From contig JAJEEG010000006.1 in NCBI GenBank assembly GCA_022821085.1, forward strand, positions 689,330-753,329: a stretch of 64,000 nt of DNA, in the 5' to 3' direction. A program made the translations under genes and the position numbers. This document shows, piece by piece, positions 1 through 64,000 of this stretch (position 1 is the stretch's first letter; every line of letters starts with the position of its first letter). The notes below the pieces were generated by a model. The model ran no database searches, was not told where the DNA came from, and saw only the letters and a list, made by a program, of their open reading frames with translations. This DNA comes from Candidatus Latescibacterota bacterium (GTDB lineage Bacteria; JAAXHH01).

Positions 1-519
1 CGGGTCGGGCAGGTGCTCCGTGGACAGGTAGGACGCGAAAAGCGATTCGTCGATGGCTTCCGGATCAAGCCGGCCGGCCTGGACGTCCAGGGCAATGCAT
101 TGCGCGGCTTCGACGATCTCCTGCCGACCGCCGTAATTCAGGGCGAAATTAAGCAGCAGGCGGTCGTTGCCCGCTGTCTGCTCCGTGATGTGCCTGATGA
201 CCTGACGGTTGGATTCCGGCAGCTCGTCCCACCGACCCAGGAAGGAGACCCGGATCCCGTGCGCGCTGGCTTCTTCGACGGCGCCGCGGAGCGATTCGAC
301 GATCAACTGCATGATGGCGGCGACTTCACGCCTGGGACGATTCCAGTTTTCGGTGGAGAACCCGAAGAAGGTGAGGATCCCCACGCCGAACTCACCGGCG
401 CACCGGATCATCTCGCGAACGGACTCCACCCCCGCGGAGTGACCCTGGTCCCGCGCGAGCCCCTGCTTCTTCGCCCACCTGCCGTTGCCGTCCATGATGA
501 ACGCGATGTGGCGGGGCAT
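1..519 (-). CDS. uppS: Undecaprenyl pyrophosphate synthase (UppS), 3' portion running off window; start at ATG 519 (alt GTG 579)
   Basis: Minus-strand translation from 519 gives MPRHIAFIMDGNGRWAKK..., the canonical UppS N-terminal motif. It lies downstream of frr as in the conserved rpsB-tsf-frr-uppS order. The ORF has no stop inside the window, so it is absent from the ORF track. Confidence 0.8.
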   Translation of the reverse strand, partial: MPRHIAFIMDGNGRWAKKQGLARDQGHSAGVESVREMIRCAGEFGVGILTFFGFSTENWNRPRREVAAIMQLIVESLRGAVEEASAHGIRVSFLGRWDELPESNRQVIRHITEQTAGNDRLLLNFALNYGGRQEIVEAAQCIALDVQAGRLDPEAIDESLFASYLSTEHLPDP

Positions 520-651
520 GCGCTCCGGATCGAGTCCTTCTTCCGAGACCGCACGGTCTTGCTCTGCGTATCGACCCACGTCACCTCCGTAAGGCCGCCG
601 TCGGTCATGGCCCCGGATGGCCGGTTAAGGACCCGGATGGCCGGATTCCGC

Positions 652-1212
652 CTAGATCTCCAGGATTTCCTGTTCTTTTACCGATAAGGCGCTGTCGATG
701 GAGGAGATATGCTGGTCGGTGAGATCCTGGATAGTCTTCTGGTGCCGCTTGCTTTCGTCTTCCGACATCCGGTGGGCCTTTTCTTCGGCCTTGATGCGCT
801 CGTTCATTTCCCGGCGTACGTTCCGGATGCCGATCTTCCCGTCCTCGCCCAGTTTCTTGATCAACTTGACGTATTCGAGCCTGCGCTCTTCGGTCAGCGC
901 GGGTACCGGCAGGTGGATGGCGTTGCCGTCGGAATTCGGCATAAGCCCCAGGTCGGAGGTCTGGATGGCGCGGATGATTTCGGGGACCATCTGCTTGTCC
1001 CACGGCTGTATCGAGATCGTGCGGGCGTCCGGCGTGTTGATGGTGGCGACCTGGTTGATGGGGGTCATGGTCCCGTAGGCTTCCACCTGAATGTTGTCCA
1101 ACAGAGCCGGATTGGCCCGGCCGGCCCGGACGCCGGCAAGTTCCATGCGCAGCACCTCGACGGACTGATCCATCTTTCGGCTGGTTTCCTTGATGATCTC
1201 TTTCGCTTCCAC
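652..1212 (-). CDS. frr: Ribosome recycling factor
   Basis: 186 aa product. Full-length similarity to RRF (MEAKEIIKETSRKMDQSVEVLRMELAGVRAGRANPALLDNIQVEAYG...). Conserved context with tsf and uppS. Confidence 0.92.
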   Translation of the reverse strand: MEAKEIIKETSRKMDQSVEVLRMELAGVRAGRANPALLDNIQVEAYGTMTPINQVATINTPDARTISIQPWDKQMVPEIIRAIQTSDLGLMPNSDGNAIHLPVPALTEERRLEYVKLIKKLGEDGKIGIRNVRREMNERIKAEEKAHRMSEDESKRHQKTIQDLTDQHISSIDSALSVKEQEILEI

Positions 1213-1273
1213 GATACACCTCTCTGGCGTCGGAAAACCGGTTACGTTCCTGCCGGCAAGGTTGTTCGGCGGG

Positions 1274-1870
1274 TTACTCCCCGCCCAGTTCGTACCGGAC
1301 GAACCGCCGTACCATGATGTTCTCGCCCAGCGTGGCCACCGCCTCGGTGATCAGATCCCGCACCGTCTTGTCGGTATCCCGTATGAACGGCTGTTCCAGG
1401 AGGCAGTTTTCCTGGTTGAATTTCTCGATTTTACCCTGGACGATCCGGTCGATGATATGATCCGGCTTGCCCTCGTTCCGCGCCTGGTTCCGGTAGATCT
1501 CCCGTTCCTGTTCCAGGACGGCTTCTTCGATCTGGTCCCGGTCCACGGCGAGGGGCCGGGTAGCCGCCACCTGCATGGCGATATCGCGGGCCAGGGTCTG
1601 GAAGGACTCGTTCCGCGCGACGAAATCGGTCTCGCAATTGATCTCGACCATGGTGGCGATGCGGCTGCCGGGATGGATGTAGGTATGGATGATGCCTTCT
1701 TTCGCCTCCCGGGCGCTCTTCTTGGACGCCGCCATGATGCCTTTCTCGCGCAGGAGCGTGACCGCCTTTTCGATACTGCCTTCGGTCTCTTGGAGGGCCC
1801 GCTTGCAGTCCATCATCCCGGCGCCGGTCTGGCTTCTCAACGTCTTTACGTCACTGGCTGATATAGTCAT
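1274..1870 (-). CDS. tsf: Elongation factor Ts (short ~200 aa form)
   Basis: 198 aa product. The N-terminal UBA-like motif (TLRSQTGAGMMDCKRALQETEG) and the EF-Ts dimerisation core are present. The gene lies immediately downstream of rpsB. Confidence 0.9.
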   Translation of the reverse strand: MTISASDVKTLRSQTGAGMMDCKRALQETEGSIEKAVTLLREKGIMAASKKSAREAKEGIIHTYIHPGSRIATMVEINCETDFVARNESFQTLARDIAMQVAATRPLAVDRDQIEEAVLEQEREIYRNQARNEGKPDHIIDRIVQGKIEKFNQENCLLEQPFIRDTDKTVRDLITEAVATLGENIMVRRFVRYELGGE

Positions 1871-1957
1871 GAAATCGTATGAATCTAGCGGACACGATCG
1901 GAAACGATCGGATCCGATCTTCCGCTACGGCCGCCTTTCCCCGGCCACGTATCTGCT

Positions 1958-2701
1958 TCAGGCCTGCTGCTCTTCGACCTCTTCGACCGGTGCCTCGTCC
2001 CCGGGTACGGCCCGCCCGGAATTGCGCAGCCCTTCCTCCGCGGCGCTCGCGACGACTTCCGTGATGAGGCCGATGGACCGGAGCGCGTCGTCGTTCCCGG
2101 GAATGGGATAGTCGATCAGGTCGGGGTCGCAGTTCGTATCCAGGATGCTGACGATGGGGATCTCCAGGGTGTTCGCCTCCGCGACGGCGATCCGTTCCTT
2201 GCGGGCGTCCACCACGAAAATGACGCCGGGCAGGTCGCGCATTTCGCGGATGCCGCCCAGTACTTTCTGCAGGCGCTCCCGCTCCTTCTCCAGGCTCGCG
2301 GCCTCTTTTTTCGTGAGCGCTTCCATGGTGCCGTGCTCTTTCATTTTCTCGAGTTCTTCCAGGCGCTTGACGCTGGTCTGGATGGTCTGGAAGTTCGTCA
2401 ACATGCCGCCGAGCCAGCGTTCCGCGACATAGAACATGCCGCACCGCTGCGCCATCTCGATGATGACGGGCCTGGCCTGCTTCTTCGTGCCCACGAAGAG
2501 GACGGACTGCCCGTTTTCGACAGCCTTGCGCACGGCGTCATACGCGATTTCGATCTGGCTGAGCGTCTTCTTCAGGTCGATGATGTAGATGTTGTTGCGC
2601 TCGGCGAATATGAACTCCTTCATCTTCGGGTTCCAGCGTCGGGTCTGGTGACCGAAGTGAACGCCCGCATCCAGCAGGTCCTGAATAGTCGGAATCCCCA
2701 T
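1958..2701 (-). CDS. rpsB: 30S ribosomal protein S2
   Basis: 247 aa product. Begins [27 protein letters not shown]..., the S2 signature. rpsB-tsf operon order. Confidence 0.95.
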
Positions 2702-2754
2702 AGGCGGTACTGATCTCCTTGTCTGGCAGGCGGTCAGGCCTGCGTCCCTTTGAA

Positions 2755-3159
2755 TTAACGCTTAGAGAACTGGAACCGCTTGCGTGCGCCGGCCAGTCCG
2801 TATTTCTTGCGTTCCTTGATGCGTGAATCCCGCGTCAGCATGCCCGCTTCGCGCAGCGGTGCGTGCAGGCTTTCATCCATGTCCTTCAGCGCCCGCGCGA
2901 TACCGAGTCTCAACGCCCCGGCCTGGCCGGTCTTGCCGCCGCCGAAGGTCCGTGCGAACACGACCACCTGGTCGTTCATTTCCGTTAGTACCAGGGGTTC
3001 CTCGATCGCGGCGACGAGTCCTGGCCGGTCGAAGTAGTCGAGCAGCGGCTTGTCGTTGACCTGGTGACTGGCGCCGTCCTTCTTCGCGCGAAGCCATACC
3101 TTGGCGATGGCCCGCTTCCTCCGGCCCACCGCGTGGTGTCCATGGGTATCCGAATTCAT
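2755..3159 (-). CDS. rpsI: 30S ribosomal protein S9
   Basis: 134 aa product. The C-terminal [10 protein letters not shown]...[25 protein letters not shown] motif is typical of S9. Lies downstream of rplM. Confidence 0.93.
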
Positions 3160-3177
3160 GCTACGTTACGCTCCTTT

Positions 3178-3606
3178 TTAAAGTTCCAGCGCGACGGGTT
3201 TCTGGGCGCTGTGGGGGTGTTCCGCGCCGGCGTACACGCGGAGTTTGCGAAAGATCTTTCGGCCGAGGGCGTTGTGCGGCAGCATGCCCTTGATGGCCAT
3301 GCGCAACACGCGCTCCGGGTGGCGGGCGGCCATGCGTTCGTAGCTGATGGCTTTCAGGCCGCCGGGATAGCCGCTGTGGCGGTAGTAGATCTTGTTCTGG
3401 GGTTTCTTGCCGGTCAGAACCACCTTTTCCGCGTTGATGACGATGACGTGGTCGCCGGTATCGAGGTGGGGCGAAAAGATCGGCTTGTGCTTGCCGCGCA
3501 GGATCTTGGCCACTTCGCTGGCCAGCCTGCCCAGCACCTTGCCGTCGGCGTCCACGACGTGCCAGTCCCGCTGCAGGTCCTCCATTTTAACCGTTGGTGT
3601 CTTCAT
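3178..3606 (-). CDS. rplM: 50S ribosomal protein L13
   Basis: 142 aa product. L13 family ([28 protein letters not shown]...). rplM-rpsI operon. Confidence 0.93.
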
Positions 3607-3631
3607 AGATGGTACACGCTCCTTTATCCGG

Positions 3632-4702
3632 TTATCCGGTGACGGCCGGTTCCCATTCCTGTTGTGACAACGCGGCCAGGCTTTCGGCGTAGGGCTGCCT
3701 GGCTACGCCGCGTTCGGTGATGATCGCAGAAACGTAACGGGCCGGGGTTACGTCGAATGCGGGATTGTACACTTCCACTTCCTCGGGGGCGGTGCGTCCG
3801 CCCGGTCCCTGGCTTACTTCGGCGGCTTCGCGTTCTTCGATCGGGATCCCGGCGCCCGATTCGATGGACAGGTCGATCGAAGAGTAAGGCGCCGCCACGT
3901 ACAGGGGCACGTCGTGCGCGTCGGCCAGCACGGCCACGCCGTAGGTGCCGATCTTGTTGGCGACGTCTCCGTTGGCGGCCACGCGGTCCGCGCCCACGAT
4001 CACGCAGTCGATCCGGCCGTCTTTCATGACCTGGGCAGCCATGCTGTCGCAGATGAGCGTCACGCCTATGCCCGCCCGGGTCAGTTCCCAGGAAGTCAGC
4101 CGGGCGCCCTGGAGGACGGGCCTCGTCTCATCGGCGTACACGTGGACCCGCTTGCCTTCGTTGTGCGCCTGGTACACCACGGCGAGGGCCGTGCCCGCGC
4201 CGGCCGTGGCGAGCGCGCCGGCGTTACAGTGCGTGAGCACCGTCTGTCCGGACCGAAGCAATGCGGCGCCGTGCTCACCGATCAGGCGGCACGTGTGCTC
4301 GTCTTCAGACTGGATGGCCAGGGCTTCGCTGAGCAAGGCGCGCTTGATGTCCTCCACCGTATTACTCCCGTGTTCGCGAACGGTCCGGCGCATCCGCTCC
4401 AGCGCCCAGAAAAGGTTGACCGCCGTGGGCCGGGTGGCCGCCAGCAGATCGGCGGCTTCGTCGACTTCCCGGCTGAAGGAGGCGAAGTCGGCAGCGCGGC
4501 TGTGCTGGACCCCGACGACGACTCCGTATGCCGCGGCGACGCCGATGGCCGGCGCACCGCGTACTTTCAGGTGCCGGATGGCCTCCGCAACGGACGCGAT
4601 GTCACCGCACCTGGCGTAGGCCACTTCGCCGGGCAGGCGCGTCTGATCCAACAATACCAGCACGTTCTCGTCGCGGTCCCACCGGATGGTCGTGAAATTC
4701 AT
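3632..4702 (-). CDS. mtnA: S-methyl-5-thioribose-1-phosphate isomerase / eIF-2B-like (MtnA/e2b2 family) isomerase
   Basis: The tracked 528 aa ORF carries a 172-residue low-complexity N-extension that overlaps the upstream kinase gene. The real start is the ATG at 4702 ([27 protein letters not shown]...), giving about 357 aa. The product shows MtnA/eIF2B-alpha/beta/delta family features. Its start overlaps the upstream stop in an ATGA arrangement. Confidence 0.8.
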
Positions 4703-5697
4703 GGTGTAATCATCTCCATGAACCGGTCGTGGCGGTCCGTAATTTCGGCTTCGGTAAGCGATTCGAGCCGCCTGACGCTGAAATCCTCCACATTGAACGA
4801 GGCCATGACGCTGCCGTGCACCATGGCGCGTTTCAGCGCGCCTACGCCCGTCTCGCCAGACCGGGCGAGGTAACCCATGAATCCGCCCGCGAAGGTATCC
4901 CCCGCGCCCGTCGGATCCACCACGTCGGCCACGGGGTATGAAGGGATGCCGAACCAGGCGTCGCGCGTACAGAGCGTCGCACCGTGCGCACCTCTCTTGA
5001 CCACCACCGCCCGCGGGCCGAGCTCCAGGATGCGTTCCGCCGCCCGCACGAGGTTGTGGCCATCCACCAGTTGCAGGGCCTCGCTGTCGTTGATGATCAG
5101 CACGTCCACCCCGCTCAGCGTCGACAGCAGGGACGTCCTTTGCCCCTCGATCCAGAAGTCCATGGTGTCGCAGGCGACGACGCCGGGACGTCCCGAACGG
5201 TCTGGACGGTCCGGACAATAGGCCTGGGTCAGCACGTCGCGCTGCACATCCGGATCAAGATTCGCCAGGAACACGTGATCGTGCGTGCGGTGCCGCTCCG
5301 CCAGTACGGGCTTGAAACCGGAAAACACATTCAACTGCGTGTCGATCGTGCGGCGGTCGTTCATGTTGGCGGCGTATTCGCCCGCCCAGCGAAAGGTCTT
5401 CCCTTCCTTCACCTCCAGGCCCGAAACGTCGACCTGTCTTTCCCGCAGGAAATCCAGGGACGCCAGGGGGAAATCGTTCCCCACTACGGCAATGACGTCT
5501 ACCGGCGCGTAGAAACTGGCGGCGGCCGAAAAATACGTCGCCGAGCCTCCGATCGCGTCGTTTGCCTCTCCTTCCGGCGTCTTCACCGAATCAAAAGCCA
5601 CCGTTCCGACGACGAGAATGCCCAATCTATGCCTCGTGTTCCAGTGCGTCCACCCTGGCCCCGGGGACGCCCGCGTCGGACGTGCGGATGATTTCAC
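4699..5697 (-). CDS. PfkB-family carbohydrate kinase (ribokinase-like). Start uncertain: ATG 5697 overlaps rsfS by 70 nt, and an alternative TTG at 5625 lies directly after the rsfS stop
   Basis: PfkB signatures are present: an N-terminal ILVVGTVAFD..., a C-terminal DTFAGGFMGY anion-hole motif, and DPTGAGD. The stop TGA overlaps the mtnA ATG (ATGA), indicating translational coupling. Confidence 0.75.
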   Translation of the reverse strand: MKSSARPTRASPGPGWTHWNTRHRLGILVVGTVAFDSVKTPEGEANDAIGGSATYFSAAASFYAPVDVIAVVGNDFPLASLDFLRERQVDVSGLEVKEGKTFRWAGEYAANMNDRRTIDTQLNVFSGFKPVLAERHRTHDHVFLANLDPDVQRDVLTQAYCPDRPDRSGRPGVVACDTMDFWIEGQRTSLLSTLSGVDVLIINDSEALQLVDGHNLVRAAERILELGPRAVVVKRGAHGATLCTRDAWFGIPSYPVADVVDPTGAGDTFAGGFMGYLARSGETGVGALKRAMVHGSVMASFNVEDFSVRRLESLTEAEITDRHDRFMEMITP

Positions 5698-6058
5698 CCG
5701 TTGCCGCGTCGGTCGAAACGACGACCCGGGGCGCGTCTCCCCAGAGCCGCTCGAGTCCGTAGAAAGCGCGGACTTCCGCTCTGAATACGTGTACGACCAC
5801 GTCCACGTAGTCGAGCAGTACCCACCGCCAGCTTTGTTTGCCCTCAGTGTGCCAGGGCGTCGTTTCCCGTTCCTTGAGATCCGACGCCACCTGCTCGACG
5901 ACCGCCTTGATCTGCGGTTCGGAACCCGCCGTCCCGATGACGAAATAGTCCGTGATGGACGAGAGGCCCCTGAGGTCGATGATCATCACGTCCGCCGCAT
6001 TCTTGGCCAGCATGGAATGGGTCGCCTGCTCCGCGATTTCCTGTGATGCCAACGCCAC
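5627..6058 (-). CDS. rsfS: Ribosome silencing factor RsfS (Iojap family)
   Basis: 143 aa product. RsfS core (ITDYFVIGTAGSEPQIKAVVEQV...WVLLDYVDVVVHVF). Confidence 0.8.
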   Translation of the reverse strand: MALASQEIAEQATHSMLAKNAADVMIIDLRGLSSITDYFVIGTAGSEPQIKAVVEQVASDLKERETTPWHTEGKQSWRWVLLDYVDVVVHVFRAEVRAFYGLERLWGDAPRVVVSTDAATGEIIRTSDAGVPGARVDALEHEA

Positions 6059-6060
6059 GA

Positions 6061-6594
6061 TCAGTCGTTCTCCACGGAAAAGAGCAGTTCGCCGTAATCC
6101 TTGCCGATCACCACCGATACGTCCACCAGACGGTCATCGTTCCGCTGGAGCAGGACGTATTGCGTACCCAGCGCGTTTCCGACCGCGCGGGCGGCTTCGG
6201 ACGGCCCGTCCGTTCCCCGGCGGTCCAGCACGACCGTTTCCCGGTACTCGAAATGGTCGGCGTTGTCGATATTGACCACGTCGAATCCCCGTTCCCGGAG
6301 GAATCGCATGGCCCGTTGTCCAATCCCCCGTTCACCGCATCCATTCAGGACTTCCACCTGGATATGGAAGGCCGAGGGGTCGACGATCGCCCCGACAGAC
6401 CGTTCGGAGGACGTTGAGAATGCGGACGAGGTCGCCACCGAGTACACCAGGTAGGCATTCAGCCCGAGCAGGATGACGATCACGCCTTCGAGCACCCGAA
6501 CGCGCCAGCGTCCGCCTGACCGGTGTCCTTCCGCAACGGCGTCCGGGCGGTTTGCGGGGGGTTGGATGACCTGTCTCGTCATGGCGGATCCCAC
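6061..6594 (-). CDS. LytR_C (cell-envelope-related attenuator C-terminal) domain membrane protein
   Basis: 177 aa product. One N-terminal TM segment (VIVILLGLNAYLVYSVA) followed by a LytR_C-like domain (VEVLNGCGERGIGQRAMRFLRERGFDVVNIDNAD...). Confidence 0.6.
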   Translation of the reverse strand: MGSAMTRQVIQPPANRPDAVAEGHRSGGRWRVRVLEGVIVILLGLNAYLVYSVATSSAFSTSSERSVGAIVDPSAFHIQVEVLNGCGERGIGQRAMRFLRERGFDVVNIDNADHFEYRETVVLDRRGTDGPSEAARAVGNALGTQYVLLQRNDDRLVDVSVVIGKDYGELLFSVEND

Positions 6595-6844
6595 GCGGAA
6601 CGTGTCCGCGGAACGGCCTGCAACGGGACCTTGCGACCATTGATATCTGCTTGCCAGAGATAACCGGAGAGCTAACTAGGGGAATACACCAGGAAGGGAA
6701 ACATAGGTAGGGTACCAACAGTGCTTCATCGACCAGTTCCTTTCACCATGCGATCCCCCTTTGTACCCCGGTCTCGACACAGTTCCGCCGTCAAATCGAA
6801 CGCTGGTTCGACAGGCGGAATCCGATTCGCTTTCCAGACCACTA

Positions 6845-6874
6845 TATATACAGAGAGGGAGGGTGTGGTGTCAA
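6845..6874 (-). promoter_or_regulatory. Sigma-70-like promoter (TTGACA-18-TATATA) reading leftward toward the LytR_C gene
   Basis: The minus strand reads TTGACACCACACCCTCCCTCTCTGTATATATAG immediately after the stop of the upstream gene. It sits about 250 nt upstream of the 6594 start codon. Confidence 0.4.
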
Positions 6875-6881
6875 CTGTTTT

Positions 6882-7679
6882 TTAGCTGTCGCCAGGCCGC
6901 GCGCGGTCCCGTTCCAGCAGCCACGATTCGGCCGCCGACAGTTGCTCCGGGGTGTTTATCCCCATGGTTTCTTCCGGCGTCCCGGCCGGTGCGTCTGCGA
7001 TGCGGTGACCTTCCTGCCGGAGGATCTCGATGGTGTCCGTCAGGTAGTATTCGCCCTGCCTGTTCTCCGGGGTCAGCCGGTCCAGGGCGCGTAGCAGCAG
7101 GACCGGGTCGAAACAATAGGTGCTGGTGTTGATCTCCTTGAGCGCCCGCTGTTCTTCCGTGGCGTCCTTCTCTTCGACGATCCGGTCGATTCGGCCCGCG
7201 CCGTCGCGCAGGATGCGCCCCAGTCCAGTGGGGTCGTCAACGCCGGCGGTGAGTACCGAGGCCGCGGCGCTTTCCCGGCGGTGCGCGTGGATGAGCGTTT
7301 CCAGGGTGGAAGGACGAATCAGGGGCGTGTCTCCGGCGAGGACGAGGACGACGCCGCTTTCACCGGCCAGCATCGGTTCGGCCTGGCGCACCGCGTGGCC
7401 GGTGCCCAGTTGTTCTTCCTGGACGGCGAATTCCACGGTCAGCCTGGACGGTCCGGGCAGCCCGGGCAGCCCGGCCAGTTCACGCCGCACCGTGCCGGCC
7501 TGGTGACCGACGATGACGATGATCCGCCGCGGCCGGAGCGCATGCGCCGTATCCAGCACGTAGTGTATCATCGGCCGTCCGTTTATGCGGTGCAGCACCT
7601 TCGCCAGGTCGGAATGCATCCTGGTGCCTTTTCCCGCGGCCAGGACCAGCGTGATCAGATCGCCGTTGGTTTCTTCCAT
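6882..7679 (-). CDS. Sugar-1-phosphate nucleotidyltransferase, GlmU N-terminal-domain-like, without an acetyltransferase LbH domain
   Basis: 265 aa product. Carries LVLAAGKGTRM (the G-x-G-T-R pyrophosphorylase motif), LGTGHAV and EYYLTD, as in the GlmU uridyltransferase domain. No left-handed beta-helix follows before the stop. Contains a GLPGLPGPS insertion encoded by a CCCGGGCAG repeat. Confidence 0.65.
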   Translation of the reverse strand: MEETNGDLITLVLAAGKGTRMHSDLAKVLHRINGRPMIHYVLDTAHALRPRRIIVIVGHQAGTVRRELAGLPGLPGPSRLTVEFAVQEEQLGTGHAVRQAEPMLAGESGVVLVLAGDTPLIRPSTLETLIHAHRRESAAASVLTAGVDDPTGLGRILRDGAGRIDRIVEEKDATEEQRALKEINTSTYCFDPVLLLRALDRLTPENRQGEYYLTDTIEILRQEGHRIADAPAGTPEETMGINTPEQLSAAESWLLERDRARPGDS

Positions 7680-7690
7680 CGGGGCTCCGG

Positions 7691-8185
7691 TTACGGTGCG
7701 GCGAGATAGCGGACGAGATGGTCCACGGGTTGCAGGTCATCCAGCAGGTCGGAAACGGTCCGCCCGAGCACCGGATGGACCCGGTCCGGGTGGATTTCCG
7801 TCAAGGGAACGAGCACGAAGGCCCGTTTCGCCATGGCGGGGTGGGGCAGGTCGAGACCTGGCTGTCCGAGTACCAGGTCGTCGTAGAGCAACAGGTCGAG
7901 ATCGATTTCGCGGGGCCCCTTTTGCCACGTGACGGAACGTCCCATTCGCGCTTCGACGTCCTTGAGCGTTTCGAGCATTCGCACGGGCGCAAGCGAGGTC
8001 TCCACAAGAGCCGCGCCGTTGACGAAATCGGGCTGGCCGGCGTGGCCTACCGGCCGCGTCTCGTACCATGACGAGTGCCTGACGATTCGGATCGCTTCAT
8101 GTCCGGCCAGCTCGCATAGCGCCTGCCGGCATCTTGCGACACGATCACCGATGTTGCTGCCCAGGCCCAGCGCAACAGACGCCAT
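7691..8185 (-). CDS. folK: 2-amino-4-hydroxy-6-hydroxymethyldihydropteridine pyrophosphokinase (HPPK)
   Basis: 164 aa product. HPPK motifs are present (LGLGSNIGDR..., WYETRPVG, REIDLDLLLYDD). AAGGAG RBS 5 nt upstream. Confidence 0.9.
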   Translation of the reverse strand: MASVALGLGSNIGDRVARCRQALCELAGHEAIRIVRHSSWYETRPVGHAGQPDFVNGAALVETSLAPVRMLETLKDVEARMGRSVTWQKGPREIDLDLLLYDDLVLGQPGLDLPHPAMAKRAFVLVPLTEIHPDRVHPVLGRTVSDLLDDLQPVDHLVRYLAAP

Positions 8186-8200
8186 TTCGCTCCTTGCAGC

Positions 8201-8296
8201 CCGCTTGGTCCGCCTGGCCCGCCTGGCCCGCCTGGTCCGCCTGGTCCGTTTGGTTCGGCTGGTTCGGCTGGTTCGGCTGGTCCGGTCACCGTCCGG
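8201..8296. repeat. Tandem 9-bp microsatellite (CCGCCTGGY x about 5, then TCGGCTGGT x 3, then CCGGTCACC-like units) filling the folB-folK spacer
   Basis: Direct reading. About 10 consecutive 9-mers. The whole 111-nt spacer (8186-8296) is in frame with both folB and folK and contains no stop. Confidence 0.9.
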
Positions 8297-8686
8297 TCAC
8301 GGCCCGGTACGTCCCGCCTCCCTGCTTCGATGCACGGTGACCCCGGGAGTTCCGGAATGCGGCAGGTCCGCGGCCACACCGGGCTTCCACAATCTGACCA
8401 CGACCTGGTCCACAGGGGGGTAGGCGGTAAGCAATTCGTCCGCAACCCGGCCGGCGACCGCCTCCAGCAGACGGCACGGATCGCCGCCGAGGATGCGCCC
8501 CACGCGACGGCAGACGTCCGCGTAATCCACGGTGTCGGTCAGGCGGTCCGTCCGAGACGCCTCCGACAGGTCCAGGCGCAGTGCGACGTGGGCTTCGAAG
8601 ACCTGCCCCCGTGTCCGTTCCCGGGCCGTCGCGCCATGATGGCCGAATGTGCGGATACCCCGTACGCTGATCCAGTCTCCGGACAT
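8297..8686 (-). CDS. folB: Dihydroneopterin aldolase
   Basis: 129 aa product. FolB family (ISVRGIRTFGHHGATARERTRGQVFEAHVAL...). Upstream partner of folK. Confidence 0.88.
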   Translation of the reverse strand: MSGDWISVRGIRTFGHHGATARERTRGQVFEAHVALRLDLSEASRTDRLTDTVDYADVCRRVGRILGGDPCRLLEAVAGRVADELLTAYPPVDQVVVRLWKPGVAADLPHSGTPGVTVHRSREAGRTGP

Positions 8687-8699
8687 GGGGCGGATCCGT

Positions 8700-9905
8700 T
8701 CAGGCCAGACTGACCGCGGGGAACGCCCGCTTGCGCAAACGGAACCGCGACATCTGCCGGCCGATGCGGTCGAGCGCGGTCCGGATCTGGGTCTCGTCGC
8801 CGTTGAAGGCCATTCGGACGTATCCTTCGCCGTATTCGCCCAGGTATGCGCCGGGCACGACGAACACGCCCGCCTTGCGCAACAGGATGCTGAATCGAAC
8901 GGAGGAATAGCGGGGCGGTACCGGAAGCCAGACGTAAGGTCCGCCTCCGGGCGCGGGCAGGTGCCAGCCGAGGTCCCGCAGCCCCGTTATCATCAGGTCC
9001 CTCTGCGACCCGCACCGGGAAACCATGGCTTCCACGTGCCGGTCCAGGCGGGGAAACTCCGCGGCCGCGGCCGCGAGCAGGCCGGGCAGCAGCGGGGCAT
9101 GCAGATGGGAGGTCAACTGGGACATGGCGGCCAGCGCGGAAGGATTGCCCACCGCCACACCCAGGTCGCGGAACATGCCGCCGGGCAGCACGGAAAGGGA
9201 GAACAGTTCGATGCCCACGTTCATTGCGCCGGGCGTCTGCAGGAGGCTCGGGGCTTCGACCCCGTCGTACGTCAGAAAATGCTGCGTCGCGTCGTGACAG
9301 ACGATGATGTTGTGCCTGCGCGCGAAGTCGATGAGTTCCCGGAAGAACGAATGGTCCGCGACTACTCCGGTCGGGTCGTTGGGAAAACCGACGTACATCA
9401 GCTTCGCCTGCCCGGCGATACGGGGTTCGATCTGCTTCAGGTTGGGCAGGAAATCGTTCCGCCCGTGCAGGGGATAGGACTGGATCCGTCCGTTCGCCAG
9501 CACGACGCTGGTCCGGTACGCCGGGTGGGAGGGGTCGGGCGCCAGCACGGTTTCGCCGGGATTGACCAGTGCCATGGCCACGCAGGCCGGGCCGACCGCA
9601 GAACCCGCAAAGGGCAGGACCTGGGTCTCCGGATCGATCTCCACGTCGAAGCGGTACGCGAACCAGTTGCTGAATGCCCTGCGGAACGCGTCGCCGGCGA
9701 GCCGGGACGTCTCGGCCGAATCGGCGTCGAAGGTCTTCTCGATGGCATCCTGCCGCGTGGGAGGGTCGGCAGCGCCCGTGGTCAGATCTATGGGCTCGAT
9801 CCCCCTTGCGGCCAGTCTTCTCAAGTATCGGGAATGTTCCAGGGGCCGGTTCAGCGGGATCTGGTGAAGCCGTTCCGCGCGTTCTATAACCACCGGGTTT
9901 CTCAT
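8700..9905 (-). CDS. Class I/II PLP-dependent aminotransferase (LL-DAP / aspartate aminotransferase-like)
   Basis: Fold-type I aminotransferase features (GFPNDPTG..., KLMYVGFPN). The tracked ORF starts 18 codons earlier inside a duplicated 19-bp element. ATG 9905 (MRNPVVIERAERL) has a GGAG RBS and is preferred. Confidence 0.75.
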   Translation of the reverse strand: MRNPVVIERAERLHQIPLNRPLEHSRYLRRLAARGIEPIDLTTGAADPPTRQDAIEKTFDADSAETSRLAGDAFRRAFSNWFAYRFDVEIDPETQVLPFAGSAVGPACVAMALVNPGETVLAPDPSHPAYRTSVVLANGRIQSYPLHGRNDFLPNLKQIEPRIAGQAKLMYVGFPNDPTGVVADHSFFRELIDFARRHNIIVCHDATQHFLTYDGVEAPSLLQTPGAMNVGIELFSLSVLPGGMFRDLGVAVGNPSALAAMSQLTSHLHAPLLPGLLAAAAAEFPRLDRHVEAMVSRCGSQRDLMITGLRDLGWHLPAPGGGPYVWLPVPPRYSSVRFSILLRKAGVFVVPGAYLGEYGEGYVRMAFNGDETQIRTALDRIGRQMSRFRLRKRAFPAVSLA

Positions 9906-9914
9906 GGTCGCTCC

Positions 9915-9950
9915 GTTGCCCAGGGCCTGTTTTCGTTGCCCAGGGCCTGT
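9915..9950. repeat. Tandem duplication of a 17-19 bp motif (CGTTGCCCAGGGCCTGT x 2) directly upstream of the aminotransferase start
   Basis: Two identical copies 19 bp apart. Each contains the palindromic core GCCCAGGGC. Confidence 0.85.
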
Positions 9951-10010
9951 CTTTCGCATCCGCCGCCGGTCTCGGGGAATATAGATTCAGCGACCGGCCG
10001 TAGCAAGAGA

Positions 10011-10036
10011 AAACCCCCGGTGGAGCCACCGGGGGT
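10011..10036 (-). terminator. Rho-independent terminator downstream of groEL
   Basis: The minus-strand RNA forms CCCCCGGUGG-cuc-CACCGGGGG followed by UUUUCUCUU. Lies about 50 nt after the groEL stop. Confidence 0.75.
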
Positions 10037-10086
10037 TGATTACCCGGAACCGGTCGGGGGACCGGTTCGTCATCGAAGCGTTCCGC

Positions 10087-11709
10087 TTAGTACATGCCGC
10101 CGCCGTGGGGCATGGCCGGAGGCGGGTTGTCTTCGGGGAGTTCCGCCACCAGCGCTTCGGTGGTCAGCAGCAGGCCGGCGATGCTCGCGGCGTGCTGCAG
10201 CGCTACGCGGGAGACCTTGGCGGGCTCGATCACGCCCGTTTCGGACATGTCGCCGTAGGTATCGGATTCGAAGTTGTAACCGTATCCGCCTTCGCCTTCC
10301 CGGATCTTCTGCAGGATGATGGAACCTTCAAGGCCGGCGTTCTCCGCCAACTGCCTCACGGGCGCCTCGAGCGCCTTGCGCACGATGCCGGCGCCTACTG
10401 TTTCGTCCCCTTCGGTGGCCAGTCCGTTGTCCAGCGCGGAGAGCGCGCGGATGAACGTGACGCCGCCTCCCGGGACGACCCCTTCCTCGATGGCCGCCTT
10501 GGCGTTGTTCAGGGCGTCCTCGACGCGGGCTTTCTTCTCCTTCATCTCGGCTTCCGTCGCGGCGCCCACGTTGATGACGGCCACGCCGCCCGCCAGCTTG
10601 GCCAGGCGTTCCTGGAGCTTCTCCCGGTCGTAATCGGAGGTGGTTTCCTCGATCTGGGCGCGGATCTGGTTGATGCGCCCCTGGATCGCGTCGGTGCCGC
10701 CGGCGCCTTCCACGATCGTCGTGTTGTCCTTGTCGAGGTTGACGCGCTTGGCCGTGCCCAGGTCGCCCACGGTCACGTTTTCCAGCTTGAAACCGGCGTC
10801 CTCGGAGATGACCGTGCCCCCGGTCAGGATGGAGATGTCCTCGAGCATGGCCTTCCGGCGGTCGCCGAACCCGGGCGCCTTGACCGCGGCGACTTTCAGG
10901 GTGCCGCGAAGCTTGTTGACCACCAGCAGGGCAAGGGCCTCGCCCTCGATGTCCTCGGCGATGATCAGCAGCGGGGAGCCGCTCTGTGCGATCTTCTCGA
11001 CGACGGGATAGATATCCTTGACGGCGCTGATCTTCTTGTCGTGAATCAGGATCTTCGTGTCTTCGAGTACGGCTTCCATGGACTCGGAATCGGTCACGAA
11101 GTAAGGCGAAAGGTAACCGCGGTCGAACTGCATGCCCTCCACGACGTCGAGGGAGGTTTCCATGCTCTTGGCCTCTTCGACCGTGATGACGCCGTCCTTG
11201 CCCACTTTTTCCATCGCGTCCGCGATCAGGTCGCCGATGGCGGCGTCGCCATGGGCCGAAACGGTGGCGGTCTCCGAAATTTCCTTCCGTCCTTCCACGG
11301 CCTTCGACATTTCAGCAATCGAACCGACCACCGCGGACACGGCCTTGTCGATGCCCCGCTTCAGATCCATGGGATTGGCGCCGGAAGTCACGTTACGCAA
11401 GCCTTCCGCGTAGATGGCCTGGGCGAGCACGGTGGCCGTGGTCGTCCCGTCGCCGGCCACGTCGCTCGTCTTCGACGCGGCTTCCTTGATCATCTGGGCG
11501 CCCATGTTTTCGTAATTGTCCTCGAGCTCGATTTCCTTCGCCACCGTGACACCGTCCAGCGTGAAGGTGGGCGAACCGAATTTCTTGTCGAGCACGACGC
11601 ATCGTCCCTTGGGACCCATGGTGACACGGACCGCGTCAGCCAGGGCGTCCACGCCGCGTTTGAGGGCCTGCCGGGCATCGGCGTCGAAAGAAAGTTGTTT
11701 TGCTGGCAC
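10087..11709 (-). CDS. groEL: Chaperonin GroEL (60 kDa), with no adjacent groES
   Basis: 540 aa product. Full-length GroEL with a C-terminal GGM-type tail ([12 protein letters not shown]). No GroES-like ORF in the 390 nt upstream. Confidence 0.97.
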
Positions 11710-11840
11710 TTCTGCTACCCCCTATGTTGCGCCGGGTGGTACCGGGCGATTCCGAGCAAGGCGAACAGGCTTGGCTGTACGCACTTCTGAGTCGTCTAAA
11801 TACTTGTATATTCAACAAGTAGCAATACTTAAATTAGCAC

Positions 11841-11867
11841 TCTAACTTCCAGTCTGCTAATATATGA
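11841..11867. promoter_or_regulatory. CIRCE-like HrcA operator (TTAGCACTC-N9-GTCTGCTAA) upstream of groEL
   Basis: The left half matches the CIRCE consensus TTAGCACTC exactly. The right half matches GAGTGCTAA at 7 of 9 positions. It lies about 130 nt upstream of the groEL ATG in an AT-rich promoter region. Confidence 0.6.
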
Positions 11868-12099
11868 AGGGTCGCTGGATGATGCAAGTTTTTTTTGGTT
11901 TGGGTCGCCTGCGGATTTGGACATTCGCGGGGGATTTGACGATGTAAGGCGCTTGCGGGTTATTCGGAAGATAGGTGGCGCTTGCGTGCGTATCCAGCGC
12001 GCGTGCCTTGCGTATCCACTGACAGACAGGTTGATAGCGGCCGGCTTATCGACAGGAAGCGCTCCAGCCTGAGGCCGGCGTCCGATCCTCTGCCGCGAA

Positions 12100-12951
12100 T
12101 CAGGCGTTCCGCCGCAGCACGGCGATATAGATCAGCGCGGTGGCGAACATGATCAGGCTGTAGGTCGCCGCCGGCATGGTTGCGAGCCCGCCGCCGAACA
12201 GCATAACCGCGACCGCGATCGCGAGCGTCCCGTTCTGGATGCCGCATTCGATCGCAACGGCGGTCCGCTGGGTCGGTCCGGAGGCAAACGTCCGGGCGAG
12301 CATCCAGGCGAGTGTCATCATCAGCAAGTTGAGGACGAGTGTGACCAGCCCGGCCTGCGCGAAATAGGGGACGATGTTGGCGCGTTGATCGTAGATCGCG
12401 CCGGCGAGAACGAGCATCAGCAGCACCGCGGAGACCTTGCGGGCTGCAGGTTGGAACCGAACTGCGAAGCCTTCCGCAAAGCGGCGGATAACAAGACCGA
12501 TCAGCACCGGAACGGCGACGATCATGAAAACGCCGAGCGCGGCGCCGGCGACCGAAATGTCCTGCCCCGCCGAATCACCGATGAACTGCCCGTAGGCGAA
12601 GACCACGATGACCGGAATGGTGATCACGCTTGCCAGACTGATCACCGCGGTCAGCGAGATCGACAGCGCGACATCGCCGCGCGCAAACGCGGTCAGGATA
12701 TTGGAGGTCGGGCCGCCCGGCGCGGCGGCGATGATCATCAGGCCCAACGCGAGCTCCGGCGCCAGCGGCCAGGCGCTGGCGAGGACGAAGGCAACCGCCG
12801 GCAGCAGGACGATCTGGGAGAGGGCACCCACCACGAAGTCGCGCGGCCGGCGTACCACCCGGGCGAAATCATCGAAGGTGAGACCGAGCCCAAGCCCGAA
12901 CATGATGAAGGCGAGCGCCAGCGGCAGCCCGACGTCGACAAGTAATCCCAT
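12100..12951 (-). CDS. Bile acid:sodium symporter (BASS/AEC-like) family transporter
   Basis: About 283 aa. Multi-TM protein with BASS-like motifs (MFGLGLGLTFDDF, GGPTSNILT). Probable start at internal MGLLVDVGLPLAL rather than 13002. Confidence 0.65.
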   Translation of the reverse strand: MGLLVDVGLPLALAFIMFGLGLGLTFDDFARVVRRPRDFVVGALSQIVLLPAVAFVLASAWPLAPELALGLMIIAAAPGGPTSNILTAFARGDVALSISLTAVISLASVITIPVIVVFAYGQFIGDSAGQDISVAGAALGVFMIVAVPVLIGLVIRRFAEGFAVRFQPAARKVSAVLLMLVLAGAIYDQRANIVPYFAQAGLVTLVLNLLMMTLAWMLARTFASGPTQRTAVAIECGIQNGTLAIAVAVMLFGGGLATMPAATYSLIMFATALIYIAVLRRNA

Positions 12952-13119
12952 GACGATTGGTCTCCCTTCGGTTGACGACCATGGCCGTGCGTGGCGGACC
13001 ACGGAGGGCCGGGGCGGCGCGGCATGCCGCCCCCTGGAGGCCGGGTACGTCGTCTATCGCGCGGGTGTCTAGGCCGAGAAGACGTTCGCCGCCCGTCAGA
13101 CGGATGGACTTTCCCTGGT

Positions 13120-13265
13120 TTATGCCGTGCCAGTGGACGTGCGGCCATCTACCGATCTCGCTCGGGATGAACGCCGATTCCGTTGATCAAATTTACCTCG
13201 ATCCGCCATTCAATCGCAATGCCAATTATGCCGCAAAAGTGGTTGTATGTTATGGTCGGATGTGA
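13120..13265 (+). pseudogene. Remnant of a DNA methyltransferase N-terminus (N6-adenine/N4-cytosine MTase DPPY motif region)
   Basis: Reads ...CGHLPISLGMNADSVDQIYLDPPFNRNANYAA, then stops after about 10 more codons. This matches the 'SVDLIxTDPPY/F-N' motif IV region of beta-class amino-MTases. The local GC (about 45%) is well below the genome background. It sits in the transporter/birA intergenic region. Confidence 0.55.
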
Positions 13266-14089
13266 TTGCGGAGTCTGATGGATCCGGAACGGATGACGAG
13301 GGGGCCACCGGCCTTGCGATCGAGCACCAGGCCGCCCTCCTCATCGATGCGGGTAACGCGCCCGGCGGATCCGGCGGGGCTGTCGGCCTCGACTATCATG
13401 CCTCGCCATGCGAGACGGGCGTCGACTTCCGCGATGAGAGAAGCCGGTCCGTTTGCCAGGTATTGCCCGTAAGCGGATTCGAAGGAGGCCAGAATGGCCA
13501 GGAACAGTTCCTCGCGACCTGCGGATCGGCCCGACTCGATGCGCAGCGAAGTGGCGGATGCGGAAAGCTCGTCGGGGAACTGTTCACGGGTGTGGTTTAC
13601 GTTGATCCCCATGCCGACCACGATGACCGGGTCGTCTCCGGACACGACCCGGGACTCCGCCAGGATGCCGGCGACCTTGCGTCCTCCCATGAGCAGGTCG
13701 TTGGGCCACTTGATCTTCACGTTCTCGCCGGCGGTCGCCTCCAGGACGCGGGCCGCGGCCGCGGCCGCACACAACGTCAGCGGTGGCGTCCGGGCGGCGG
13801 ACAGCCGGGGCCGGAGCAGGACGGAAGCCCAGATCCCGCATCCGGGGGGCGAGAACCACCCGTAACCGCGGCGGCCCCTGCCGGCCGACTGCTCATCGGC
13901 AAGGCAGACTGTCCCATGGGGCGCGGCCTGTTCGGCCATGCCCAGGATCACGTCATTGGTAGACCCCACCCGCTCGTGGTATTCCAGTACCCGGCCGAAG
14001 ATCCGCGATGACAGCTTCGAACGCATGCGGTCCGCGTCGTACAGGTCCTGGCGTTCTGCCAACTCTTCGCTCGGGGAAGGGGGTTTCAT
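13250..14089 (-). CDS. birA: Biotin-[acetyl-CoA-carboxylase] ligase
   Basis: BPL catalytic-domain motifs are present (GRGRRGYGWFSP, KWPNDLL, KVAGIL). No obvious N-terminal HTH, so it may be a group I enzyme. Confidence 0.8.
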   Translation of the reverse strand: MKPPSPSEELAERQDLYDADRMRSKLSSRIFGRVLEYHERVGSTNDVILGMAEQAAPHGTVCLADEQSAGRGRRGYGWFSPPGCGIWASVLLRPRLSAARTPPLTLCAAAAAARVLEATAGENVKIKWPNDLLMGGRKVAGILAESRVVSGDDPVIVVGMGINVNHTREQFPDELSASATSLRIESGRSAGREELFLAILASFESAYGQYLANGPASLIAEVDARLAWRGMIVEADSPAGSAGRVTRIDEEGGLVLDRKAGGPLVIRSGSIRLRNHIRP

Positions 14090-14102
14090 CGTCGTTCCGA
14101 TT

Positions 14103-14981
14103 TCAGGCGGTCTCCCTTATGTTCAGGCTGATATCGAGCGCCGGCGCGGAATGGGTCAGGGCGCCGACGGATATCACGTCGACGCCGGTTTTCGCGATCT
14201 CCTCGAGCCGGTCCAGCTTGATCGCTCCCGACGCTTCGACCACGATGGACCGATCCGCCGCGGCCAGCGCGCGGATCCGGCCGACCGCCGTCCGCATTTC
14301 CCCAGTGCTCATGTTGTCCAGCATGATCCAGTCCGCCCCGCTGCGCACGGCCTCCTCGACCTGGTCCAGGCCGCTCGTCTCCACCTCGATGTCGTACCGC
14401 CTGCCCGAGTGCTCCATGTTCGACCTGCATCTGTGCACCGCGGCGGCGATGCCTCCCGCGGCGGCGATGTGGTTGTCCTTGATCAGCACCATGTCGAAGA
14501 GACCGTGGCGGTGATTGGCTCCGCCCCCGTGCAGTACGGCCCTTTTCTCCAGGTCGCGGAGACCGGGCGTGGTCTTGCGGGTATCCACGATGCGCGCGCC
14601 GGTGTTCCGCACGGCATCGACGTATTGCCGGGTCATGGTGGCGATGCCGGAAAGGTGGCGCATGAAGTTGAGCGCCGTTCGTTCGCCGGTGAGCAACGAC
14701 CGCGCGGCGCCCCGAACTTCGGCGATGGGCTGGCCGGGTTCCACCTGGTCGCCATCGGCCAGCAAGGTACGGAACTGCAGGCCGGGGTCCACCGCCCGGA
14801 ACGTGAGGCTCGCCGGTTCGAGGCCGGACAGGACACCGGGCTGCCCGGCCTCGAACCGGGCACAAGCCACTGCGTCGGGCGCCAGCGTCCAATCGGTAGT
14901 GACGTCGCCGTCTCCCACGTCTTCCCGCAGGGCGCGGGCCACGATTTCCTCAAGCGACACCGGATCGAAGTTCGTGTCCAC
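14103..14981 (-). CDS. nadC: Nicotinate-nucleotide (quinolinate) phosphoribosyltransferase. The tracked ORF extends to 15059, but the likely start is a GTG/TTG near 14981
   Basis: QPRTase motifs (ALREDVGDGDVTT, LTGERTALNFM, IMLDNM). The long 5' extension overlaps nnr and is probably spurious. Confidence 0.8.
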   Translation of the reverse strand: MDTNFDPVSLEEIVARALREDVGDGDVTTDWTLAPDAVACARFEAGQPGVLSGLEPASLTFRAVDPGLQFRTLLADGDQVEPGQPIAEVRGAARSLLTGERTALNFMRHLSGIATMTRQYVDAVRNTGARIVDTRKTTPGLRDLEKRAVLHGGGANHRHGLFDMVLIKDNHIAAAGGIAAAVHRCRSNMEHSGRRYDIEVETSGLDQVEEAVRSGADWIMLDNMSTGEMRTAVGRIRALAAADRSIVVEASGAIKLDRLEEIAKTGVDVISVGALTHSAPALDISLNIRETA

Positions 14982-14994
14982 GGAATCCTGCTTT

Positions 14995-16542
14995 CTAGGG
15001 TGTAATCCGCCCTTCGCCCGTACGCAGGAACGCAGCGGGCAAATAGTCGATGAGATCACCGGCCACCAGGCTGTGCGGCCCCATGGCTTCCGCGCCGAGA
15101 TCGCCGGCCAGGCCGTGGAGGTATACCCCCAGGCGGGCTGCGTCCCATGCGCAGAGGCCCTGCCCGACCAGGGCCGCGATGAGGCCGGTCAGCACGTCAC
15201 CCGATCCGGCGGTGGCCATACCCGGATTCCCCGTGGGATTCACCGAGACCTGCCCACCGGGAGAAGCCACCAGCGAGGCTGCGCCTTTGAGCACGAGCGT
15301 GACCTGCAGGGAACCGGCGGCCTGTCTCGCGGCGCCGACCCGGTCCGCCTCGATGTCGTCTGCGGCCATGCCGGTCAGCCTTGACAACTCGAACACGTGG
15401 GGCGTCATGATGATTTCCGGTGCCGTGCCGGCCAGGCCGTCCGGTTTTCCTGCGAAGGCGTTCACCCCGTCGGCGTCGATGACGACCGGCCGCTCACTGT
15501 TCGATACGACGCGGCGGACCAGCGCGGCGGTTTCCTCGTGGCGCGTGAGACCCGGACCGATGGCCAGCACGTCGGCCCAGGAGAGCAGTGCCTCGATGTC
15601 GGACCCGGCGGCGATAGAAATCGTTCCTTCGGTGGTTTCGGGCAGGCCGCGAAGCATCACTTCCGTGTGCCTGGCCGTCAGGGCATCCATCAGGCCCGCG
15701 GGCGCTCCGAGCATGACCATGCCCGCACCGCCGCGCAGGGCCGCGCGGGAAGCGAGCGTGGCCGCTCCCGCCATGCCCCCCGAGCCGGCGACGACGGTGA
15801 CCTTTCCGCGGCTTCCCTTGTGGTCGCCGGGCCGATGAACCGGGATCAGGTCGGTCATCTCGCTTCGCTCGGGCATGGAGAGGTACAACCCCTCCGCCTC
15901 TACGGCCGAATCGGGAAAGCCGATGTCCGCGACTTCCAGGCCGCCGCACCAGGAACGGCCGGGGAAGGTGGCGAGGTCGACCTTCATCAGGCCGATCGCG
16001 AGGGTATGGTCGGCGCGCACGCAGGTCCATTCCGCGCGGGGGCGGGACTGGGGAAATCCGCAACCGGGCGCCAGGCCCGAAGGGGTGTCGACGGAGAGCA
16101 CGGGGGAAGGACTGAGATTGATTTCCGAGATGGCGGCACCGTATGGATCGCGCGGTGGTCCCTTCAACCCGGTGCCGAGGAGCGCGTCGATGATCAGCGC
16201 CGGAGGCCGGTCGGGCAATGCCAGCGGACCGTCGGGCCGGAAGTCCGGGACCACGCCGGCTTCTTCGAGCCGTTCCAGGTGCTTCGCGGCGTCGACCGGC
16301 AGGGCCCGCCTGGCGGCGAGCACGTGGCAGCTCACCGAAGCGCCCCACAGGTGGAGATAGCGGGCGGCCACGAATCCGTCTCCGCCGTTGTTCCCCTTTC
16401 CGCACGCCACGGCGACCGCCTGGCCAGCCACGCCGTCCAGCAGCTGCCGCGCGGTTTCCGCCACCCGGCAGCCCGCCCGTTCCATGAGTTCGTAGCCGGA
16501 CAGGCCGTAGTCTTCGATGGTGCGGCGGTCGATCGACCGCAT
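14995..16542 (-). CDS. nnr: Bifunctional NAD(P)H-hydrate repair enzyme (NnrE epimerase + NnrD dehydratase; YjeF N+C)
   Basis: N-terminal YjeF-N (MRSIDRRTIEDYG...CGKGNNGGDG) and C-terminal carbohydrate-kinase-like YjeF-C (GSRGKVTVVAGSGGMAGAA...GDVLTG). Start taken at MRSIDRR. Confidence 0.85.
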   Translation of the reverse strand: MRSIDRRTIEDYGLSGYELMERAGCRVAETARQLLDGVAGQAVAVACGKGNNGGDGFVAARYLHLWGASVSCHVLAARRALPVDAAKHLERLEEAGVVPDFRPDGPLALPDRPPALIIDALLGTGLKGPPRDPYGAAISEINLSPSPVLSVDTPSGLAPGCGFPQSRPRAEWTCVRADHTLAIGLMKVDLATFPGRSWCGGLEVADIGFPDSAVEAEGLYLSMPERSEMTDLIPVHRPGDHKGSRGKVTVVAGSGGMAGAATLASRAALRGGAGMVMLGAPAGLMDALTARHTEVMLRGLPETTEGTISIAAGSDIEALLSWADVLAIGPGLTRHEETAALVRRVVSNSERPVVIDADGVNAFAGKPDGLAGTAPEIIMTPHVFELSRLTGMAADDIEADRVGAARQAAGSLQVTLVLKGAASLVASPGGQVSVNPTGNPGMATAGSGDVLTGLIAALVGQGLCAWDAARLGVYLHGLAGDLGAEAMGPHSLVAGDLIDYLPAAFLRTGEGRITP

Positions 16543-16568
16543 CTGGAGCGTGGTACAGAGCCTCATGG

Positions 16569-18245
16569 TCAAAACTCGCAATCCGGACCGCGCAATACGC
16601 GCTGCACGCTTTCCGCGCCGGTCCGTCCTTCCGCGCCCGTCTGGCCATGCGCGCCGGTCAGGCCATGCGCGCCGGTCAGGCCATGCGCGGCATCGACATA
16701 AAGCATTTTCCGGGCTTGTTCCCTGGTCCGAATATCATGTATGGTCTGGATCGTTTCAAGCTTATCCAGCAGGCGGCCGACCTCCGGCCCCTCGGGCAGG
16801 CCCAGGTCGTCCATGATGTCCGCGCCGTTCAACATCAGGCCCTTTGCCCGCAGGTTCCGGTGCCGGGTATAAAGCCGCAGGAGCCGGTGCGCGGCCTTCG
16901 CGGTCCTTCCGCCCGTCGCGTTACCCTCGTCCGGTGCGTGCGCCAGGGCGAGGAGCGCCGCGCCGGGGGTATCGTCTTTCGACCCGCGGAGAATCCGGCA
17001 GAGCGCTTCGTCGTCCGGTTCCCGCAAAGCGGTCCCCTCGAGCAACCAGACCGCCCCGAACACCAACTGGTGGAGCGACTGCCTTTCCCGCCTGCTCAGT
17101 CTCAACCGGTCCGCCGCGCCTTCGACCAGCTCGAGGGTTGGGTCCGTGCCACCAGCCGAGCCGCCGTCCGCGCCTTCGACCAGTTCAGGGGTTGGGTCCG
17201 TGCTGCCAGCCGCGCCGCCGTCCGCGCCTTCGACCTGGTCAGCGGTCGGGACCGTGCCGCTGGCCCGGATGCCGCACAGTAACAGGCTGGCGAATCGGAG
17301 GATCCACAGGCTGGTCCGGTCTCCCGCCATTTTTGCTTCGTATCCGGTCAGGTGGGCGTAAAGTCCCTGGTCCTCCAGGAAAACGTCCCTGGCGATGAGC
17401 CGGTCCGTCTGCTCCAGGCGACGAAACGTCGAGGTCGACGCCGATGCCGACGACGATTCCATCCACCCGGAAAAGAGCGACCCGAACACGCCGGAACGTA
17501 CCATGGCGGACACCCGGTCCGAGGTGCGGCGCCGACCCATAATCAAGGATAGTTCGTAGAGCAGGCGTTCGCCCGATACCTCCCGCAGGTCTTCGTTGAG
17601 TGCCGTGAGCCACGCCTCGGTACGTGACGTGATTCCCAGGCCGAATTGACCGGCAAGCCGAAACGCCCTCAAAACGCGCAGCGGGTCGTCGCGGAAGGAC
17701 GCCTCGGAAACGGCATTGAGCCGCCTTGCCGCGAGGTCGGCCGCGCCGCCCAGGGGATCGATGACCGACGGCCTGCCGTCCAGCACATCCGCCAGGCGCA
17801 CGGCCATGGCGTTGATGGTGAAATCCCGCTTGCGGAGATCCGCCTCCAGGGAATCGCCTTTGAAGGACGAGATATCGATCGTGAACCGACGCCGCAACAC
17901 GACGCGCCCGGTTCGGTCCGTATCGTCGAGCGGCACGAAGGGACAGCGAAGGCGGTCCGCCAGTTTCCGTCCCAGCGCCAGTCCGTCCGCCGCGAGCGTG
18001 AGGTCCAGGTCGCGTACCGTGCGGCCCAGGATGGCATCCCGTACGGAACCGCCCACGAGATAGACTTCGTGGTTCACTTCCCGGCACAGGTCGGCCAGAT
18101 CGGAGGCCAGTCGCCTATGGGCCTTCAAGAGGGGCTGAACAGGATCGACAAGGGCTGACATCGGGTATTCAAAAGGCGTGGGGTCGTGGGTCGGAGGGGA
18201 AATTGGCCATCGCACGGGGAACCGGCGAAGCATGGGCCGGGACAC
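16569..18245 (-). CDS. tRNA nucleotidyltransferase / poly(A) polymerase family protein (CCA-adding-enzyme-like) with internal tandem repeats
   Basis: Class II nucleotidyltransferase head (VYLVGGSVRDAILGRTVRDLDL, RDFTINAM). Contains an in-frame roughly 54-nt x 2.5 repeat (ELVEGADGGxAGxTDPT) and a C-terminal 21-nt x 3 repeat (AHGLTG). Confidence 0.8.
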   Translation of the reverse strand: MSRPMLRRFPVRWPISPPTHDPTPFEYPMSALVDPVQPLLKAHRRLASDLADLCREVNHEVYLVGGSVRDAILGRTVRDLDLTLAADGLALGRKLADRLRCPFVPLDDTDRTGRVVLRRRFTIDISSFKGDSLEADLRKRDFTINAMAVRLADVLDGRPSVIDPLGGAADLAARRLNAVSEASFRDDPLRVLRAFRLAGQFGLGITSRTEAWLTALNEDLREVSGERLLYELSLIMGRRRTSDRVSAMVRSGVFGSLFSGWMESSSASASTSTFRRLEQTDRLIARDVFLEDQGLYAHLTGYEAKMAGDRTSLWILRFASLLLCGIRASGTVPTADQVEGADGGAAGSTDPTPELVEGADGGSAGGTDPTLELVEGAADRLRLSRRERQSLHQLVFGAVWLLEGTALREPDDEALCRILRGSKDDTPGAALLALAHAPDEGNATGGRTAKAAHRLLRLYTRHRNLRAKGLMLNGADIMDDLGLPEGPEVGRLLDKLETIQTIHDIRTREQARKMLYVDAAHGLTGAHGLTGAHGQTGAEGRTGAESVQRVLRGPDCEF

Positions 18246-18408
18246 CCGGTAGCCATCGAGCCGGATTCCACCGAAAACTATGGGTCCGGAACATCCGAGT
18301 CAAGGGATTTGTCGGTTGACAGGCCGGCGCTTTTCGGCCCATCTTTAGCACAGGACGCTGGTTCGAAAGCGTGCCGTCGGACTGGGCTTCGGAGGGCGAT
18401 GATTCCAG

Positions 18409-19149
18409 ATGCAACTCTACCCCGCGATCGACATCAGACAGGGGCGATGCGTCCGGCTCGTCAAGGGCAGGCGCGATCGCGAAACGGTGTACGGTGATTC
18501 CCCTGCGGGAGTCGCGTTGCGATGGAAATCGCAAGGCGCAACCTACTTGCATGTCGTCGACCTGGACGGTGCGTTCACCGGCGAAGCGGGCAACCGGACC
18601 AGTGTCGTCGGCATCCTGGAACAGGCCGACATGCCGGTGCAGCTGGGCGGAGGCATCCGTACGCCCGAGGCTGTGGAGGCCTGGCTGTCGCTGGGAGTGC
18701 GCCGCGTCATCCTGGGTACGGCGGCCGTGGAGCGTCCCGACATGGTGCGGCAGGTGGTGGAGGCGTGGGGACCTGAACGCATCGTCGTCGGCATCGACGC
18801 CAGGGCGGGACGGGTCGCGGTCAATGGCTGGACGTCCGGAGCGTCCTGTTCATCGCTCGAACTGGCGGAGGCCATGAAGGAAGCCGGGGTCTGCAGGATC
18901 GTCTACACGGACATCGACCGGGATGGTACGATGAACGGACTGGATACCGGTTCGACGGCGCGCCTGGCGCGTGAAAGCGGAATGCGGGTGATCGCGTCGG
19001 GAGGCGTGGCCACGCTGGACGACCTCGAACGAGCCTCCGGGGCCGTCGCGGACGGCCTGGAAGGGGTCGTGCTCGGCAAATCCCTGTACGAAGGAACGAT
19101 CGACCTGCCGGAAGCCGTGCGCAAATACCAGTCTGCCCCGGACGCATAG
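18409..19149 (+). CDS. hisA: ProFAR isomerase (HisA/PriA family)
   Basis: 246 aa product. Begins LYPAIDIRQGRCVRLVKG...LHVVDLDGA... (TIM-barrel HisA). GGAGGG RBS. Confidence 0.85.
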   Translation: MQLYPAIDIRQGRCVRLVKGRRDRETVYGDSPAGVALRWKSQGATYLHVVDLDGAFTGEAGNRTSVVGILEQADMPVQLGGGIRTPEAVEAWLSLGVRRVILGTAAVERPDMVRQVVEAWGPERIVVGIDARAGRVAVNGWTSGASCSSLELAEAMKEAGVCRIVYTDIDRDGTMNGLDTGSTARLARESGMRVIASGGVATLDDLERASGAVADGLEGVVLGKSLYEGTIDLPEAVRKYQSAPDA

Positions 19150-19166
19150 GACCCTGGAGAGGAACC

Positions 19167-20813
19167 ATGCCGGAACACACCGTCGAAGTCCTGATGATCG
19201 AAGACAACCCCGTGCACGTGCAGCTGATTCGCCACTACATGGAATCCAGCCGGCTTTCGACCCGACTTCACGTCGCCGGGACGCTCCGGGAAGGGCTGGA
19301 CCTGATCGGGGAAGCGTCCTTCGACGTGGTGCTGCTGGACCTTGTCCTGCCTGACAGCGCCGATCTCGACACGCTCCACAGCGTGCGCGCGGCCGCTCCG
19401 GACCTGCCGGTCATCATACTCACCGGGCTCGACGACGTTTCCCTGGCCGCCACGGCCGTGGAGTCGGGCGCCCAGGACTATATCGTGAAGACCCAGGCCA
19501 ACACCACCATGCTGTCCCGTTCCATACACTATGCCATCGAACGCGTGCGCGCGCGTAGCGGCGAGTGGGATTCGGCCATGTTCAAACTGGCACAGCAGCA
19601 GTTTTTGAAGGCCGCGCAGATCATGGGACTGGACGAGAACATCCGGGAACGGCTGCTCTTTCCCCAGCGGACCCATATCGTGACGCTCCCCTTTCGCCGG
19701 GACGAATACCATCTCGTGGAGAACGTCTTCGGTTACCGGGTGCAACACCTGCTCACCATGGGTCCGACCAAGGGCGGCATCCGTTACCACGAGGACGTGA
19801 ACCTGGGGGAGGTCTCCGCCCTGGCCATGTGGATGACCTGGAAATGCGCGCTGATCAACCTGCCCTTCGGCGGCGCCAAGGGCGGCGTCCGGATCGACCC
19901 GACTGACCTGTCCCGCCGCGAGCTGCAGCGCCTTACCCGCCGCTTTACGTCGGAAATCATCGACATCATCGGACCGGACAAGGACATCCCCGCCCCCGAC
20001 ATGGGCACCGACGAGCAGGTCATGGCCTGGATCATGGATACGTACAGCCAGCAGGCGGGCTACACGGTACCGGGCGTCGTCACCGGCAAGCCGGTCGTGC
20101 TGGGCGGGTCCCTGGGACGCCGGGAAGCCACCGGCCGCGGCCTGGTCTACCTGATCGAGGAGGCCGCGAAGCACACGGGCTTGTCCCTGGACGGCGCCAC
20201 GGCGGTGGTCCAGGGCTTCGGCAACGTGGGCAGCAACACGGCGCGCTTCCTGGACGAGGACGGGGTCAAGGTGGTCGCGGTTAGCGACGTCACCACAGGA
20301 ATCTACAATGCCAACGGGCTGTCACTGGAGGACGTGTACAGGCACTGCGACGAAAACCGTTTCCTGCAGGGCTATCCCGAGGCCGACGAGGTAACCAACC
20401 AGGAACTGCTGGAACTGCCCTGCGACATCCTCGCCCCGGCCGCGCTGCAGAACCAGATCACCGGAGACAACGCGGACCGGTTGCAGTGCAGGCTTCTCGC
20501 GGAAGGGGCCAACGGACCCACCACGCTCGATGCCGACGAGATCCTCGCGGAAAAGGACGTGTTCATTCTGCCGGACGTCCTGGGCAACGCCGGTGGCGTG
20601 ACCGTTTCGTACTTCGAATGGGTGCAGGATACGCAGAACTACACGTGGACGCTCGAGGAGATCAACAGCAGGCTGCACAACATCCTCATCGACGCTTTCG
20701 GCAGGACCGTACACCGGGCTTCCGAAGACAGGATCGACATGCGTACCGCGGCATTGATCGAGGGGATCAGCCGGGTGACCCAGGCGAAACTGCTTCGGGG
20801 GATCTTCCCCTGA
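19167..20813 (+). CDS. Response-regulator receiver domain fused to glutamate dehydrogenase (REC-GDH)
   Basis: Residues about 5-125 form a complete CheY-like REC. It has the acidic pair IEDNP, a phospho-acceptor Asp in VVLLDLVLP, a Thr in VIILTGL and a Lys in DYIVKTQ. Residues about 150-548 form a Glu/Leu/Phe/Val dehydrogenase with GDH motifs PTKGGIRYH and LPFGGAKGGVRIDP and a Rossmann GFGNVG. The reading frame is continuous, with no internal stop. GGAGAGG RBS. Confidence 0.85.
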   Translation: MPEHTVEVLMIEDNPVHVQLIRHYMESSRLSTRLHVAGTLREGLDLIGEASFDVVLLDLVLPDSADLDTLHSVRAAAPDLPVIILTGLDDVSLAATAVESGAQDYIVKTQANTTMLSRSIHYAIERVRARSGEWDSAMFKLAQQQFLKAAQIMGLDENIRERLLFPQRTHIVTLPFRRDEYHLVENVFGYRVQHLLTMGPTKGGIRYHEDVNLGEVSALAMWMTWKCALINLPFGGAKGGVRIDPTDLSRRELQRLTRRFTSEIIDIIGPDKDIPAPDMGTDEQVMAWIMDTYSQQAGYTVPGVVTGKPVVLGGSLGRREATGRGLVYLIEEAAKHTGLSLDGATAVVQGFGNVGSNTARFLDEDGVKVVAVSDVTTGIYNANGLSLEDVYRHCDENRFLQGYPEADEVTNQELLELPCDILAPAALQNQITGDNADRLQCRLLAEGANGPTTLDADEILAEKDVFILPDVLGNAGGVTVSYFEWVQDTQNYTWTLEEINSRLHNILIDAFGRTVHRASEDRIDMRTAALIEGISRVTQAKLLRGIFP

Positions 20814-20847
20814 CGACCGCCGGCCTGCGTTGACCGGGAGGTAGGCC

Positions 20848-23800
20848 ATGGCTACTACGGAAACCGACGGACCTGCATCAGAAACAGACGCTGCTTCGAC
20901 GGAAATCGGTACGACTACTACAGCGTTCGATCCGGCATCGACGGAGATCGACGCGGCGTGGGTGCGGCTGCTGCAGAAAGCCGCGTACCTGTGCAGCATG
21001 ATCGTCATCGCGTGCTCGGTGCTCGTGCTTGCCGGCTGGCTGCTCGATCTCGCCGTCCTGCGGGGTTTGGTCAACCCCGGGCGGGTTCCCATGAATCCGC
21101 TCACGGCCGCCGCCTTTCTGCTGGCCGGCGGCACGTTGTGCGCGTTGCTGCCGAGGAACGCTTCGGCCTATCGCAGGTGGGCGGGTTTCGCAGGCGCGGC
21201 GCTGCTCATGACGCTGGGGGCCGTCAAGCTCTTCGACGTGGACGTTGGCGGCAAGGGCATCGACCAGTGGCTCTTCGCGGCGTCCCTCGGCGGCAGCCGC
21301 ATGGCGCCGCACACCGCCTTCACGTTCATGCTGGTGGGCCTTGCGCTCCTGCTGCTGGACCTGCGCGGGCCGAGACACTGGCTGTCCCACGTCTGCGTCA
21401 TGAACGCCGGGATCATCGCCCTGCTGTCCCTGGCCGGGGCGATCTACAGCACCATGGTACTGTACCGGGTTTCCGGCGTGATCCCCATCACGCTGAACTC
21501 CGCCCTGGGCTTCGGCGTCCTGTGCGTCGGCATATTCTGCGCGCGTCCCCGACGCGAACCGGCGGCCACCCTGGTCAGCGCTACGGCCGGCGGCCTCATG
21601 GCCCGCCGCCTGCTCCCCGCGGCCTTTCTCATACCCATCATCCTGGGCTGGCTCCAGTTCCAGGGAGAAAGGGCGGGTTTCTACGGTGTGGAGTTCGGTC
21701 ATTCGATCTTTGTCGTCTGTAACGTGATCGCCTTCAATATCCTGATCTGGTGGAACGCCCGCTCGATCGGGCAGATCGACGCGGAACGCACGCGAATCGC
21801 AAGCGAACTGCACCGGCAGAACGCCCTGCTGGAGCAGACGACCCACGACATGGTGCTCTTCCAGGGTGAACTCCAGGAAGCCAAGGAGTCCGCCGAGGAG
21901 GCCAGCCGCGCCAAGAGCGAATTCCTCGCCAACATGAGCCACGAGATCCGCACCCCGATCAACGGGATAACCGGCATGACCCAGCTCATGCTGCATACCG
22001 ACCTCACCTCCCGGCAGCGGGAGTTCATGCGGCTCATCGATCAGTCCACGGAATCGCTCCAGGGCCTGTTGAACGATATCCTGGACTTCTCGAAGATCGA
22101 GGCGGGCCGCCTGGAACTCGAATCGATCCCCTTCGAACTGCGGGAACGCATCGCCAATACCGTGCAGGCCATGTCGATCCCCGCTACGGAAAAGGGCCTG
22201 GAACTGGCGTACCGGGTCGCTCCCGACGTGCCCGACCAGCTTGTGGGCGACCCGGGACGGCTGAGCCAGATCGTGATCAACCTGGTCGGAAACGCCATCA
22301 AGTTCACGGAAGCGGGAGACGTGGTCCTTTCCATGTCGCTGGCCTCGGAATCGGAGGAAGCCGTTACGCTGGCCTGCTCGGTGGCCGACACGGGCATCGG
22401 CATACCGGAAGACAAGCAGCAGCTGATCTTCGACGTCTTCAGCCAGGCGGACAGTTCCATGTCGCGGAAGTACGGCGGTACGGGCCTGGGACTGGCCATC
22501 TGCGCGCAGTTGACCGCCATGATGAACGGCCGCATCTGGGTCAAAAGCGAAGAAAGCCGGGGAAGCACCTTCCACTTTACCGTCGACCTGCAAAAACGGC
22601 GCGACGCGGTGGAAAAGCCGGTCGTGGACGCCCGGCCGCTGGCCGGCCTGCGGGTACTCGTGGTCGACGACCATCCCACCAATCGGAAGTTTCTGGTCGA
22701 CATGCTGGCCGAATGGTCCATGCAGACCGCGGAAGCCGGTACGGGGGTGGAAGCCCTCACCGCCCTTACCGGCGATGACGGCGAAGCCATCCGGCTGGTC
22801 CTGCTGGACGAAACCATGCCGGAAATGGAAGAGCACGGGCTCATCCGGGAAATCAACCGGTGCGCCGACGGCAGGAACCTCGACGTCATCCTGCTCGTCT
22901 CCGCCGGACAGCGGGCCGACCCCGGGATAGGCGACTATGCCGGAATCGCCTGTACGGTCAGCAAGCCGGTCAAGCAATCCGACCTGCTGAACGCCATCAT
23001 GGATACCGTGGCCGGCACGTGCGCTCCCGCGCTGGATGAGGGCGCCGACGGCTTGTCCGAAGGGGTGGTGCCGCAGCGCATCCTCCTGGCCGAGGACGGC
23101 GCCGTGAACCAGCGCGTCGCGGTCCTCATGCTGGAGTCCAGGGGTCATGAAGTCACCGTTGCGAACAACGGCAGGGAAGCGGTCGAGCGGTTCAAGTCCG
23201 GCGCGTTCGACCTGATCCTGATGGATGTGCAGATGCCCGAGATGGACGGACTGGAGGCCACGCGGACCATCCGCGGCCTGGAAACGGACGGCGATCATAT
23301 CCCCATTGTCGCCATGACGGCCCACGCCATGAGCGGCGATCGGGAGCGGTGCCTGGAGGCCGGGATGGACGATTACCTGTCCAAGCCCATCCAGGCCCGG
23401 TTGCTGTACACGGCGGTGGAGGGCGCGCAGGCGGCGGTGAGAGGCGCGCAGGCGGCGGCGAGAGGCGCGCAGACGTCTTCCGGGGAGCGTGCTTCAATGG
23501 CGGACCGGGAGGAGACCGTCCCATCATCGGCCTCCGCGCCCGTCGATTGGGACAAGGCCGTTGCCCGGGTTGGCGGGGACGAAGCCGTGATCGCGGAACT
23601 GGCCGGACTCTTCCTGGCCGAGTGCCCGGGGCTCGAGACCGGCATGCGCGAGGCGGTGGATGCGGGCAACGCCGCCGATCTGAGACGGCATGCCCATACG
23701 TTGAAGGGTTCCGCGGGGATTTTCCAGGCCGAGGCCGCCGTCGATGCCGCCCAGCGCCTGGAAAAGATGGGCAGGGACGGAGACCTGGACGGTGCGGAAG

Positions 23801-23892
23801 AGGCGCTGTCGGCACTCGCCCATGAACTGGACCGGTTGAAGCCGGTCCTCGCGGCACGTGTCGCCGAAGTGAAACCGCAGGCCGGGAGCTGA
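20848..23892 (+). CDS. Hybrid sensor histidine kinase: about 8-TM N-terminal sensor, HisKA, HATPase_c, REC, REC, HPt
   Basis: 1014 aa product. Eight hydrophobic helices lie in residues about 45-310, followed by a coiled coil. H-box [15 protein letters not shown]. ATPase G-box GTGLGLAIC. Two receiver domains ([10 protein letters not shown]... and [11 protein letters not shown]...[13 protein letters not shown]). C-terminal HPt with [12 protein letters not shown]. It starts 34 nt after the REC-GDH stop. GGGAGG RBS. Confidence 0.9.
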
Positions 23893-23895
23893 AAA

Positions 23896-25032
23896 ATGAC
23901 GAGCGCGCTCCAGGAGCTCACCGCGAAACTCGTTTCGATCAACTCGACCAATCCCTCGCTGTCACCGGCCGCCGCGGGCGAGCAGGAAATCGCCGCCTTC
24001 GTCGCGGACTGGTGCCGGGACCGGTCCCTCGACGTGCGGATCGTGGATGCGGACGGACGTCCCAGCGTGGTTGCCGTCGCGCGGGGTACGGGGGGAGGCC
24101 GCTCGCTCATCCTGAACGGTCATCTCGATACGGTTGGCGTGGACGGCATGGACGACCCGTTCCTTCCGAGGATCGATGGCGGGAGAATGTACGGCCGCGG
24201 CGCCGGCGACATGAAGGCTTCAGTCGCCGCGATGATGGTTACACTGGCAAGCGCGCGGACAATGGCCTTGCGGGGGGACGTGGTCATGACGGCCGTCGCC
24301 GACGAAGAGGCCTACAGCGTCGGCACCACGGCCGTTCTGGACAGCGGCGTGACGGCCGACGCGGCCATCGTGACCGAACCCACCAACGGGGACGTCCTGG
24401 TCGCGCACAAGGGTTTCGTCTGGGCGGATGTAATCGCTCGGGGCCGCGCAGCGCATGGCTCCAGGCCGGAAGATGGACTGGACGCCATCACGAAGATGGG
24501 GGCGTTCCTCCAGGGGCTCGAACAACTTCAGGCCGAACTGGACCAACGAAAAGGAGATCCGCTGCTCGGTTCAGGATCGGTGCATGCGTCGGTCATCGCC
24601 GGCGGCCGTGAGATGTCAAGCTATCCCGCGACGTGCCGTCTCGGTGTAGAAAGGCGCACGGTCCCGGGAGAGACGGCAAGGAGCGCAATCTCGGAGCTGG
24701 AAGATATAGCCGAACGATGCCGTCGGGCCGATCCGGGTTTTCAAGCTACAGTCGATCTGACCTTCGAACGGCGGCCGTTCTCGATCGATACCGGTCATGA
24801 AATCGTCGAGCTGGTCAGGGCGGTCGCCGCACGGACATCCGGTCGCCGGCCCCGTATCTCCGGGAGTGCCGGCTGGATGGACGCCGCGCTGCTGAGTAGG
24901 CGCTCGATCCCGACGGTAATCTACGGACCTGCGGGAGGCGACTTTCACGGGGACAACGAATGGGTGGACGTGGCGTCGATCGAAGCCTGCGCCGAGGTGC
25001 TCACTGAGGTAGCCAAAGCGTACTGCGCATGA
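23896..25032 (+). CDS. M20-family metallo-deacylase (ArgE/DapE/carboxypeptidase G2-like)
   Basis: 378 aa product. M20 metal-binding motifs (NGHLDTV, GRGAGDMKAS, DEE). Starts 4 nt after the HK stop, so it is probably the same operon. Confidence 0.8.
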   Translation: MTSALQELTAKLVSINSTNPSLSPAAAGEQEIAAFVADWCRDRSLDVRIVDADGRPSVVAVARGTGGGRSLILNGHLDTVGVDGMDDPFLPRIDGGRMYGRGAGDMKASVAAMMVTLASARTMALRGDVVMTAVADEEAYSVGTTAVLDSGVTADAAIVTEPTNGDVLVAHKGFVWADVIARGRAAHGSRPEDGLDAITKMGAFLQGLEQLQAELDQRKGDPLLGSGSVHASVIAGGREMSSYPATCRLGVERRTVPGETARSAISELEDIAERCRRADPGFQATVDLTFERRPFSIDTGHEIVELVRAVAARTSGRRPRISGSAGWMDAALLSRRSIPTVIYGPAGGDFHGDNEWVDVASIEACAEVLTEVAKAYCA

Positions 25033-25059
25033 CCCTGCGCGATGCAAGCCCTTCCCGGA

Positions 25060-26754
25060 TCATGTTTTCTTTCCGTACCGCTCCAGGTACCTGTTTTCCG
25101 CTTCGATCGTCCCGATGAGCAGGATCTCGCACCCGGTGGAAAGTTTCATCGACGGAGGCGGGCTCACGATGCTCTCCTTCCCGGTGAAAACCGCCGCGAT
25201 GTAGCATCCCGTCTCCGGGTAGACTTGAGACTCGGCGATGGTCTTGCCGGCAAGTTCGCGGGGAAGCCTGACCCGAAAGAAGTTCAACCCTTCCGTGATC
25301 ATGACAATGTCGTTCCGCTTGAGCAGGTTCAGGATGATATTGGCGCCCATGGAAGCGTAGGACATGACGAAGTCGGCCCCTGCCCGGTGAAGCGCTTCCA
25401 CGTTCCTTTCCTGTTTCGCCCGGGTGATGATCTGTATATCCGGCCGCAGCTTGCGGCAGTAGATCGTGAGGTAGATGTTGATGTCGTCTTCGTGGGACGT
25501 GATGATGACGGTGGGCGCGTCCATGAGACCGGCCTTCTTCATGGTTTCGATATCCGCCGCGTCGCCCAGTACGTAGTGTTTTTCATCCCGAATCCGGTCG
25601 GCCTGCTGCTCGATGATCCGGTAGTCCAGCCCCCTTTCCACAAGCGTACTTCCCGCGGACCGTCCCACGCGTCCGCCGCCGATGATGACGATGGGAGGAT
25701 CGGATACGTTGTAGATGGCGAAAAGCTCGTTGTAGGAAGTGATCTGGCTTTCCGTCCCCAGGAGCACCAGGATCATCCGCTCGGTCAGCGGCGTATCGGG
25801 CGCGATCACGTGGAACCTTCCCCGCTCCCACACGCCGACGACCGTGACACCGGTCAGTTCGCGAAGGCGCGTCTCGCGCAGGGTCTTGCCGATGAGCGGA
25901 GTATCCACGATGCTCGCGTCGGCGACCATCAGGTCTTCGACGTTTCCGAGAACGTGGGACATGGAATCCACGCTCGACGCAAGCCGGGCGAGGAGCTGCC
26001 CCATCTGCTGTCCCAGCTGGATCACGTGGGTGCAGCCCGCCAGTTCTAGGATATCCACGGAGTCGGGTGAATTCGCCGTGGCCAGGATGGGGATTTCCCG
26101 GTTGATATTCCGGATCGTGAAGGCGATGCTGGTGTTCAGCGTGTCCTTGCCGGTAGCCACTACGAGCGCCGCCTGGTCAACATTCGCATGCCGGTAGGTC
26201 TCCGCGTTGTCCAGGTCGCCGTATACGACATTCAGGCCCCGGTCGTGGAGGAGCAGCGCTTCGTCCAGATCGGGAATGATGAAAACGTAATCGTTCCCGT
26301 ACTGCCTGAGCCTGGAGGCAAGCGAACTCGTCACCTCGTCATGATGGGTGATGACCACGTGGTCCTGGAAGTTCGGTTCCAGCGATCGAGGCGCGCGCGC
26401 GATGGAGTGGGCGCTGAGCCAGGGACGGTAGATGAACTCGACAAAGGCCACGGGGAGCACGATGATCAGCGTCGTAAGGCCCGTCAGCAACACGCAAAGT
26501 GAAAAGATCCGCCCCAGGTCGCTGGTAAAGACGATGTCGCCGTACCCGAGCGTGGTCATGGTGACCAGCGTCCAGTAGAATCCGGTGAACCACGTATGTT
26601 CCCGTCCCTCCATTTCCTGGAGCTGGTGGAACAGGAACGTATAGACCAGGATCAACAGGAAGAGGAAGATGAAGAACCGGTAGAAGAACTTCAGGTTTCC
26701 CGATCCGATCGTGGTGCGCAATACGCCCAGGTACTGTCTTAAGAAGGTCTGCAT
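25060..26754 (-). CDS. Potassium channel with tandem RCK (TrkA-N/TrkA-C) domains
   Basis: 564 aa product. Pore helix plus selectivity filter TTLGYGD, and two TM helices. Two Rossmann RCK modules (VVITHHDEV... and IVIIGGGRVGRS...). Confidence 0.85.
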   Translation of the reverse strand: MQTFLRQYLGVLRTTIGSGNLKFFYRFFIFLFLLILVYTFLFHQLQEMEGREHTWFTGFYWTLVTMTTLGYGDIVFTSDLGRIFSLCVLLTGLTTLIIVLPVAFVEFIYRPWLSAHSIARAPRSLEPNFQDHVVITHHDEVTSSLASRLRQYGNDYVFIIPDLDEALLLHDRGLNVVYGDLDNAETYRHANVDQAALVVATGKDTLNTSIAFTIRNINREIPILATANSPDSVDILELAGCTHVIQLGQQMGQLLARLASSVDSMSHVLGNVEDLMVADASIVDTPLIGKTLRETRLRELTGVTVVGVWERGRFHVIAPDTPLTERMILVLLGTESQITSYNELFAIYNVSDPPIVIIGGGRVGRSAGSTLVERGLDYRIIEQQADRIRDEKHYVLGDAADIETMKKAGLMDAPTVIITSHEDDINIYLTIYCRKLRPDIQIITRAKQERNVEALHRAGADFVMSYASMGANIILNLLKRNDIVMITEGLNFFRVRLPRELAGKTIAESQVYPETGCYIAAVFTGKESIVSPPPSMKLSTGCEILLIGTIEAENRYLERYGKKT

Positions 26755-26894
26755 GGCGAATCCCGGATGGCCGGTTATGGTTTCGGGTCACGACACGGCG
26801 GAACCTGCCCGCACCGTGCACCGAGCTGCGAAGTAACCAGTCTAAAACCATCCCGCCGTACTGTCAAGCCCACACGGGAGGCCCGTGGTCGAAA

Positions 26895-27075
26895 TGTCGA
26901 ATCCCGCTCCCGGTTCCGGTCAAACCGCGATCCCGCTCCCGGCTTCGGCCGCACCGCGGTCCCGCTCCCGGCCCCGTGTTTTTCTCCTTGCTCCTCCGCC
27001 CGCCGTTACTTTAACCTGCCAGATGCACGCGGCTTTTCGGTCGCGGGCATATTTGTCGCGGGCGGTCAGGGCCCG
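26895..27075. repeat. Repeat-rich divergent intergenic region: 3 x 'ATCCCGCTCCCGG...ACCGCG' units, then 3 x direct GTCGCGGGC spaced 17-20 bp
   Basis: Direct reading. ATCCCGCTCCCGG occurs at about 26897, 26927 and 26957. GTCGCGGGC occurs at about 27040, 27057 and 27085. The region lies between the divergent K+ channel and dipeptidase genes. Confidence 0.7.
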
Positions 27076-27155
27076 TCGCGGGCGGTTATGACCCGCCCCG
27101 AGCGACCGGAGACCGGAGCCCAACTCACCATCCCCAACGAACGGAATAACAGACC

Positions 27156-28529
27156 ATGGATAATGTCATTTCCTACCTGGAAGGACAGCGAACCCAGGCC
27201 CTGGAGGGCTTGAAGGACTTCCTCCGCATTCCCAGCGTGAGCACCCATCCCCACCACCGCGAGGACCTCCGCCGTTGCGCCCGTTTCCTCGCCGACGAAC
27301 TGAAACGGATCGGCATGCAAAACGTGGCGGTGAATCCCACGTCCGGCCATCCCATCGTAACGGCGGATTGGCTCGGCGCGCCAGGCAGGCCCACCGTCCT
27401 GTTATACGGCCACTACGACGTCCAGCCCGCGGAACCCTTTGAACTCTGGGAGAGCGATCCCTTCGATCCCGTGATCCGGGGGGACAACCTCTACGCCCGG
27501 GGATCGACGGACGACAAGGGGCAGGTCTGGCTGCACGTGAAGGCACTGGAAGCCCACCTGCGGGAGAACGGCCGGCTTCCGGTGAACGTCCGCATGCTGA
27601 TCGAGGGCGAGGAGGAGGTCTCGAGCGAGAACCTGGAAGCCTACCTGGAAAGCCACAGGGAGGAACTGGGGGCGGACGTGGTGGTCATTTCCGACACGTC
27701 CATGTTCGACTACGAGCAGCCCTCGATCGGGTATGCCCTGCGGGGGATGGCCTACATGGAGGTCCGCCTCGAGGGCCCCAACAAGGACCTGCATTCGGGC
27801 GTCTATGGCGGCGCGGTGCCCAACCCTCTGAACGTACTGTCGGAGATGCTGGGCAAGATGGTGGACGGCGACGGACGGATCACCGTGCCCGGGTTCTACG
27901 ACGACGTCCTGCCCCTGGGCGTCGAAGAGCGTGCATCCCTTGCCGCGCTGCCTTTTGACGAGGAAGGCTTCGCCGGAAGACTGGGCCTGCCGGGATCCAC
28001 GGGCGAGAAAGGCTACTCGACCCTGGAACGCCTGTGGGCGCGGCCCACCCTTGATGTGAACGGGATGCTGGGGGGATTCACGGGCGAGGGGTCGAAGACC
28101 GTGATCCCGTCGAAGGCCATGGCCAAGGTGAGCATGCGCCTCGTGCCGAACCAGGACCCCGAAAGGATCGCCCACGCGTTCGAAGATTACGTCAGAAGCC
28201 TTGCGCCGCCCACGGTCAAGGTGGAAGTCATCCATCACGGCACGGGCAAGCCGGTCCTCACGGCACGGGACCATCCCGCGGTGACGGCCGCACATCAGGC
28301 CATTACGCGCGGCTTCGGCAAGGAGCCCGTCTACATCCGGGAAGGCGGCAGCATTCCGGTGGTGGCCATGTTCGAGGAGATACTCGGCCTGCCCACGGTC
28401 CTGATGGCTTTCGGCCTGCCCGACTGCGATGCCCACGCGCCCAACGAGAAGTTCCACCTGCCCAATTTCTACCGGGGTATTGACAGCGCGGCCTGGTTCT
28501 ACGAGGAGTACGGCCGTTACGCGGACTGA
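27156..28529 (+). CDS. M20-family dipeptidase (M20A/YgeY-like)
   Basis: 457 aa product. Carries HYDVQP, GSTDDKG, EGEEE and a dimerisation-domain insert. Confidence 0.8.
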   Translation: MDNVISYLEGQRTQALEGLKDFLRIPSVSTHPHHREDLRRCARFLADELKRIGMQNVAVNPTSGHPIVTADWLGAPGRPTVLLYGHYDVQPAEPFELWESDPFDPVIRGDNLYARGSTDDKGQVWLHVKALEAHLRENGRLPVNVRMLIEGEEEVSSENLEAYLESHREELGADVVVISDTSMFDYEQPSIGYALRGMAYMEVRLEGPNKDLHSGVYGGAVPNPLNVLSEMLGKMVDGDGRITVPGFYDDVLPLGVEERASLAALPFDEEGFAGRLGLPGSTGEKGYSTLERLWARPTLDVNGMLGGFTGEGSKTVIPSKAMAKVSMRLVPNQDPERIAHAFEDYVRSLAPPTVKVEVIHHGTGKPVLTARDHPAVTAAHQAITRGFGKEPVYIREGGSIPVVAMFEEILGLPTVLMAFGLPDCDAHAPNEKFHLPNFYRGIDSAAWFYEEYGRYAD

Positions 28530-29818
28530 CCGGCGGCCGCCCGTTTCTCCATGGCGTCCACCGAGGTCGCCACGGCGGCATCGCCCGTGACGTTCACCGC
28601 GGTGCGGCACATGTCGAGGATGCGGTCGACGCCGAGGATCAGCGCGATGCCCGCGGCCGGCACGCCGATGGTCTCCAGGATGATGATCAGCATGATGATG
28701 CCCGCGCCGGGTACAGCGGCCGTGCCGATGGAGGCGAGGACGGCCGTGAGGACGATCTGCAGCTGGGCGGTCATGTCGAGCCCGAGCCCGAGGGCCTGGG
28801 CGATGAACACGGCGGCCACGGCCTGGTAGAGGGCGGTGCCGTCCATGTTGATCGTGGCGCCGAGGGGCAGGACGAAGGACGAAACCTCTTTCGTGACGCC
28901 GAGATTCCGTTGGCTCACATCCATGGTGACGGGTAGGGTGGCCCCGCTGGAGCTGGAGGAGAAAGCCAGGAGCTGGGCCGGGGCGATCCCCCGGAAGAAG
29001 CGGACGATCTTCATGTTGGAGAAGATCTTCAGCATGAGCGGGTAGGTGACGATGCCGTGGATCAGCAGGCCAACGAGGACCACCAGGCAGTAAAAGCCAA
29101 GGGCTCCGAGGAGTTCGCCGACCGCGGACAGATCATCCCTGGCCACCTGGTTGATGGTCTTGGCGATCAGGGCGAAGACCCCGATGGGGGCGGCGACCAT
29201 GATCATGTGTACGATCTGGATGATGACCGACGTGAGCCCGCCGAAGAAATCCACCAGGGGCTTGCCCTTGTCGGCCGGGATCAGTACCAGGGCAATGCCG
29301 AAGAGGAGAGAGAAGAAGACGACCTGGAGCATCCGCCCGTTATTGCTCAGGGCGCCGAAGATGTTGTCGGGGGTCATGTCCACGAAGACCTGCAGCGGAC
29401 CCCGCTCCCTGGCCGTTTCGGCCCGCTCCATGTCCGATTCCGCGTCGGACTGGTAGGCCGCCTGCAGCTGTTCCTGCAGCCCCTGGGGCACGCCCGTGCC
29501 GGGTTCGAGCAGGTTGACCATGACGAGGCCGATGGTCACGGAGACGGTCGTCGTGAGGATGTAGATGGCGATCGTCCTGCCCCCGATGCGTGACAGTTTC
29601 TTCACGTCCGACAGGGAAGCGACGCCCATGATGAGCGAGCCCAGCACGAGGGGAACGGCGATGACCTTGAGCAGGTTCAGGAAGATGTCGCCGAAGGGCG
29701 TGATCCAGTCCTCGGTGAACCGGCTCCAGCCCATGGCCGCGGAGAGTAATCCGTACAACAGGCCCAGGATCATGCCAATGATGATCTTCCAGTGCAGGGG
29801 CAGGCGCCACAGGTTCAT
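28517..29818 (-). CDS. gltP: Dicarboxylate/amino-acid:cation symporter (GltP/DctA family; likely glutamate/aspartate symporter)
   Basis: 433 aa product. DAACS motifs (FGDIFLNLLKVIAVPLV, SSSSGATLP, NMDGTALYQ). Confidence 0.85.
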   Translation of the reverse strand: MNLWRLPLHWKIIIGMILGLLYGLLSAAMGWSRFTEDWITPFGDIFLNLLKVIAVPLVLGSLIMGVASLSDVKKLSRIGGRTIAIYILTTTVSVTIGLVMVNLLEPGTGVPQGLQEQLQAAYQSDAESDMERAETARERGPLQVFVDMTPDNIFGALSNNGRMLQVVFFSLLFGIALVLIPADKGKPLVDFFGGLTSVIIQIVHMIMVAAPIGVFALIAKTINQVARDDLSAVGELLGALGFYCLVVLVGLLIHGIVTYPLMLKIFSNMKIVRFFRGIAPAQLLAFSSSSSGATLPVTMDVSQRNLGVTKEVSSFVLPLGATINMDGTALYQAVAAVFIAQALGLGLDMTAQLQIVLTAVLASIGTAAVPGAGIIMLIIILETIGVPAAGIALILGVDRILDMCRTAVNVTGDAAVATSVDAMEKRAAAGQSA

Positions 29819-29845
29819 ATGGAATGATCGCTCCGCGGTTTCGGT

Positions 29846-30847
29846 CTAAACGGCAACGTCGTGGAAAAGCCCCTGGACGGTGCGGACCAGCTTCGCCTCG
29901 TCGGGAATGGTTTCCGGTTCCAGCCCGGGGCTGAAGGGTACGGGGACGTCCATGGCCCCCACGCGCTTTACCGGGGCGTCCAGGTAGTCGAAAGCCTCGT
30001 CGGCGATCCGGGAGGCCAGCTCACCCGTGACCCCGTAGCTCCGGTAGGCCTCGTCGACCACCACGGCGCGGCTGGTCTTCTCGACGGAACGAATGATCGT
30101 GTCCATGTCGAGCGGCGACAGCGTCCTGGGATCCACCACCTCCACGCTGACGCCCTCCTTATCCAGCATGTCCGCGGCCTTGAGCGCGGTGTGCACCATG
30201 CTCGAGGTGGCGACGAGGGTCACGTCCGACCCTTCCCGCTTTATGTCGGCCACGCCGAAGGGTATGGTGTAGTCGTCGTCATCGGGTACCGGCCCCTTCA
30301 GGCCGTACATCATCTTGTCTTCGTAGATGACGGTGGGGTTGTCGTCGCGGATAGAGGTCTTGAGCAGGCCCTTCAGGTCGGCCGGCGTGGAGGGGATGGC
30401 CACCTTGACGCCGGGTATGTGGGACAGCCAGGCCTGCAGGCTCTGGGAGTGCTGGGCCGCGGAGGAACGGCCGGCACCGATGGTGGTCCGGATCGTCAGC
30501 GGCACGCTGGCCTGCCCGCCCGTCATGTAACACATCTTGGCCGCCTGGTTGACGATCTGGTCCATGGCGATGGTGATGAAGTCGCCGAACATGATCTCGA
30601 CGATGGGCCGCATGCCCGTCAGGGCGGCGCCCACGCCGGCGCCCATGATGCCCGCTTCCGAAATGGGCGTGTCCCGCACCCGTTCTTCGCCGAATTCGTC
30701 AAGCAGCCCCACGGTGACTTTGAATACGCCGCCCGCGGCGGCCACGTCCTCTCCCATGAAGAAGACGGTCTCGTCCCGCCGCATCTCCTCCGCGATGGCC
30801 TCGCGGACTGCTTCGCCATAGGTAATCACGCGCTCAGGCGTAGACAT
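29846..30847 (-). CDS. 2-oxoacid (pyruvate/acetoin) dehydrogenase E1 component beta subunit
   Basis: 333 aa product. Transketolase-like pyrimidine-binding and C-terminal domains (FMGEDVAAAGGVFKVT...). Overlaps the alpha subunit by 14 nt. Confidence 0.88.
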   Translation of the reverse strand: MSTPERVITYGEAVREAIAEEMRRDETVFFMGEDVAAAGGVFKVTVGLLDEFGEERVRDTPISEAGIMGAGVGAALTGMRPIVEIMFGDFITIAMDQIVNQAAKMCYMTGGQASVPLTIRTTIGAGRSSAAQHSQSLQAWLSHIPGVKVAIPSTPADLKGLLKTSIRDDNPTVIYEDKMMYGLKGPVPDDDDYTIPFGVADIKREGSDVTLVATSSMVHTALKAADMLDKEGVSVEVVDPRTLSPLDMDTIIRSVEKTSRAVVVDEAYRSYGVTGELASRIADEAFDYLDAPVKRVGAMDVPVPFSPGLEPETIPDEAKLVRTVQGLFHDVAV

Positions 30848-31853
30848 GGTCGGTCACCTCGTCGGCCGTGGGGTAGGGGGAATCGTTCGCGAAGGTCACG
30901 GCGTCTTCCACACGCTTCGTGATGTCCGCGTCGATGGATTCCAGTTCCGCCTCGTCGACCATGCCCGCCTTCAGCATGCGCCGGGCGAAGCGGGGAATGG
31001 GATCCTTCGCGAGCCACGTGTCCGTCTCCTCCTGGGTCCGGTAGGTCTTCTCCGGGTCGCCGTCGCCCACGTGGTGCCCGCGGTACCGGTAGGTCTTGTT
31101 CTCGATCAGGCACGGTCCCTCGCCGGCCCGGGCCCGCTCCACCATCTCCACCGCGGTCTGGTGCACCGCAACGGCGTCGTTGCCGTCCACGACCATGGCC
31201 GGCATGTCGAACCCCGCGGCCCGTTCGGCCACGTGTTCTCTGACGGCCGTTACGTCGCTGGCGGCCGTATATTCTCCATAATGGTTGTTTTCGCAGACGA
31301 ACAGGACGGGCAGCGACCAGATGGAAGCCAGGTTGGCGGATTCCAGGAAGGCGCCCTGGTTGATGGCGCCGTCGCCGAAGAAGCACACGGCCACCTGCCC
31401 GCTGCCGCGCATCTTGCCGCTCAGGGCCGCGCCGGTCGCCATGCCCATGCCGCCCCCCACGATCCCGTTGGCGCCCAGGATGCCCAGGCTCATGTCGGCG
31501 ATGTGCATGGTGCCGCCCTTGCCGCGGTTGTAGCCGTCGACCTTGCCCATCATCTCCGCCATCATGCGGTCGACCTTGCCGCCCTTCGCGATCAGGTGGC
31601 CGTGGCCCCGGTGGGTGCTGGTGAGGTAGTCGTCGTCGTTCAACGCCGAGCAAATGCCCACGGCCGAGGCTTCCTGGCCGATGTACAGGTGCGCCAGACC
31701 GCGCATCAGGCCCTGGGTGTAGATCTCCAGCACGGCCTCCTCGAAGCGCCGAATGGTCAGCATTTTGTCATAGATTTCCCGGCACTGCGGCTCGGGCAGC
31801 GGCAGCGTTCCTTCGTCGCTGGAGGTCGTGATCAACTCCAGGGATTCGGACAT
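30834..31853 (-). CDS. 2-oxoacid dehydrogenase E1 component alpha subunit (TPP-binding)
   Basis: 339 aa product. TPP motif GDGAINQG...NN and a YRYRGHHVGDGDPEKTYR phosphorylation-loop-like region. Confidence 0.88.
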   Translation of the reverse strand: MSESLELITTSSDEGTLPLPEPQCREIYDKMLTIRRFEEAVLEIYTQGLMRGLAHLYIGQEASAVGICSALNDDDYLTSTHRGHGHLIAKGGKVDRMMAEMMGKVDGYNRGKGGTMHIADMSLGILGANGIVGGGMGMATGAALSGKMRGSGQVAVCFFGDGAINQGAFLESANLASIWSLPVLFVCENNHYGEYTAASDVTAVREHVAERAAGFDMPAMVVDGNDAVAVHQTAVEMVERARAGEGPCLIENKTYRYRGHHVGDGDPEKTYRTQEETDTWLAKDPIPRFARRMLKAGMVDEAELESIDADITKRVEDAVTFANDSPYPTADEVTDHVYA

Positions 31854-32009
31854 GGACCCATCGCTCCTGAACGGTATAGGTTTACGGAATTACAGGTTCG
31901 GACGAACTGTGACATAATACGGGTGGGCCGACGGGCAGGCAAGAGGAAAATACCCGCGACGAAACGCTGTCGATCCCGCTCGGTTTCAGCGGTTTTTCGC
32001 GCCTTTAGC

Positions 32010-32570
32010 TCACCCGGTTTGCGTGGGCGCGAATCCACGGTTGAGCCGGCGCACCAGCGGCGGGGCAATGAGGATGATCAGGACCGTCTCGGGGACGACG
32101 ACGCTGGCATTGTACAGCAGGGCGTAGAGCCACGGCGCCGTCCATTCCTGGAGCAGGGGGGAGAGGGTGATTCCGGTGTGGTCCCGGACCAGTTCGTAGA
32201 CCTGCCGGTTCAGTTCCGGGGGGGTGAAGGCCGCGAAGTAGACCGCGCCGGACACCACGTGGCTCGCCAGGCGGAGTACGCCGGCCGCCAGGATGCCCAT
32301 CCGGGGCCAGGAAGGGAAGTAGCCGATGATCCCGATCAGTGCGTAGGGGAGCAGGTAGTCCAGGAAGACCTGTATGGGATGGAAGATGACCGGGTCGACG
32401 ATCAGCGTGACCAGGCCCGCGGCGAGCCCCCCGGCCATGCCCGCCCTGGGGCCGTAAGTGATCGAAAGGTAGACCAGCGGAAGGATCTTGAGCGAAAGCG
32501 AGCCGCCCCAGGGCAGCCGGTATAGCCGGATGAACCCGAGGAGGACCGCGAGGGCCACGGCCACGGCCAT
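32010..32570 (-). CDS. thiT: ECF-transporter S component, ThiT-like (thiamine)
   Basis: Six-TM S-component pattern with ThiT-like segments. Start taken at internal MAVAVALAV, because the upstream ORF otherwise overlaps by 47 nt. Confidence 0.55.
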   Translation of the reverse strand: MAVAVALAVLLGFIRLYRLPWGGSLSLKILPLVYLSITYGPRAGMAGGLAAGLVTLIVDPVIFHPIQVFLDYLLPYALIGIIGYFPSWPRMGILAAGVLRLASHVVSGAVYFAAFTPPELNRQVYELVRDHTGITLSPLLQEWTAPWLYALLYNASVVVPETVLIILIAPPLVRRLNRGFAPTQTG

Positions 32571-32598
32571 GGCCGTCAGGCGGCGCGTGCCGGCGGCG

Positions 32599-33258
32599 CT
32601 ATTCGCCGCCTTTGGATTCGCTTTCTTCGGGCTCGTGCTTGCCATGTCCGTTCATTTCGGCGACGCGCTTCAGTTTTTCCTGTTTATCCAGTTTCTGCAT
32701 CGTCACGAGGAGCGCCGTGTCGAGTTTCCTGATCCGTTCCGTGGTGGAAGTCAGTTCCAGCAGGGACTGTCTTTCATTCAGGACCATGTCGATCGTCGAC
32801 GCGATGATGAAGGAGAAGTGCACCGGGTCGAATATGCCGCGGATGGCGCCCACGCCCCTGGTCTGCAGGCGGATCATTTTCTGGTAGGCGTTCAGGACCT
32901 TCTTCAGGAGGTCGGAGGGGATGTCCTCGTTCTCGTCGTCGAAGTACTCCACCACGGCTTCCAGGTAGGACTCGCGGTTCAGCACGTCGAGGACCCGGAA
33001 CCGCCTGCGGCCCTCGGTGAGGATATCCATGGAACCGTTCTCGAACTGTCTCAGTATCTGCGTGATCCGGGCCGTGCATCCCACCTGGCACAACTGGGTT
33101 TCATGAAGGAGGAGTATGCCGAATTCCGTTTTCTCCTGGAGACACTTGTGCACCATTTCCTTGTAGCGCGGTTCGAAAATGTGCAGGTGCAGGGGCATGC
33201 CCGGGAAGAGCACGGTGTTGAGCGGAAAGAGCGGTATTTCTGGAGTATTCATAGCCAT
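32599..33258 (-). CDS. LON N-terminal (substrate-binding) domain-only protein
   Basis: 219 aa product. Begins PLFPLNTVLFPGMPLHLHIFEPRYKEMV..., the typical Lon-N/PUA-like opening. No AAA+ or protease domains. Confidence 0.7.
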   Translation of the reverse strand: MAMNTPEIPLFPLNTVLFPGMPLHLHIFEPRYKEMVHKCLQEKTEFGILLLHETQLCQVGCTARITQILRQFENGSMDILTEGRRRFRVLDVLNRESYLEAVVEYFDDENEDIPSDLLKKVLNAYQKMIRLQTRGVGAIRGIFDPVHFSFIIASTIDMVLNERQSLLELTSTTERIRKLDTALLVTMQKLDKQEKLKRVAEMNGHGKHEPEESESKGGE

Positions 33259-33470
33259 GCCGGGTGTACGGAATACGAGAAAATGACGCGGAATCGCACT
33301 GTTGCAGAGGAAGGCGAACGCGGCACGGTGTGCGGCGATACCGAAAATCGCCGCGCGCGGTCATTGCGATCATACGTGTGATCGGGTCATGCGAATCTTA
33401 ATCGGACCTCTTCAAAAATGTCAACGGAATTCGGCGGTCCCCGCGGGTGTTTCAAGGGGGCACTTCCCGC

Positions 33471-33499
33471 TTGACGACCCCCTGCCCGCGGCTATATTA
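33471..33499 (+). promoter_or_regulatory. Sigma-70-like promoter (TTGACG-17-TATATT) upstream of the mutase gene
   Basis: TTGACG at 33471-33476 and TATATT at 33494-33499, about 65 nt before the ATG at 33567. Confidence 0.5.
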
Positions 33500-33566
33500 C
33501 GGTGTTGCTCACGGGTGTAACTGAAATAGTCTGGCGCAATTAAGTAACGTAATAGAATCTTGCCGG

Positions 33567-35216
33567 GTGGACGCGATGAGCGGGATCGAACAAAGGCCGA
33601 AGGAAGTTAAGGGTGGCGGGCGGCCCCTGCGCAAGTCTTCCTTCACAAATATCTCCGGATCTCCCGTGGAAGAGCTGTACACGGGCGGTCGACCATCCGG
33701 TTCCGGCTATCTGCGCGACGAGGGATATCCGGGGCAGTACCCCTACACGCGCGGGATCCACGCTTCCCTGTTTCGCGGCAGGCCCTGGACCATCCGGCAG
33801 TTCTCCGGTTTCGGTTCCGCGGCCGATTCCAATGCCCGTTTCAAGTTTCTCCTGGAACAGGGCCAGGACGGCCTGTCGGTGGCCTTCGACGTACCCACGC
33901 TGATGGGGCTGGATTCGGATCACCCGTCCTCCGAAGGCGAAGTGGGCGTCTGCGGGGTCGCCGTCGACACGCTGGAAGACATGGAGATCCTTTTCAGCGG
34001 CATCCCGCTGGACCGGATCAGCACGTCCATGACCATCAACGCCCCGGCCGCCGTGCTGCTGGCCATGTACCTCGCCCTGGCGGAGCAAAGACGCATACCC
34101 TGGACCGAATTGCGGGGCACGCTGCAGAACGACATCCTGAAAGAGTACATCGCGCAGAAAGAGTGGATCTGCCCGCCGGCCTCGGCGATGCGGTTCGTAT
34201 CCGATACGGTGGTTTTCTGCACGGAGCGCGTTCCCCGGTGGAACCCCGTCAGCATCAGCGGGTACCACATCCGGGAAGCGGGCGCGACGGCCGCCCAGGA
34301 ACTGGCTTTCACGTTGGCGGACGGGTTTGCCTACGTCGACGCCTGCGTTGCCTCCGGCCTCGAAGTCGACCGGTTCGCCTCCCGGCTGTCCTTTTTCTTC
34401 AACGCCCACATCGATTTCTTCGAAGAGATCGCCAAGTACCGCGCCGCCAGGAGAATCTGGGCGCGCCACATGCGCCGGCGGTACGGAGCCCGGTCCGAGC
34501 GATCCTGGATGCTGCGCTTCCACACCCAGACCGCCGGGTGCAGCCTGACCGCCCAGCAGCCGGAGAACAACATCGTGCGCACGGCCGTGGAGGCGCTGTC
34601 CGCGGTGCTGGGCGGCACCCAGTCGCTGCATACCAACGCGCTGGACGAAGCCTACGCGCTGCCCTCGGAAAAGGCAGCCCGCATCGCCGTGCGCACCCAG
34701 CAGATCATCGCCCATGAAACCGGCGTGGCCGACACGGTCGACCCCCTGGGTGGATCGTACTACGTCGAGTCCCTGACGAACCGGCTGGAAGAGGAGGCCG
34801 AGGCGTATTTCAAGAAGATCGACGGTTTCGGCGGCATGGTCGCGGCGATCGAAGCGGGCTTTCCCCAGCGCGAGATCATGGCCGCGGCCAACCGGTACCA
34901 GGCGGAGATCGAAAACAGGGAACGGATCATCACCGGCGTGAACGATTTCGTCGCCCCCGAGGACCGCGACCTGGAGACGCTTCGCATCGACCCCCGCATC
35001 GAAAAGGAACAGCGAAGCCGCCTCGACGCGGTGCGGCGGCGGAGAGACGGCCCGGCGGTCCGCCACGCCCTCGATGCCCTGGGGACCGCGCTGCGGAACG
35101 GGGAGAATATCATGCCGCCCATGCTGGCCGCGGTGAAAGCCTACGCCACGCTGGGCGAGATCGTGGGCGTGATGCAGGAAGTGCACGGGTCGTACGAGGA
35201 ATCCGTGGTTTTTTAG
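33567..35216 (+). CDS. Methylmalonyl-CoA mutase family catalytic (substrate-binding TIM barrel) subunit, with no B12-binding domain in this ORF
   Basis: 549 aa product. MCM large-subunit N-domain similarity ([26 protein letters not shown]...). Ends before the cobalamin-binding Rossmann domain. Confidence 0.85.
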
Positions 35217-35241
35217 GAATCATAAGGGGAAACCGGATCTT

Positions 35242-36423
35242 ATGCCGCGAAACAAGAAGGGACTGTCCACCCGCTCCGTGCATGGAGGGGAACACCGCGA
35301 CAAACCGTTTTCGTCGGTGACCAATCCCATCGTCCAGACCTCCACCTACGTCTTCCAGAATACCCGGGAGTTGATCGACTACACGACGGGAGAGGTCGAC
35401 CGGGAGGAATACGGACGCTACGGCAACCCCACCAAGTCGGTGGCGGAGCGCAAGATCGCCGAGCTGGAAGGCGGTGAGGACGCCGCCCTCTTCTCTTCGG
35501 GAATGAGCGCCTTCACGTCCGTCCTGCTCGCCATGCTTTCCTCGGGCGCCCACGTGATCGTCATGGACGAGTGCTACCGGCGCAGCCGCCAGTTCTGCCG
35601 GCAGATCCTACCGCGTTACAACATCGACGTGACTTTCGTCAAGACGGGCGATTACGATGAGCTGGCCTCTGCGATCACCGGGAAGACCCGGCTCATCGTG
35701 TCCGAATCTCCCACGAATCCGTACCTGAACGTGATCGACCTGGAGCAGGTCGTGGAGATCGCCGCCCGACACCGGGTAAAGGTGCTGATCGACGGCACCT
35801 TCGCCACGCCCTTCAATCAGAAACCCCTGGATTTCGGGATCGACCTGGTTCTCCACAGCGCCACGAAGTACCTGGGCGGCCACAACGACCTGCTGTCCGG
35901 CGCCGTCGTGGGCAGCGCGCCGCTCATCGCCGCCGTCCGCGAGTTCCGCGACGTCACGGGGGGCATCGTCGATCCGCACGGTGCGTACCTGCTGATCCGC
36001 GGCCTGAAAACTTTCGCCCTGCGCATGGAACAGCACAATGCGAACGGCCTGGCCGTCGCCCGTTTCCTGGAAGACCATCCGCGCATCCGCAAGACCTACT
36101 ATCCCGGGCTGGAAAGCCACGCGGGCCATGAGATCGCGCGCAGGCAGATGACCGGTTTCGGCGGCGTGGTGAGTTTCGAGGTCGACGGCGACATGGACAC
36201 GACCATCCGCTTCATCGACGCGGTGCGCATCCCCTACATCGCGCCGAGTCTGGGCGGCGTGGAGAGCCTGATCGAGCAGCCTGCCATCATGTCTTTTTAT
36301 GAAATGGACCGGTCCGAGCGCCTCGAGATCGGCATCAAGGACGAACTCGTCCGGTTTTCCGTAGGCATCGAAAACGCCGACGATCTGATCGCCGACCTGG
36401 ACCAGGCCCTGGGACAGATCTAG
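35242..36423 (+). CDS. Cys/Met-metabolism PLP-dependent enzyme (cystathionine gamma-synthase / beta-lyase family)
   Basis: 393 aa product. Carries HSATKYLGGHND (PLP lysine) and overall MetB/MetC family similarity. Confidence 0.85.
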   Translation: MPRNKKGLSTRSVHGGEHRDKPFSSVTNPIVQTSTYVFQNTRELIDYTTGEVDREEYGRYGNPTKSVAERKIAELEGGEDAALFSSGMSAFTSVLLAMLSSGAHVIVMDECYRRSRQFCRQILPRYNIDVTFVKTGDYDELASAITGKTRLIVSESPTNPYLNVIDLEQVVEIAARHRVKVLIDGTFATPFNQKPLDFGIDLVLHSATKYLGGHNDLLSGAVVGSAPLIAAVREFRDVTGGIVDPHGAYLLIRGLKTFALRMEQHNANGLAVARFLEDHPRIRKTYYPGLESHAGHEIARRQMTGFGGVVSFEVDGDMDTTIRFIDAVRIPYIAPSLGGVESLIEQPAIMSFYEMDRSERLEIGIKDELVRFSVGIENADDLIADLDQALGQI

Positions 36424-36844
36424 GCGGACCACGCCCCGCATTCTCCAACGCATGGCGCCCGGGATTTTACTCGCACGAAAGTAATAGCGCTTCAATCCTG
36501 TTCCTGCGCAAATACCGCCGACGCAACCAGATCCGTCGTCGCGAACCTCCGCTGCCACTGCCATCAATTCACCAGCTGCAGTGGTTGTAATGAACCGGAA
36601 ACAACCTCACACGACGGTCGATGTCGAAATGCCCTTAATTGCTGTTGCTCACGGGGCTGCGGCAGTGTACCGTTACCGTTCCTCATTTCATTCCGATTGG
36701 CGGTTTTCCGGAACCCTTGATTTTCATATCGGCGCTGGTCGGATTTGATTCGGTTGTTCCTTTGGTAGAAATGTTTATATTTACTTATAATCGTCAGTTG
36801 CATTAGATTCATGAGGTGCGCGAACCCACCATTCCATTGAGAAG

Positions 36845-37363
36845 ATGATGCAAAGAAAACCGGAAGCCGGGCCGGAAGGAAATACGATCGAAAGGTTTGT
36901 CTATGCGATTGAACATCTGAATCGCCTGATGTTCAGCGGTCGCATTGCAGAACTCAAACGCCTGGACCTGAATGCGCACCAGATCAACACCCTGTTCCTG
37001 CTGGGATACTTCGGCCCGCTTAAGATGAGCGCTATCGCCGGCGAATTGGGCACTTCAATCGCGCACACGACGATCATCGTGAAGAACCTGGTTCGCAAGA
37101 AATACGTAAAGCGAGGCTCAAACCCGAAAGACCGCAGGCTGATTATCTGTGAATTGACTGATCGCGGCAGGGAAGCTACGGAGGTGTTCTTGAGTCACGC
37201 GCGACAGCGTGCGTTGCTGATCGCGGAGAAGTGGGATAAAGTGAGTCTGGAGTCCGTGGTGAATTCGCTGGAGTTGTTGTGGCAGACCGAAGACGAAGTA
37301 CTGAAATCAGCAGGGGCAAATTCGAAGCGGCAAACTCCGGGGCCAGGACTCGAACCTGGATAG
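36845..37363 (+). CDS. MarR-family transcriptional regulator (low-GC gene)
   Basis: 172 aa product. Winged HTH (LNAHQINTLFLLGYFGPLKMSAIAGELGTSIAHTTIIVKNLVRKKYVKRGSNPKDRRL). GC is about 52%, against about 67% for the flanks. The 3' end overlaps the tRNA-Gln on the opposite strand by about 29 nt. Confidence 0.75.
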   Translation: MMQRKPEAGPEGNTIERFVYAIEHLNRLMFSGRIAELKRLDLNAHQINTLFLLGYFGPLKMSAIAGELGTSIAHTTIIVKNLVRKKYVKRGSNPKDRRLIICELTDRGREATEVFLSHARQRALLIAEKWDKVSLESVVNSLELLWQTEDEVLKSAGANSKRQTPGPGLEPG

Positions 37364-37406
37364 CCAGAACCAAAATCTGGTGTCCTGCCAATTGAACGAC
37401 CCCGGA
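37335..37406 (-). tRNA. tRNA-Gln (anticodon UUG)
   Basis: Hand-folded cloverleaf. Acceptor UCCGGGG/CCCCGGA. D-arm GUUC-AAUUGGCA-GGAC. Anticodon stem CCAGA/UCUGG with loop UUUUGGU (anticodon UUG). 4-nt variable loop. T-arm CCAGG-UUCGAGU-CCUGG. Discriminator G73. No CCA encoded. Confidence 0.8.
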
Positions 37407-37410
37407 ATAC

Positions 37411-37776
37411 TCACGGTCCGGTCGGCGTTTCGGACCGGAAGACTTCCATCCGCGACGAGATTTCGCACGCCCCCGTCTGCGCGTTTCTTTCAGCCCGGTA
37501 CCGGAGAATGGTATCGGCGGCGACTTCCACCGAGTTGCGGTCGACACCCGAACAGGTAGGGGATTCCACCGACAGGATGTGCGTCCCGGAATTGACGGAC
37601 CGGAACTCCGTGTACGCGCCTACCGGCAGTTCCCTCGCGTCCCCCGCCAGGTCTACCCGAATGGCTTCGGTACTCTCCAGCGTGTTGTAAACGGTCAGCA
37701 CGAAGGTTTCTTCGCCCCCGCAGGCCGCATGCACCAATGCCGCGACAAACAAGGCAGCGACGCAACCGGCTCGCAT
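37411..37776 (-). CDS. Putative lipoprotein of unknown function
   Basis: Start taken at MRAGCVAALFVAALVHAACGG (lipobox-like AACGG). No recognisable domain. Confidence 0.4.
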   Translation of the reverse strand: MRAGCVAALFVAALVHAACGGEETFVLTVYNTLESTEAIRVDLAGDARELPVGAYTEFRSVNSGTHILSVESPTCSGVDRNSVEVAADTILRYRAERNAQTGACEISSRMEVFRSETPTGP

Positions 37777-38060
37777 TCGCGTTGACCCTGAGCCGTTGTA
37801 TCCATCCATAAGAATACCCGAAACCGTTGCCCCGACTACCGCGGTACCCGCGGCCCGGCTCAATCTACCCGGCCGGCCGCCGCGTGTCAATCGGAAGTTG
37901 GCCATCGGCCCTCGTCGGCCGATAGTCCGCGACAGCCGGCATCCCGCGTAGACCCGCGCACCAGGGCCGTGTTCTGCTTGACAGGCGGCTCAATCGATAT
38001 TAAATTGCTGAAACTCACACGATCCCCCCTCCAGATCAGGTACTACTGGGCGGTGTTTTC

Positions 38061-39734
38061 ATGCTGAAGACACGGCATATCACGGTCAAACTCCCGCTTG
38101 CCTTCACTTTGATCCTGGGCCTGTCCCTGCTCTTTCCGCCCGACGCGGTACTCGGCCAGTCTCAGGTGCGTTCGGAGCTCCAGGAGCGCCTGGATCCCCA
38201 GGGCAGCCCGACTCTGAAAGGCGGTACGGTCACCATCGGCAAGGTAGCCGTCGGTGATCTAACCTTCCACCCCCTGTTCAACAGCCTCGGCGTGGAACGG
38301 GAGATTGCCTCGCTGATTTATGGCGAAGGCCTGCTTCGCGTGGATGAATCGGGTACGCCGTCGGACGGGCTGGCCTATCTGCCCTTCAAGCTGTCGAACG
38401 GCCTCGACTGGGTGTTCCGGCTGAAACAGGGCATTGAATTCCACGACGGTGAGCCGTTGACGGCCGCAGACGTGATCTTTACGTACACACGGTACAAGTC
38501 CGCGCGGGTGTACGATCCCGTCTTCCACCGCTATTTCCAGAACATCGAGCAGATTACCGCCCTCGACCGGCAGACCGTCCGCATCATCATGAAGTCGCCG
38601 ATCGAAAACTTTCCCAACCGGCTTGCCACCCTGCCCATACTGCCCGGGCACCAGATGGGCCCCGGCCTCTTCGCCGATGCCGGCGCGCACCTTGAAACGA
38701 CCCGGCCCATAGGACTCGGGCCGTACCGGGTCGCGACATGGCCCGTCCACGATACGGTGGCGCTCGAAGCCAATGAAACCTGGCACCAGGGCCGCGCGAA
38801 CCTGGACCGCGTAGTCTACCGGTTCTATCCCACATCCGAATCCCTGCAGGCGGCTTTCATCATGCGGGAAGTGGATCTCATCGAGGTGGAACGCGACGGC
38901 ACGCTGAAGGACCTGAAGCGGGCGCGGTCCGATGCGAAGATCCAGGCGATCGTACCCGGTAGCCGCGCCTTCTCGGCGGTTTTCTACAATCACCGGCATC
39001 CGCTGCTTTCAGATTCGGCCATTCGGCGCGCGCTGACCTATGCCACGGACCGCCAGCGCATCCTGGATGAAGTACTCGTGCGCGGTGCCGGGGTGCTTGC
39101 CCAGGGTCCCCTGCACCCGGATTTCGAGTTTAAAGGCGGCGACATGGGATTCGATTACCGTCCGCGCGAGGCCCTTGAGCTGCTGCGCCTGCAAGGCTGG
39201 GGGGACGGCGACGGCGACGGGTTCCTCGACCGGGAGGGACGGCCCCTCCGGTTCGAGCTGCTGTTTCCCAGGGGACAGACCTCGGCCGAGAAGACGGTAC
39301 GGGTCGTCAAGCTGAACCTGAACCATATCGGCATCCAGGTCGTTCCCGTGCCCGTTACCCAGAAAGAACTGGTCCAACGGCTCGGGATCGGCAGCTACGA
39401 CGCGGCGTTGTTCGTGCAGGATTTCGAGCCCACGGCGGACGATCTCTACGCCGTCTTCCACTCGGAGAGCATCGGCCTCGGGAACATGCTCGGATACCGG
39501 AACCGCCAGGTCGACCGAAACATAAACTTCCTCTTCGGGCTGCCCGACCAGTTTCGGGCCGGACCCGTCTACCAGCAGCTCGAAATGCTCTTGATCCGGG
39601 ACCAGCCCTGCATGTTCCTCTACTTCGTGGATACCCGGTACATCGCGTACGATCCTACCTTGAATAACCTGGGCCGCCCAGGTGAAGCGCTCCGGTCGCC
39701 CGCGGCGTGGTTCCGGACCGTAAACGCCCCTTGA
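38061..39734 (+). CDS. ABC-transporter substrate-binding protein, family 5 (peptide/nickel/opine type)
   Basis: 557 aa product. Signal peptide and an SBP_bac_5 fold signature. No permease/ATPase genes are adjacent. Confidence 0.8.
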   Translation: MLKTRHITVKLPLAFTLILGLSLLFPPDAVLGQSQVRSELQERLDPQGSPTLKGGTVTIGKVAVGDLTFHPLFNSLGVEREIASLIYGEGLLRVDESGTPSDGLAYLPFKLSNGLDWVFRLKQGIEFHDGEPLTAADVIFTYTRYKSARVYDPVFHRYFQNIEQITALDRQTVRIIMKSPIENFPNRLATLPILPGHQMGPGLFADAGAHLETTRPIGLGPYRVATWPVHDTVALEANETWHQGRANLDRVVYRFYPTSESLQAAFIMREVDLIEVERDGTLKDLKRARSDAKIQAIVPGSRAFSAVFYNHRHPLLSDSAIRRALTYATDRQRILDEVLVRGAGVLAQGPLHPDFEFKGGDMGFDYRPREALELLRLQGWGDGDGDGFLDREGRPLRFELLFPRGQTSAEKTVRVVKLNLNHIGIQVVPVPVTQKELVQRLGIGSYDAALFVQDFEPTADDLYAVFHSESIGLGNMLGYRNRQVDRNINFLFGLPDQFRAGPVYQQLEMLLIRDQPCMFLYFVDTRYIAYDPTLNNLGRPGEALRSPAAWFRTVNAP

Positions 39735-41632
39735 CGGCGCGCAAAACCATGTTTCCCATAAACTTACGAGAAGGATTGTGGCCGCGGCTGCTCGTGTCCC
39801 ATATCGCGCTGGCTACCATTCCGGTGCTGATTGTCGGACTGCTTCTGCTCGCGACGGCCCGCCGTTCGATCGAGGACACGGTGGCCGACGGCAACCTCGA
39901 GGTCGCGCGCCGGGCGAGCAACGAGATCCGTCTGTATATCGAACAGGCGCAGCGCGTGATCGACCTCGCCGCGGACAACATGGACATGATCGACGCGACG
40001 GACGCGGTGTACCAGCAACTGATCGACAACCTGGTCATCCGGCAGGACTTCCTCAGCGAACTTGCCGTGCTTGACCTGTCGGGAAGCGAAAAGCTGACCA
40101 CGCGGCTCGAAGGACCGTTGCGGGCGCGGCCGGACCTGGCGCTTCCTCCGGAGGACGGCACCACGATCTCCCCGGTGTTCATCGCGGGCGACGGCCTGCC
40201 CGCGGTGACGATCACCGTGCCCGTGCGGCGTCTCGACGAGCACACGGGGTATCTCGCGGCTCGGGTGAGCCTGAAGGACATGTGGGACCTGGTGGACAAC
40301 ATTCAACTGGGGGAGGGACAACGGGAAGGTTTCGGCAATGCCTACGTCGCGACCGGGAACGGCCGCCTGATTGCCCATCCGGAACGGGAAAGGGTGTACC
40401 GCCAGGACGATTTGTCCGGCTCTCCCGTCGGCACGGCGCTGGGTGAACATCAGAGCGGCACGCTGGTCTACACCGGGGTGTCGGGTGAGATGGTCGCCGC
40501 CTTCGCGACCGTCGCGCCGATCGGGTGGAAGGTCGTCATCGAACAACCGGCGGACCGGGCCTTTGCCAGGTCGCGGGACATGATCCTGGGCATCAGCGTA
40601 CTCATGGTGATCAGCGCGGCGGTCGCCTCGCTGATCGGAATCCTCGTCGTCCGCAAAATCGTCCGCCCGATCTACGAGCTGGTACGCGGCGCGCAGTTGT
40701 TCGCCCGGGGCCGGCTGACCCATACCATAGAAACGCCGGGCCACGGCGAACTGACGACCCTGGCCCGGGAGTTCAACCAGATGGCCCGCGAGCTGCTGGA
40801 GAAGGAACGCCGCCTGAAACAGGCCGAGCGGCTGGCGACGCTGAGCAAGTTCGCCACCATACTCTCCCACGAGATCCGGAATCCGCTTAATTCCATGATC
40901 ATCAACCTCAGGATTCTGAAGCGGGACATGGAGAAGCAGAACGGCGACCGGGGTAACCGGGGCGGGCACTATGAGAAGGTGATTTCTGAAATCTGGCGTA
41001 TCGACAGCCTGGTCGAGAACTTCCTGAATTACGCCCGGCCGCCCGAACTGGTGCCTTACCCCCACGACATCAACGAGGTGCTCGACGAGGTCGTCGAGAC
41101 CCACCGGGGCACGGCACAGGAACGGGGCGTCCGCATCGAAACCCGGTACCAGGACGGCGAATTGCCGGTATCGGTCGATGTGAACCAGATCAAGCAGGTG
41201 TTTCTGAATATCATGCTGAATGCTTTCGATGCCATGGAGACCGGGGGTACGCTTACGATATCCACGGAACGGGCGCCGCCGCGCAACCGCGGTGACCTGA
41301 CCCTGGAAGGCTTCGGCGAAAGTCCCCAGGTCAACATTAAATTCGAAGATACGGGAAGGGGTATTGATCCCGGCCGGCTGGATCGTATATTCGAGGTGTA
41401 CTACACGTCCAAGTCGACCGGTACGGGCCTGGGCCTGCCCATCGCCCAGCAGATCGTGGAGAAACACGGGGGCGTGATATCGGTCGAAAGCACGCCCGGC
41501 AAGGGCACGGCCTTCACGCTGGCCCTGCCGGCGCTGGAAGCGGAAACGGCCGAGCCTTCCGCCGGACAAGAGGGAACAGGGGTCATCCATGGAACGCATC
41601 CTGATCGCGGAAGACGACCGGAACACCCGTGA
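39707..41632 (+). CDS. Sensor histidine kinase (periplasmic sensor domain, HAMP, HisKA, HATPase_c)
   Basis: Two TM helices flank a roughly 250 aa periplasmic domain. HAMP is present. H-box LSHEIRNPLNSM. G-box GTGLGLPIAQ. Overlaps the SBP gene end and the regulator gene start. Confidence 0.85.
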   Translation: MVPDRKRPLTARKTMFPINLREGLWPRLLVSHIALATIPVLIVGLLLLATARRSIEDTVADGNLEVARRASNEIRLYIEQAQRVIDLAADNMDMIDATDAVYQQLIDNLVIRQDFLSELAVLDLSGSEKLTTRLEGPLRARPDLALPPEDGTTISPVFIAGDGLPAVTITVPVRRLDEHTGYLAARVSLKDMWDLVDNIQLGEGQREGFGNAYVATGNGRLIAHPERERVYRQDDLSGSPVGTALGEHQSGTLVYTGVSGEMVAAFATVAPIGWKVVIEQPADRAFARSRDMILGISVLMVISAAVASLIGILVVRKIVRPIYELVRGAQLFARGRLTHTIETPGHGELTTLAREFNQMARELLEKERRLKQAERLATLSKFATILSHEIRNPLNSMIINLRILKRDMEKQNGDRGNRGGHYEKVISEIWRIDSLVENFLNYARPPELVPYPHDINEVLDEVVETHRGTAQERGVRIETRYQDGELPVSVDVNQIKQVFLNIMLNAFDAMETGGTLTISTERAPPRNRGDLTLEGFGESPQVNIKFEDTGRGIDPGRLDRIFEVYYTSKSTGTGLGLPIAQQIVEKHGGVISVESTPGKGTAFTLALPALEAETAEPSAGQEGTGVIHGTHPDRGRRPEHP

Positions 41633-42938
41633 GGGGCTGGTCGAGCTGCTGTCGGGCGAAGGGTACGAAGTCACGGGGGTGTCGGACGGGGAGCAGGCCT
41701 ATGAATCGGCCCGGAACGGCCAATTCGACGTCCTGCTCACGGATATGAAAATGCCCCGGGTCAACGGCCTGAATCTGATCAAGCGCATGACCGGCACTAC
41801 GCCGGAAACGAGTATCATCATGATGACGGCCTTCGCCACCGTGGAGACGGCCGTCAAGGCCATGCGCGACGGCGCCTATACCTATCTGACCAAGCCGGTG
41901 AAGTTCGAGGAACTGCTCGCCACCATAGAAGGCGCGCTGCAGGAGAAGAAAAACCGGCGGCGTACGGATATATCACCCAAACCGTCTTCCATCCCCGACC
42001 CGGACATCATCGGCGAAAGCGCCCGGATCAGGGACATCTTCGATCGGGCGGATAAGGTCGCCAGAGCCAATACCACGGTCCTGCTGCTCGGTGAAAGCGG
42101 AACGGGCAAGAGCCTGATCGCCCGGGCGATACACGCCAGAAGCTACCGGAGGGAACATCCTTTCGTGGATGTAAGTTGCGCTTCCATTCCCGAAAGCCTG
42201 CTGGAAAGCGAACTCTTCGGGACCGAGAAGGGAGCCTATACCGGCGCGCTGAGCACGACGCGCAAGGGGTATTTCGAGCGGGCGGCCGGCGGGACGATCT
42301 TCCTGGACGAAATCGGCGAGATCAGCGGGGCCGTCCAGGTCAAGCTGCTGCGCGTGCTGCAGGAACGCCGGTTCGAACGGCTCGGCGGCACGGAACCGCT
42401 TCATATCGACGTCCGGGTGATCGCGGCCACCAACCGCAACCTGGAGGACGCGGTCGCCGAGGGGCGCTACCGGCAGGACTTATACTACCGGTTGAACGTC
42501 CTGCCCATCGTGGTGCCGCCTCTTCGCGAGCACCGGGAAGACATCCCGCCGCTTATCGACTACTTCATCCGGAAGTACACACGGGAGAACGGGCTCGGCG
42601 AGAAGTTCCTCTCCGAGGAAGCCCTGGAGATCTGCACGAGATACGACTGGCCCGGGAACATCCGGGAAGTGGAGAACGCCATCGAGAGTGCCGTCGTATT
42701 GAGCGACGGAGAACGCATCCTGCCGGAGCATCTGCCCGGCTTTCCCAACGCGTCCGCGATCGAAGCGGCCACGGTCCCCGTCCAGGGGTCGCTCAAGGAC
42801 TCCAGGGGACAGGCCGAGAAACGCCTCATCCAGCAGGCGCTGCTGGAATCCGGCGGAAACCGGACGCGCGCGGCGGAGGCCCTCGGCGTCACGGTCAGGA
42901 CCATCCAGTACAAGATCAAGAAATACGGTCTTCAGTGA
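41589..42938 (+). CDS. Sigma-54-dependent response regulator (NtrC family: REC, AAA+, Fis-type HTH)
   Basis: 449 aa product. REC ([10 protein letters not shown]). Walker [15 protein letters not shown]-like motif [16 protein letters not shown]-terminal HTH ([25 protein letters not shown]). Confidence 0.9.
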
Positions 42939-42959
42939 CGAGTTTCCGGATGGTACCGC

Positions 42960-43841
42960 ATGGAAACGAAAAACCTGCCCGTCTCCGTGGTGATTCCCAC
43001 CTACAACCGGGAAGACAGGCTGCCGTCGGCGATCCGGTCCGTACTGGAACAAACGGCGCCGCCGGCCGAAGTCATCGTGGTCGACGACGGTTCGACGGAC
43101 GGTACGCCCGCCCTCGTCCGCGATTTTCCGGAAGTGCGGTACCTGCGCCAGGAAAACCAGGGCGTGAGCGCGGCCAGGAATCACGGCATCAGCGCAGCGA
43201 AGCACGACTGGATCGCCTTGCTCGATTCCGACGACGAATGGCTTCCCCGCAAGGTGGAAAGACAGTGGCGCGCGCTGGAACGGGATCCGCGGTTCAGGTT
43301 CTGCCATACTGATGAGATCTGGATCCGCAAGGGCCGGCGGGTCAACCCCATGAAAAAACACGCCAAGCATGGCGGTCACATCTTCCGTCATTGTCTGCTC
43401 CTGTGCGTCATTTCCCCTTCTTCCGCGCTGATACATCGCGATCTGTTCGAACGTTTCGGCATGTTCGACCCGGAACTGCCGGTCTGCGAAGACTACGATC
43501 TGTGGCTGCGGATCTGCGCGCGGGAACCCGTGCTCTACGTGGACGAACCCCTGCTGCTGAAGTTCGGCGGCCACGAGGACCAGTTGTCGCACGCGTACTG
43601 GGGCATGGACCGTTTCCGCATCCACGCGCTGGAGAAGCTGATTCAAAGCGGTGCTTTGGAAGGCGAGGACCTGACGGCCGCCCTGGAAACCCTGTACGGC
43701 AAAATCGACATATTCGCCGCCGGCGCGGAGAAGCGGCGCAGGTTCGAGGAAGCTGATCGCTACCGGGACAAGAAACGGCGTTTCGCCGCCTGCTACGCCG
43801 GGACAGCTGCCGGGACGGCAGCCGGGTCTGCGGGTGGCTGA
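42960..43841 (+). CDS. Family 2 glycosyltransferase
   Basis: 293 aa product. Carries VVIPTYNRED, DDGSTDGT and a DxD motif (LLDSDDE). Confidence 0.8.
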   Translation: METKNLPVSVVIPTYNREDRLPSAIRSVLEQTAPPAEVIVVDDGSTDGTPALVRDFPEVRYLRQENQGVSAARNHGISAAKHDWIALLDSDDEWLPRKVERQWRALERDPRFRFCHTDEIWIRKGRRVNPMKKHAKHGGHIFRHCLLLCVISPSSALIHRDLFERFGMFDPELPVCEDYDLWLRICAREPVLYVDEPLLLKFGGHEDQLSHAYWGMDRFRIHALEKLIQSGALEGEDLTAALETLYGKIDIFAAGAEKRRRFEEADRYRDKKRRFAACYAGTAAGTAAGSAGG

Positions 43842-44001
43842 GCCTATGCAAAACCTTTCACATCGTTCCGAAGGGGATTTCCGGTTTGCGCCCGCGTCCC
43901 GTGCAGAATGACTGCATTCTGGGGGATTTGATCCCGGAATTCCACGTTTTTGAGCGTTTCCGACAGAAAATGAATGCGGTTAACGCCTGTCGGGCGTCTG
44001 T

Positions 44002-44017
44002 CGGCATGTTATTTGCA
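44002..44017 (+). promoter_or_regulatory. Candidate sigma-54 (-24/-12) promoter CGGCATgttatTTGCA upstream of the TonB-dependent receptor
   Basis: GG-N10-GC spacing is correct and it is a close match to TGGCAC-N5-TTGCA. It lies about 50 nt upstream of ATG 44068. An NtrC-family activator gene is immediately upstream. A 7-bp inverted repeat CAGAATG-N4-CATTCTG sits about 95 nt further upstream (43901-43918). Confidence 0.4.
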
Positions 44018-44067
44018 GCTTGCTGGTAACGGATGATTGTATCGACCTTGAGAGGATCTGGAGGCCT

Positions 44068-46689
44068 ATGAAGCGCATCGCTTTGCTGATCATTCTTTTC
44101 TGCGGATTCGCCCCGGGTTCCGCCGTGGCCGCCACCTCCGGCAAGGTCACGGGGTTTGTGCGGGACGCGGCAACCGGTGATCCGCTGGCCGGCGTCACGA
44201 TTCACGTGAAGGGCACCGAATCACGGGCCATTTCCGGATTGAACGGGGAGTATTTCATCCTCAACGTCCCCGTAGGCGCGTACCGGCTGGAAGTGCAGAT
44301 GATCGGCTACCTGCCCGTCCGCACCCAGGTGCTGACCGTCAACAGCGACCGCACCACGCGGATCGATTTCGAGCTGGAAACGACAATGCTCGACCTGGCC
44401 GAGCCCGTTACCATCACCGCGCGGAGGACGTCCGCCCGGTCGGACCTGACCGCTTCGAGTGAATTGATCGTCCCCCGGGAAATCGAGTCCTTGCCCGTAA
44501 CGGACCTGTCGGACCTGATCTTTCTCCAGAACGGGGTGGTCCGCGACGCCGAGGGGGGCCTGCACGTACGGGGCGGCCGGGCGAACGAGATCTCCTACTA
44601 CGTGGACGGCGCCACCCTGGAGGATCCCCTGCTGGGCGGCATGGGTACGCATATACCCCTGGATTCGGTCGAGGAACTGGTGGTCAACCGGGGCGGTTTC
44701 AATGCGCAGTACGGGGAGACCATGTCGGGTGTCGTCAATATCGTGACCCGCGAGGGAAGCGGCCCCCTTTCGGGCACCTTCAGGGTCGCGACGACGCTGC
44801 AGTCCCAGTACGACCTGGAGGCGGGAAGTTACGACGAAACCGCGGCGGGAAGGGGAGGGCGCCTGGAGGGGACGCTCGGTGGCGCGCTGCCCTGGTTCGG
44901 GGACCGCGGCGGCTATTTCCTTTCAGGCCAGATCCTGAGCGACGGGCACCATATCCCCCACAACAGCCGTTCGCTGGCCACGGTGGCGGGAAACCTGGTG
45001 TTCAAGCCCTATCCCCTCATGAAGCTGAAGATCAGCGGTCACTACTTCCGCCAGCGCCATCTTCAGTATGACCATCGCAATCAGAACGGGCTTTCCTACG
45101 ATTTCAATCCGGACGGACTGCCGGAACGGCAGGCCGGCAGCCAGGCGCTCAACCTGTCCGTCAGCCAGAACGTCAGTCCGCGGCTCTTCTATACCGCACG
45201 ATTCTACAGGTATGCCACCAACAGCATCCTGTTTCCCACCATGCTGGCGGACAGATACTGGTCGGAGTGGCCGGGCTATTCGGAAGACGGTACCGGTCAA
45301 TACAACGGATCGATCTACGAGTCCACCCAGTTGCCGTCCGATCGGTACGAGGGACTGCCGTTCACGGAAGGCAGCGACTTCTTTCCGCTGTACCGGGACG
45401 CCCGGGCTACCTATTACGGCGCCAGGGCGGACCTGAGCGGTCAGGTCACCTACTGGAACCAGGTCCGGGCGGGCGTCGAAGCGCAGTGGTACCGGCTGGA
45501 CTGGAACGAGCGGTCGTTCCTGCAGGCTGTACCGCAGGGCCAGCGATACATCGTCAATCCCGTGGAAGGCGCCCTTTACTTTCAGAACAGGCTGGAGTTG
45601 AACCGGTTGATCGTGGACGCCGGGCTCCGGATGGATTACCTGGACACGAGCCAGCGGTTTTTCATCGATCTTCCGTCGGGCCAGGCCGCGCAAAGAGACA
45701 ACTCGACCAAGTTACGGCTGAGTCCGCGTCTGGGCGTTTCCCACTCCTTTACGCCGCGAAGCCTGCTCAGGTTCAATTACGGCTACTTCTACCAGCCGCC
45801 GGAGTTCCGGCATGCCTATACGAACCTGCGGCGCGACTTCAGCGGCGAATCCCCGCGCCTGGGGAATCCCGACCTTGCCCCCCAGAAAACCGTGGCCTAT
45901 GAGTTCGGCCTCGAGCATATGCTGTCCGGGGACGTCCGCGTCGGGTTCACGGCATCCTACAAGACCATCTCCAATCTGACGTCGACGGCGCAGGTCCAGT
46001 ATCCCGGCGGGATGTACTACATCTTCAACAATGCGGATTTCGGTTCCGTTCGCAGCGTGGAACTGATCGTGAAACGGGACGTGACGCGCCTGGTATCCGG
46101 CTCCTTCAACTACACCTATTCCATCGCCCGCGGAAGCGCGTCCACGCCCCAGGAGCACGCGGAGCAGGCCAGGCCGACCGGCTCCGCCGATCCCGCGGAA
46201 AGAGGCTATTTCCCGCTTGCCTTCGACCAGCGGCATACCCTGAAAGCCGTGGTGAACGTGCTCGCGCCCGAAACCGTGCAGCGGCGCCTACTGGGCGTAC
46301 CGCTGCGGGGATGGGGGATGTCCCTGGTCGGGTATTTCGGCAGCGGCCTGCCCTACACGCCGACCAACGCCCTGCGTGAACAGACGGAATTCGAGCGGAA
46401 CCAGGCGCGGCTGCCGGCCTTCGCAAACCTCGACCTGCGCCTCAGGAAGCGCTTCAGGGCCGGCCGGTTCGCCTACACGTTGTTCTCGGAAGTCCGGAAC
46501 TTGTTCGACCGCCGGAACGTCGTCAGCGTCTACGCCAACACGGGCCGTCCGGGGGACGATGGATATACCCTGGAGTCGTATACGGGCCGGTCGGAGGAGT
46601 TTGTCCGGCTGCGGCGCCTGTTGAGCCTGGATCCCCAGCAGTACGCTCCGCCCCGGGAAATCCGGTTCGGTTTCGAAATCGGCTTCTGA
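44068..46689 (+). CDS. TonB-dependent outer-membrane receptor with an N-terminal carboxypeptidase-regulatory-like domain
   Basis: Signal peptide MKRIALLIILFCGFAPGSAVAA. CarbopepD_reg-like (GKVTGFVRDAATGDPLAGVTIHVKG). Plug and 22-strand barrel, with a C-terminal F (…EIRFGFEIGF). Confidence 0.85.
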   Translation: MKRIALLIILFCGFAPGSAVAATSGKVTGFVRDAATGDPLAGVTIHVKGTESRAISGLNGEYFILNVPVGAYRLEVQMIGYLPVRTQVLTVNSDRTTRIDFELETTMLDLAEPVTITARRTSARSDLTASSELIVPREIESLPVTDLSDLIFLQNGVVRDAEGGLHVRGGRANEISYYVDGATLEDPLLGGMGTHIPLDSVEELVVNRGGFNAQYGETMSGVVNIVTREGSGPLSGTFRVATTLQSQYDLEAGSYDETAAGRGGRLEGTLGGALPWFGDRGGYFLSGQILSDGHHIPHNSRSLATVAGNLVFKPYPLMKLKISGHYFRQRHLQYDHRNQNGLSYDFNPDGLPERQAGSQALNLSVSQNVSPRLFYTARFYRYATNSILFPTMLADRYWSEWPGYSEDGTGQYNGSIYESTQLPSDRYEGLPFTEGSDFFPLYRDARATYYGARADLSGQVTYWNQVRAGVEAQWYRLDWNERSFLQAVPQGQRYIVNPVEGALYFQNRLELNRLIVDAGLRMDYLDTSQRFFIDLPSGQAAQRDNSTKLRLSPRLGVSHSFTPRSLLRFNYGYFYQPPEFRHAYTNLRRDFSGESPRLGNPDLAPQKTVAYEFGLEHMLSGDVRVGFTASYKTISNLTSTAQVQYPGGMYYIFNNADFGSVRSVELIVKRDVTRLVSGSFNYTYSIARGSASTPQEHAEQARPTGSADPAERGYFPLAFDQRHTLKAVVNVLAPETVQRRLLGVPLRGWGMSLVGYFGSGLPYTPTNALREQTEFERNQARLPAFANLDLRLRKRFRAGRFAYTLFSEVRNLFDRRNVVSVYANTGRPGDDGYTLESYTGRSEEFVRLRRLLSLDPQQYAPPREIRFGFEIGF

Positions 46690-46699
46690 AGTCTCGGCC

Positions 46700-47101
46700 C
46701 TAGAGCGGTTTCGCCCGTTGTACCAGTTGCAGCGGCGCGCCTTCCGGATCGCGGAAGAAGAGCAGGATGTTCTCCCCGGCCCGGACCGGCGGACCTTCCA
46801 GCTTTACCCCCTTCGATTCCAGCACGGCAATCGCTTCGTCCATGTCATCCACGTTGAAGGCGATATGCACGTGGGCGGTCCGGATGTCGGCGAGTTGCGT
46901 GTCGTCTCCTTCGGGCATGGAGATGATCTCGATGAAACAGGTGCCCGCGGGATCCCGTATAAAGTAGTAATTCGCGTCGCTTCCCGGGGTGTTGAACTTG
47001 AGTGCGATTTCGAAGCCCAGCACTTCGCAGTACCATTTCGCCGCGGCGTCCGTGTCCCGGTAGGCCACGGCTACATGCTCCAGTGAGTGTATCTTTACCA
47101 A
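46700..47101 (-). CDS. VOC (glyoxalase/bleomycin-resistance/dioxygenase) family protein
   Basis: 133 aa product. Begins HVAVAYRDTDAAAKWYCEVLGF... and carries HIAFNVDDMDEA. Confidence 0.7.
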   Translation of the reverse strand: MVKIHSLEHVAVAYRDTDAAAKWYCEVLGFEIALKFNTPGSDANYYFIRDPAGTCFIEIISMPEGDDTQLADIRTAHVHIAFNVDDMDEAIAVLESKGVKLEGPPVRAGENILLFFRDPEGAPLQLVQRAKPL

Positions 47102-47119
47102 GGAAATGCTCCTTCCTGT

Positions 47120-49222
47120 TCAGGAGTGATCTGTAACCTGCCGCAATCTCAGCGTACCCGACCACGGGTCGATTACGACGGGAGTCAACACGATTTCCGC
47201 ACCCGGTGAAGGCCTGCCCTCCACCTTGACCGCCATCCGCGTTCCGAAATCCGGAAACTCGACCAGGATGTTCCGCTCCCGCGTCTCGAGGACGATCGCC
47301 CTGATGTGGACGTCTTTCAGTTGCGCGAGATGCTTGAGCAGCCAGTACCATTCCCGGCGGGCCTGGATCTTGTTCAGTATCCTGCTTCGTTCGAGGGCGG
47401 ACAGTTCATCCATCATTTCATCGGCGTCGTAGGCCGGGGGGCCGTCCGCCAGGCCCGCCCGCAACTGCCGCTGAAGGACCAGGTCGGCGTAACGCCGGAT
47501 CGGCGACGTGATCTGGCAGTAGGTGTCTACGCCCAGGGTGGCGTGCGGACGGGACTTCAGGCTGAGTTCGAGGGGCTTCATTCTTCGCAGTACCAGGAAG
47601 CGCCAGACCGCGTCGTGCTCCGCCTGCTCCAGGTCGCCCAGGTCGGTCTCGGCCTGGGTACGGTAAATCGCGGGCATGCCGCGGCCGGCCAGGTACGCCG
47701 CGGCGGTCCGGTTGGCGAGGATCATCAGTTCCGACACGATGTGTTCGGACCGGGTGGAGGTGTCCCGGAGCACGATCCGTATACGTTTCTCCCCGTCCAC
47801 CTTGATCGAGACCACGCTGCGTTCCAGGTCGACCGCGCCCTGGTCGATGCGACGCTGGTAGAAGACGTCCACCGCCTGGTTCAGGATCTGCAGCACTTCG
47901 GCGTAGGGTTGCTCGATCGTCCCCAGCAGCCGGTTGGCTTCGTCGTAGGACAACCTCGCCCGGTTGACGATCAGGGTCGGCATGATCCGGGAATCCAGCA
48001 GCTCGAAGTCGTTGGACAGGGTGAAGAAGAAACTGATGGCGCAGCGCCTTTCACCCTCGAGCAACGCACAGTGGTCCTGGGAGAGGCTGGTGGGCAGCAT
48101 GGGTACGTGCCGGTCCGGCAGATACAGGGACGACATACGCTCCCGCGCGGCGAGGTCCAGGACCGAATCCCGGGGCACGAGGTCCGCCACGTCGGTGATA
48201 TGCACGCCGATCCGGTAGCCGTCCTCGGTCCGTTCCGCGGAAAGGGCGTCGTCTATATCCTGCGTGGATGCATCGTCTATCGACAGGATCGGCAATCCGG
48301 TCAGGTCTTCCCGGCCTGATTCGGAGGATCGGCAGGCCGCGGCGTATTCGAGCACCTCGCCGGTGAACCCGGTCGGTATCTCGTAACGCAGCAGATCGAG
48401 ATTTTCGTCTTCGTCCCAGAACCCCTTGCGTACCATGACTTCGAAAACCGCTCGCTGCGGATCGCCGCCCGCCAGGGTGGGCATCTCCTTCAGCAGGCTC
48501 CGCACCTGGTCTATCGCGGCGTATTCGTCGCCCTGAATGACGTACTCCCTGAGGTGGGACAGCCAGCGCTTCTGACGGTTCGTCAGGGATTGAAGGTCCT
48601 GTTGCTTTTCGTCCGCGAGCCAGCGGTCGAACCCTTCCCGTTCGGTGTTCACGGCGCGCTGACGGGCCTCTTTGTCCAGGATACTTCTGACCTGGTCGGA
48701 CGTGCGGGACGTGAAGCCATTGTCCCGTTCGCAGAAGTACAGGCACTGGCGGCTCAGGTGCAGCAGCATGGCCGCCCGCTGCTCGGGCGAACCGGGTTCG
48801 CCCCAGTACAGTTCACCGATGTCTTCCGAGGTGAATATGGAGGGATCGTCTTTGAGGACATCCCAGACCTCTTCAAGGTCGAAGGAAAGGGCCTGGTCCT
48901 CGATTTTCCTCCGGACGGCCAGCATTTCCGGGAGGTCGCGGACCCGGATATCGGTGTACCGCACGATGGGGTCCGTCGAGATGTCCATGACCCGGTTGGC
49001 GGAGGTCGCCACCTTGAGTTTCTTCCGGGAAACCGCCTGCACCATGCCGATCTGAATGTCCCCGCGATGACGGAAGATGATCAGGTCGCCGATATGCACG
49101 GAGTGCTCGTTTCTTTCGGATTCAAACCGTTTGAACACGCGTGTTTTCACGCATTTATCCTGTGTCCGGACCGGGTCGAAGTCAAGCGAATTCACGGGCG
49201 GCGGGTAACCGGTTGACTTCAA
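47120..49222 (-). CDS. rnr: RNB-family 3'-5' exoribonuclease (RNase R/II-like)
   Basis: 700 aa product. RNB catalytic motifs (IDDASTQDIDDAL, ITSPIRRYADLV). C-terminal S1-like region. Confidence 0.85.
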   Translation of the reverse strand: MKSTGYPPPVNSLDFDPVRTQDKCVKTRVFKRFESERNEHSVHIGDLIIFRHRGDIQIGMVQAVSRKKLKVATSANRVMDISTDPIVRYTDIRVRDLPEMLAVRRKIEDQALSFDLEEVWDVLKDDPSIFTSEDIGELYWGEPGSPEQRAAMLLHLSRQCLYFCERDNGFTSRTSDQVRSILDKEARQRAVNTEREGFDRWLADEKQQDLQSLTNRQKRWLSHLREYVIQGDEYAAIDQVRSLLKEMPTLAGGDPQRAVFEVMVRKGFWDEDENLDLLRYEIPTGFTGEVLEYAAACRSSESGREDLTGLPILSIDDASTQDIDDALSAERTEDGYRIGVHITDVADLVPRDSVLDLAARERMSSLYLPDRHVPMLPTSLSQDHCALLEGERRCAISFFFTLSNDFELLDSRIMPTLIVNRARLSYDEANRLLGTIEQPYAEVLQILNQAVDVFYQRRIDQGAVDLERSVVSIKVDGEKRIRIVLRDTSTRSEHIVSELMILANRTAAAYLAGRGMPAIYRTQAETDLGDLEQAEHDAVWRFLVLRRMKPLELSLKSRPHATLGVDTYCQITSPIRRYADLVLQRQLRAGLADGPPAYDADEMMDELSALERSRILNKIQARREWYWLLKHLAQLKDVHIRAIVLETRERNILVEFPDFGTRMAVKVEGRPSPGAEIVLTPVVIDPWSGTLRLRQVTDHS

Positions 49223-49354
49223 CCGGCCGATGGGATATCATGCGGATAGCCGGGTTGCGGCACCGCGGGACACAGGCGATTCGAATGGGACGGGGACGTT
49301 AGCTAAGGGACACGGAATGCAGTTAAGGAAAAGGTCGATACGAGAGGAACGAGG

Positions 49355-49993
49355 ATGATATTCGAACAGATTGTAAACGGGGGCGACCGGAACTTCGGTT
49401 ACCTGGTGGCCGACGAGAAAACCCGGAAGGCGGCGGCGGTAGACCCCTCCTACCGGCCCGAATACTATATCAAACGCGCGGGCGAACTGGACGTGGAACT
49501 GGCCTGCATCATCTGCACCCATTCCCATCATGACCACGTGAACGGCAACGATCACCTGATCGAAGAACTGGGCCTCGACGTGGTGATGTACCGGGACGCG
49601 GAGTATTTCTACGATATAGAAGTCAAGGACGGGGAGATCTTCAGGCTGGGTGAACTCGAACTGGCCGTGATCCACACCCCCGGCCACTGCGAGGACGGCA
49701 TGTGCCTCCTGGCGGAAGACAAGCTGATTACCGGGGATACGCTTTTCGTGGGCAAGGTGGGCGGCACGGCCACCGAAGAAGAAGCGCGTAAGGAGTTCGC
49801 CAGCCTCTGGCGCCTGATGGAACTGGACGACGGAATCGGGGTCTACCCGGGCCATGACTTCGGTGTAAAGCCCACTTCGACAATCGGTTACGAGCGAAAC
49901 AACAATCCGTTCATCCTGCAGCCCACCTTCGCGGATTTCCTGCATCTCAAGGAAAACTGGCTCGCCTACAAACAGCGGCACAACATCCCCTAG
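49355..49993 (+). CDS. MBL-fold metallo-hydrolase (glyoxalase II-like)
   Basis: 212 aa product. THSHHDH metal motif. Confidence 0.8.
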   Translation: MIFEQIVNGGDRNFGYLVADEKTRKAAAVDPSYRPEYYIKRAGELDVELACIICTHSHHDHVNGNDHLIEELGLDVVMYRDAEYFYDIEVKDGEIFRLGELELAVIHTPGHCEDGMCLLAEDKLITGDTLFVGKVGGTATEEEARKEFASLWRLMELDDGIGVYPGHDFGVKPTSTIGYERNNNPFILQPTFADFLHLKENWLAYKQRHNIP

Positions 49994-50024
49994 ATCACCG
50001 CGTCCGTTCCCACCTCCAGCCGGA

Positions 50025-51257
50025 TCACCGTACCCGTTGCAGCCCCGATGCGACCTTTCGCACGGCGCCGGCCACGTCGTCGATATCCCCGTCGGTGTAC
50101 TGTTCGTTGAAGGAGAGCATCACGAGCTGACCGAGCAACTCGCGGGTCCTCGGACACATGTCGTCCGCGTATTCGAAGGTGCGGTCCGTGTACGGGCTGA
50201 AGAAGGGGAAACGGGAATCCCCGTAGGTCCGGTGTTCCGCAAGCGCTGCCGAACACTGGAAAATCGGATCGCCGATGTAACCGGCGCTTGCGCCGATCCC
50301 TTCGGCGTTCAGCGCCCGGGCGAAAGTTTCGTTCGAATACCCGGTGACCCGCATGGGATACGACCAGTAACTGTGCGTTGCGCCCGGGGTAACCGGCGCC
50401 GGCACGATGCCGTCAAGGTGCTCGATCCCCTCGGACAACCGGCCGCCAAGCCGGTTCCTCGATGCGACGACCCGGCCGACTTTTTCCAGCTGGGCCAGAC
50501 CCACCGCCGAATGGAGTTCCGTGATCCGGCAGTTCATGCCCAGCGGTCCGTACATGCGCGATCCCGCCCGGTCCCGGTCGTAGTGCTTGTCCGCGAAGCT
50601 GCGCATGCAGCGGCCCAGGGCGTCGTCGTTCGTGATGGTCATGCCGCCGTCCCCGGTGGTCATGTGCTTCGACTGCTGGAAACTGAAGCATCCGATGTCC
50701 CCGAAGGTGCCCAGCAGCTTTCCCCGGTAACCCGTCAGGTGAGCCTGGCAGCAGTCCTCGATGAGCGGAATCCCCTTGCGGCTTGAAATCTCCGCCAGGG
50801 CCTCCATCCGGCAGGCGTTGCCGAAGAGGTGTATGGCGATGATCGCCCGCGTCCGCGGCGTGATGAGCCGTTCGACGTCCTCCGGGTCCACGGTAAGCGT
50901 CTCCGGATCCGTGTCCGCGAAGACCGGCACGGCGTTCTGGTACAGGATCGGGATGATCGTGCCCAGGTCGGTGATCGCGCTCGTGATGATCTCATCCCCG
51001 GGTTCCGGGTTCACCGTGCCGACGGCGACATGCAGGGCCGCGGTTCCCGACGTGGATCCGACGGCGTGCTTCACACCGTAGGCTTCGGCGAAACGGCTCT
51101 CGAACAGCGGGGTGAGCTCGCCGCCCCAGCGAAAGAGGTTCTGGGAACGCAGCGCTTTCGTGACGAGCCGTATTTCCTCGTCTCCGAATGGCGTCCGGGC
51201 GGGAAAGGGGCGGGATTCCGTATCCCGGTAGGGCGATCCGCCGTGGAGGGCTAACAT
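50025..51257 (-). CDS. DegT/DnrJ/EryC1/StrS-family PLP-dependent sugar aminotransferase/dehydratase
   Basis: 410 aa product. Family similarity throughout (FESRFAEAYGVKHAVGSTSGTAALH..., SFQQSKHMTTGDGGM). Confidence 0.8.
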   Translation of the reverse strand: MLALHGGSPYRDTESRPFPARTPFGDEEIRLVTKALRSQNLFRWGGELTPLFESRFAEAYGVKHAVGSTSGTAALHVAVGTVNPEPGDEIITSAITDLGTIIPILYQNAVPVFADTDPETLTVDPEDVERLITPRTRAIIAIHLFGNACRMEALAEISSRKGIPLIEDCCQAHLTGYRGKLLGTFGDIGCFSFQQSKHMTTGDGGMTITNDDALGRCMRSFADKHYDRDRAGSRMYGPLGMNCRITELHSAVGLAQLEKVGRVVASRNRLGGRLSEGIEHLDGIVPAPVTPGATHSYWSYPMRVTGYSNETFARALNAEGIGASAGYIGDPIFQCSAALAEHRTYGDSRFPFFSPYTDRTFEYADDMCPRTRELLGQLVMLSFNEQYTDGDIDDVAGAVRKVASGLQRVR

Positions 51258-51260
51258 GGG

Positions 51261-51794
51261 CTAAAGGTCCATCCGGTACCGGCACTTCCACTTCGTGTCC
51301 CACCGGTAAAGCGGATCGCTCGGGGGAATTGGGACGGTCTCTACCAGCGTCGAACCGATGATCTCGCAGGTCCTTCTGGACGCCGCGTTCTCCGGATTGC
51401 AGGTGATCCAGAGCGGGTTGATCCCGTGTGCCCGGGCGAGCGGCAGGATGAGCAGGCAACTGCGGGCGGCCAGCCGGCGGCCTCGATAGGGCGGGTCCAC
51501 GGAGTATCCGATATGGCCGGCGTACTTCTCGATATGCTCCGTGTGGCCGATGCGCAAGGTCAGCCTTCCCATCACGGTGGCCGGACCGCCCGGTTCGACC
51601 GGACCGCCCGCCCGTACCATGTCGAAGATGTACTCGGGAACGATGCCGCGCCGTGCGTCGCCCTGCAGCGTCCCGTGGAGCCGCAACCGCAGATCCCCGT
51701 CCACGAGCACGCCCGTGTCGCGAAAGTGGAACGGGACGTCCTCGACCTTGAACCGGTTCCTGAGGGTGGTAAAAAACAGACTGAAGTTTTTCAT
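51261..51794 (-). CDS. GNAT-family N-acetyltransferase
   Basis: 177 aa product. Acetyl-CoA binding-like region (RGRRLAARSCLLILPLARAHG). Starts 4 nt downstream of the DegT gene. Confidence 0.6.
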   Translation of the reverse strand: MKNFSLFFTTLRNRFKVEDVPFHFRDTGVLVDGDLRLRLHGTLQGDARRGIVPEYIFDMVRAGGPVEPGGPATVMGRLTLRIGHTEHIEKYAGHIGYSVDPPYRGRRLAARSCLLILPLARAHGINPLWITCNPENAASRRTCEIIGSTLVETVPIPPSDPLYRWDTKWKCRYRMDL

Positions 51795-51859
51795 CGAGAA
51801 CGGTGGACATCCCCCGCGGCTTTATGGGGAAGGCTGATGGTCCACGCCCCTAGCGCCCG

Positions 51860-53302
51860 TCAGTATCGATAGTGATCGGGTTTGTAGGGGCCTTCGATGG
51901 GGACGCCGATGTAGTCCGCCTGATTACGGGACAGCCGGGTCAGCTTCACGCCCAGTTTTTTAAGGTGCAGCCTGGCCACCTCCTCATCCAGGTGTTTCGG
52001 CAAGGTCGTCACGCCGGTCTCGTGTTCATTGAGCCGAAGGTCGATCTGCGCGATCACCTGGTTGGTGAAGGAACTGGACATGACAAACGAAGGATGGCCC
52101 GTGGCGCATCCCAGGTTCACCAGTCTACCCTCCGCGAGCAGGAAAACGGCGTGTCCGTCGGGGAAAACATACTTGTCCACCTGGGGCTTGATGGGCTGTT
52201 TCACGATGCCCGGGTATTCGTTCAGCGCGTCCACCTGGATTTCGTTGTCGAAGTGCCCGATGTTGCATACGATGGCCTGGTCCTGCATGTGCTCCATGTG
52301 CTCGACGCGTATGATGTCCCGGTTCCCCGTCGTCGTAACGAAGATCTGGCCCTGGTCCAGCACGTCTTCGAGGGTGGTTACCTCGTAACCTTCCATGGCA
52401 GCCTGAAGCGCGCAGATGGGATCGATCTCCGTGATCACCACGCGCGCGCCGAATCCCCGCATCGACTGGGCGCATCCCTTGCCCACGTCGCCGTATCCAC
52501 AGACGACGACCGTCTTCCCGGCAACCATGACGTCGAGGGCGCGCTTGAGACCGTCCGCGAGCGATTCACGGCAGCCGTAAAGGTTGTCGAACTTGGACTT
52601 GGTCACGGAATCGTTGACGTTGATGGCCGGGAACAGGAGCTTGCCTTCCTCCATCATCTGGTACAGCCTGTGTACGCCCGTGGTCGTCTCTTCGGATACG
52701 CCGCGTATGCTCGCGCTCATATCGTGCCAGAATCGCGGGTTCCGGTCGAGCTGCCTTCGGAGTATTTCGTTGATGATCTGCAGTTCCCGGTTGTCCGTGG
52801 GTTCATCCAGGATGGCGGGGTCGTCCTCGGCCGCCACGCCACGGTGTATAAGGAGCGTGGCATCACCGCCGTCGTCAACGATCTGCGTGGGTCCGGTCTC
52901 GCCTTCGAAGGTCAACGCCTGCAGCGTGCAGGCCCAGTATTCCTCCAGGCTTTCCCCCTTCCACGCGAAGACGGGTACGCCGTCGTCCGCGATGGCGGCC
53001 GCCGCGTGGTCCTGGGTCGAGAAGATGTTGCAGGAAGCCCACCGTATATCGGCGCCCAGGGCCCGGAGTGTCTGGATGAGCACGGCGGTCTGGATCGTCA
53101 TGTGGAGGGAACCCATGATCCGCGTGTCCCGCAGCGGCTGTTCGCGGGCGTATTTCTCGCGGACGGCCATCAGCCCGGGCATCTCCTGTTCGGCGATGGC
53201 GATTTCACGGTGTCCCAGTTCCGCCTCGGACAGGTCGGCCACCTTGTAAGACAGGCCGGAGTAGTCGGGCAAATCGATGGTGGTCGGCAATTCCTTCGCC
53301 AT
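51860..53302 (-). CDS. ahcY: Adenosylhomocysteinase
   Basis: 480 aa product. Full-length SAHH with the NAD-binding motif [13 protein letters not shown] and the bacterial long-form insertion. Confidence 0.95.
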
Positions 53303-53661
53303 GTAAGCACTCCTTGATTCCGTTATTGGGTATGCGGTTACACCGAATCATCCTGAAAAGCGCACCTATTATACGAGGTAGCCTTCTTAAATGCAACAAC
53401 CACGTTACCCGGCAGCAGGCGGTTGCGGCGTTCACCGGGAACTATGCGGCCTTCCCGTCACCCGGCGCGGTTCAAAAATCGCTTGATCACGCTTCCGGTG
53501 CGTCTTATAGTCTGTCCCAACCACAGCCTTTCTACGTGCGGGACGCCCCGGGACAGTCGACGCTGTTGTACGAGGCAACGGATGCTGCGCCGCAAGGCAA
53601 CGGACGAGCCGGTTCCAGGCATCGGACGCGGCGCCACTACGCATCGGACGCGGAGGGAAGC

Positions 53662-53928
53662 ATGATCGACCAGGATTTGCTGGACATACTGGCCTGCCCG
53701 GAAACCAAGGAAGAGGTTCGTCTCGCATCCGATTCCGAAGTCGCATCCCTCAACGAAATGATCCGGGCGGGCAATCTCGTCAACCGGGGCGGCGAGAAGG
53801 TGACGGAGCCCATCGACGGCGGGCTGGTACGGGCCGACGGAAAATACCTCTATCCCATCCGGGATGAGATCCCCATCATGCTGATCGACGAAGCGATTCC
53901 CCTATCCACCGAGGCGGACGCATCCTGA
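53662..53928 (+). CDS. Trm112-like (DUF343/YcaR family) small protein
   Basis: The domain is in the C-terminal 88 aa of the 204-aa tracked ORF: MIDQDLLDILACPETKEEVRL...LYPIRDEIPIMLIDEA. Start taken at the ATG at 53662. Confidence 0.6.
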   Translation: MIDQDLLDILACPETKEEVRLASDSEVASLNEMIRAGNLVNRGGEKVTEPIDGGLVRADGKYLYPIRDEIPIMLIDEAIPLSTEADAS

Positions 53929-53987
53929 AAGGCGCCGCGCGGCACCGAACCTCCAGTCTCACTTAAAACCCGTACAGGCCATTCCGC

Positions 53988-55343
53988 ATGTCCCGTGACT
54001 ACGACCCTTACGCGCTGCGCCCCGAAGATGTGAGAAAACCGCCCGCCGACCGCTGGTCGACGATCCGCCAGCTCGGGCCGGGCCTGCTGTTGACCGGTTC
54101 CATCGTGGGTTCCGGCGAACTCATTGCCACCACGCGGCTCGGCGCCGAGGTCGGTTTCGTGGTGCTCTGGCTCATTCTCCTGAGCTGTGCCGTCAAGGTA
54201 CCTGTACAAAGTGAACTCGGCCGCCACGCCATCGCCACGGGACAGACCACTTTCGTAGCCTTCAATAGAGTGCCCGGACCGCGCTTGCGGGTTTCGTGGC
54301 TCGTGTGGGGAAGCCTGCTGCTCCTGCTCTGGAGCACCATGCAGGTCGGGGGCATTTTCGGTACGATGAGCCTGTCGCTGGACCTGATCTTCCCGGTCTT
54401 CGGAAACACGTCCTGGCTGATCATACTCACCCTGGTCGGCATGGGGCTCGGCCTCGTAGGCCAGTACATGACGCTGGAACGGATTACCACCATCCTGGTG
54501 GCCCTGTTTACTTTCACCACGCTGGCCAGCGCGCTGCTCCTGTTCTGGACCCCCTACGCGGTTTCTCCCCAGGCCCTCCTGGACGGGTTGCGGTTCGCCC
54601 TTCCACCGGACGGCGCCGTGACGGCCTTCGCCGTCTTCGGCATCACCGGCGTCGGTGCATCCGAACTGCTGCTCTATCCGTACTGGTGCGTGGAAAAGGG
54701 ATATGCCCGGTCGGCCGGCCCCCGGGACGGCAGCCCGGACTGGCGGGCGCGCGCCTTGGGATGGATCGGCGTGATGAAAAAAGACGTGTGGCTGTGCATG
54801 GTCATCTACACGCTGGCCACGCTCGCCTTCTTCTTCCTCGGTGCGGCCGTGCTGCACGCCCAGGGGATGGTGCCCGAGGGTTTCGGTACCGTGCAGATCC
54901 TCTCCGGCATGTACACCGAAACGTTGGGGAACTGGGCGTTCTACCTGTTCGGCGTAGGCGCTTTCGTGGTCCTCTTCTCGACCTATTTCGTCACCATCGT
55001 GGGCCAGTCGCGCATGCTGGCGGACGCCCTTTCGGTACTGGGTTTCATTACCTATGCCCGGCCGACCGACCGGCAGCGCGTAGTGCGGGTGATCGGCGTC
55101 CTGCTGCCCCTGGTGTACCTCGTCCTCTATGTCCTGTGGTCTGCGCCGGTCACGATGGTGATCATCGGCGGACTGATGCAGACGATTCTGCTGCCGGCCA
55201 TCGGCTGGGCGGCGCTCCACTTCAGCCGGACCACGGCGAAGGAGGCGGGAGTCCCGCCGTCCAGGTCCATGCTGGTGGCGCTGTCGGCCGCCACGGTGAT
55301 CATGGCGGTTTTCGCGATCTATGCGGTGTGGGTAAGGTTTTAG
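53988..55343 (+). CDS. mntH: NRAMP-family divalent metal (Mn2+/Fe2+) transporter
   Basis: 451 aa product. 11-12 TM helices. Nramp motifs (GPGLLLTGSIVGSGEL, MYTETLGNWA). Confidence 0.8.
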   Translation: MSRDYDPYALRPEDVRKPPADRWSTIRQLGPGLLLTGSIVGSGELIATTRLGAEVGFVVLWLILLSCAVKVPVQSELGRHAIATGQTTFVAFNRVPGPRLRVSWLVWGSLLLLLWSTMQVGGIFGTMSLSLDLIFPVFGNTSWLIILTLVGMGLGLVGQYMTLERITTILVALFTFTTLASALLLFWTPYAVSPQALLDGLRFALPPDGAVTAFAVFGITGVGASELLLYPYWCVEKGYARSAGPRDGSPDWRARALGWIGVMKKDVWLCMVIYTLATLAFFFLGAAVLHAQGMVPEGFGTVQILSGMYTETLGNWAFYLFGVGAFVVLFSTYFVTIVGQSRMLADALSVLGFITYARPTDRQRVVRVIGVLLPLVYLVLYVLWSAPVTMVIIGGLMQTILLPAIGWAALHFSRTTAKEAGVPPSRSMLVALSAATVIMAVFAIYAVWVRF

Positions 55344-58300
55344 ACCAGGCCCGAATCCTGGTCTCGTGAACGGCTGTCCGGGTCTCGCGATCCGGGCGGT
55401 CCATAGCCTCCTCCGCCGGCGGAAAGGGCGATGATGCGGTCTCCGGGGAGAATCGGCACTTCGGTCTCCTTCGATTTCAGCATCCGCTCCCTCCCGTTGG
55501 ACACCACCTTGTACCGGTGCGGCAGGCCCGGTGCGCCGCCGAAGAGCCCGAAGGGCGGGTTGACGACGCCGTCTCCCGCCATGTTCAGCTTCGCCGGCTC
55601 GTCCCCCTCGTAGACCATTTCGAATACGGCGCCCAGCCCGCCCCGCCACGTGCCTTCGCCGCCCGAACCAGGCCGCAGGTCGTTCCGTACGATCTTGAAG
55701 GGGAAGCGCTCCTCGGTGATCTCCACGCTGGGGCTTCGAATCGCCCCGGCCACGTTGACCTCGCCCACGCAGGACCAGCCGTCGTATCCCCGGGAAGCGC
55801 CTCCTCCTCCCCGTCCGAAGAAGAAGTGCCAGATGAACCGGTTCCCCGTGCGCGGATTGCGCCCGGTGATCGCGAAACGAAGCCTTCGGGAGAATCCCGC
55901 GTTCACGGCATCCGGCGCTACCGGGGCCAGCGCCTTGAAGACGGCCTCTACGATCTCCTCCCCGCAGTGGTTGGTGCTCATGCACACCGGCGCGGGAGGA
56001 TTCGGGTTCACGATCAGGCCCCTGGGCGCGATGACCTTCACCGGCCGCATGGACCCCTCGTTCTTGGGCACGTCCGAGGGCGCCATGTACATGATGGCGA
56101 CGTGGGCGAGCGAGCGCGTGTTGGCATAGGCGCTGTTGATGAACCCGGTGACCTGCGGACTCGATTCGCTCAGGTCTATGGTCATGTGGTCGTCCTGGAC
56201 GGTGACCTTTGCCCGGATGGGGATCGACTCGGCGTCGAACCCGTCGTCGTCCAGCAGCGTCTCCCCGAAGTATACGCCGTCCTTCCAGCCGCCGATGAGT
56301 TGCCGGATTCGCCGTTCCGCGCTGTCCAGGATGGCTTCGACGGACGCCATCAGGCCATCGGCGCCGTAATCGTCGAGCAGCGTCTGCAGCCGGCGTGCGG
56401 CGATCTGCACCGATCCGATCTGGGCGTGCAGGTCGCCGGTGAAGTTCTCCGCGTGGCGCACGTTGACCGCCAGCATGTGCAGCAGGTCCTCCCTGGGCCG
56501 TCCCGCTTCGTACAGCCTCACGGGCGGGATGCGCAGGCCTTCGTGGTACAGTTCGCTGGCCGAGGGGTTGTAGCCGCCGTGAGTTCCCCCGCCGATGTCG
56601 CTGTGATGGGCCCGGTTCACGGCGAAGAAGCGCAGGACCCCGTCGCGGAACACGGGGTAGATCGCCGTGATGTCCGGAAGATGGCTGCCGCCGAAGTAGG
56701 GGTCGTTCAGGATGAACAGGTCACCTTCATGGATGTCGTCGCCGAAGTATTCGCGCACCGCTTCGACCGACGGCGGAAGGGCGCTGATATGCACGGGAAT
56801 GCCTTCGCCCTGCGCCACGAGCTGGCCCGTCGCGTCGAGGATCGCGGTGGAGAAGTCCCGGCTGGAGTTCAGGATCTGCGACATGGAGGTGCGGATCATG
56901 ACGTCCGCCATCTCGCGGGCGATCGATTCCAGGCGGTGGGCCACGACCGAGTGGGTAACCGGATCCGACCTGGCCGGGACCGCCTCGGGCGCGTCGGGCG
57001 CCTCGGGCGCGTCGGGCGCCTCGGGCACTTCCGGTGCTTCCGGTGCGTCCATCGCATTCGGTGTCTCCGGCGCTTCCTGCGCCGCGGGTGTAACGGCCAG
57101 GACCATGCCGCCGTAGGGATCGACTTCGAGGCGGTCGCCTTCCTCCACGAGCACGGTGGTGAAATCGGATTCGACGATGGCCGGTCCTTCGATCACGGTG
57201 CCGGGCGCGAGGCCGTCCGCCGCGTAGACCGAGGCTTCGGTCCAGGTTCCTGTATAGATCCTTCGCGTGCCCTTCCGGGCCTCCCCGGCCGTATCGTTCC
57301 AATCCTTCACGGGTAGATCGATAGACGGCAGTTTGCCCGTGACCGTGGCGCGCAGCGTGACTAGGCGGATCTCCTGGTCGAGCTGATGGTAGGAGTAAAG
57401 GGTCTGGTACCGTTCGTGGAAGAGCGAAGCCCATGTGTGCCGTATCGTATCGTCATCCATCGCGAGGTCCGGGACGGTCACGTTCACCTCGTAGATCTGG
57501 TCCAGGTAGCGCATGTCGGCCGTGAACCGGGTGGAAATGTCTCCCTCCGCCAGTCCCTGGTTTCTGAGCCGGGCGATGCCCTGGCCGGCCATCCGTTCCG
57601 TCAGGCGTCTGACTTCGTCGAGGTCGACCACGTCCAGGCTGGCCGTGAACGACTGGGCGAAGTCGTATCTGAGGTCGGATGCAAGCATGCCGTAGGCCGA
57701 CAGCACGGGTGCCGCCGAGGGCAGGTAGACTTTGCCGATACCCGTTTTCCGGGCGACCTGGCCCACGTGCAAACCCGCCGCTCCGCCGAAAGCCAGCAGG
57801 GAAAAATGGCGGGGATCGCCTCCCCGGCGCACGGTCAGCAGCCTGATGCCTTCGGCCATGGCCGTGGTCACCACGTCGAGGATGCCGCGGGCCGCGTCCA
57901 CCGTGGACAGACCGAGAGGGTCGGCAACGGAACCCCGTACGGCCCGTTCAGATTGATCGGGAAAGAGGGTATTCCGTCCGCCGAGGAAGTTGCCGGGATC
58001 GAGGTAGCCCAAAACCAGGTTCGCGTCCGTAACCGTGGGCTGATCGCCGCCCCGGCCGTAACAGGCCGGACCGGGTTCGGCCCCGGCGCTCCGGGGCCCG
58101 ACGTGCAGCGTTCCTCCGTCGTCCACCCGCGCAATGCTTCCGCCGCCCGCGCCCAGTGTGTGGAGATCGATCATCGGCACGGCGATCTTCCATCCCCCTT
58201 CGTAGTGTTCCCCCGAGACCTGGGGATCGCCTGCTTCGATCACCGAGATATCGGTGCTCGTTCCGCCCATGTCGAACCCGATGAGATCGGAGGCGCCGAT

Positions 58301-59230
58301 CAGGCGGCCGTAGGCGACGGCCCCGCTGACTCCTCCTGCCGGCCCGGAGAGTATGGCCTGCACGGCCTGCCGCGCCGCCACGTCCAATGGCGTTACCCCT
58401 CCGTTGGACGTCATCGTGAGGATGTCGCTCGCGAGGCCCAGGCCTGCCGCCTCCTCCTTCATGAGTTCGAGATACCTGGCGTAGACCGGACCCACATAGG
58501 CGTTTACGGCCGAGGTACTCAGGCGGTCGTATTCCTTGATCTGGGGCAGGATTTCGGAGGAGAGCGAGAGGTACAGTTCCGGGTGCCGCTGCCGGATGCG
58601 TTCGCCGACGAGCCGTTCGTGCGCCGGGTTCAGGTAGGAGAAAACCAGGCAGACGGCGACGGATTCCACGCCGGCCCGCGCGAGTTCGTCCAGTATCTCG
58701 TCAAGTGCCGCATTGTCCACGGGCGTTTCGACGGTGCCGTCGGAGCGGATGCGTTCCTCCAACGTATGCCGCAGTGGCCGCGGAACCAGTGGTTCGACGG
58801 GGGTCATCCTCAGATTGTACCGGTCTTCTTTCAAACCTTCCCTGAGCGCCAGCAGGTCCCGGAATCCTTCGGTCGTAATCAGGCCTACCCGGGCGCCTTT
58901 ACGCTCCAGGAGCGTGTTGGTCGCGACGGTGGTGCCGTGAATGAACAGCCGGGTCCGGGACATCAGCTCGGCCGCGGTGAGGCCGTGGGCATCGGCGATG
59001 TCGCCGAGCCCGTTCATCACCGCGTCGGACGGCGCACGGGGCGTCGACGCCGTCTTGAAGTAACGCGGCGCGGAATCGCCTTCCACGACGACGAAATCCG
59101 TGAACGTCCCGCCGACGTCGATGCCGATGGAGATGGGCGGTTTCGCGGCATCGGGGGTAGCGGCGCCGGGTGTAGTGGCGCCGGGTCTCACGTCGTCCGG
59201 TCTTGCGGCGTCGCTGGCGTGTTCGTTCAT
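55340..59230 (-). CDS. Fused hydantoinase A/B-type ATP-dependent 5-oxoprolinase (HyuA-HyuB)
   Basis: N-terminal HyuA (ISIGIDVGGTFTDFVVV). A roughly 40 aa Ala/Pro/Glu-rich repeat linker (APEAPD x n). C-terminal HyuB. Start preferred at ATG 59230 (GGAGAA RBS) rather than 59266. Confidence 0.85.
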   Translation of the reverse strand: MNEHASDAARPDDVRPGATTPGAATPDAAKPPISIGIDVGGTFTDFVVVEGDSAPRYFKTASTPRAPSDAVMNGLGDIADAHGLTAAELMSRTRLFIHGTTVATNTLLERKGARVGLITTEGFRDLLALREGLKEDRYNLRMTPVEPLVPRPLRHTLEERIRSDGTVETPVDNAALDEILDELARAGVESVAVCLVFSYLNPAHERLVGERIRQRHPELYLSLSSEILPQIKEYDRLSTSAVNAYVGPVYARYLELMKEEAAGLGLASDILTMTSNGGVTPLDVAARQAVQAILSGPAGGVSGAVAYGRLIGASDLIGFDMGGTSTDISVIEAGDPQVSGEHYEGGWKIAVPMIDLHTLGAGGGSIARVDDGGTLHVGPRSAGAEPGPACYGRGGDQPTVTDANLVLGYLDPGNFLGGRNTLFPDQSERAVRGSVADPLGLSTVDAARGILDVVTTAMAEGIRLLTVRRGGDPRHFSLLAFGGAAGLHVGQVARKTGIGKVYLPSAAPVLSAYGMLASDLRYDFAQSFTASLDVVDLDEVRRLTERMAGQGIARLRNQGLAEGDISTRFTADMRYLDQIYEVNVTVPDLAMDDDTIRHTWASLFHERYQTLYSYHQLDQEIRLVTLRATVTGKLPSIDLPVKDWNDTAGEARKGTRRIYTGTWTEASVYAADGLAPGTVIEGPAIVESDFTTVLVEEGDRLEVDPYGGMVLAVTPAAQEAPETPNAMDAPEAPEVPEAPDAPEAPDAPEAVPARSDPVTHSVVAHRLESIAREMADVMIRTSMSQILNSSRDFSTAILDATGQLVAQGEGIPVHISALPPSVEAVREYFGDDIHEGDLFILNDPYFGGSHLPDITAIYPVFRDGVLRFFAVNRAHHSDIGGGTHGGYNPSASELYHEGLRIPPVRLYEAGRPREDLLHMLAVNVRHAENFTGDLHAQIGSVQIAARRLQTLLDDYGADGLMASVEAILDSAERRIRQLIGGWKDGVYFGETLLDDDGFDAESIPIRAKVTVQDDHMTIDLSESSPQVTGFINSAYANTRSLAHVAIMYMAPSDVPKNEGSMRPVKVIAPRGLIVNPNPPAPVCMSTNHCGEEIVEAVFKALAPVAPDAVNAGFSRRLRFAITGRNPRTGNRFIWHFFFGRGGGGASRGYDGWSCVGEVNVAGAIRSPSVEITEERFPFKIVRNDLRPGSGGEGTWRGGLGAVFEMVYEGDEPAKLNMAGDGVVNPPFGLFGGAPGLPHRYKVVSNGRERMLKSKETEVPILPGDRIIALSAGGGGYGPPGSRDPDSRSRDQDSGLV

Positions 59231-59289
59231 TTCAATTCTCCGGCCCGGTCCGTATTGACGCAACACGGTGGAAGGACTATACTGTGTCC

Positions 59290-59877
59290 ATGAATCCGGT
59301 CCGCATTTTCGAACAGAACGAGCAATGGATCAAGAGAAGGCTGGGCTCCGATCCCGGTTATCTCGATCGGCTGTCACGGCAGCAGCATCCCGGGATGCTC
59401 TACATCGGATGCTCGGACAGCCGGGTGATGCCCGAAGCCTTCATGGGCGCCGGTCCGGGCGAGGTCTTCGTCCACCGCAACGTGGGCAACCTGGTTTCCC
59501 CCGGGGACCCGAACACGGGTTCCGCGATCATCTACGGCGTCGAGCATCTGAAAGTCGGGCATATCGTGGTGTGCGGCCACTACGACTGCGGCGCGGTAAA
59601 GGGCGTGCTGCAATCGGAAGACCTCGGCTCGCTCGAGCCCTGGCTACAGAACCTGAGAGGGGTTTTCCGGCGCCATCAGGCGGAACTGGAAGCCCTCCCG
59701 GATGCGACGGCTCGCTGCGACCGCCTGGTCGAACTCAGCGTCCGCGCGCAGTGCGCGAACATCCTTGGGTTCAGCGAAGTGCAGGCGTCGATCAGCAAGA
59801 CCGGCTTGCGGGTGCATGGCTGGGTCTTCGACCTGCGCAGCGGCAGGATCGTGGACCTGAACGTCGGAGGCGGATGA
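59290..59877 (+). CDS. Beta-class carbonic anhydrase
   Basis: Carries CSDSR and HxxCG zinc ligands (YIGCSDSRV, VVCGHYDCGA). The tracked ORF begins 29 codons earlier, but MNPVRIFEQNEQW is the probable start. Confidence 0.85.
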   Translation: MNPVRIFEQNEQWIKRRLGSDPGYLDRLSRQQHPGMLYIGCSDSRVMPEAFMGAGPGEVFVHRNVGNLVSPGDPNTGSAIIYGVEHLKVGHIVVCGHYDCGAVKGVLQSEDLGSLEPWLQNLRGVFRRHQAELEALPDATARCDRLVELSVRAQCANILGFSEVQASISKTGLRVHGWVFDLRSGRIVDLNVGGG

Positions 59878-59942
59878 CGCCGTTCCTTTCGGACACGGAT
59901 TAAGCCGAACGAATGGCGTGCGGGCATCCCGGCCGCAGGTTC

Positions 59943-61640
59943 TCAGGCCGATCCCGCCTGCTTCCGCAATACCTTTCCCGGCAGCGTGCCGGTGTGCTCC
60001 CCCCCGTCTATGACGACCGCGCCGTTTACCAGGACGCTTTCGATGCCCTGCGCGTACTGATGGGGGTTCATGAAGTCGGCCCGGTCGATGACCGTATCCG
60101 GATCGAACACCACGAGATCGGCGACCAGGCCCACGTCGATCCTGCCGCGGTCGGCAAGTCCCAGCCGCCGGGCCGGCAGGCCGGTCATCTTGTGTACGGC
60201 GGTGGGCAGGTCGAACAGGGTCTCTTCGCGGCAGTACTTTCCGAGCACTCTGGGAAAGGTCCCGTAGTACCGGGGATGGGGCGTGGTTTCGCTCAACGGG
60301 CCAGAGACGGCGGCGGCCCCGCCGTCCGAGGCGACCATGACCAGCGGATGGGTCAGCACGGAAGTGATCTCCTCCTCGCTCATGCCGAACCCGACCATGC
60401 CCACGCTCCCGTTCTCCGCGATGAGCAGTTCGCGCACGAACTCGAACGGATCCTGACCGCTTCGCGCGACGATTTCCGATACCCGTCGGCCTATGTAGTC
60501 CTGGTTTTCCGCCCTGCCGACCGAAGTAATCAGGACGGCACTCCAGTCCCCCAGCATGTCGACCTTGTCGACGGCCGCTTGTTTCATGGCGGGCAGGACG
60601 TCCGGTGACTGGAGCCGGCTGACGAAGGCCTCGGCCCCGCCCGCGCGGAAGCGGGTCGGAAACAGGTTCTGCAGCGTCGTCGCGTAGGCGATATAGGGAT
60701 ACCTGTCGAGGGTGATGTCCATCCCCTCCTCGATCGCCTGTTCAATCATGTCGAAGCATACCGCGACCTTGTCCCGGTTCCGCCTGCCGGAAGCCTTGAA
60801 GTGGGCGATCTGGAGCGCGATCTCGGCTTTCCGCGCGGTGCTGATCGCTTCGCTCACGGCTTCCACGAGGAAATCGTCCTCGTTGCGCATGTGGGTCGCG
60901 TAGAAACCGCTGTATCCCGCCGCCACCCGGCCGAGCTCGGCGATTTCATCCTCGCCGGCGAAACTGCCGGGCGTGTATTCGAGCCCGGACGAAAGGCCCC
61001 ACGCCCCTTCCGACATGGCCTGGTCCACGAGGTCCTTCATCGCATCGATCTGGCGCGCGCTGGCCGGCACGTTCTCGTACCCCACGACGTATCCGCGTAT
61101 AGTGCCCTGGCCCGCGAGAGAGATGAAATTGAGCCCGATGCCCTGCTGTTCGAGGGTATCGAAAAGGCCCGTGAAATCCGTCCATTCAATGTCGACGCCG
61201 TAACGCCGTCCGTAGCCGTCCTGCAGCGACCTGAGCCGCGCGTCCGTCAGCGGGGCCAGCGAAGAACCGTCCTGACCGGCCACCTCCGTGGTCACGCCCT
61301 GCCGGATCTTGCTTTCCGCCCTGGGATCGACCAGGAGCGACAGGTCGGTGTGGGAATGGATGTCGATGAATCCAGGGCAGACGATTTTGCCTGAAGCGTC
61401 TATCGTATTCCTGCCGGAACCCTGGACCGGACCGATCTGGACGATCCGGCCTCCCTCGATGGCTATGTCGGCGGCCACGGGAGCGGCGCCCGTCCCGTCG
61501 ATCACCTGTCCCCCCCTGATGATCACGTCGTAGCGCTGGGCGATCGCGCAGCCGTCCAGCATCGTGGACAGCCCGCCGACGGCCGCGCCGGCGCCCGCCA
61601 GTCCGGTTCTCCTGAGAAAGTTGCGTCTGGACCATTCCAT
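59943..61640 (-). CDS. N-acyl-D-amino-acid deacylase (D-aminoacylase) family amidohydrolase with a Tat signal
   Basis: 565 aa product. Twin-arginine signal MEWSRRNFLRRTGLAGAGA. Carries IDIHSHTD and D-aminoacylase insert-domain similarity. Confidence 0.8.
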   Translation of the reverse strand: MEWSRRNFLRRTGLAGAGAAVGGLSTMLDGCAIAQRYDVIIRGGQVIDGTGAAPVAADIAIEGGRIVQIGPVQGSGRNTIDASGKIVCPGFIDIHSHTDLSLLVDPRAESKIRQGVTTEVAGQDGSSLAPLTDARLRSLQDGYGRRYGVDIEWTDFTGLFDTLEQQGIGLNFISLAGQGTIRGYVVGYENVPASARQIDAMKDLVDQAMSEGAWGLSSGLEYTPGSFAGEDEIAELGRVAAGYSGFYATHMRNEDDFLVEAVSEAISTARKAEIALQIAHFKASGRRNRDKVAVCFDMIEQAIEEGMDITLDRYPYIAYATTLQNLFPTRFRAGGAEAFVSRLQSPDVLPAMKQAAVDKVDMLGDWSAVLITSVGRAENQDYIGRRVSEIVARSGQDPFEFVRELLIAENGSVGMVGFGMSEEEITSVLTHPLVMVASDGGAAAVSGPLSETTPHPRYYGTFPRVLGKYCREETLFDLPTAVHKMTGLPARRLGLADRGRIDVGLVADLVVFDPDTVIDRADFMNPHQYAQGIESVLVNGAVVIDGGEHTGTLPGKVLRKQAGSA

Positions 61641-61656
61641 GCTTGTGCTCTTTTCG

Positions 61657-62433
61657 TTAGTTGGTTATCCGGATCTTCAGACCGCGATCGTGAAGATGCT
61701 GCTTGATGGAATCGACCGAATAGCGGCCGTAGTGCAGCATGGAGGCCACCAGGGCCGCGTCGGCCCCTCCTTCCGTAAGGGCGTCGTACAGGTGCTCCGG
61801 CCTGCCGCCGCCGCCGGAGGCGATGACCGGGATGCCCACGTTGTCGGCGATCATCCGCGTGAGTTTCAACTCGTATCCTTCGAGGGTGCCGTCCGCGTCG
61901 ATGGAGTTGACGACGATCTCGCCGGCACCGAGGGCCTCTCCGCGGCGCGCCCATTCGAGGGCGTCCATGCCGGTGGCGCGCCGGCCTCCATGGGTCACGA
62001 TCTCGTAGCCCGACGGCAGGGATCCGGAACCGGCCGCCCTGATGTCCATGGAAAGCACCACGGCCTGGACCCCGAAGGCGTCGGCCGCTTCGGAGATGAC
62101 CCCGGGATTTCCGACGGCCGCCGTGTTCAGATTGATCTTTTCCGCGCCGGCTTCCAGCACCCTGCGGCAGTCGTCGACCGACCGGAGTCCGCCGCCCACC
62201 GAGAAGGGGATGAATACCTGCCGGGCGACCTCCTCAACGACGTCGAGCATGATGCCGCGCTGGTCGCTGGATGCCGTGATGTCGTAGAAGACGAGTTCGT
62301 CCAGGCCGGCTTCGTAATACCGCCGCGCCGCGGAGACCGGATCGCCGATGTCCTTCGTATTGACGAACCGGACGCTCTTGACCAGCCGGCCGTCGCGCAC
62401 GTCCAGGCAGGAAATGAGCCGCTTGCTCAGCAT
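61657..62433 (-). CDS. hisF: Imidazole glycerol phosphate synthase cyclase subunit
   Basis: Begins [21 protein letters not shown]..., typical HisF. Start taken at the internal ATG 62433. Overlaps hisH by 7 nt. Confidence 0.9.
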
Positions 62434-63044
62434 GGTTTCCCGTCCCAACGCGCGAATTCTCCCAGGATCTTCAAGCCCACGGGACCGCTTTTCTCCACGT
62501 GAAACTGGGCCGCCACCATATTGCGCCGGCCGATGACGGCCGCGAACTCCACGCCGTACCGGCTCCTTGCCAGCACGTCCCGATCATCGCCGGGGGCGGG
62601 ATAATAAGAGTGTACGAAGTAGACCTCGTCGCCCGGCCGCACGTGGCGGAGCACGGGGTGTGCGCGGTCGACGCGCAGCGCGTTCCACCCCATGTGCGGC
62701 ACTTTCATGGCGTCGTCGTCCGGCCGGAACCGGAGGCACCGGCCGCCGATCAGGTCCAGGCAAGGCAGATCGGTTTCCTCGGAATCTGAAAGCAGGATCT
62801 GGCAGCCGACGCAGATCCCCAGGATCGGCGTCCCCCGGTCGGCAGCCGATATGAGCGCGTCGTCGAGCCCCCGTTTCCGGAGCGTCTCGAGGGCGGAGTG
62901 GGCATGCCCCACCCCGGGAAAGACGATACGCTCCGCCCGGACCAGTTCCTCCGAATCCGACGTGATGACCGAAGCCACGCCCAGGTGATCCAGCGCTCTT
63001 TTGACCGAGGTCTGATTCCCGGCGTCGTAGTCAACGATGTGAAT
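62427..63044 (-). CDS. hisH: Imidazole glycerol phosphate synthase glutamine amidotransferase subunit
   Basis: Begins [11 protein letters not shown]... with catalytic GICVGCQ and HVEKS. Start at internal ATG 63044. The tracked ORF has a 24-codon extension. Confidence 0.9.
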
Positions 63045-63342
63045 CATTAAAATTGGATCACTTGAACGTTCGTTCTTCGGGGTTGTCAGGAGGGAACGGA
63101 TACGATCCCGGCGCATGCTCGCCGCATGTCCCTAGTAATCCGATTGCGCAGGTTTTGTCAAGGGAAAGATGGCGCCACGGAACTGCCACCGGGACCCTGG
63201 AAGATGATTCGGTCGTTGACATCGCCGGGTGCCGTTTCTATACTGGCCTGATGCTTCTTTAAGACGCCGCAGCCGCGCCGGATTGAAGGCGTAAACAGCG
63301 GACCCATCGCACCGAAATCCTTCCTGCGGAATCGAGACCCGG

Positions 63343-64000
63343 ATGCTCTTCAATGCCGAACGGGCCAGCGCGTACATGCGTGATCGCGGACTCGACGGAC
63401 TAATCGCGACCTCGCCCGTGAATATCACCTATTTCACGGACTACTTCATCTGGATCGACGGGCTCATGAAGGCGTACATGGTCCGGCCCGGCGCATCGGC
63501 GGATCTGTCGCAGGGATACGCCCTGTTTCCCCTCGAGGGCGAGCCCGCGCTGGCGGTGACCGGGGCGATGCTGGCCGTCAACGGTGTCGATCTGTGGGTG
63601 AAGGACCTGCGGATCAGCGGCGATACCGGTCTCGACTGGTCCCTGCCGCCGAGGCCGCTGTCCGACCGGATGGACCGTATTTACCACCTCTTGAAAGACG
63701 CTCCGGACTACTCCACGACCACCCAGGCGCTCGTCGGGGCCCTGAGCGACCGGGGACTCGCCGCGGGCACGCTGGGCGTGGAGGCTGACGGCCTGACCGC
63801 CGACCGCTACCGGCAACTGAAGGAGTCGCTGCCCGATGCCCGGCTGCTGGATTGCTCCAACCTCATCAGGCTGCTTCGCATGGTCAAGACCCGGGACGAG
63901 ATCGACCGGCTCACGCGGGCGGCCGAGATCAGCGAAACGGCGGCCATGACGGCCATGGAACAGGCGAGGCCGGGAGGCAGCGTGCAGGAAGTCGTTCACC
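63343..64000 (+). CDS. M24-family peptidase (creatinase/prolidase N-terminal domain), 5' portion running off window
   Basis: Translation from ATG 63343 gives MLFNAERASAYMRDRGLDGLIATSPVNITYFTDY... and is open to the window end. It is absent from the track because no stop falls in the window. Confidence 0.65.
   Translation, partial: MLFNAERASAYMRDRGLDGLIATSPVNITYFTDYFIWIDGLMKAYMVRPGASADLSQGYALFPLEGEPALAVTGAMLAVNGVDLWVKDLRISGDTGLDWSLPPRPLSDRMDRIYHLLKDAPDYSTTTQALVGALSDRGLAAGTLGVEADGLTADRYRQLKESLPDARLLDCSNLIRLLRMVKTRDEIDRLTRAAEISETAAMTAMEQARPGGSVQEVVH

Follow-up and report, generated by a model that had tools for sequence, protein, structure and literature searches.

A receiver (REC) domain fused to a complete glutamate dehydrogenase (GDH), together with the hybrid histidine kinase encoded next to it, probably forms a two-gene sensor-to-enzyme phosphorelay that would control GDH post-translationally. 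If this is true, environmental signals switch a central nitrogen/carbon enzyme directly, and the output of the system is an enzyme and not a transcription factor. The pair lies in a cluster of four genes in the window, by which we mean the whole 64,000-nucleotide stretch of Candidatus Latescibacterota DNA that was analyzed. Its features are as follows.

18409..19149, + strand: hisA (TIGR00007, 266 bits)
19167..20813, + strand: REC-GDH fusion gene, 548 aa, a single ORF (Pfam REC, ELFV_dehydrog_N and ELFV_dehydrog)
19182..19562, + strand: REC domain, aa 6-132 (Pfam, 65.9 bits; AF2 fold; CheY alignment)
19503..19667, + strand: junction, comprising REC alpha5 (aa 113-132), a 4-residue break with E133-W134, and GDH alpha1/alpha2 (aa 137-164)
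19575..20810, + strand: GDH catalytic unit, aa 137-548 (52% identity to 1b26; Foldseek; conserved residues)
20848..23892, + strand: hybrid (unorthodox) sensor histidine kinase, 1014 aa (Pfam; motif positions)
20968..21765, + strand: N-terminal membrane sensor of the kinase, aa 41-306, about 8 TM helices (hydropathy segments)
21910..22593, + strand: HisKA and HATPase_c transmitter core, aa 355-582 (Pfam, 74.5 and 103.5 bits)
22651..23418, + strand: REC1, aa 602-722, and REC2, aa 744-857 (Pfam, two stretches, 148 bits)
23596..23841, + strand: HPt, aa 917-998, with H950 in HTLKGS (Pfam Hpt, 60 bits)
23896..25032, + strand: M20 ArgE/DapE-family deacylase (TIGR01910, 222.1 bits; Pfam Peptidase_M20 and M20_dimer)
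25075..25090, + strand: terminator-like hairpin just 3' of the M20 gene (1 site in 17800-25400)

All four ORFs were found where an earlier, sequence-only reading of this DNA had placed them, and the kinase gene starts 34 nt past the end of the fusion gene, as that reading had it. The ORF coordinates correct two other spacings by one nucleotide each: the gap between hisA and REC-GDH is 17 nt rather than 18, and that between the kinase and M20 genes is 3 nt rather than 4. The genes are tightly spaced and have good ribosome-binding sites. A scan of 17800-25400 found no terminator-like site internal to the operon and none in the hisA/REC-GDH gap, and hisA and REC-GDH are probably on one transcript. 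The hairpin after M20 is the probable end of the operon, on weak evidence, as it is the single terminator-like site in the scanned interval against 4.3 expected by chance.

The fusion itself, described earlier as a REC domain in frame with a complete GDH, proved to be an uninterrupted 548-aa ORF with three Pfam domains in one protein. We regard it as extremely improbable that separate REC and GDH genes were merged by an assembly or frameshift error: the frame is unbroken, few segments of the protein are as conserved as the junction, and independent assemblies share the fusion, closed chromosomes, isolates and plasmids among them. A 99%-identical REC-GDH with the same gene order is present on an independent 173-kb scaffold, which, together with the other assemblies, rules out an assembly error at the junction. 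Protein length stays within 537-555 aa over hundreds of independent assemblies (closed chromosomes, isolate genomes and plasmids), and the three-domain architecture is common to all 120 of the 120 best database matches. It was also present in the 80 loci retrieved, complete chromosomes and cultured isolates among them. At least 187 species genomes carry it, in Gemmatimonadota, Latescibacterota, Planctomycetota, Myxococcota and Alpha- and Gammaproteobacteria; cultured strains are among the carriers, as are megaplasmids of Sinorhizobium fredii.

The receiver matches Response_reg (PF00072) over aa 8-116 at 65.9 bits, against a cutoff of 30.2, and the AF2 model shows a (beta-alpha)5 fold, its five strands and five helices taking turns across aa 6-132 with pLDDT mostly >90. 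The motifs E12-D13, LLDLVLPD with D58 (codon GAC, 19338-19340), ILTG (T86) and YIVK (K108) were located, and E12/D13, D58, T86 and K108 align to D12/D13, D57, T87 and K109 of CheY. Among 22 diverse REC-GDH members, down to 69% identity, E12, D13, D58 and K108 never vary, and position 86 holds T or S. The set of phosphorylation residues (acidic pair, Asp, Thr and Lys) is thus complete and conserved in the family, as the sequence-only reading had proposed, and D58 is the predicted phospho-acceptor.

The GDH part matches ELFV_dehydrog_N (aa 166-294, 175.8 bits) and ELFV_dehydrog (aa 313-545, 263.5 bits), both above the Pfam threshold, and carries KGGIRYH at 202, GGAKGG at 235 (catalytic K238) and a GFGNVG Rossmann motif. 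Residues 136-548 share 52% identity with the hexameric GDH of Thermotoga maritima (1b26; phmmer E=1.8e-134), and in the monomer model this part superposes on subunits of solved hexameric GDHs with TM 0.93-0.98 (Foldseek). K202, K226, K238, D278 and S481 are invariant in the 22 members, down to 69% identity, and in alignment match T. maritima GDH residue for residue. These positions comprise the glutamate-binding Lys and Ser residues, which tell Glu from Leu/Phe/Val dehydrogenases, and the catalytic Lys and Asp. The fused GDH is complete and of the S50-type, small hexameric family, and it is predicted to be catalytically competent. The REC-GDH sequences form their own clade within the GDH family; the closest unfused GDHs are just 50-54% identical, and the NCBIfam equivalog cutoffs are missed (GdhB_Halo, 498.3 vs 620; GdhA_Arch, 482.8 vs 750; PRK09414, 278.8 vs 536).

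The segment that joins the two parts bears marks of its own. In the 22-member alignment the junction is free of indels and has many invariant positions, including E133-W134, and column identity in GDH alpha1 is 90%; over the whole protein, conservation is about 75-90% in the GDH part vs about 50-60% in REC. The density of family-specific positions is 0.30 per residue in the junction (aa 131-170) vs 0.05-0.14 elsewhere, a 3-6 fold enrichment, and these positions include the charged-to-hydrophobic changes D/E147L, R/K164L, R/E165F, T/E188F and R198M, which imply a new buried interface. The AF2 monomer (pLDDT 94, pTM 0.81) shows alpha5 running into alpha1 over the 4-residue break, with a junction pLDDT of 70-82. 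We infer this interface from the sequence signatures; the structural model covers a monomer.

The kinase architecture expected from the sequence-only reading, HisKA, HATPase_c, two Response_reg domains and Hpt, was borne out by Pfam, with phospho-sites at H365 (HisKA), D654 (REC1), D793 (REC2) and H950 (HPt) by motif position. Each of its two receivers has complete phospho-site residues. About 8 hydrophobic segments were also confirmed at the N-terminus, where no Pfam family matched aa 1-359: at E<=10 this region gave nothing but a chance 8.9-bit match, and MASE, MHYT, 7TMR-DISM, 5TMR-LYT and PilS-6TM were unmatched. Other proteins have homologues of this 8TM sensor ahead of PAS, GGDEF and HisKA domains. 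The best NCBIfam matches of the kinase were BarA, TorS and ArcB, all of which fall well below the equivalog cutoff (512.6 vs 890, 462.4 vs 676.5 and 352.3 vs 838, respectively), and these scores do not support orthology to any of the three.

The association of kinase and fusion extends well beyond the window. Neighborhoods were counted at the 52 loci whose flanks each span 4.5 kb or more, and at 50 of these, from several phyla, an orthologous HK-core/REC/REC/HPt gene adjoins REC-GDH, which supports the earlier designation of the neighboring HPt hybrid kinase as its partner. The gene is downstream on the same strand in 38 cases, upstream on the same strand in 7 and convergent in 5. The two loci without a full adjacent kinase are L031, which has a REC-HPt protein only, and L076, which has none; an HPt domain adjoins REC-GDH in 51/52. 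Across phyla, the linked kinases are 50-67% identical in the core, 55-74% in REC2 and 30-45% in REC1, and the identity of core and REC2 despite rearrangement indicates that the transmitter is co-inherited with REC-GDH. The sensors vary: the 8TM module is found next to REC-GDH at 28/52 loci, and by lineage the modules are 8TM, dCache-HAMP-PAS, TorS-like, PAS, DUF4154 or CHASE, the pattern expected of an output module re-wired to different inputs. No other response regulator was consistently encoded near REC-GDH in the neighborhoods surveyed, so REC-GDH is the obvious candidate for terminal acceptor, and the adjacent hybrid kinase is very likely its cognate partner.

The flanking genes behave differently from this pair. 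HisA passes the equivalog profiles for ProFAR isomerase (TIGR00007, 266.1 vs 228.95; NF010112, 255.7 vs 243), and the M20 protein is above its subfamily cutoff (TIGR01910, 222.1 vs 217.6) and under that of every equivalog, e.g. ArgE (TIGR01892, 171 vs 297.7). The earlier placing of M20 in the operon, with hisA as a possible member, stands as far as adjacency in the window goes; neither gene belongs to the conserved module, hisA being adjacent at 20/52 loci and M20 at 8/52, both limited to a close Gemmatimonadota/Latescibacterota-like clade. They are best read as co-transcribed passengers within that clade.

In the scheme that we infer, from signal and phosphotransfer partners to allosteric coupling and direction of effect, a lineage-specific sensor, here the 8-TM membrane module, would detect a signal and the kinase would autophosphorylate on H365. 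One of the kinase's two receivers, most likely REC2 (D793), which is well conserved, would take up the phosphoryl group and hand it on to H950 of HPt, and HPt would in turn phosphorylate D58 of the receiver on GDH. Phosphorylation of D58 would alter the alpha4-beta5-alpha5 face of REC, which may be coupled to GDH through the fixed-length junction (alpha5, E133-W134, alpha1) and a hydrophobic patch, peculiar to the family, on the hexamer-building domain I of GDH. The activity or assembly state of the predicted hexameric GDH would then shift, and the glutamate / 2-oxoglutarate + NH4+ node could be switched in seconds without new gene expression. That phosphorylation activates the enzyme is a guess, by analogy with CheB, PleD and WspR.

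We also found four divergent REC-GDH-like clusters that lack the GDH substrate or catalytic residues, with the catalytic Lys replaced by A, F or M in three of the four. They are few and come mostly from short metagenomic contigs. All retain the REC phospho-site and the junction motif, and the GDH domain of each is nearest to core REC-GDH, not to unfused GDHs. A hybrid HK/HPt gene is adjacent in at least three of the four; the contig of the remaining one, P0200, is too short to identify the downstream gene. Loss of these residues with a retained kinase suggests that the output need not always be catalysis, and at least in those lineages the module probably has an output other than GDH catalysis.

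These clusters, with their kept REC site, junction and at least three kinases and their kinship to core REC-GDH, lend some weight to an explanation in which the GDH body serves mainly as a metabolite sensor or protein-interaction platform and catalysis is secondary. Glutamate, 2-oxoglutarate or NAD(P)H, once bound by the GDH domain, would alter the ease with which REC gains or loses phosphate, and the protein would be a metabolite-gated phosphate sink or kinase feedback element, or its phosphorylated form would bind another target. Moonlighting GDHs that act by protein contacts were among the structural matches, namely two solved complexes of Bacillus subtilis GudB, one with glutamate synthase (7mfm) and the other with DnaK (9a5j). 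However, catalytic and substrate residues are invariant in the window's own family, the greater conservation of GDH than of REC argues for strong selection on catalysis, and the neighborhoods surveyed contain no second conserved partner gene. The pseudo-enzyme clusters, moreover, are few and rest largely on short contigs, and we consider this explanation unlikely for the family as a whole. Even less probable is that REC is a structural or vestigial appendage, never phosphorylated, that aids oligomerization or stability while the kinase signals to another regulator. Atypical, phosphorylation-independent receivers do occur in other proteins, but five phosphorylation residues that are invariant or T/S across phyla would not be expected in one of them, the kinase-HPt gene stays adjacent through rearrangements at 50/52 loci, and no alternative regulator is conserved nearby. 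Phosphorelay control of a catalytic GDH is the reading that we prefer.

The sequence-only reading knew of no characterized REC-GDH, and neither the literature nor the PDB yielded a paper or solved structure that characterizes one. The architecture is not rare: it is widespread and routinely auto-annotated. Its one appearance in the literature searched is in the P2CS catalogue of 2009 (PMC2716373), where GDH is entered among two-component enzyme outputs as "probable". The REC-GDH/kinase pair is real and widespread yet unstudied.

REC-GDH shares its catalytic and substrate residues and its NAD(P) Rossmann motif with S50-type GDHs (1b26; Thermus thermophilus GdhA/GdhB, 3aoe/3aog; B. subtilis RocG/GudB, 3k92/3k8z). 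It differs from them in hydrophobic substitutions that are specific to its family and lie on alpha1/alpha2 and the first strands and, unlike every solved GDH, it has a 135-aa N-terminal receiver. GDHs of another subfamily likewise have regulatory-type domains N-terminal to the catalytic core, proposed to be allosteric sensors; their quaternary structure is different, and they would sense metabolites, whereas the input proposed for REC-GDH is a phosphoryl group donated by a kinase. Enzymatic outputs are also known among response regulators, examples being the methylesterase CheB, the diguanylate cyclases PleD/WspR and the HD-GYP protein RpfG. Like REC-GDH, these have at the N-terminus a CheY-like receiver, its phospho-site canonical, that is fused to a catalytic domain, and phosphorylation would be expected to govern enzyme activity; but their output is a signaling enzyme, while that of REC-GDH is a core metabolic oxidoreductase of a hexameric family. 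BarA, TorS and ArcB resemble the kinase described here in carrying HisKA, HATPase, REC and HPt on a single chain, an arrangement that implies His-Asp-His-Asp transfer with a separate receiver as the last step; the present kinase differs in its two tandem receivers, its 8-TM sensor without a Pfam family and its presumed target, an enzyme and not a DNA-binding regulator. Finally, the PknG-GarA/OdhI system of Actinobacteria controls GDH, KDH and GOGAT, and amino-acid availability switches GDH through it without transcription (PMC5448819). It resembles the proposed module in its sensor-driven phosphorylation, post-translational action and focus on glutamate catabolism, but it relies on Ser/Thr kinase chemistry and on a stand-alone FHA adaptor protein that binds a large L-GDH, whereas REC-GDH has a predicted Asp phospho-acceptor in a receiver covalently fused to a small GDH.

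Four open reading frames, all proposed in the sequence-only reading, lie in the same orientation in the window:

18409-19149, plus strand: hisA (NCBIfam equivalog TIGR00007)
19167-20813, plus strand: REC-GDH, 548 aa, a receiver (REC) fused to glutamate dehydrogenase (GDH) (Pfam REC, ELFV_dehydrog_N and ELFV_dehydrog)
20848-23892, plus strand: hybrid histidine kinase, 1014 aa (Pfam HisKA, HATPase_c, two receivers and HPt)
23896-25032, plus strand: M20 deacylase, 378 aa (Pfam Peptidase_M20 and M20 dimerisation domain)

The receiver and a complete GDH are encoded in one polypeptide, as had been claimed, with Response_reg at aa 8-116 (65.9 bits; cutoff 30.2), ELFV_dehydrog_N at aa 166-294 and ELFV_dehydrog at aa 313-545. 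Every motif quoted for the two parts was located: E12-D13, D58 in LLDLVLPD (codon GAC, 19338-19340), T86 and K108 in the receiver and, in the dehydrogenase, KGGIRYH (from 202) and GGAKGG (from 235). Receiver residues E12/D13, D58, T86 and K108 align with D12/D13, D57, T87 and K109 of CheY. The predicted phosphorylation residues of the kinase, H365, D654, D793 and H950, are present. The GDH and kinase parts fell under all NCBIfam equivalog cutoffs, and the M20 protein was assigned by NCBIfam at the ArgE/DapE subfamily level only.

The intergenic gaps are 17 nt (hisA/REC-GDH), 34 nt (REC-GDH/kinase) and 3 nt (kinase/M20), so that of the spacings reported earlier (18, 34 and 4 nt) only that before the kinase stands as given. 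REC-GDH and the kinase each have a purine-rich ribosome-binding site ahead of the start codon, and the single terminator-like hairpin of the region lies 3' of the M20 gene. Because of these short gaps, ribosome-binding sites and sole hairpin, a four-gene operon from hisA to M20 is plausible, and with it the suggestion that hisA shares the transcript. A sigma-70 promoter scan of 17800-25400 returned no sites.

The fusion is genuine rather than an assembly or frameshift artefact, since the same architecture was found in independent assemblies and an independent 173-kb scaffold carries a 99%-identical REC-GDH in identical gene order. In a collection of 5.8 billion proteins, all 120 best matches (537-555 aa, identity down to 69%) had the REC, ELFV_N and ELFV domains. 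When the receiver and junction (alignment A2) were run against species-representative genomes, relatives were found in at least 187 of them, and 80 loci were fetched; the architecture is thus not unseen, but widespread and automatically annotated. The closest relatives are from Gemmatimonadota/Latescibacterota-type MAGs, two of which (isolates IRC1_bin_16 and SB0665_bin_8) are 96-97% identical. Farther members occur in Zixibacteria, Planctomycetota (Gimesia, Pirellulales, Roseiconus), Myxococcota (Enhygromyxa salina, Bradymonadales), Alphaproteobacteria (Sinorhizobium fredii, Ensifer, Ruegeria) and Gammaproteobacteria (Nitrococcus mobilis Nb-231, Pontibacterium, Pseudomaricurvus, Amphritea). 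Megaplasmids, pNGR234b among them, carry the gene in Sinorhizobium/Ensifer, and conjugative transfer was predicted for 8 of 9 such replicons; REC-GDH and a PAS hybrid kinase were located on NC_012586.1 (pNGR234b, 1463435-1464019) and on pSfreNXT3a (L084) of S. fredii/Ensifer. The patchy cross-phylum spread at about 70% identity fits such carriage, and conjugative megaplasmids are a plausible vehicle for REC-GDH and its kinase.

Residue conservation was assessed in 22 diverse members. E12, D13, D58 and K108 of the receiver were invariant in 22 of 22, and position 86 was T or S, so the phosphorylation residues read earlier from the single sequence are conserved. K202, K226, K238, D278 and S481 of the GDH were likewise invariant. 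Across phyla, identity is about 75-90% in the GDH part and about 50-60% in the receiver. The junction has zero indels among the 22 members, its linker residues E133-W134 are invariant, and GDH helix alpha1 reaches 90% column identity, equal to the catalytic domain level. We also defined family-specific positions as those at least 95% conserved in the 20 core members and present in less than 15% of 107 unfused GDH representatives. The density of these 38 positions was 0.30 per residue in aa 131-170 versus 0.05-0.14 elsewhere. Many are charged-to-hydrophobic swaps, with L in place of D/E147 and R/K164, F in place of R/E165 and T/E188, and M in place of R198. We read this pattern as a putative surface of GDH domain I that has become buried, either where the REC docks or where the contact between subunits has changed.

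An AF2 model from the 22-sequence family alignment was poor (pLDDT 66; GDH domain I below 50) and was not used for orientation. With unfused GDHs added (131 sequences), the model reached a mean pLDDT of 94.3 and a pTM of 0.81. It shows a canonical (beta-alpha)5 receiver whose alpha5 spans aa 113-132, followed by a four-residue break and GDH alpha1 at aa 137-153, with a junction pLDDT of 70-82. PDB sequence and fold searches gave matches confined to the GDH portion and no solved chain joining a receiver with a GDH; the best sequence match was T. maritima GDH (1b26; 52% identity over aa 136-548), and TM-scores against GDH subunits reached 0.98.

Pieces of the window proteins were compared with the 80 loci by tblastn, and counts were taken on the 52 loci whose flanks each reach 4.5 kb or more. 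A kinase core and an HPt domain lay directly beside REC-GDH in 50 of these, which supports the proposed pairing; on the same strand they were downstream in 38 loci and upstream in 7 (Planctomycetota, Pseudomaricurvus), and in 5 the arrangement was convergent (Nitrococcus, Enhygromyxa and other Myxococcota). One exception, an 8-Mb Latescibacterota genome (L031), has only a 269-aa REC-HPt protein 3' of REC-GDH (11631-12440); the other, a Planctomycetaceae MAG (L076), has no kinase within about 8 kb on either side. Cross-phylum identity to the window kinase was 50-67% in the core and 55-74% in REC2, but only 30-45% in REC1. The HK-REC-REC-HPt transmitter is therefore orthologous between these lineages and was retained beside REC-GDH despite rearrangements. 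No other response regulator was consistently near REC-GDH in these loci. hisA adjoined REC-GDH in 20 of the 52 loci and M20 in 8; since both adjacencies are confined to the close clade, the two genes were ruled out as functional parts of the module and are clade-specific passengers.

The REC2-HPt linker of the kinase contains an in-frame tandem repeat (23411-23472; 21 nt x 3, encoding GAQAAxR x 3). Close relatives place the HPt domain at differing offsets from the start of the gene (+2627 to +2842 nt), suggesting a polymorphic linker length.

About eight hydrophobic helices form the N-terminus of the kinase:

20968-21765, plus strand: 8-TM sensor module (kinase aa 41-306), hydrophobic helices with no Pfam model

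A Pfam search of this N-terminus gave no match even at E<=10, in agreement with the earlier remark that it fits no nameable sensor family. The module was homologous in 28 of 52 REC-GDH loci, and in further metagenomic proteins its homologues lie N-terminal to PAS, GGDEF and HisKA domains; it therefore looks like a modular, apparently undescribed membrane sensor domain. By eye, M-x-P-x-T-A-like motifs recur at its helix starts. The sensor end is swapped between lineages, being dCache_1-HAMP-PAS in Gimesia, TorS-like with HAMP-PAS in Pontibacterium, PAS in Sinorhizobium and DUF4154 in Pseudomaricurvus.

Other features of the window surround the four genes:

16612-16689 and 17114-17258: tandem repeats, both in frame (18 nt x 4.3; 54 nt x 2.7), in a poly(A)-polymerase/CCA-adding-type gene (minus strand ORF, 16569-18245)
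25060-26754, minus strand: RCK/TrkA-type K+ channel
27156-28529, plus strand: second M20 peptidase
28517-29818, minus strand: sodium:dicarboxylate/glutamate-type symporter (SDF)
about 40790-41936 (within 39707-41936), plus strand: second histidine kinase, then receiver-type gene
61810-62421, minus strand: HisA/HisF-like paralogue

The poly(A)-polymerase/CCA-adding-type ORF is 558 aa in the window versus 477 aa as called in a 99%-related scaffold (L091). No second GDH is present in the 64 kb. The neighbours at 25060-29818, compared with the 99%-identical scaffold only, give a hint of some connection with the handling of glutamate or K+-glutamate. The nearby K+ channel and glutamate-type symporter, together with the mostly marine hosts, led us to speculate about an osmotic K+/glutamate role. 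REC-GDH neighbourhoods often contain amino-acid/peptide catabolism genes (peptidases, amidohydrolases, RidA, racemases, transporters), which is only a hint that the GDH acts catabolically. The 'AVSD' Rossmann motif is common to NAD-, NADP- and dual-specific GDH relatives. Assignment of cofactor and reaction direction from it was dropped, as the motif does not discriminate.

When 1.84 billion cluster representatives were scanned exhaustively with HMMER, the main family collapsed into one 50% cluster (P0148), and the nearest unfused GDHs were only 50-54% identical. The 20 core REC-GDHs formed a clean clade in a neighbor-joining tree of the GDH columns, with zero unfused members inside. No single clade united all 24 REC-bearing sequences, because four divergent clusters (P0149, P0165, P0200 and P0265; 36-51% identity; loci L085-L090) lie on long branches. 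These share the REC and GDH-like architecture and retain D13, D58, K108 and the junction motif, but K202 is replaced by L, M, F or V, K226 by Q or R, D278 by G in at least two of the four and, in three, catalytic K238 by A, F or M. Judged by residue loss, they are predicted pseudo-enzyme offshoots of the module, an unexpected addition to it. Their GDH domains have core REC-GDHs as nearest neighbours and not unfused GDHs, and it is this relationship that points to a possible single fusion origin of all REC-bearing GDHs. Other GDHs have N-terminal extensions (P0159, P0161, P0169, P0179, P0197, P0238), among them one fused to a CdsA-type cytidylyltransferase fragment (607 aa) and several with 110-200-aa extensions without Pfam match; these may be further regulatory-domain fusions.

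A hybrid kinase with HPt (sensor CHASE or PAS_7) adjoins at least three of the four divergent clusters, the P0200 contig being too short for its downstream gene to be identified. Because clusters that have lost GDH residues keep this neighbour, the receiver/kinase pairing appears to outlast GDH catalysis in some lineages. It is chiefly on this ground that we retain, as a live rival, a non-catalytic reading in which REC-GDH is a signalling scaffold or trigger enzyme; against it, the window's own family shows clear and strong selection on catalysis. The earlier interpretation holds in part. Its direct control of GDH by a phosphorelay is well supported by the comparative evidence, though unproven: the analysis shows the architecture, the conserved chemistry, the synteny and the fold, while the control itself we infer, including all phosphotransfer steps, allostery, direction, signal and the catabolic running of GDH.

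In the proposed sensor-to-enzyme phosphorelay, a signal would cause phosphate to pass from H365 to a kinase receiver, probably REC2 (D793), then to H950 of the HPt domain and on to D58 of REC-GDH. Phosphate on D58 would reshape the receiver's alpha4-beta5-alpha5 face, and the change would be passed on through the rigid alpha5/E133-W134/alpha1 junction and the hydrophobic patch of domain I, shifting the activity or assembly of the GDH hexamer. By analogy with other enzymatic response regulators, activation would be expected, with low confidence. Slightly short of an even chance, in our estimate, is the joint proposal that REC-GDH and HK-REC-REC-HPt form an ancient, horizontally mobile sensor-to-metabolism cassette, the first phosphorelay to end in allosteric switching of a hexameric core-metabolic dehydrogenase, with various sensors (8TM, dCache, CHASE, PAS, TorS-like) plugged into one switch and the GDH fold turned into a dead signalling domain in some lineages.

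GDH is a meeting point of carbon with nitrogen metabolism, and, to our knowledge, bacterial two-component systems are normally thought to act on it through transcription only. If the phosphorelay reading is true, external signals could switch glutamate catabolism/assimilation within seconds through a fused receiver and a dedicated kinase, and response-regulator outputs would extend to a core metabolic oxidoreductase. The catalytically dead offshoots would offer a natural experiment in turning an enzyme fold into a signalling domain, and the compact, portable design could become a synthetic-biology part. Hosts of the module include tractable or culturable bacteria (Sinorhizobium fredii NGR234 with pNGR234b, Gimesia maris, Nitrococcus mobilis, Enhygromyxa salina); therefore, the hypothesis is directly testable.

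Compared with known systems, the GDH part truly belongs with the small hexameric GDHs, yet forms its own clade, and the receiver is of the canonical CheY-like kind. In layout the kinase resembles BarA/TorS/ArcB, but by NCBIfam cutoffs it is an orthologue of none. Enzymatic outputs are familiar among response regulators (CheB, PleD/WspR, RpfG), and L-GDH180 enzymes are known to carry regulatory domains fused N-terminally to GDH. The nearest functional precedent for control of GDH by a phospho-signal is PknG-GarA of Actinobacteria, which differs in using Ser/Thr phosphorylation, a separate FHA adaptor and a large GDH target (PMC5448819). GDH was met as a two-component output only in a 'Probable' line (EC 1.4.1.3) of the 2009 P2CS database paper (PMC2716373), and Galperin's 2005 census does not cover the architecture. 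The GrtK/GrtR ammonia-sensing system (2026 paper) was ruled out as a precedent, being an ordinary transcriptional system. No experimental study of REC-GDH was found in the full-text literature, a body that leaves out most subscription journals, in line with the earlier statement that no characterised REC-GDH was known. REC-GDH is thus a new, uncharacterised case within the already known class of response regulators with enzymatic output.
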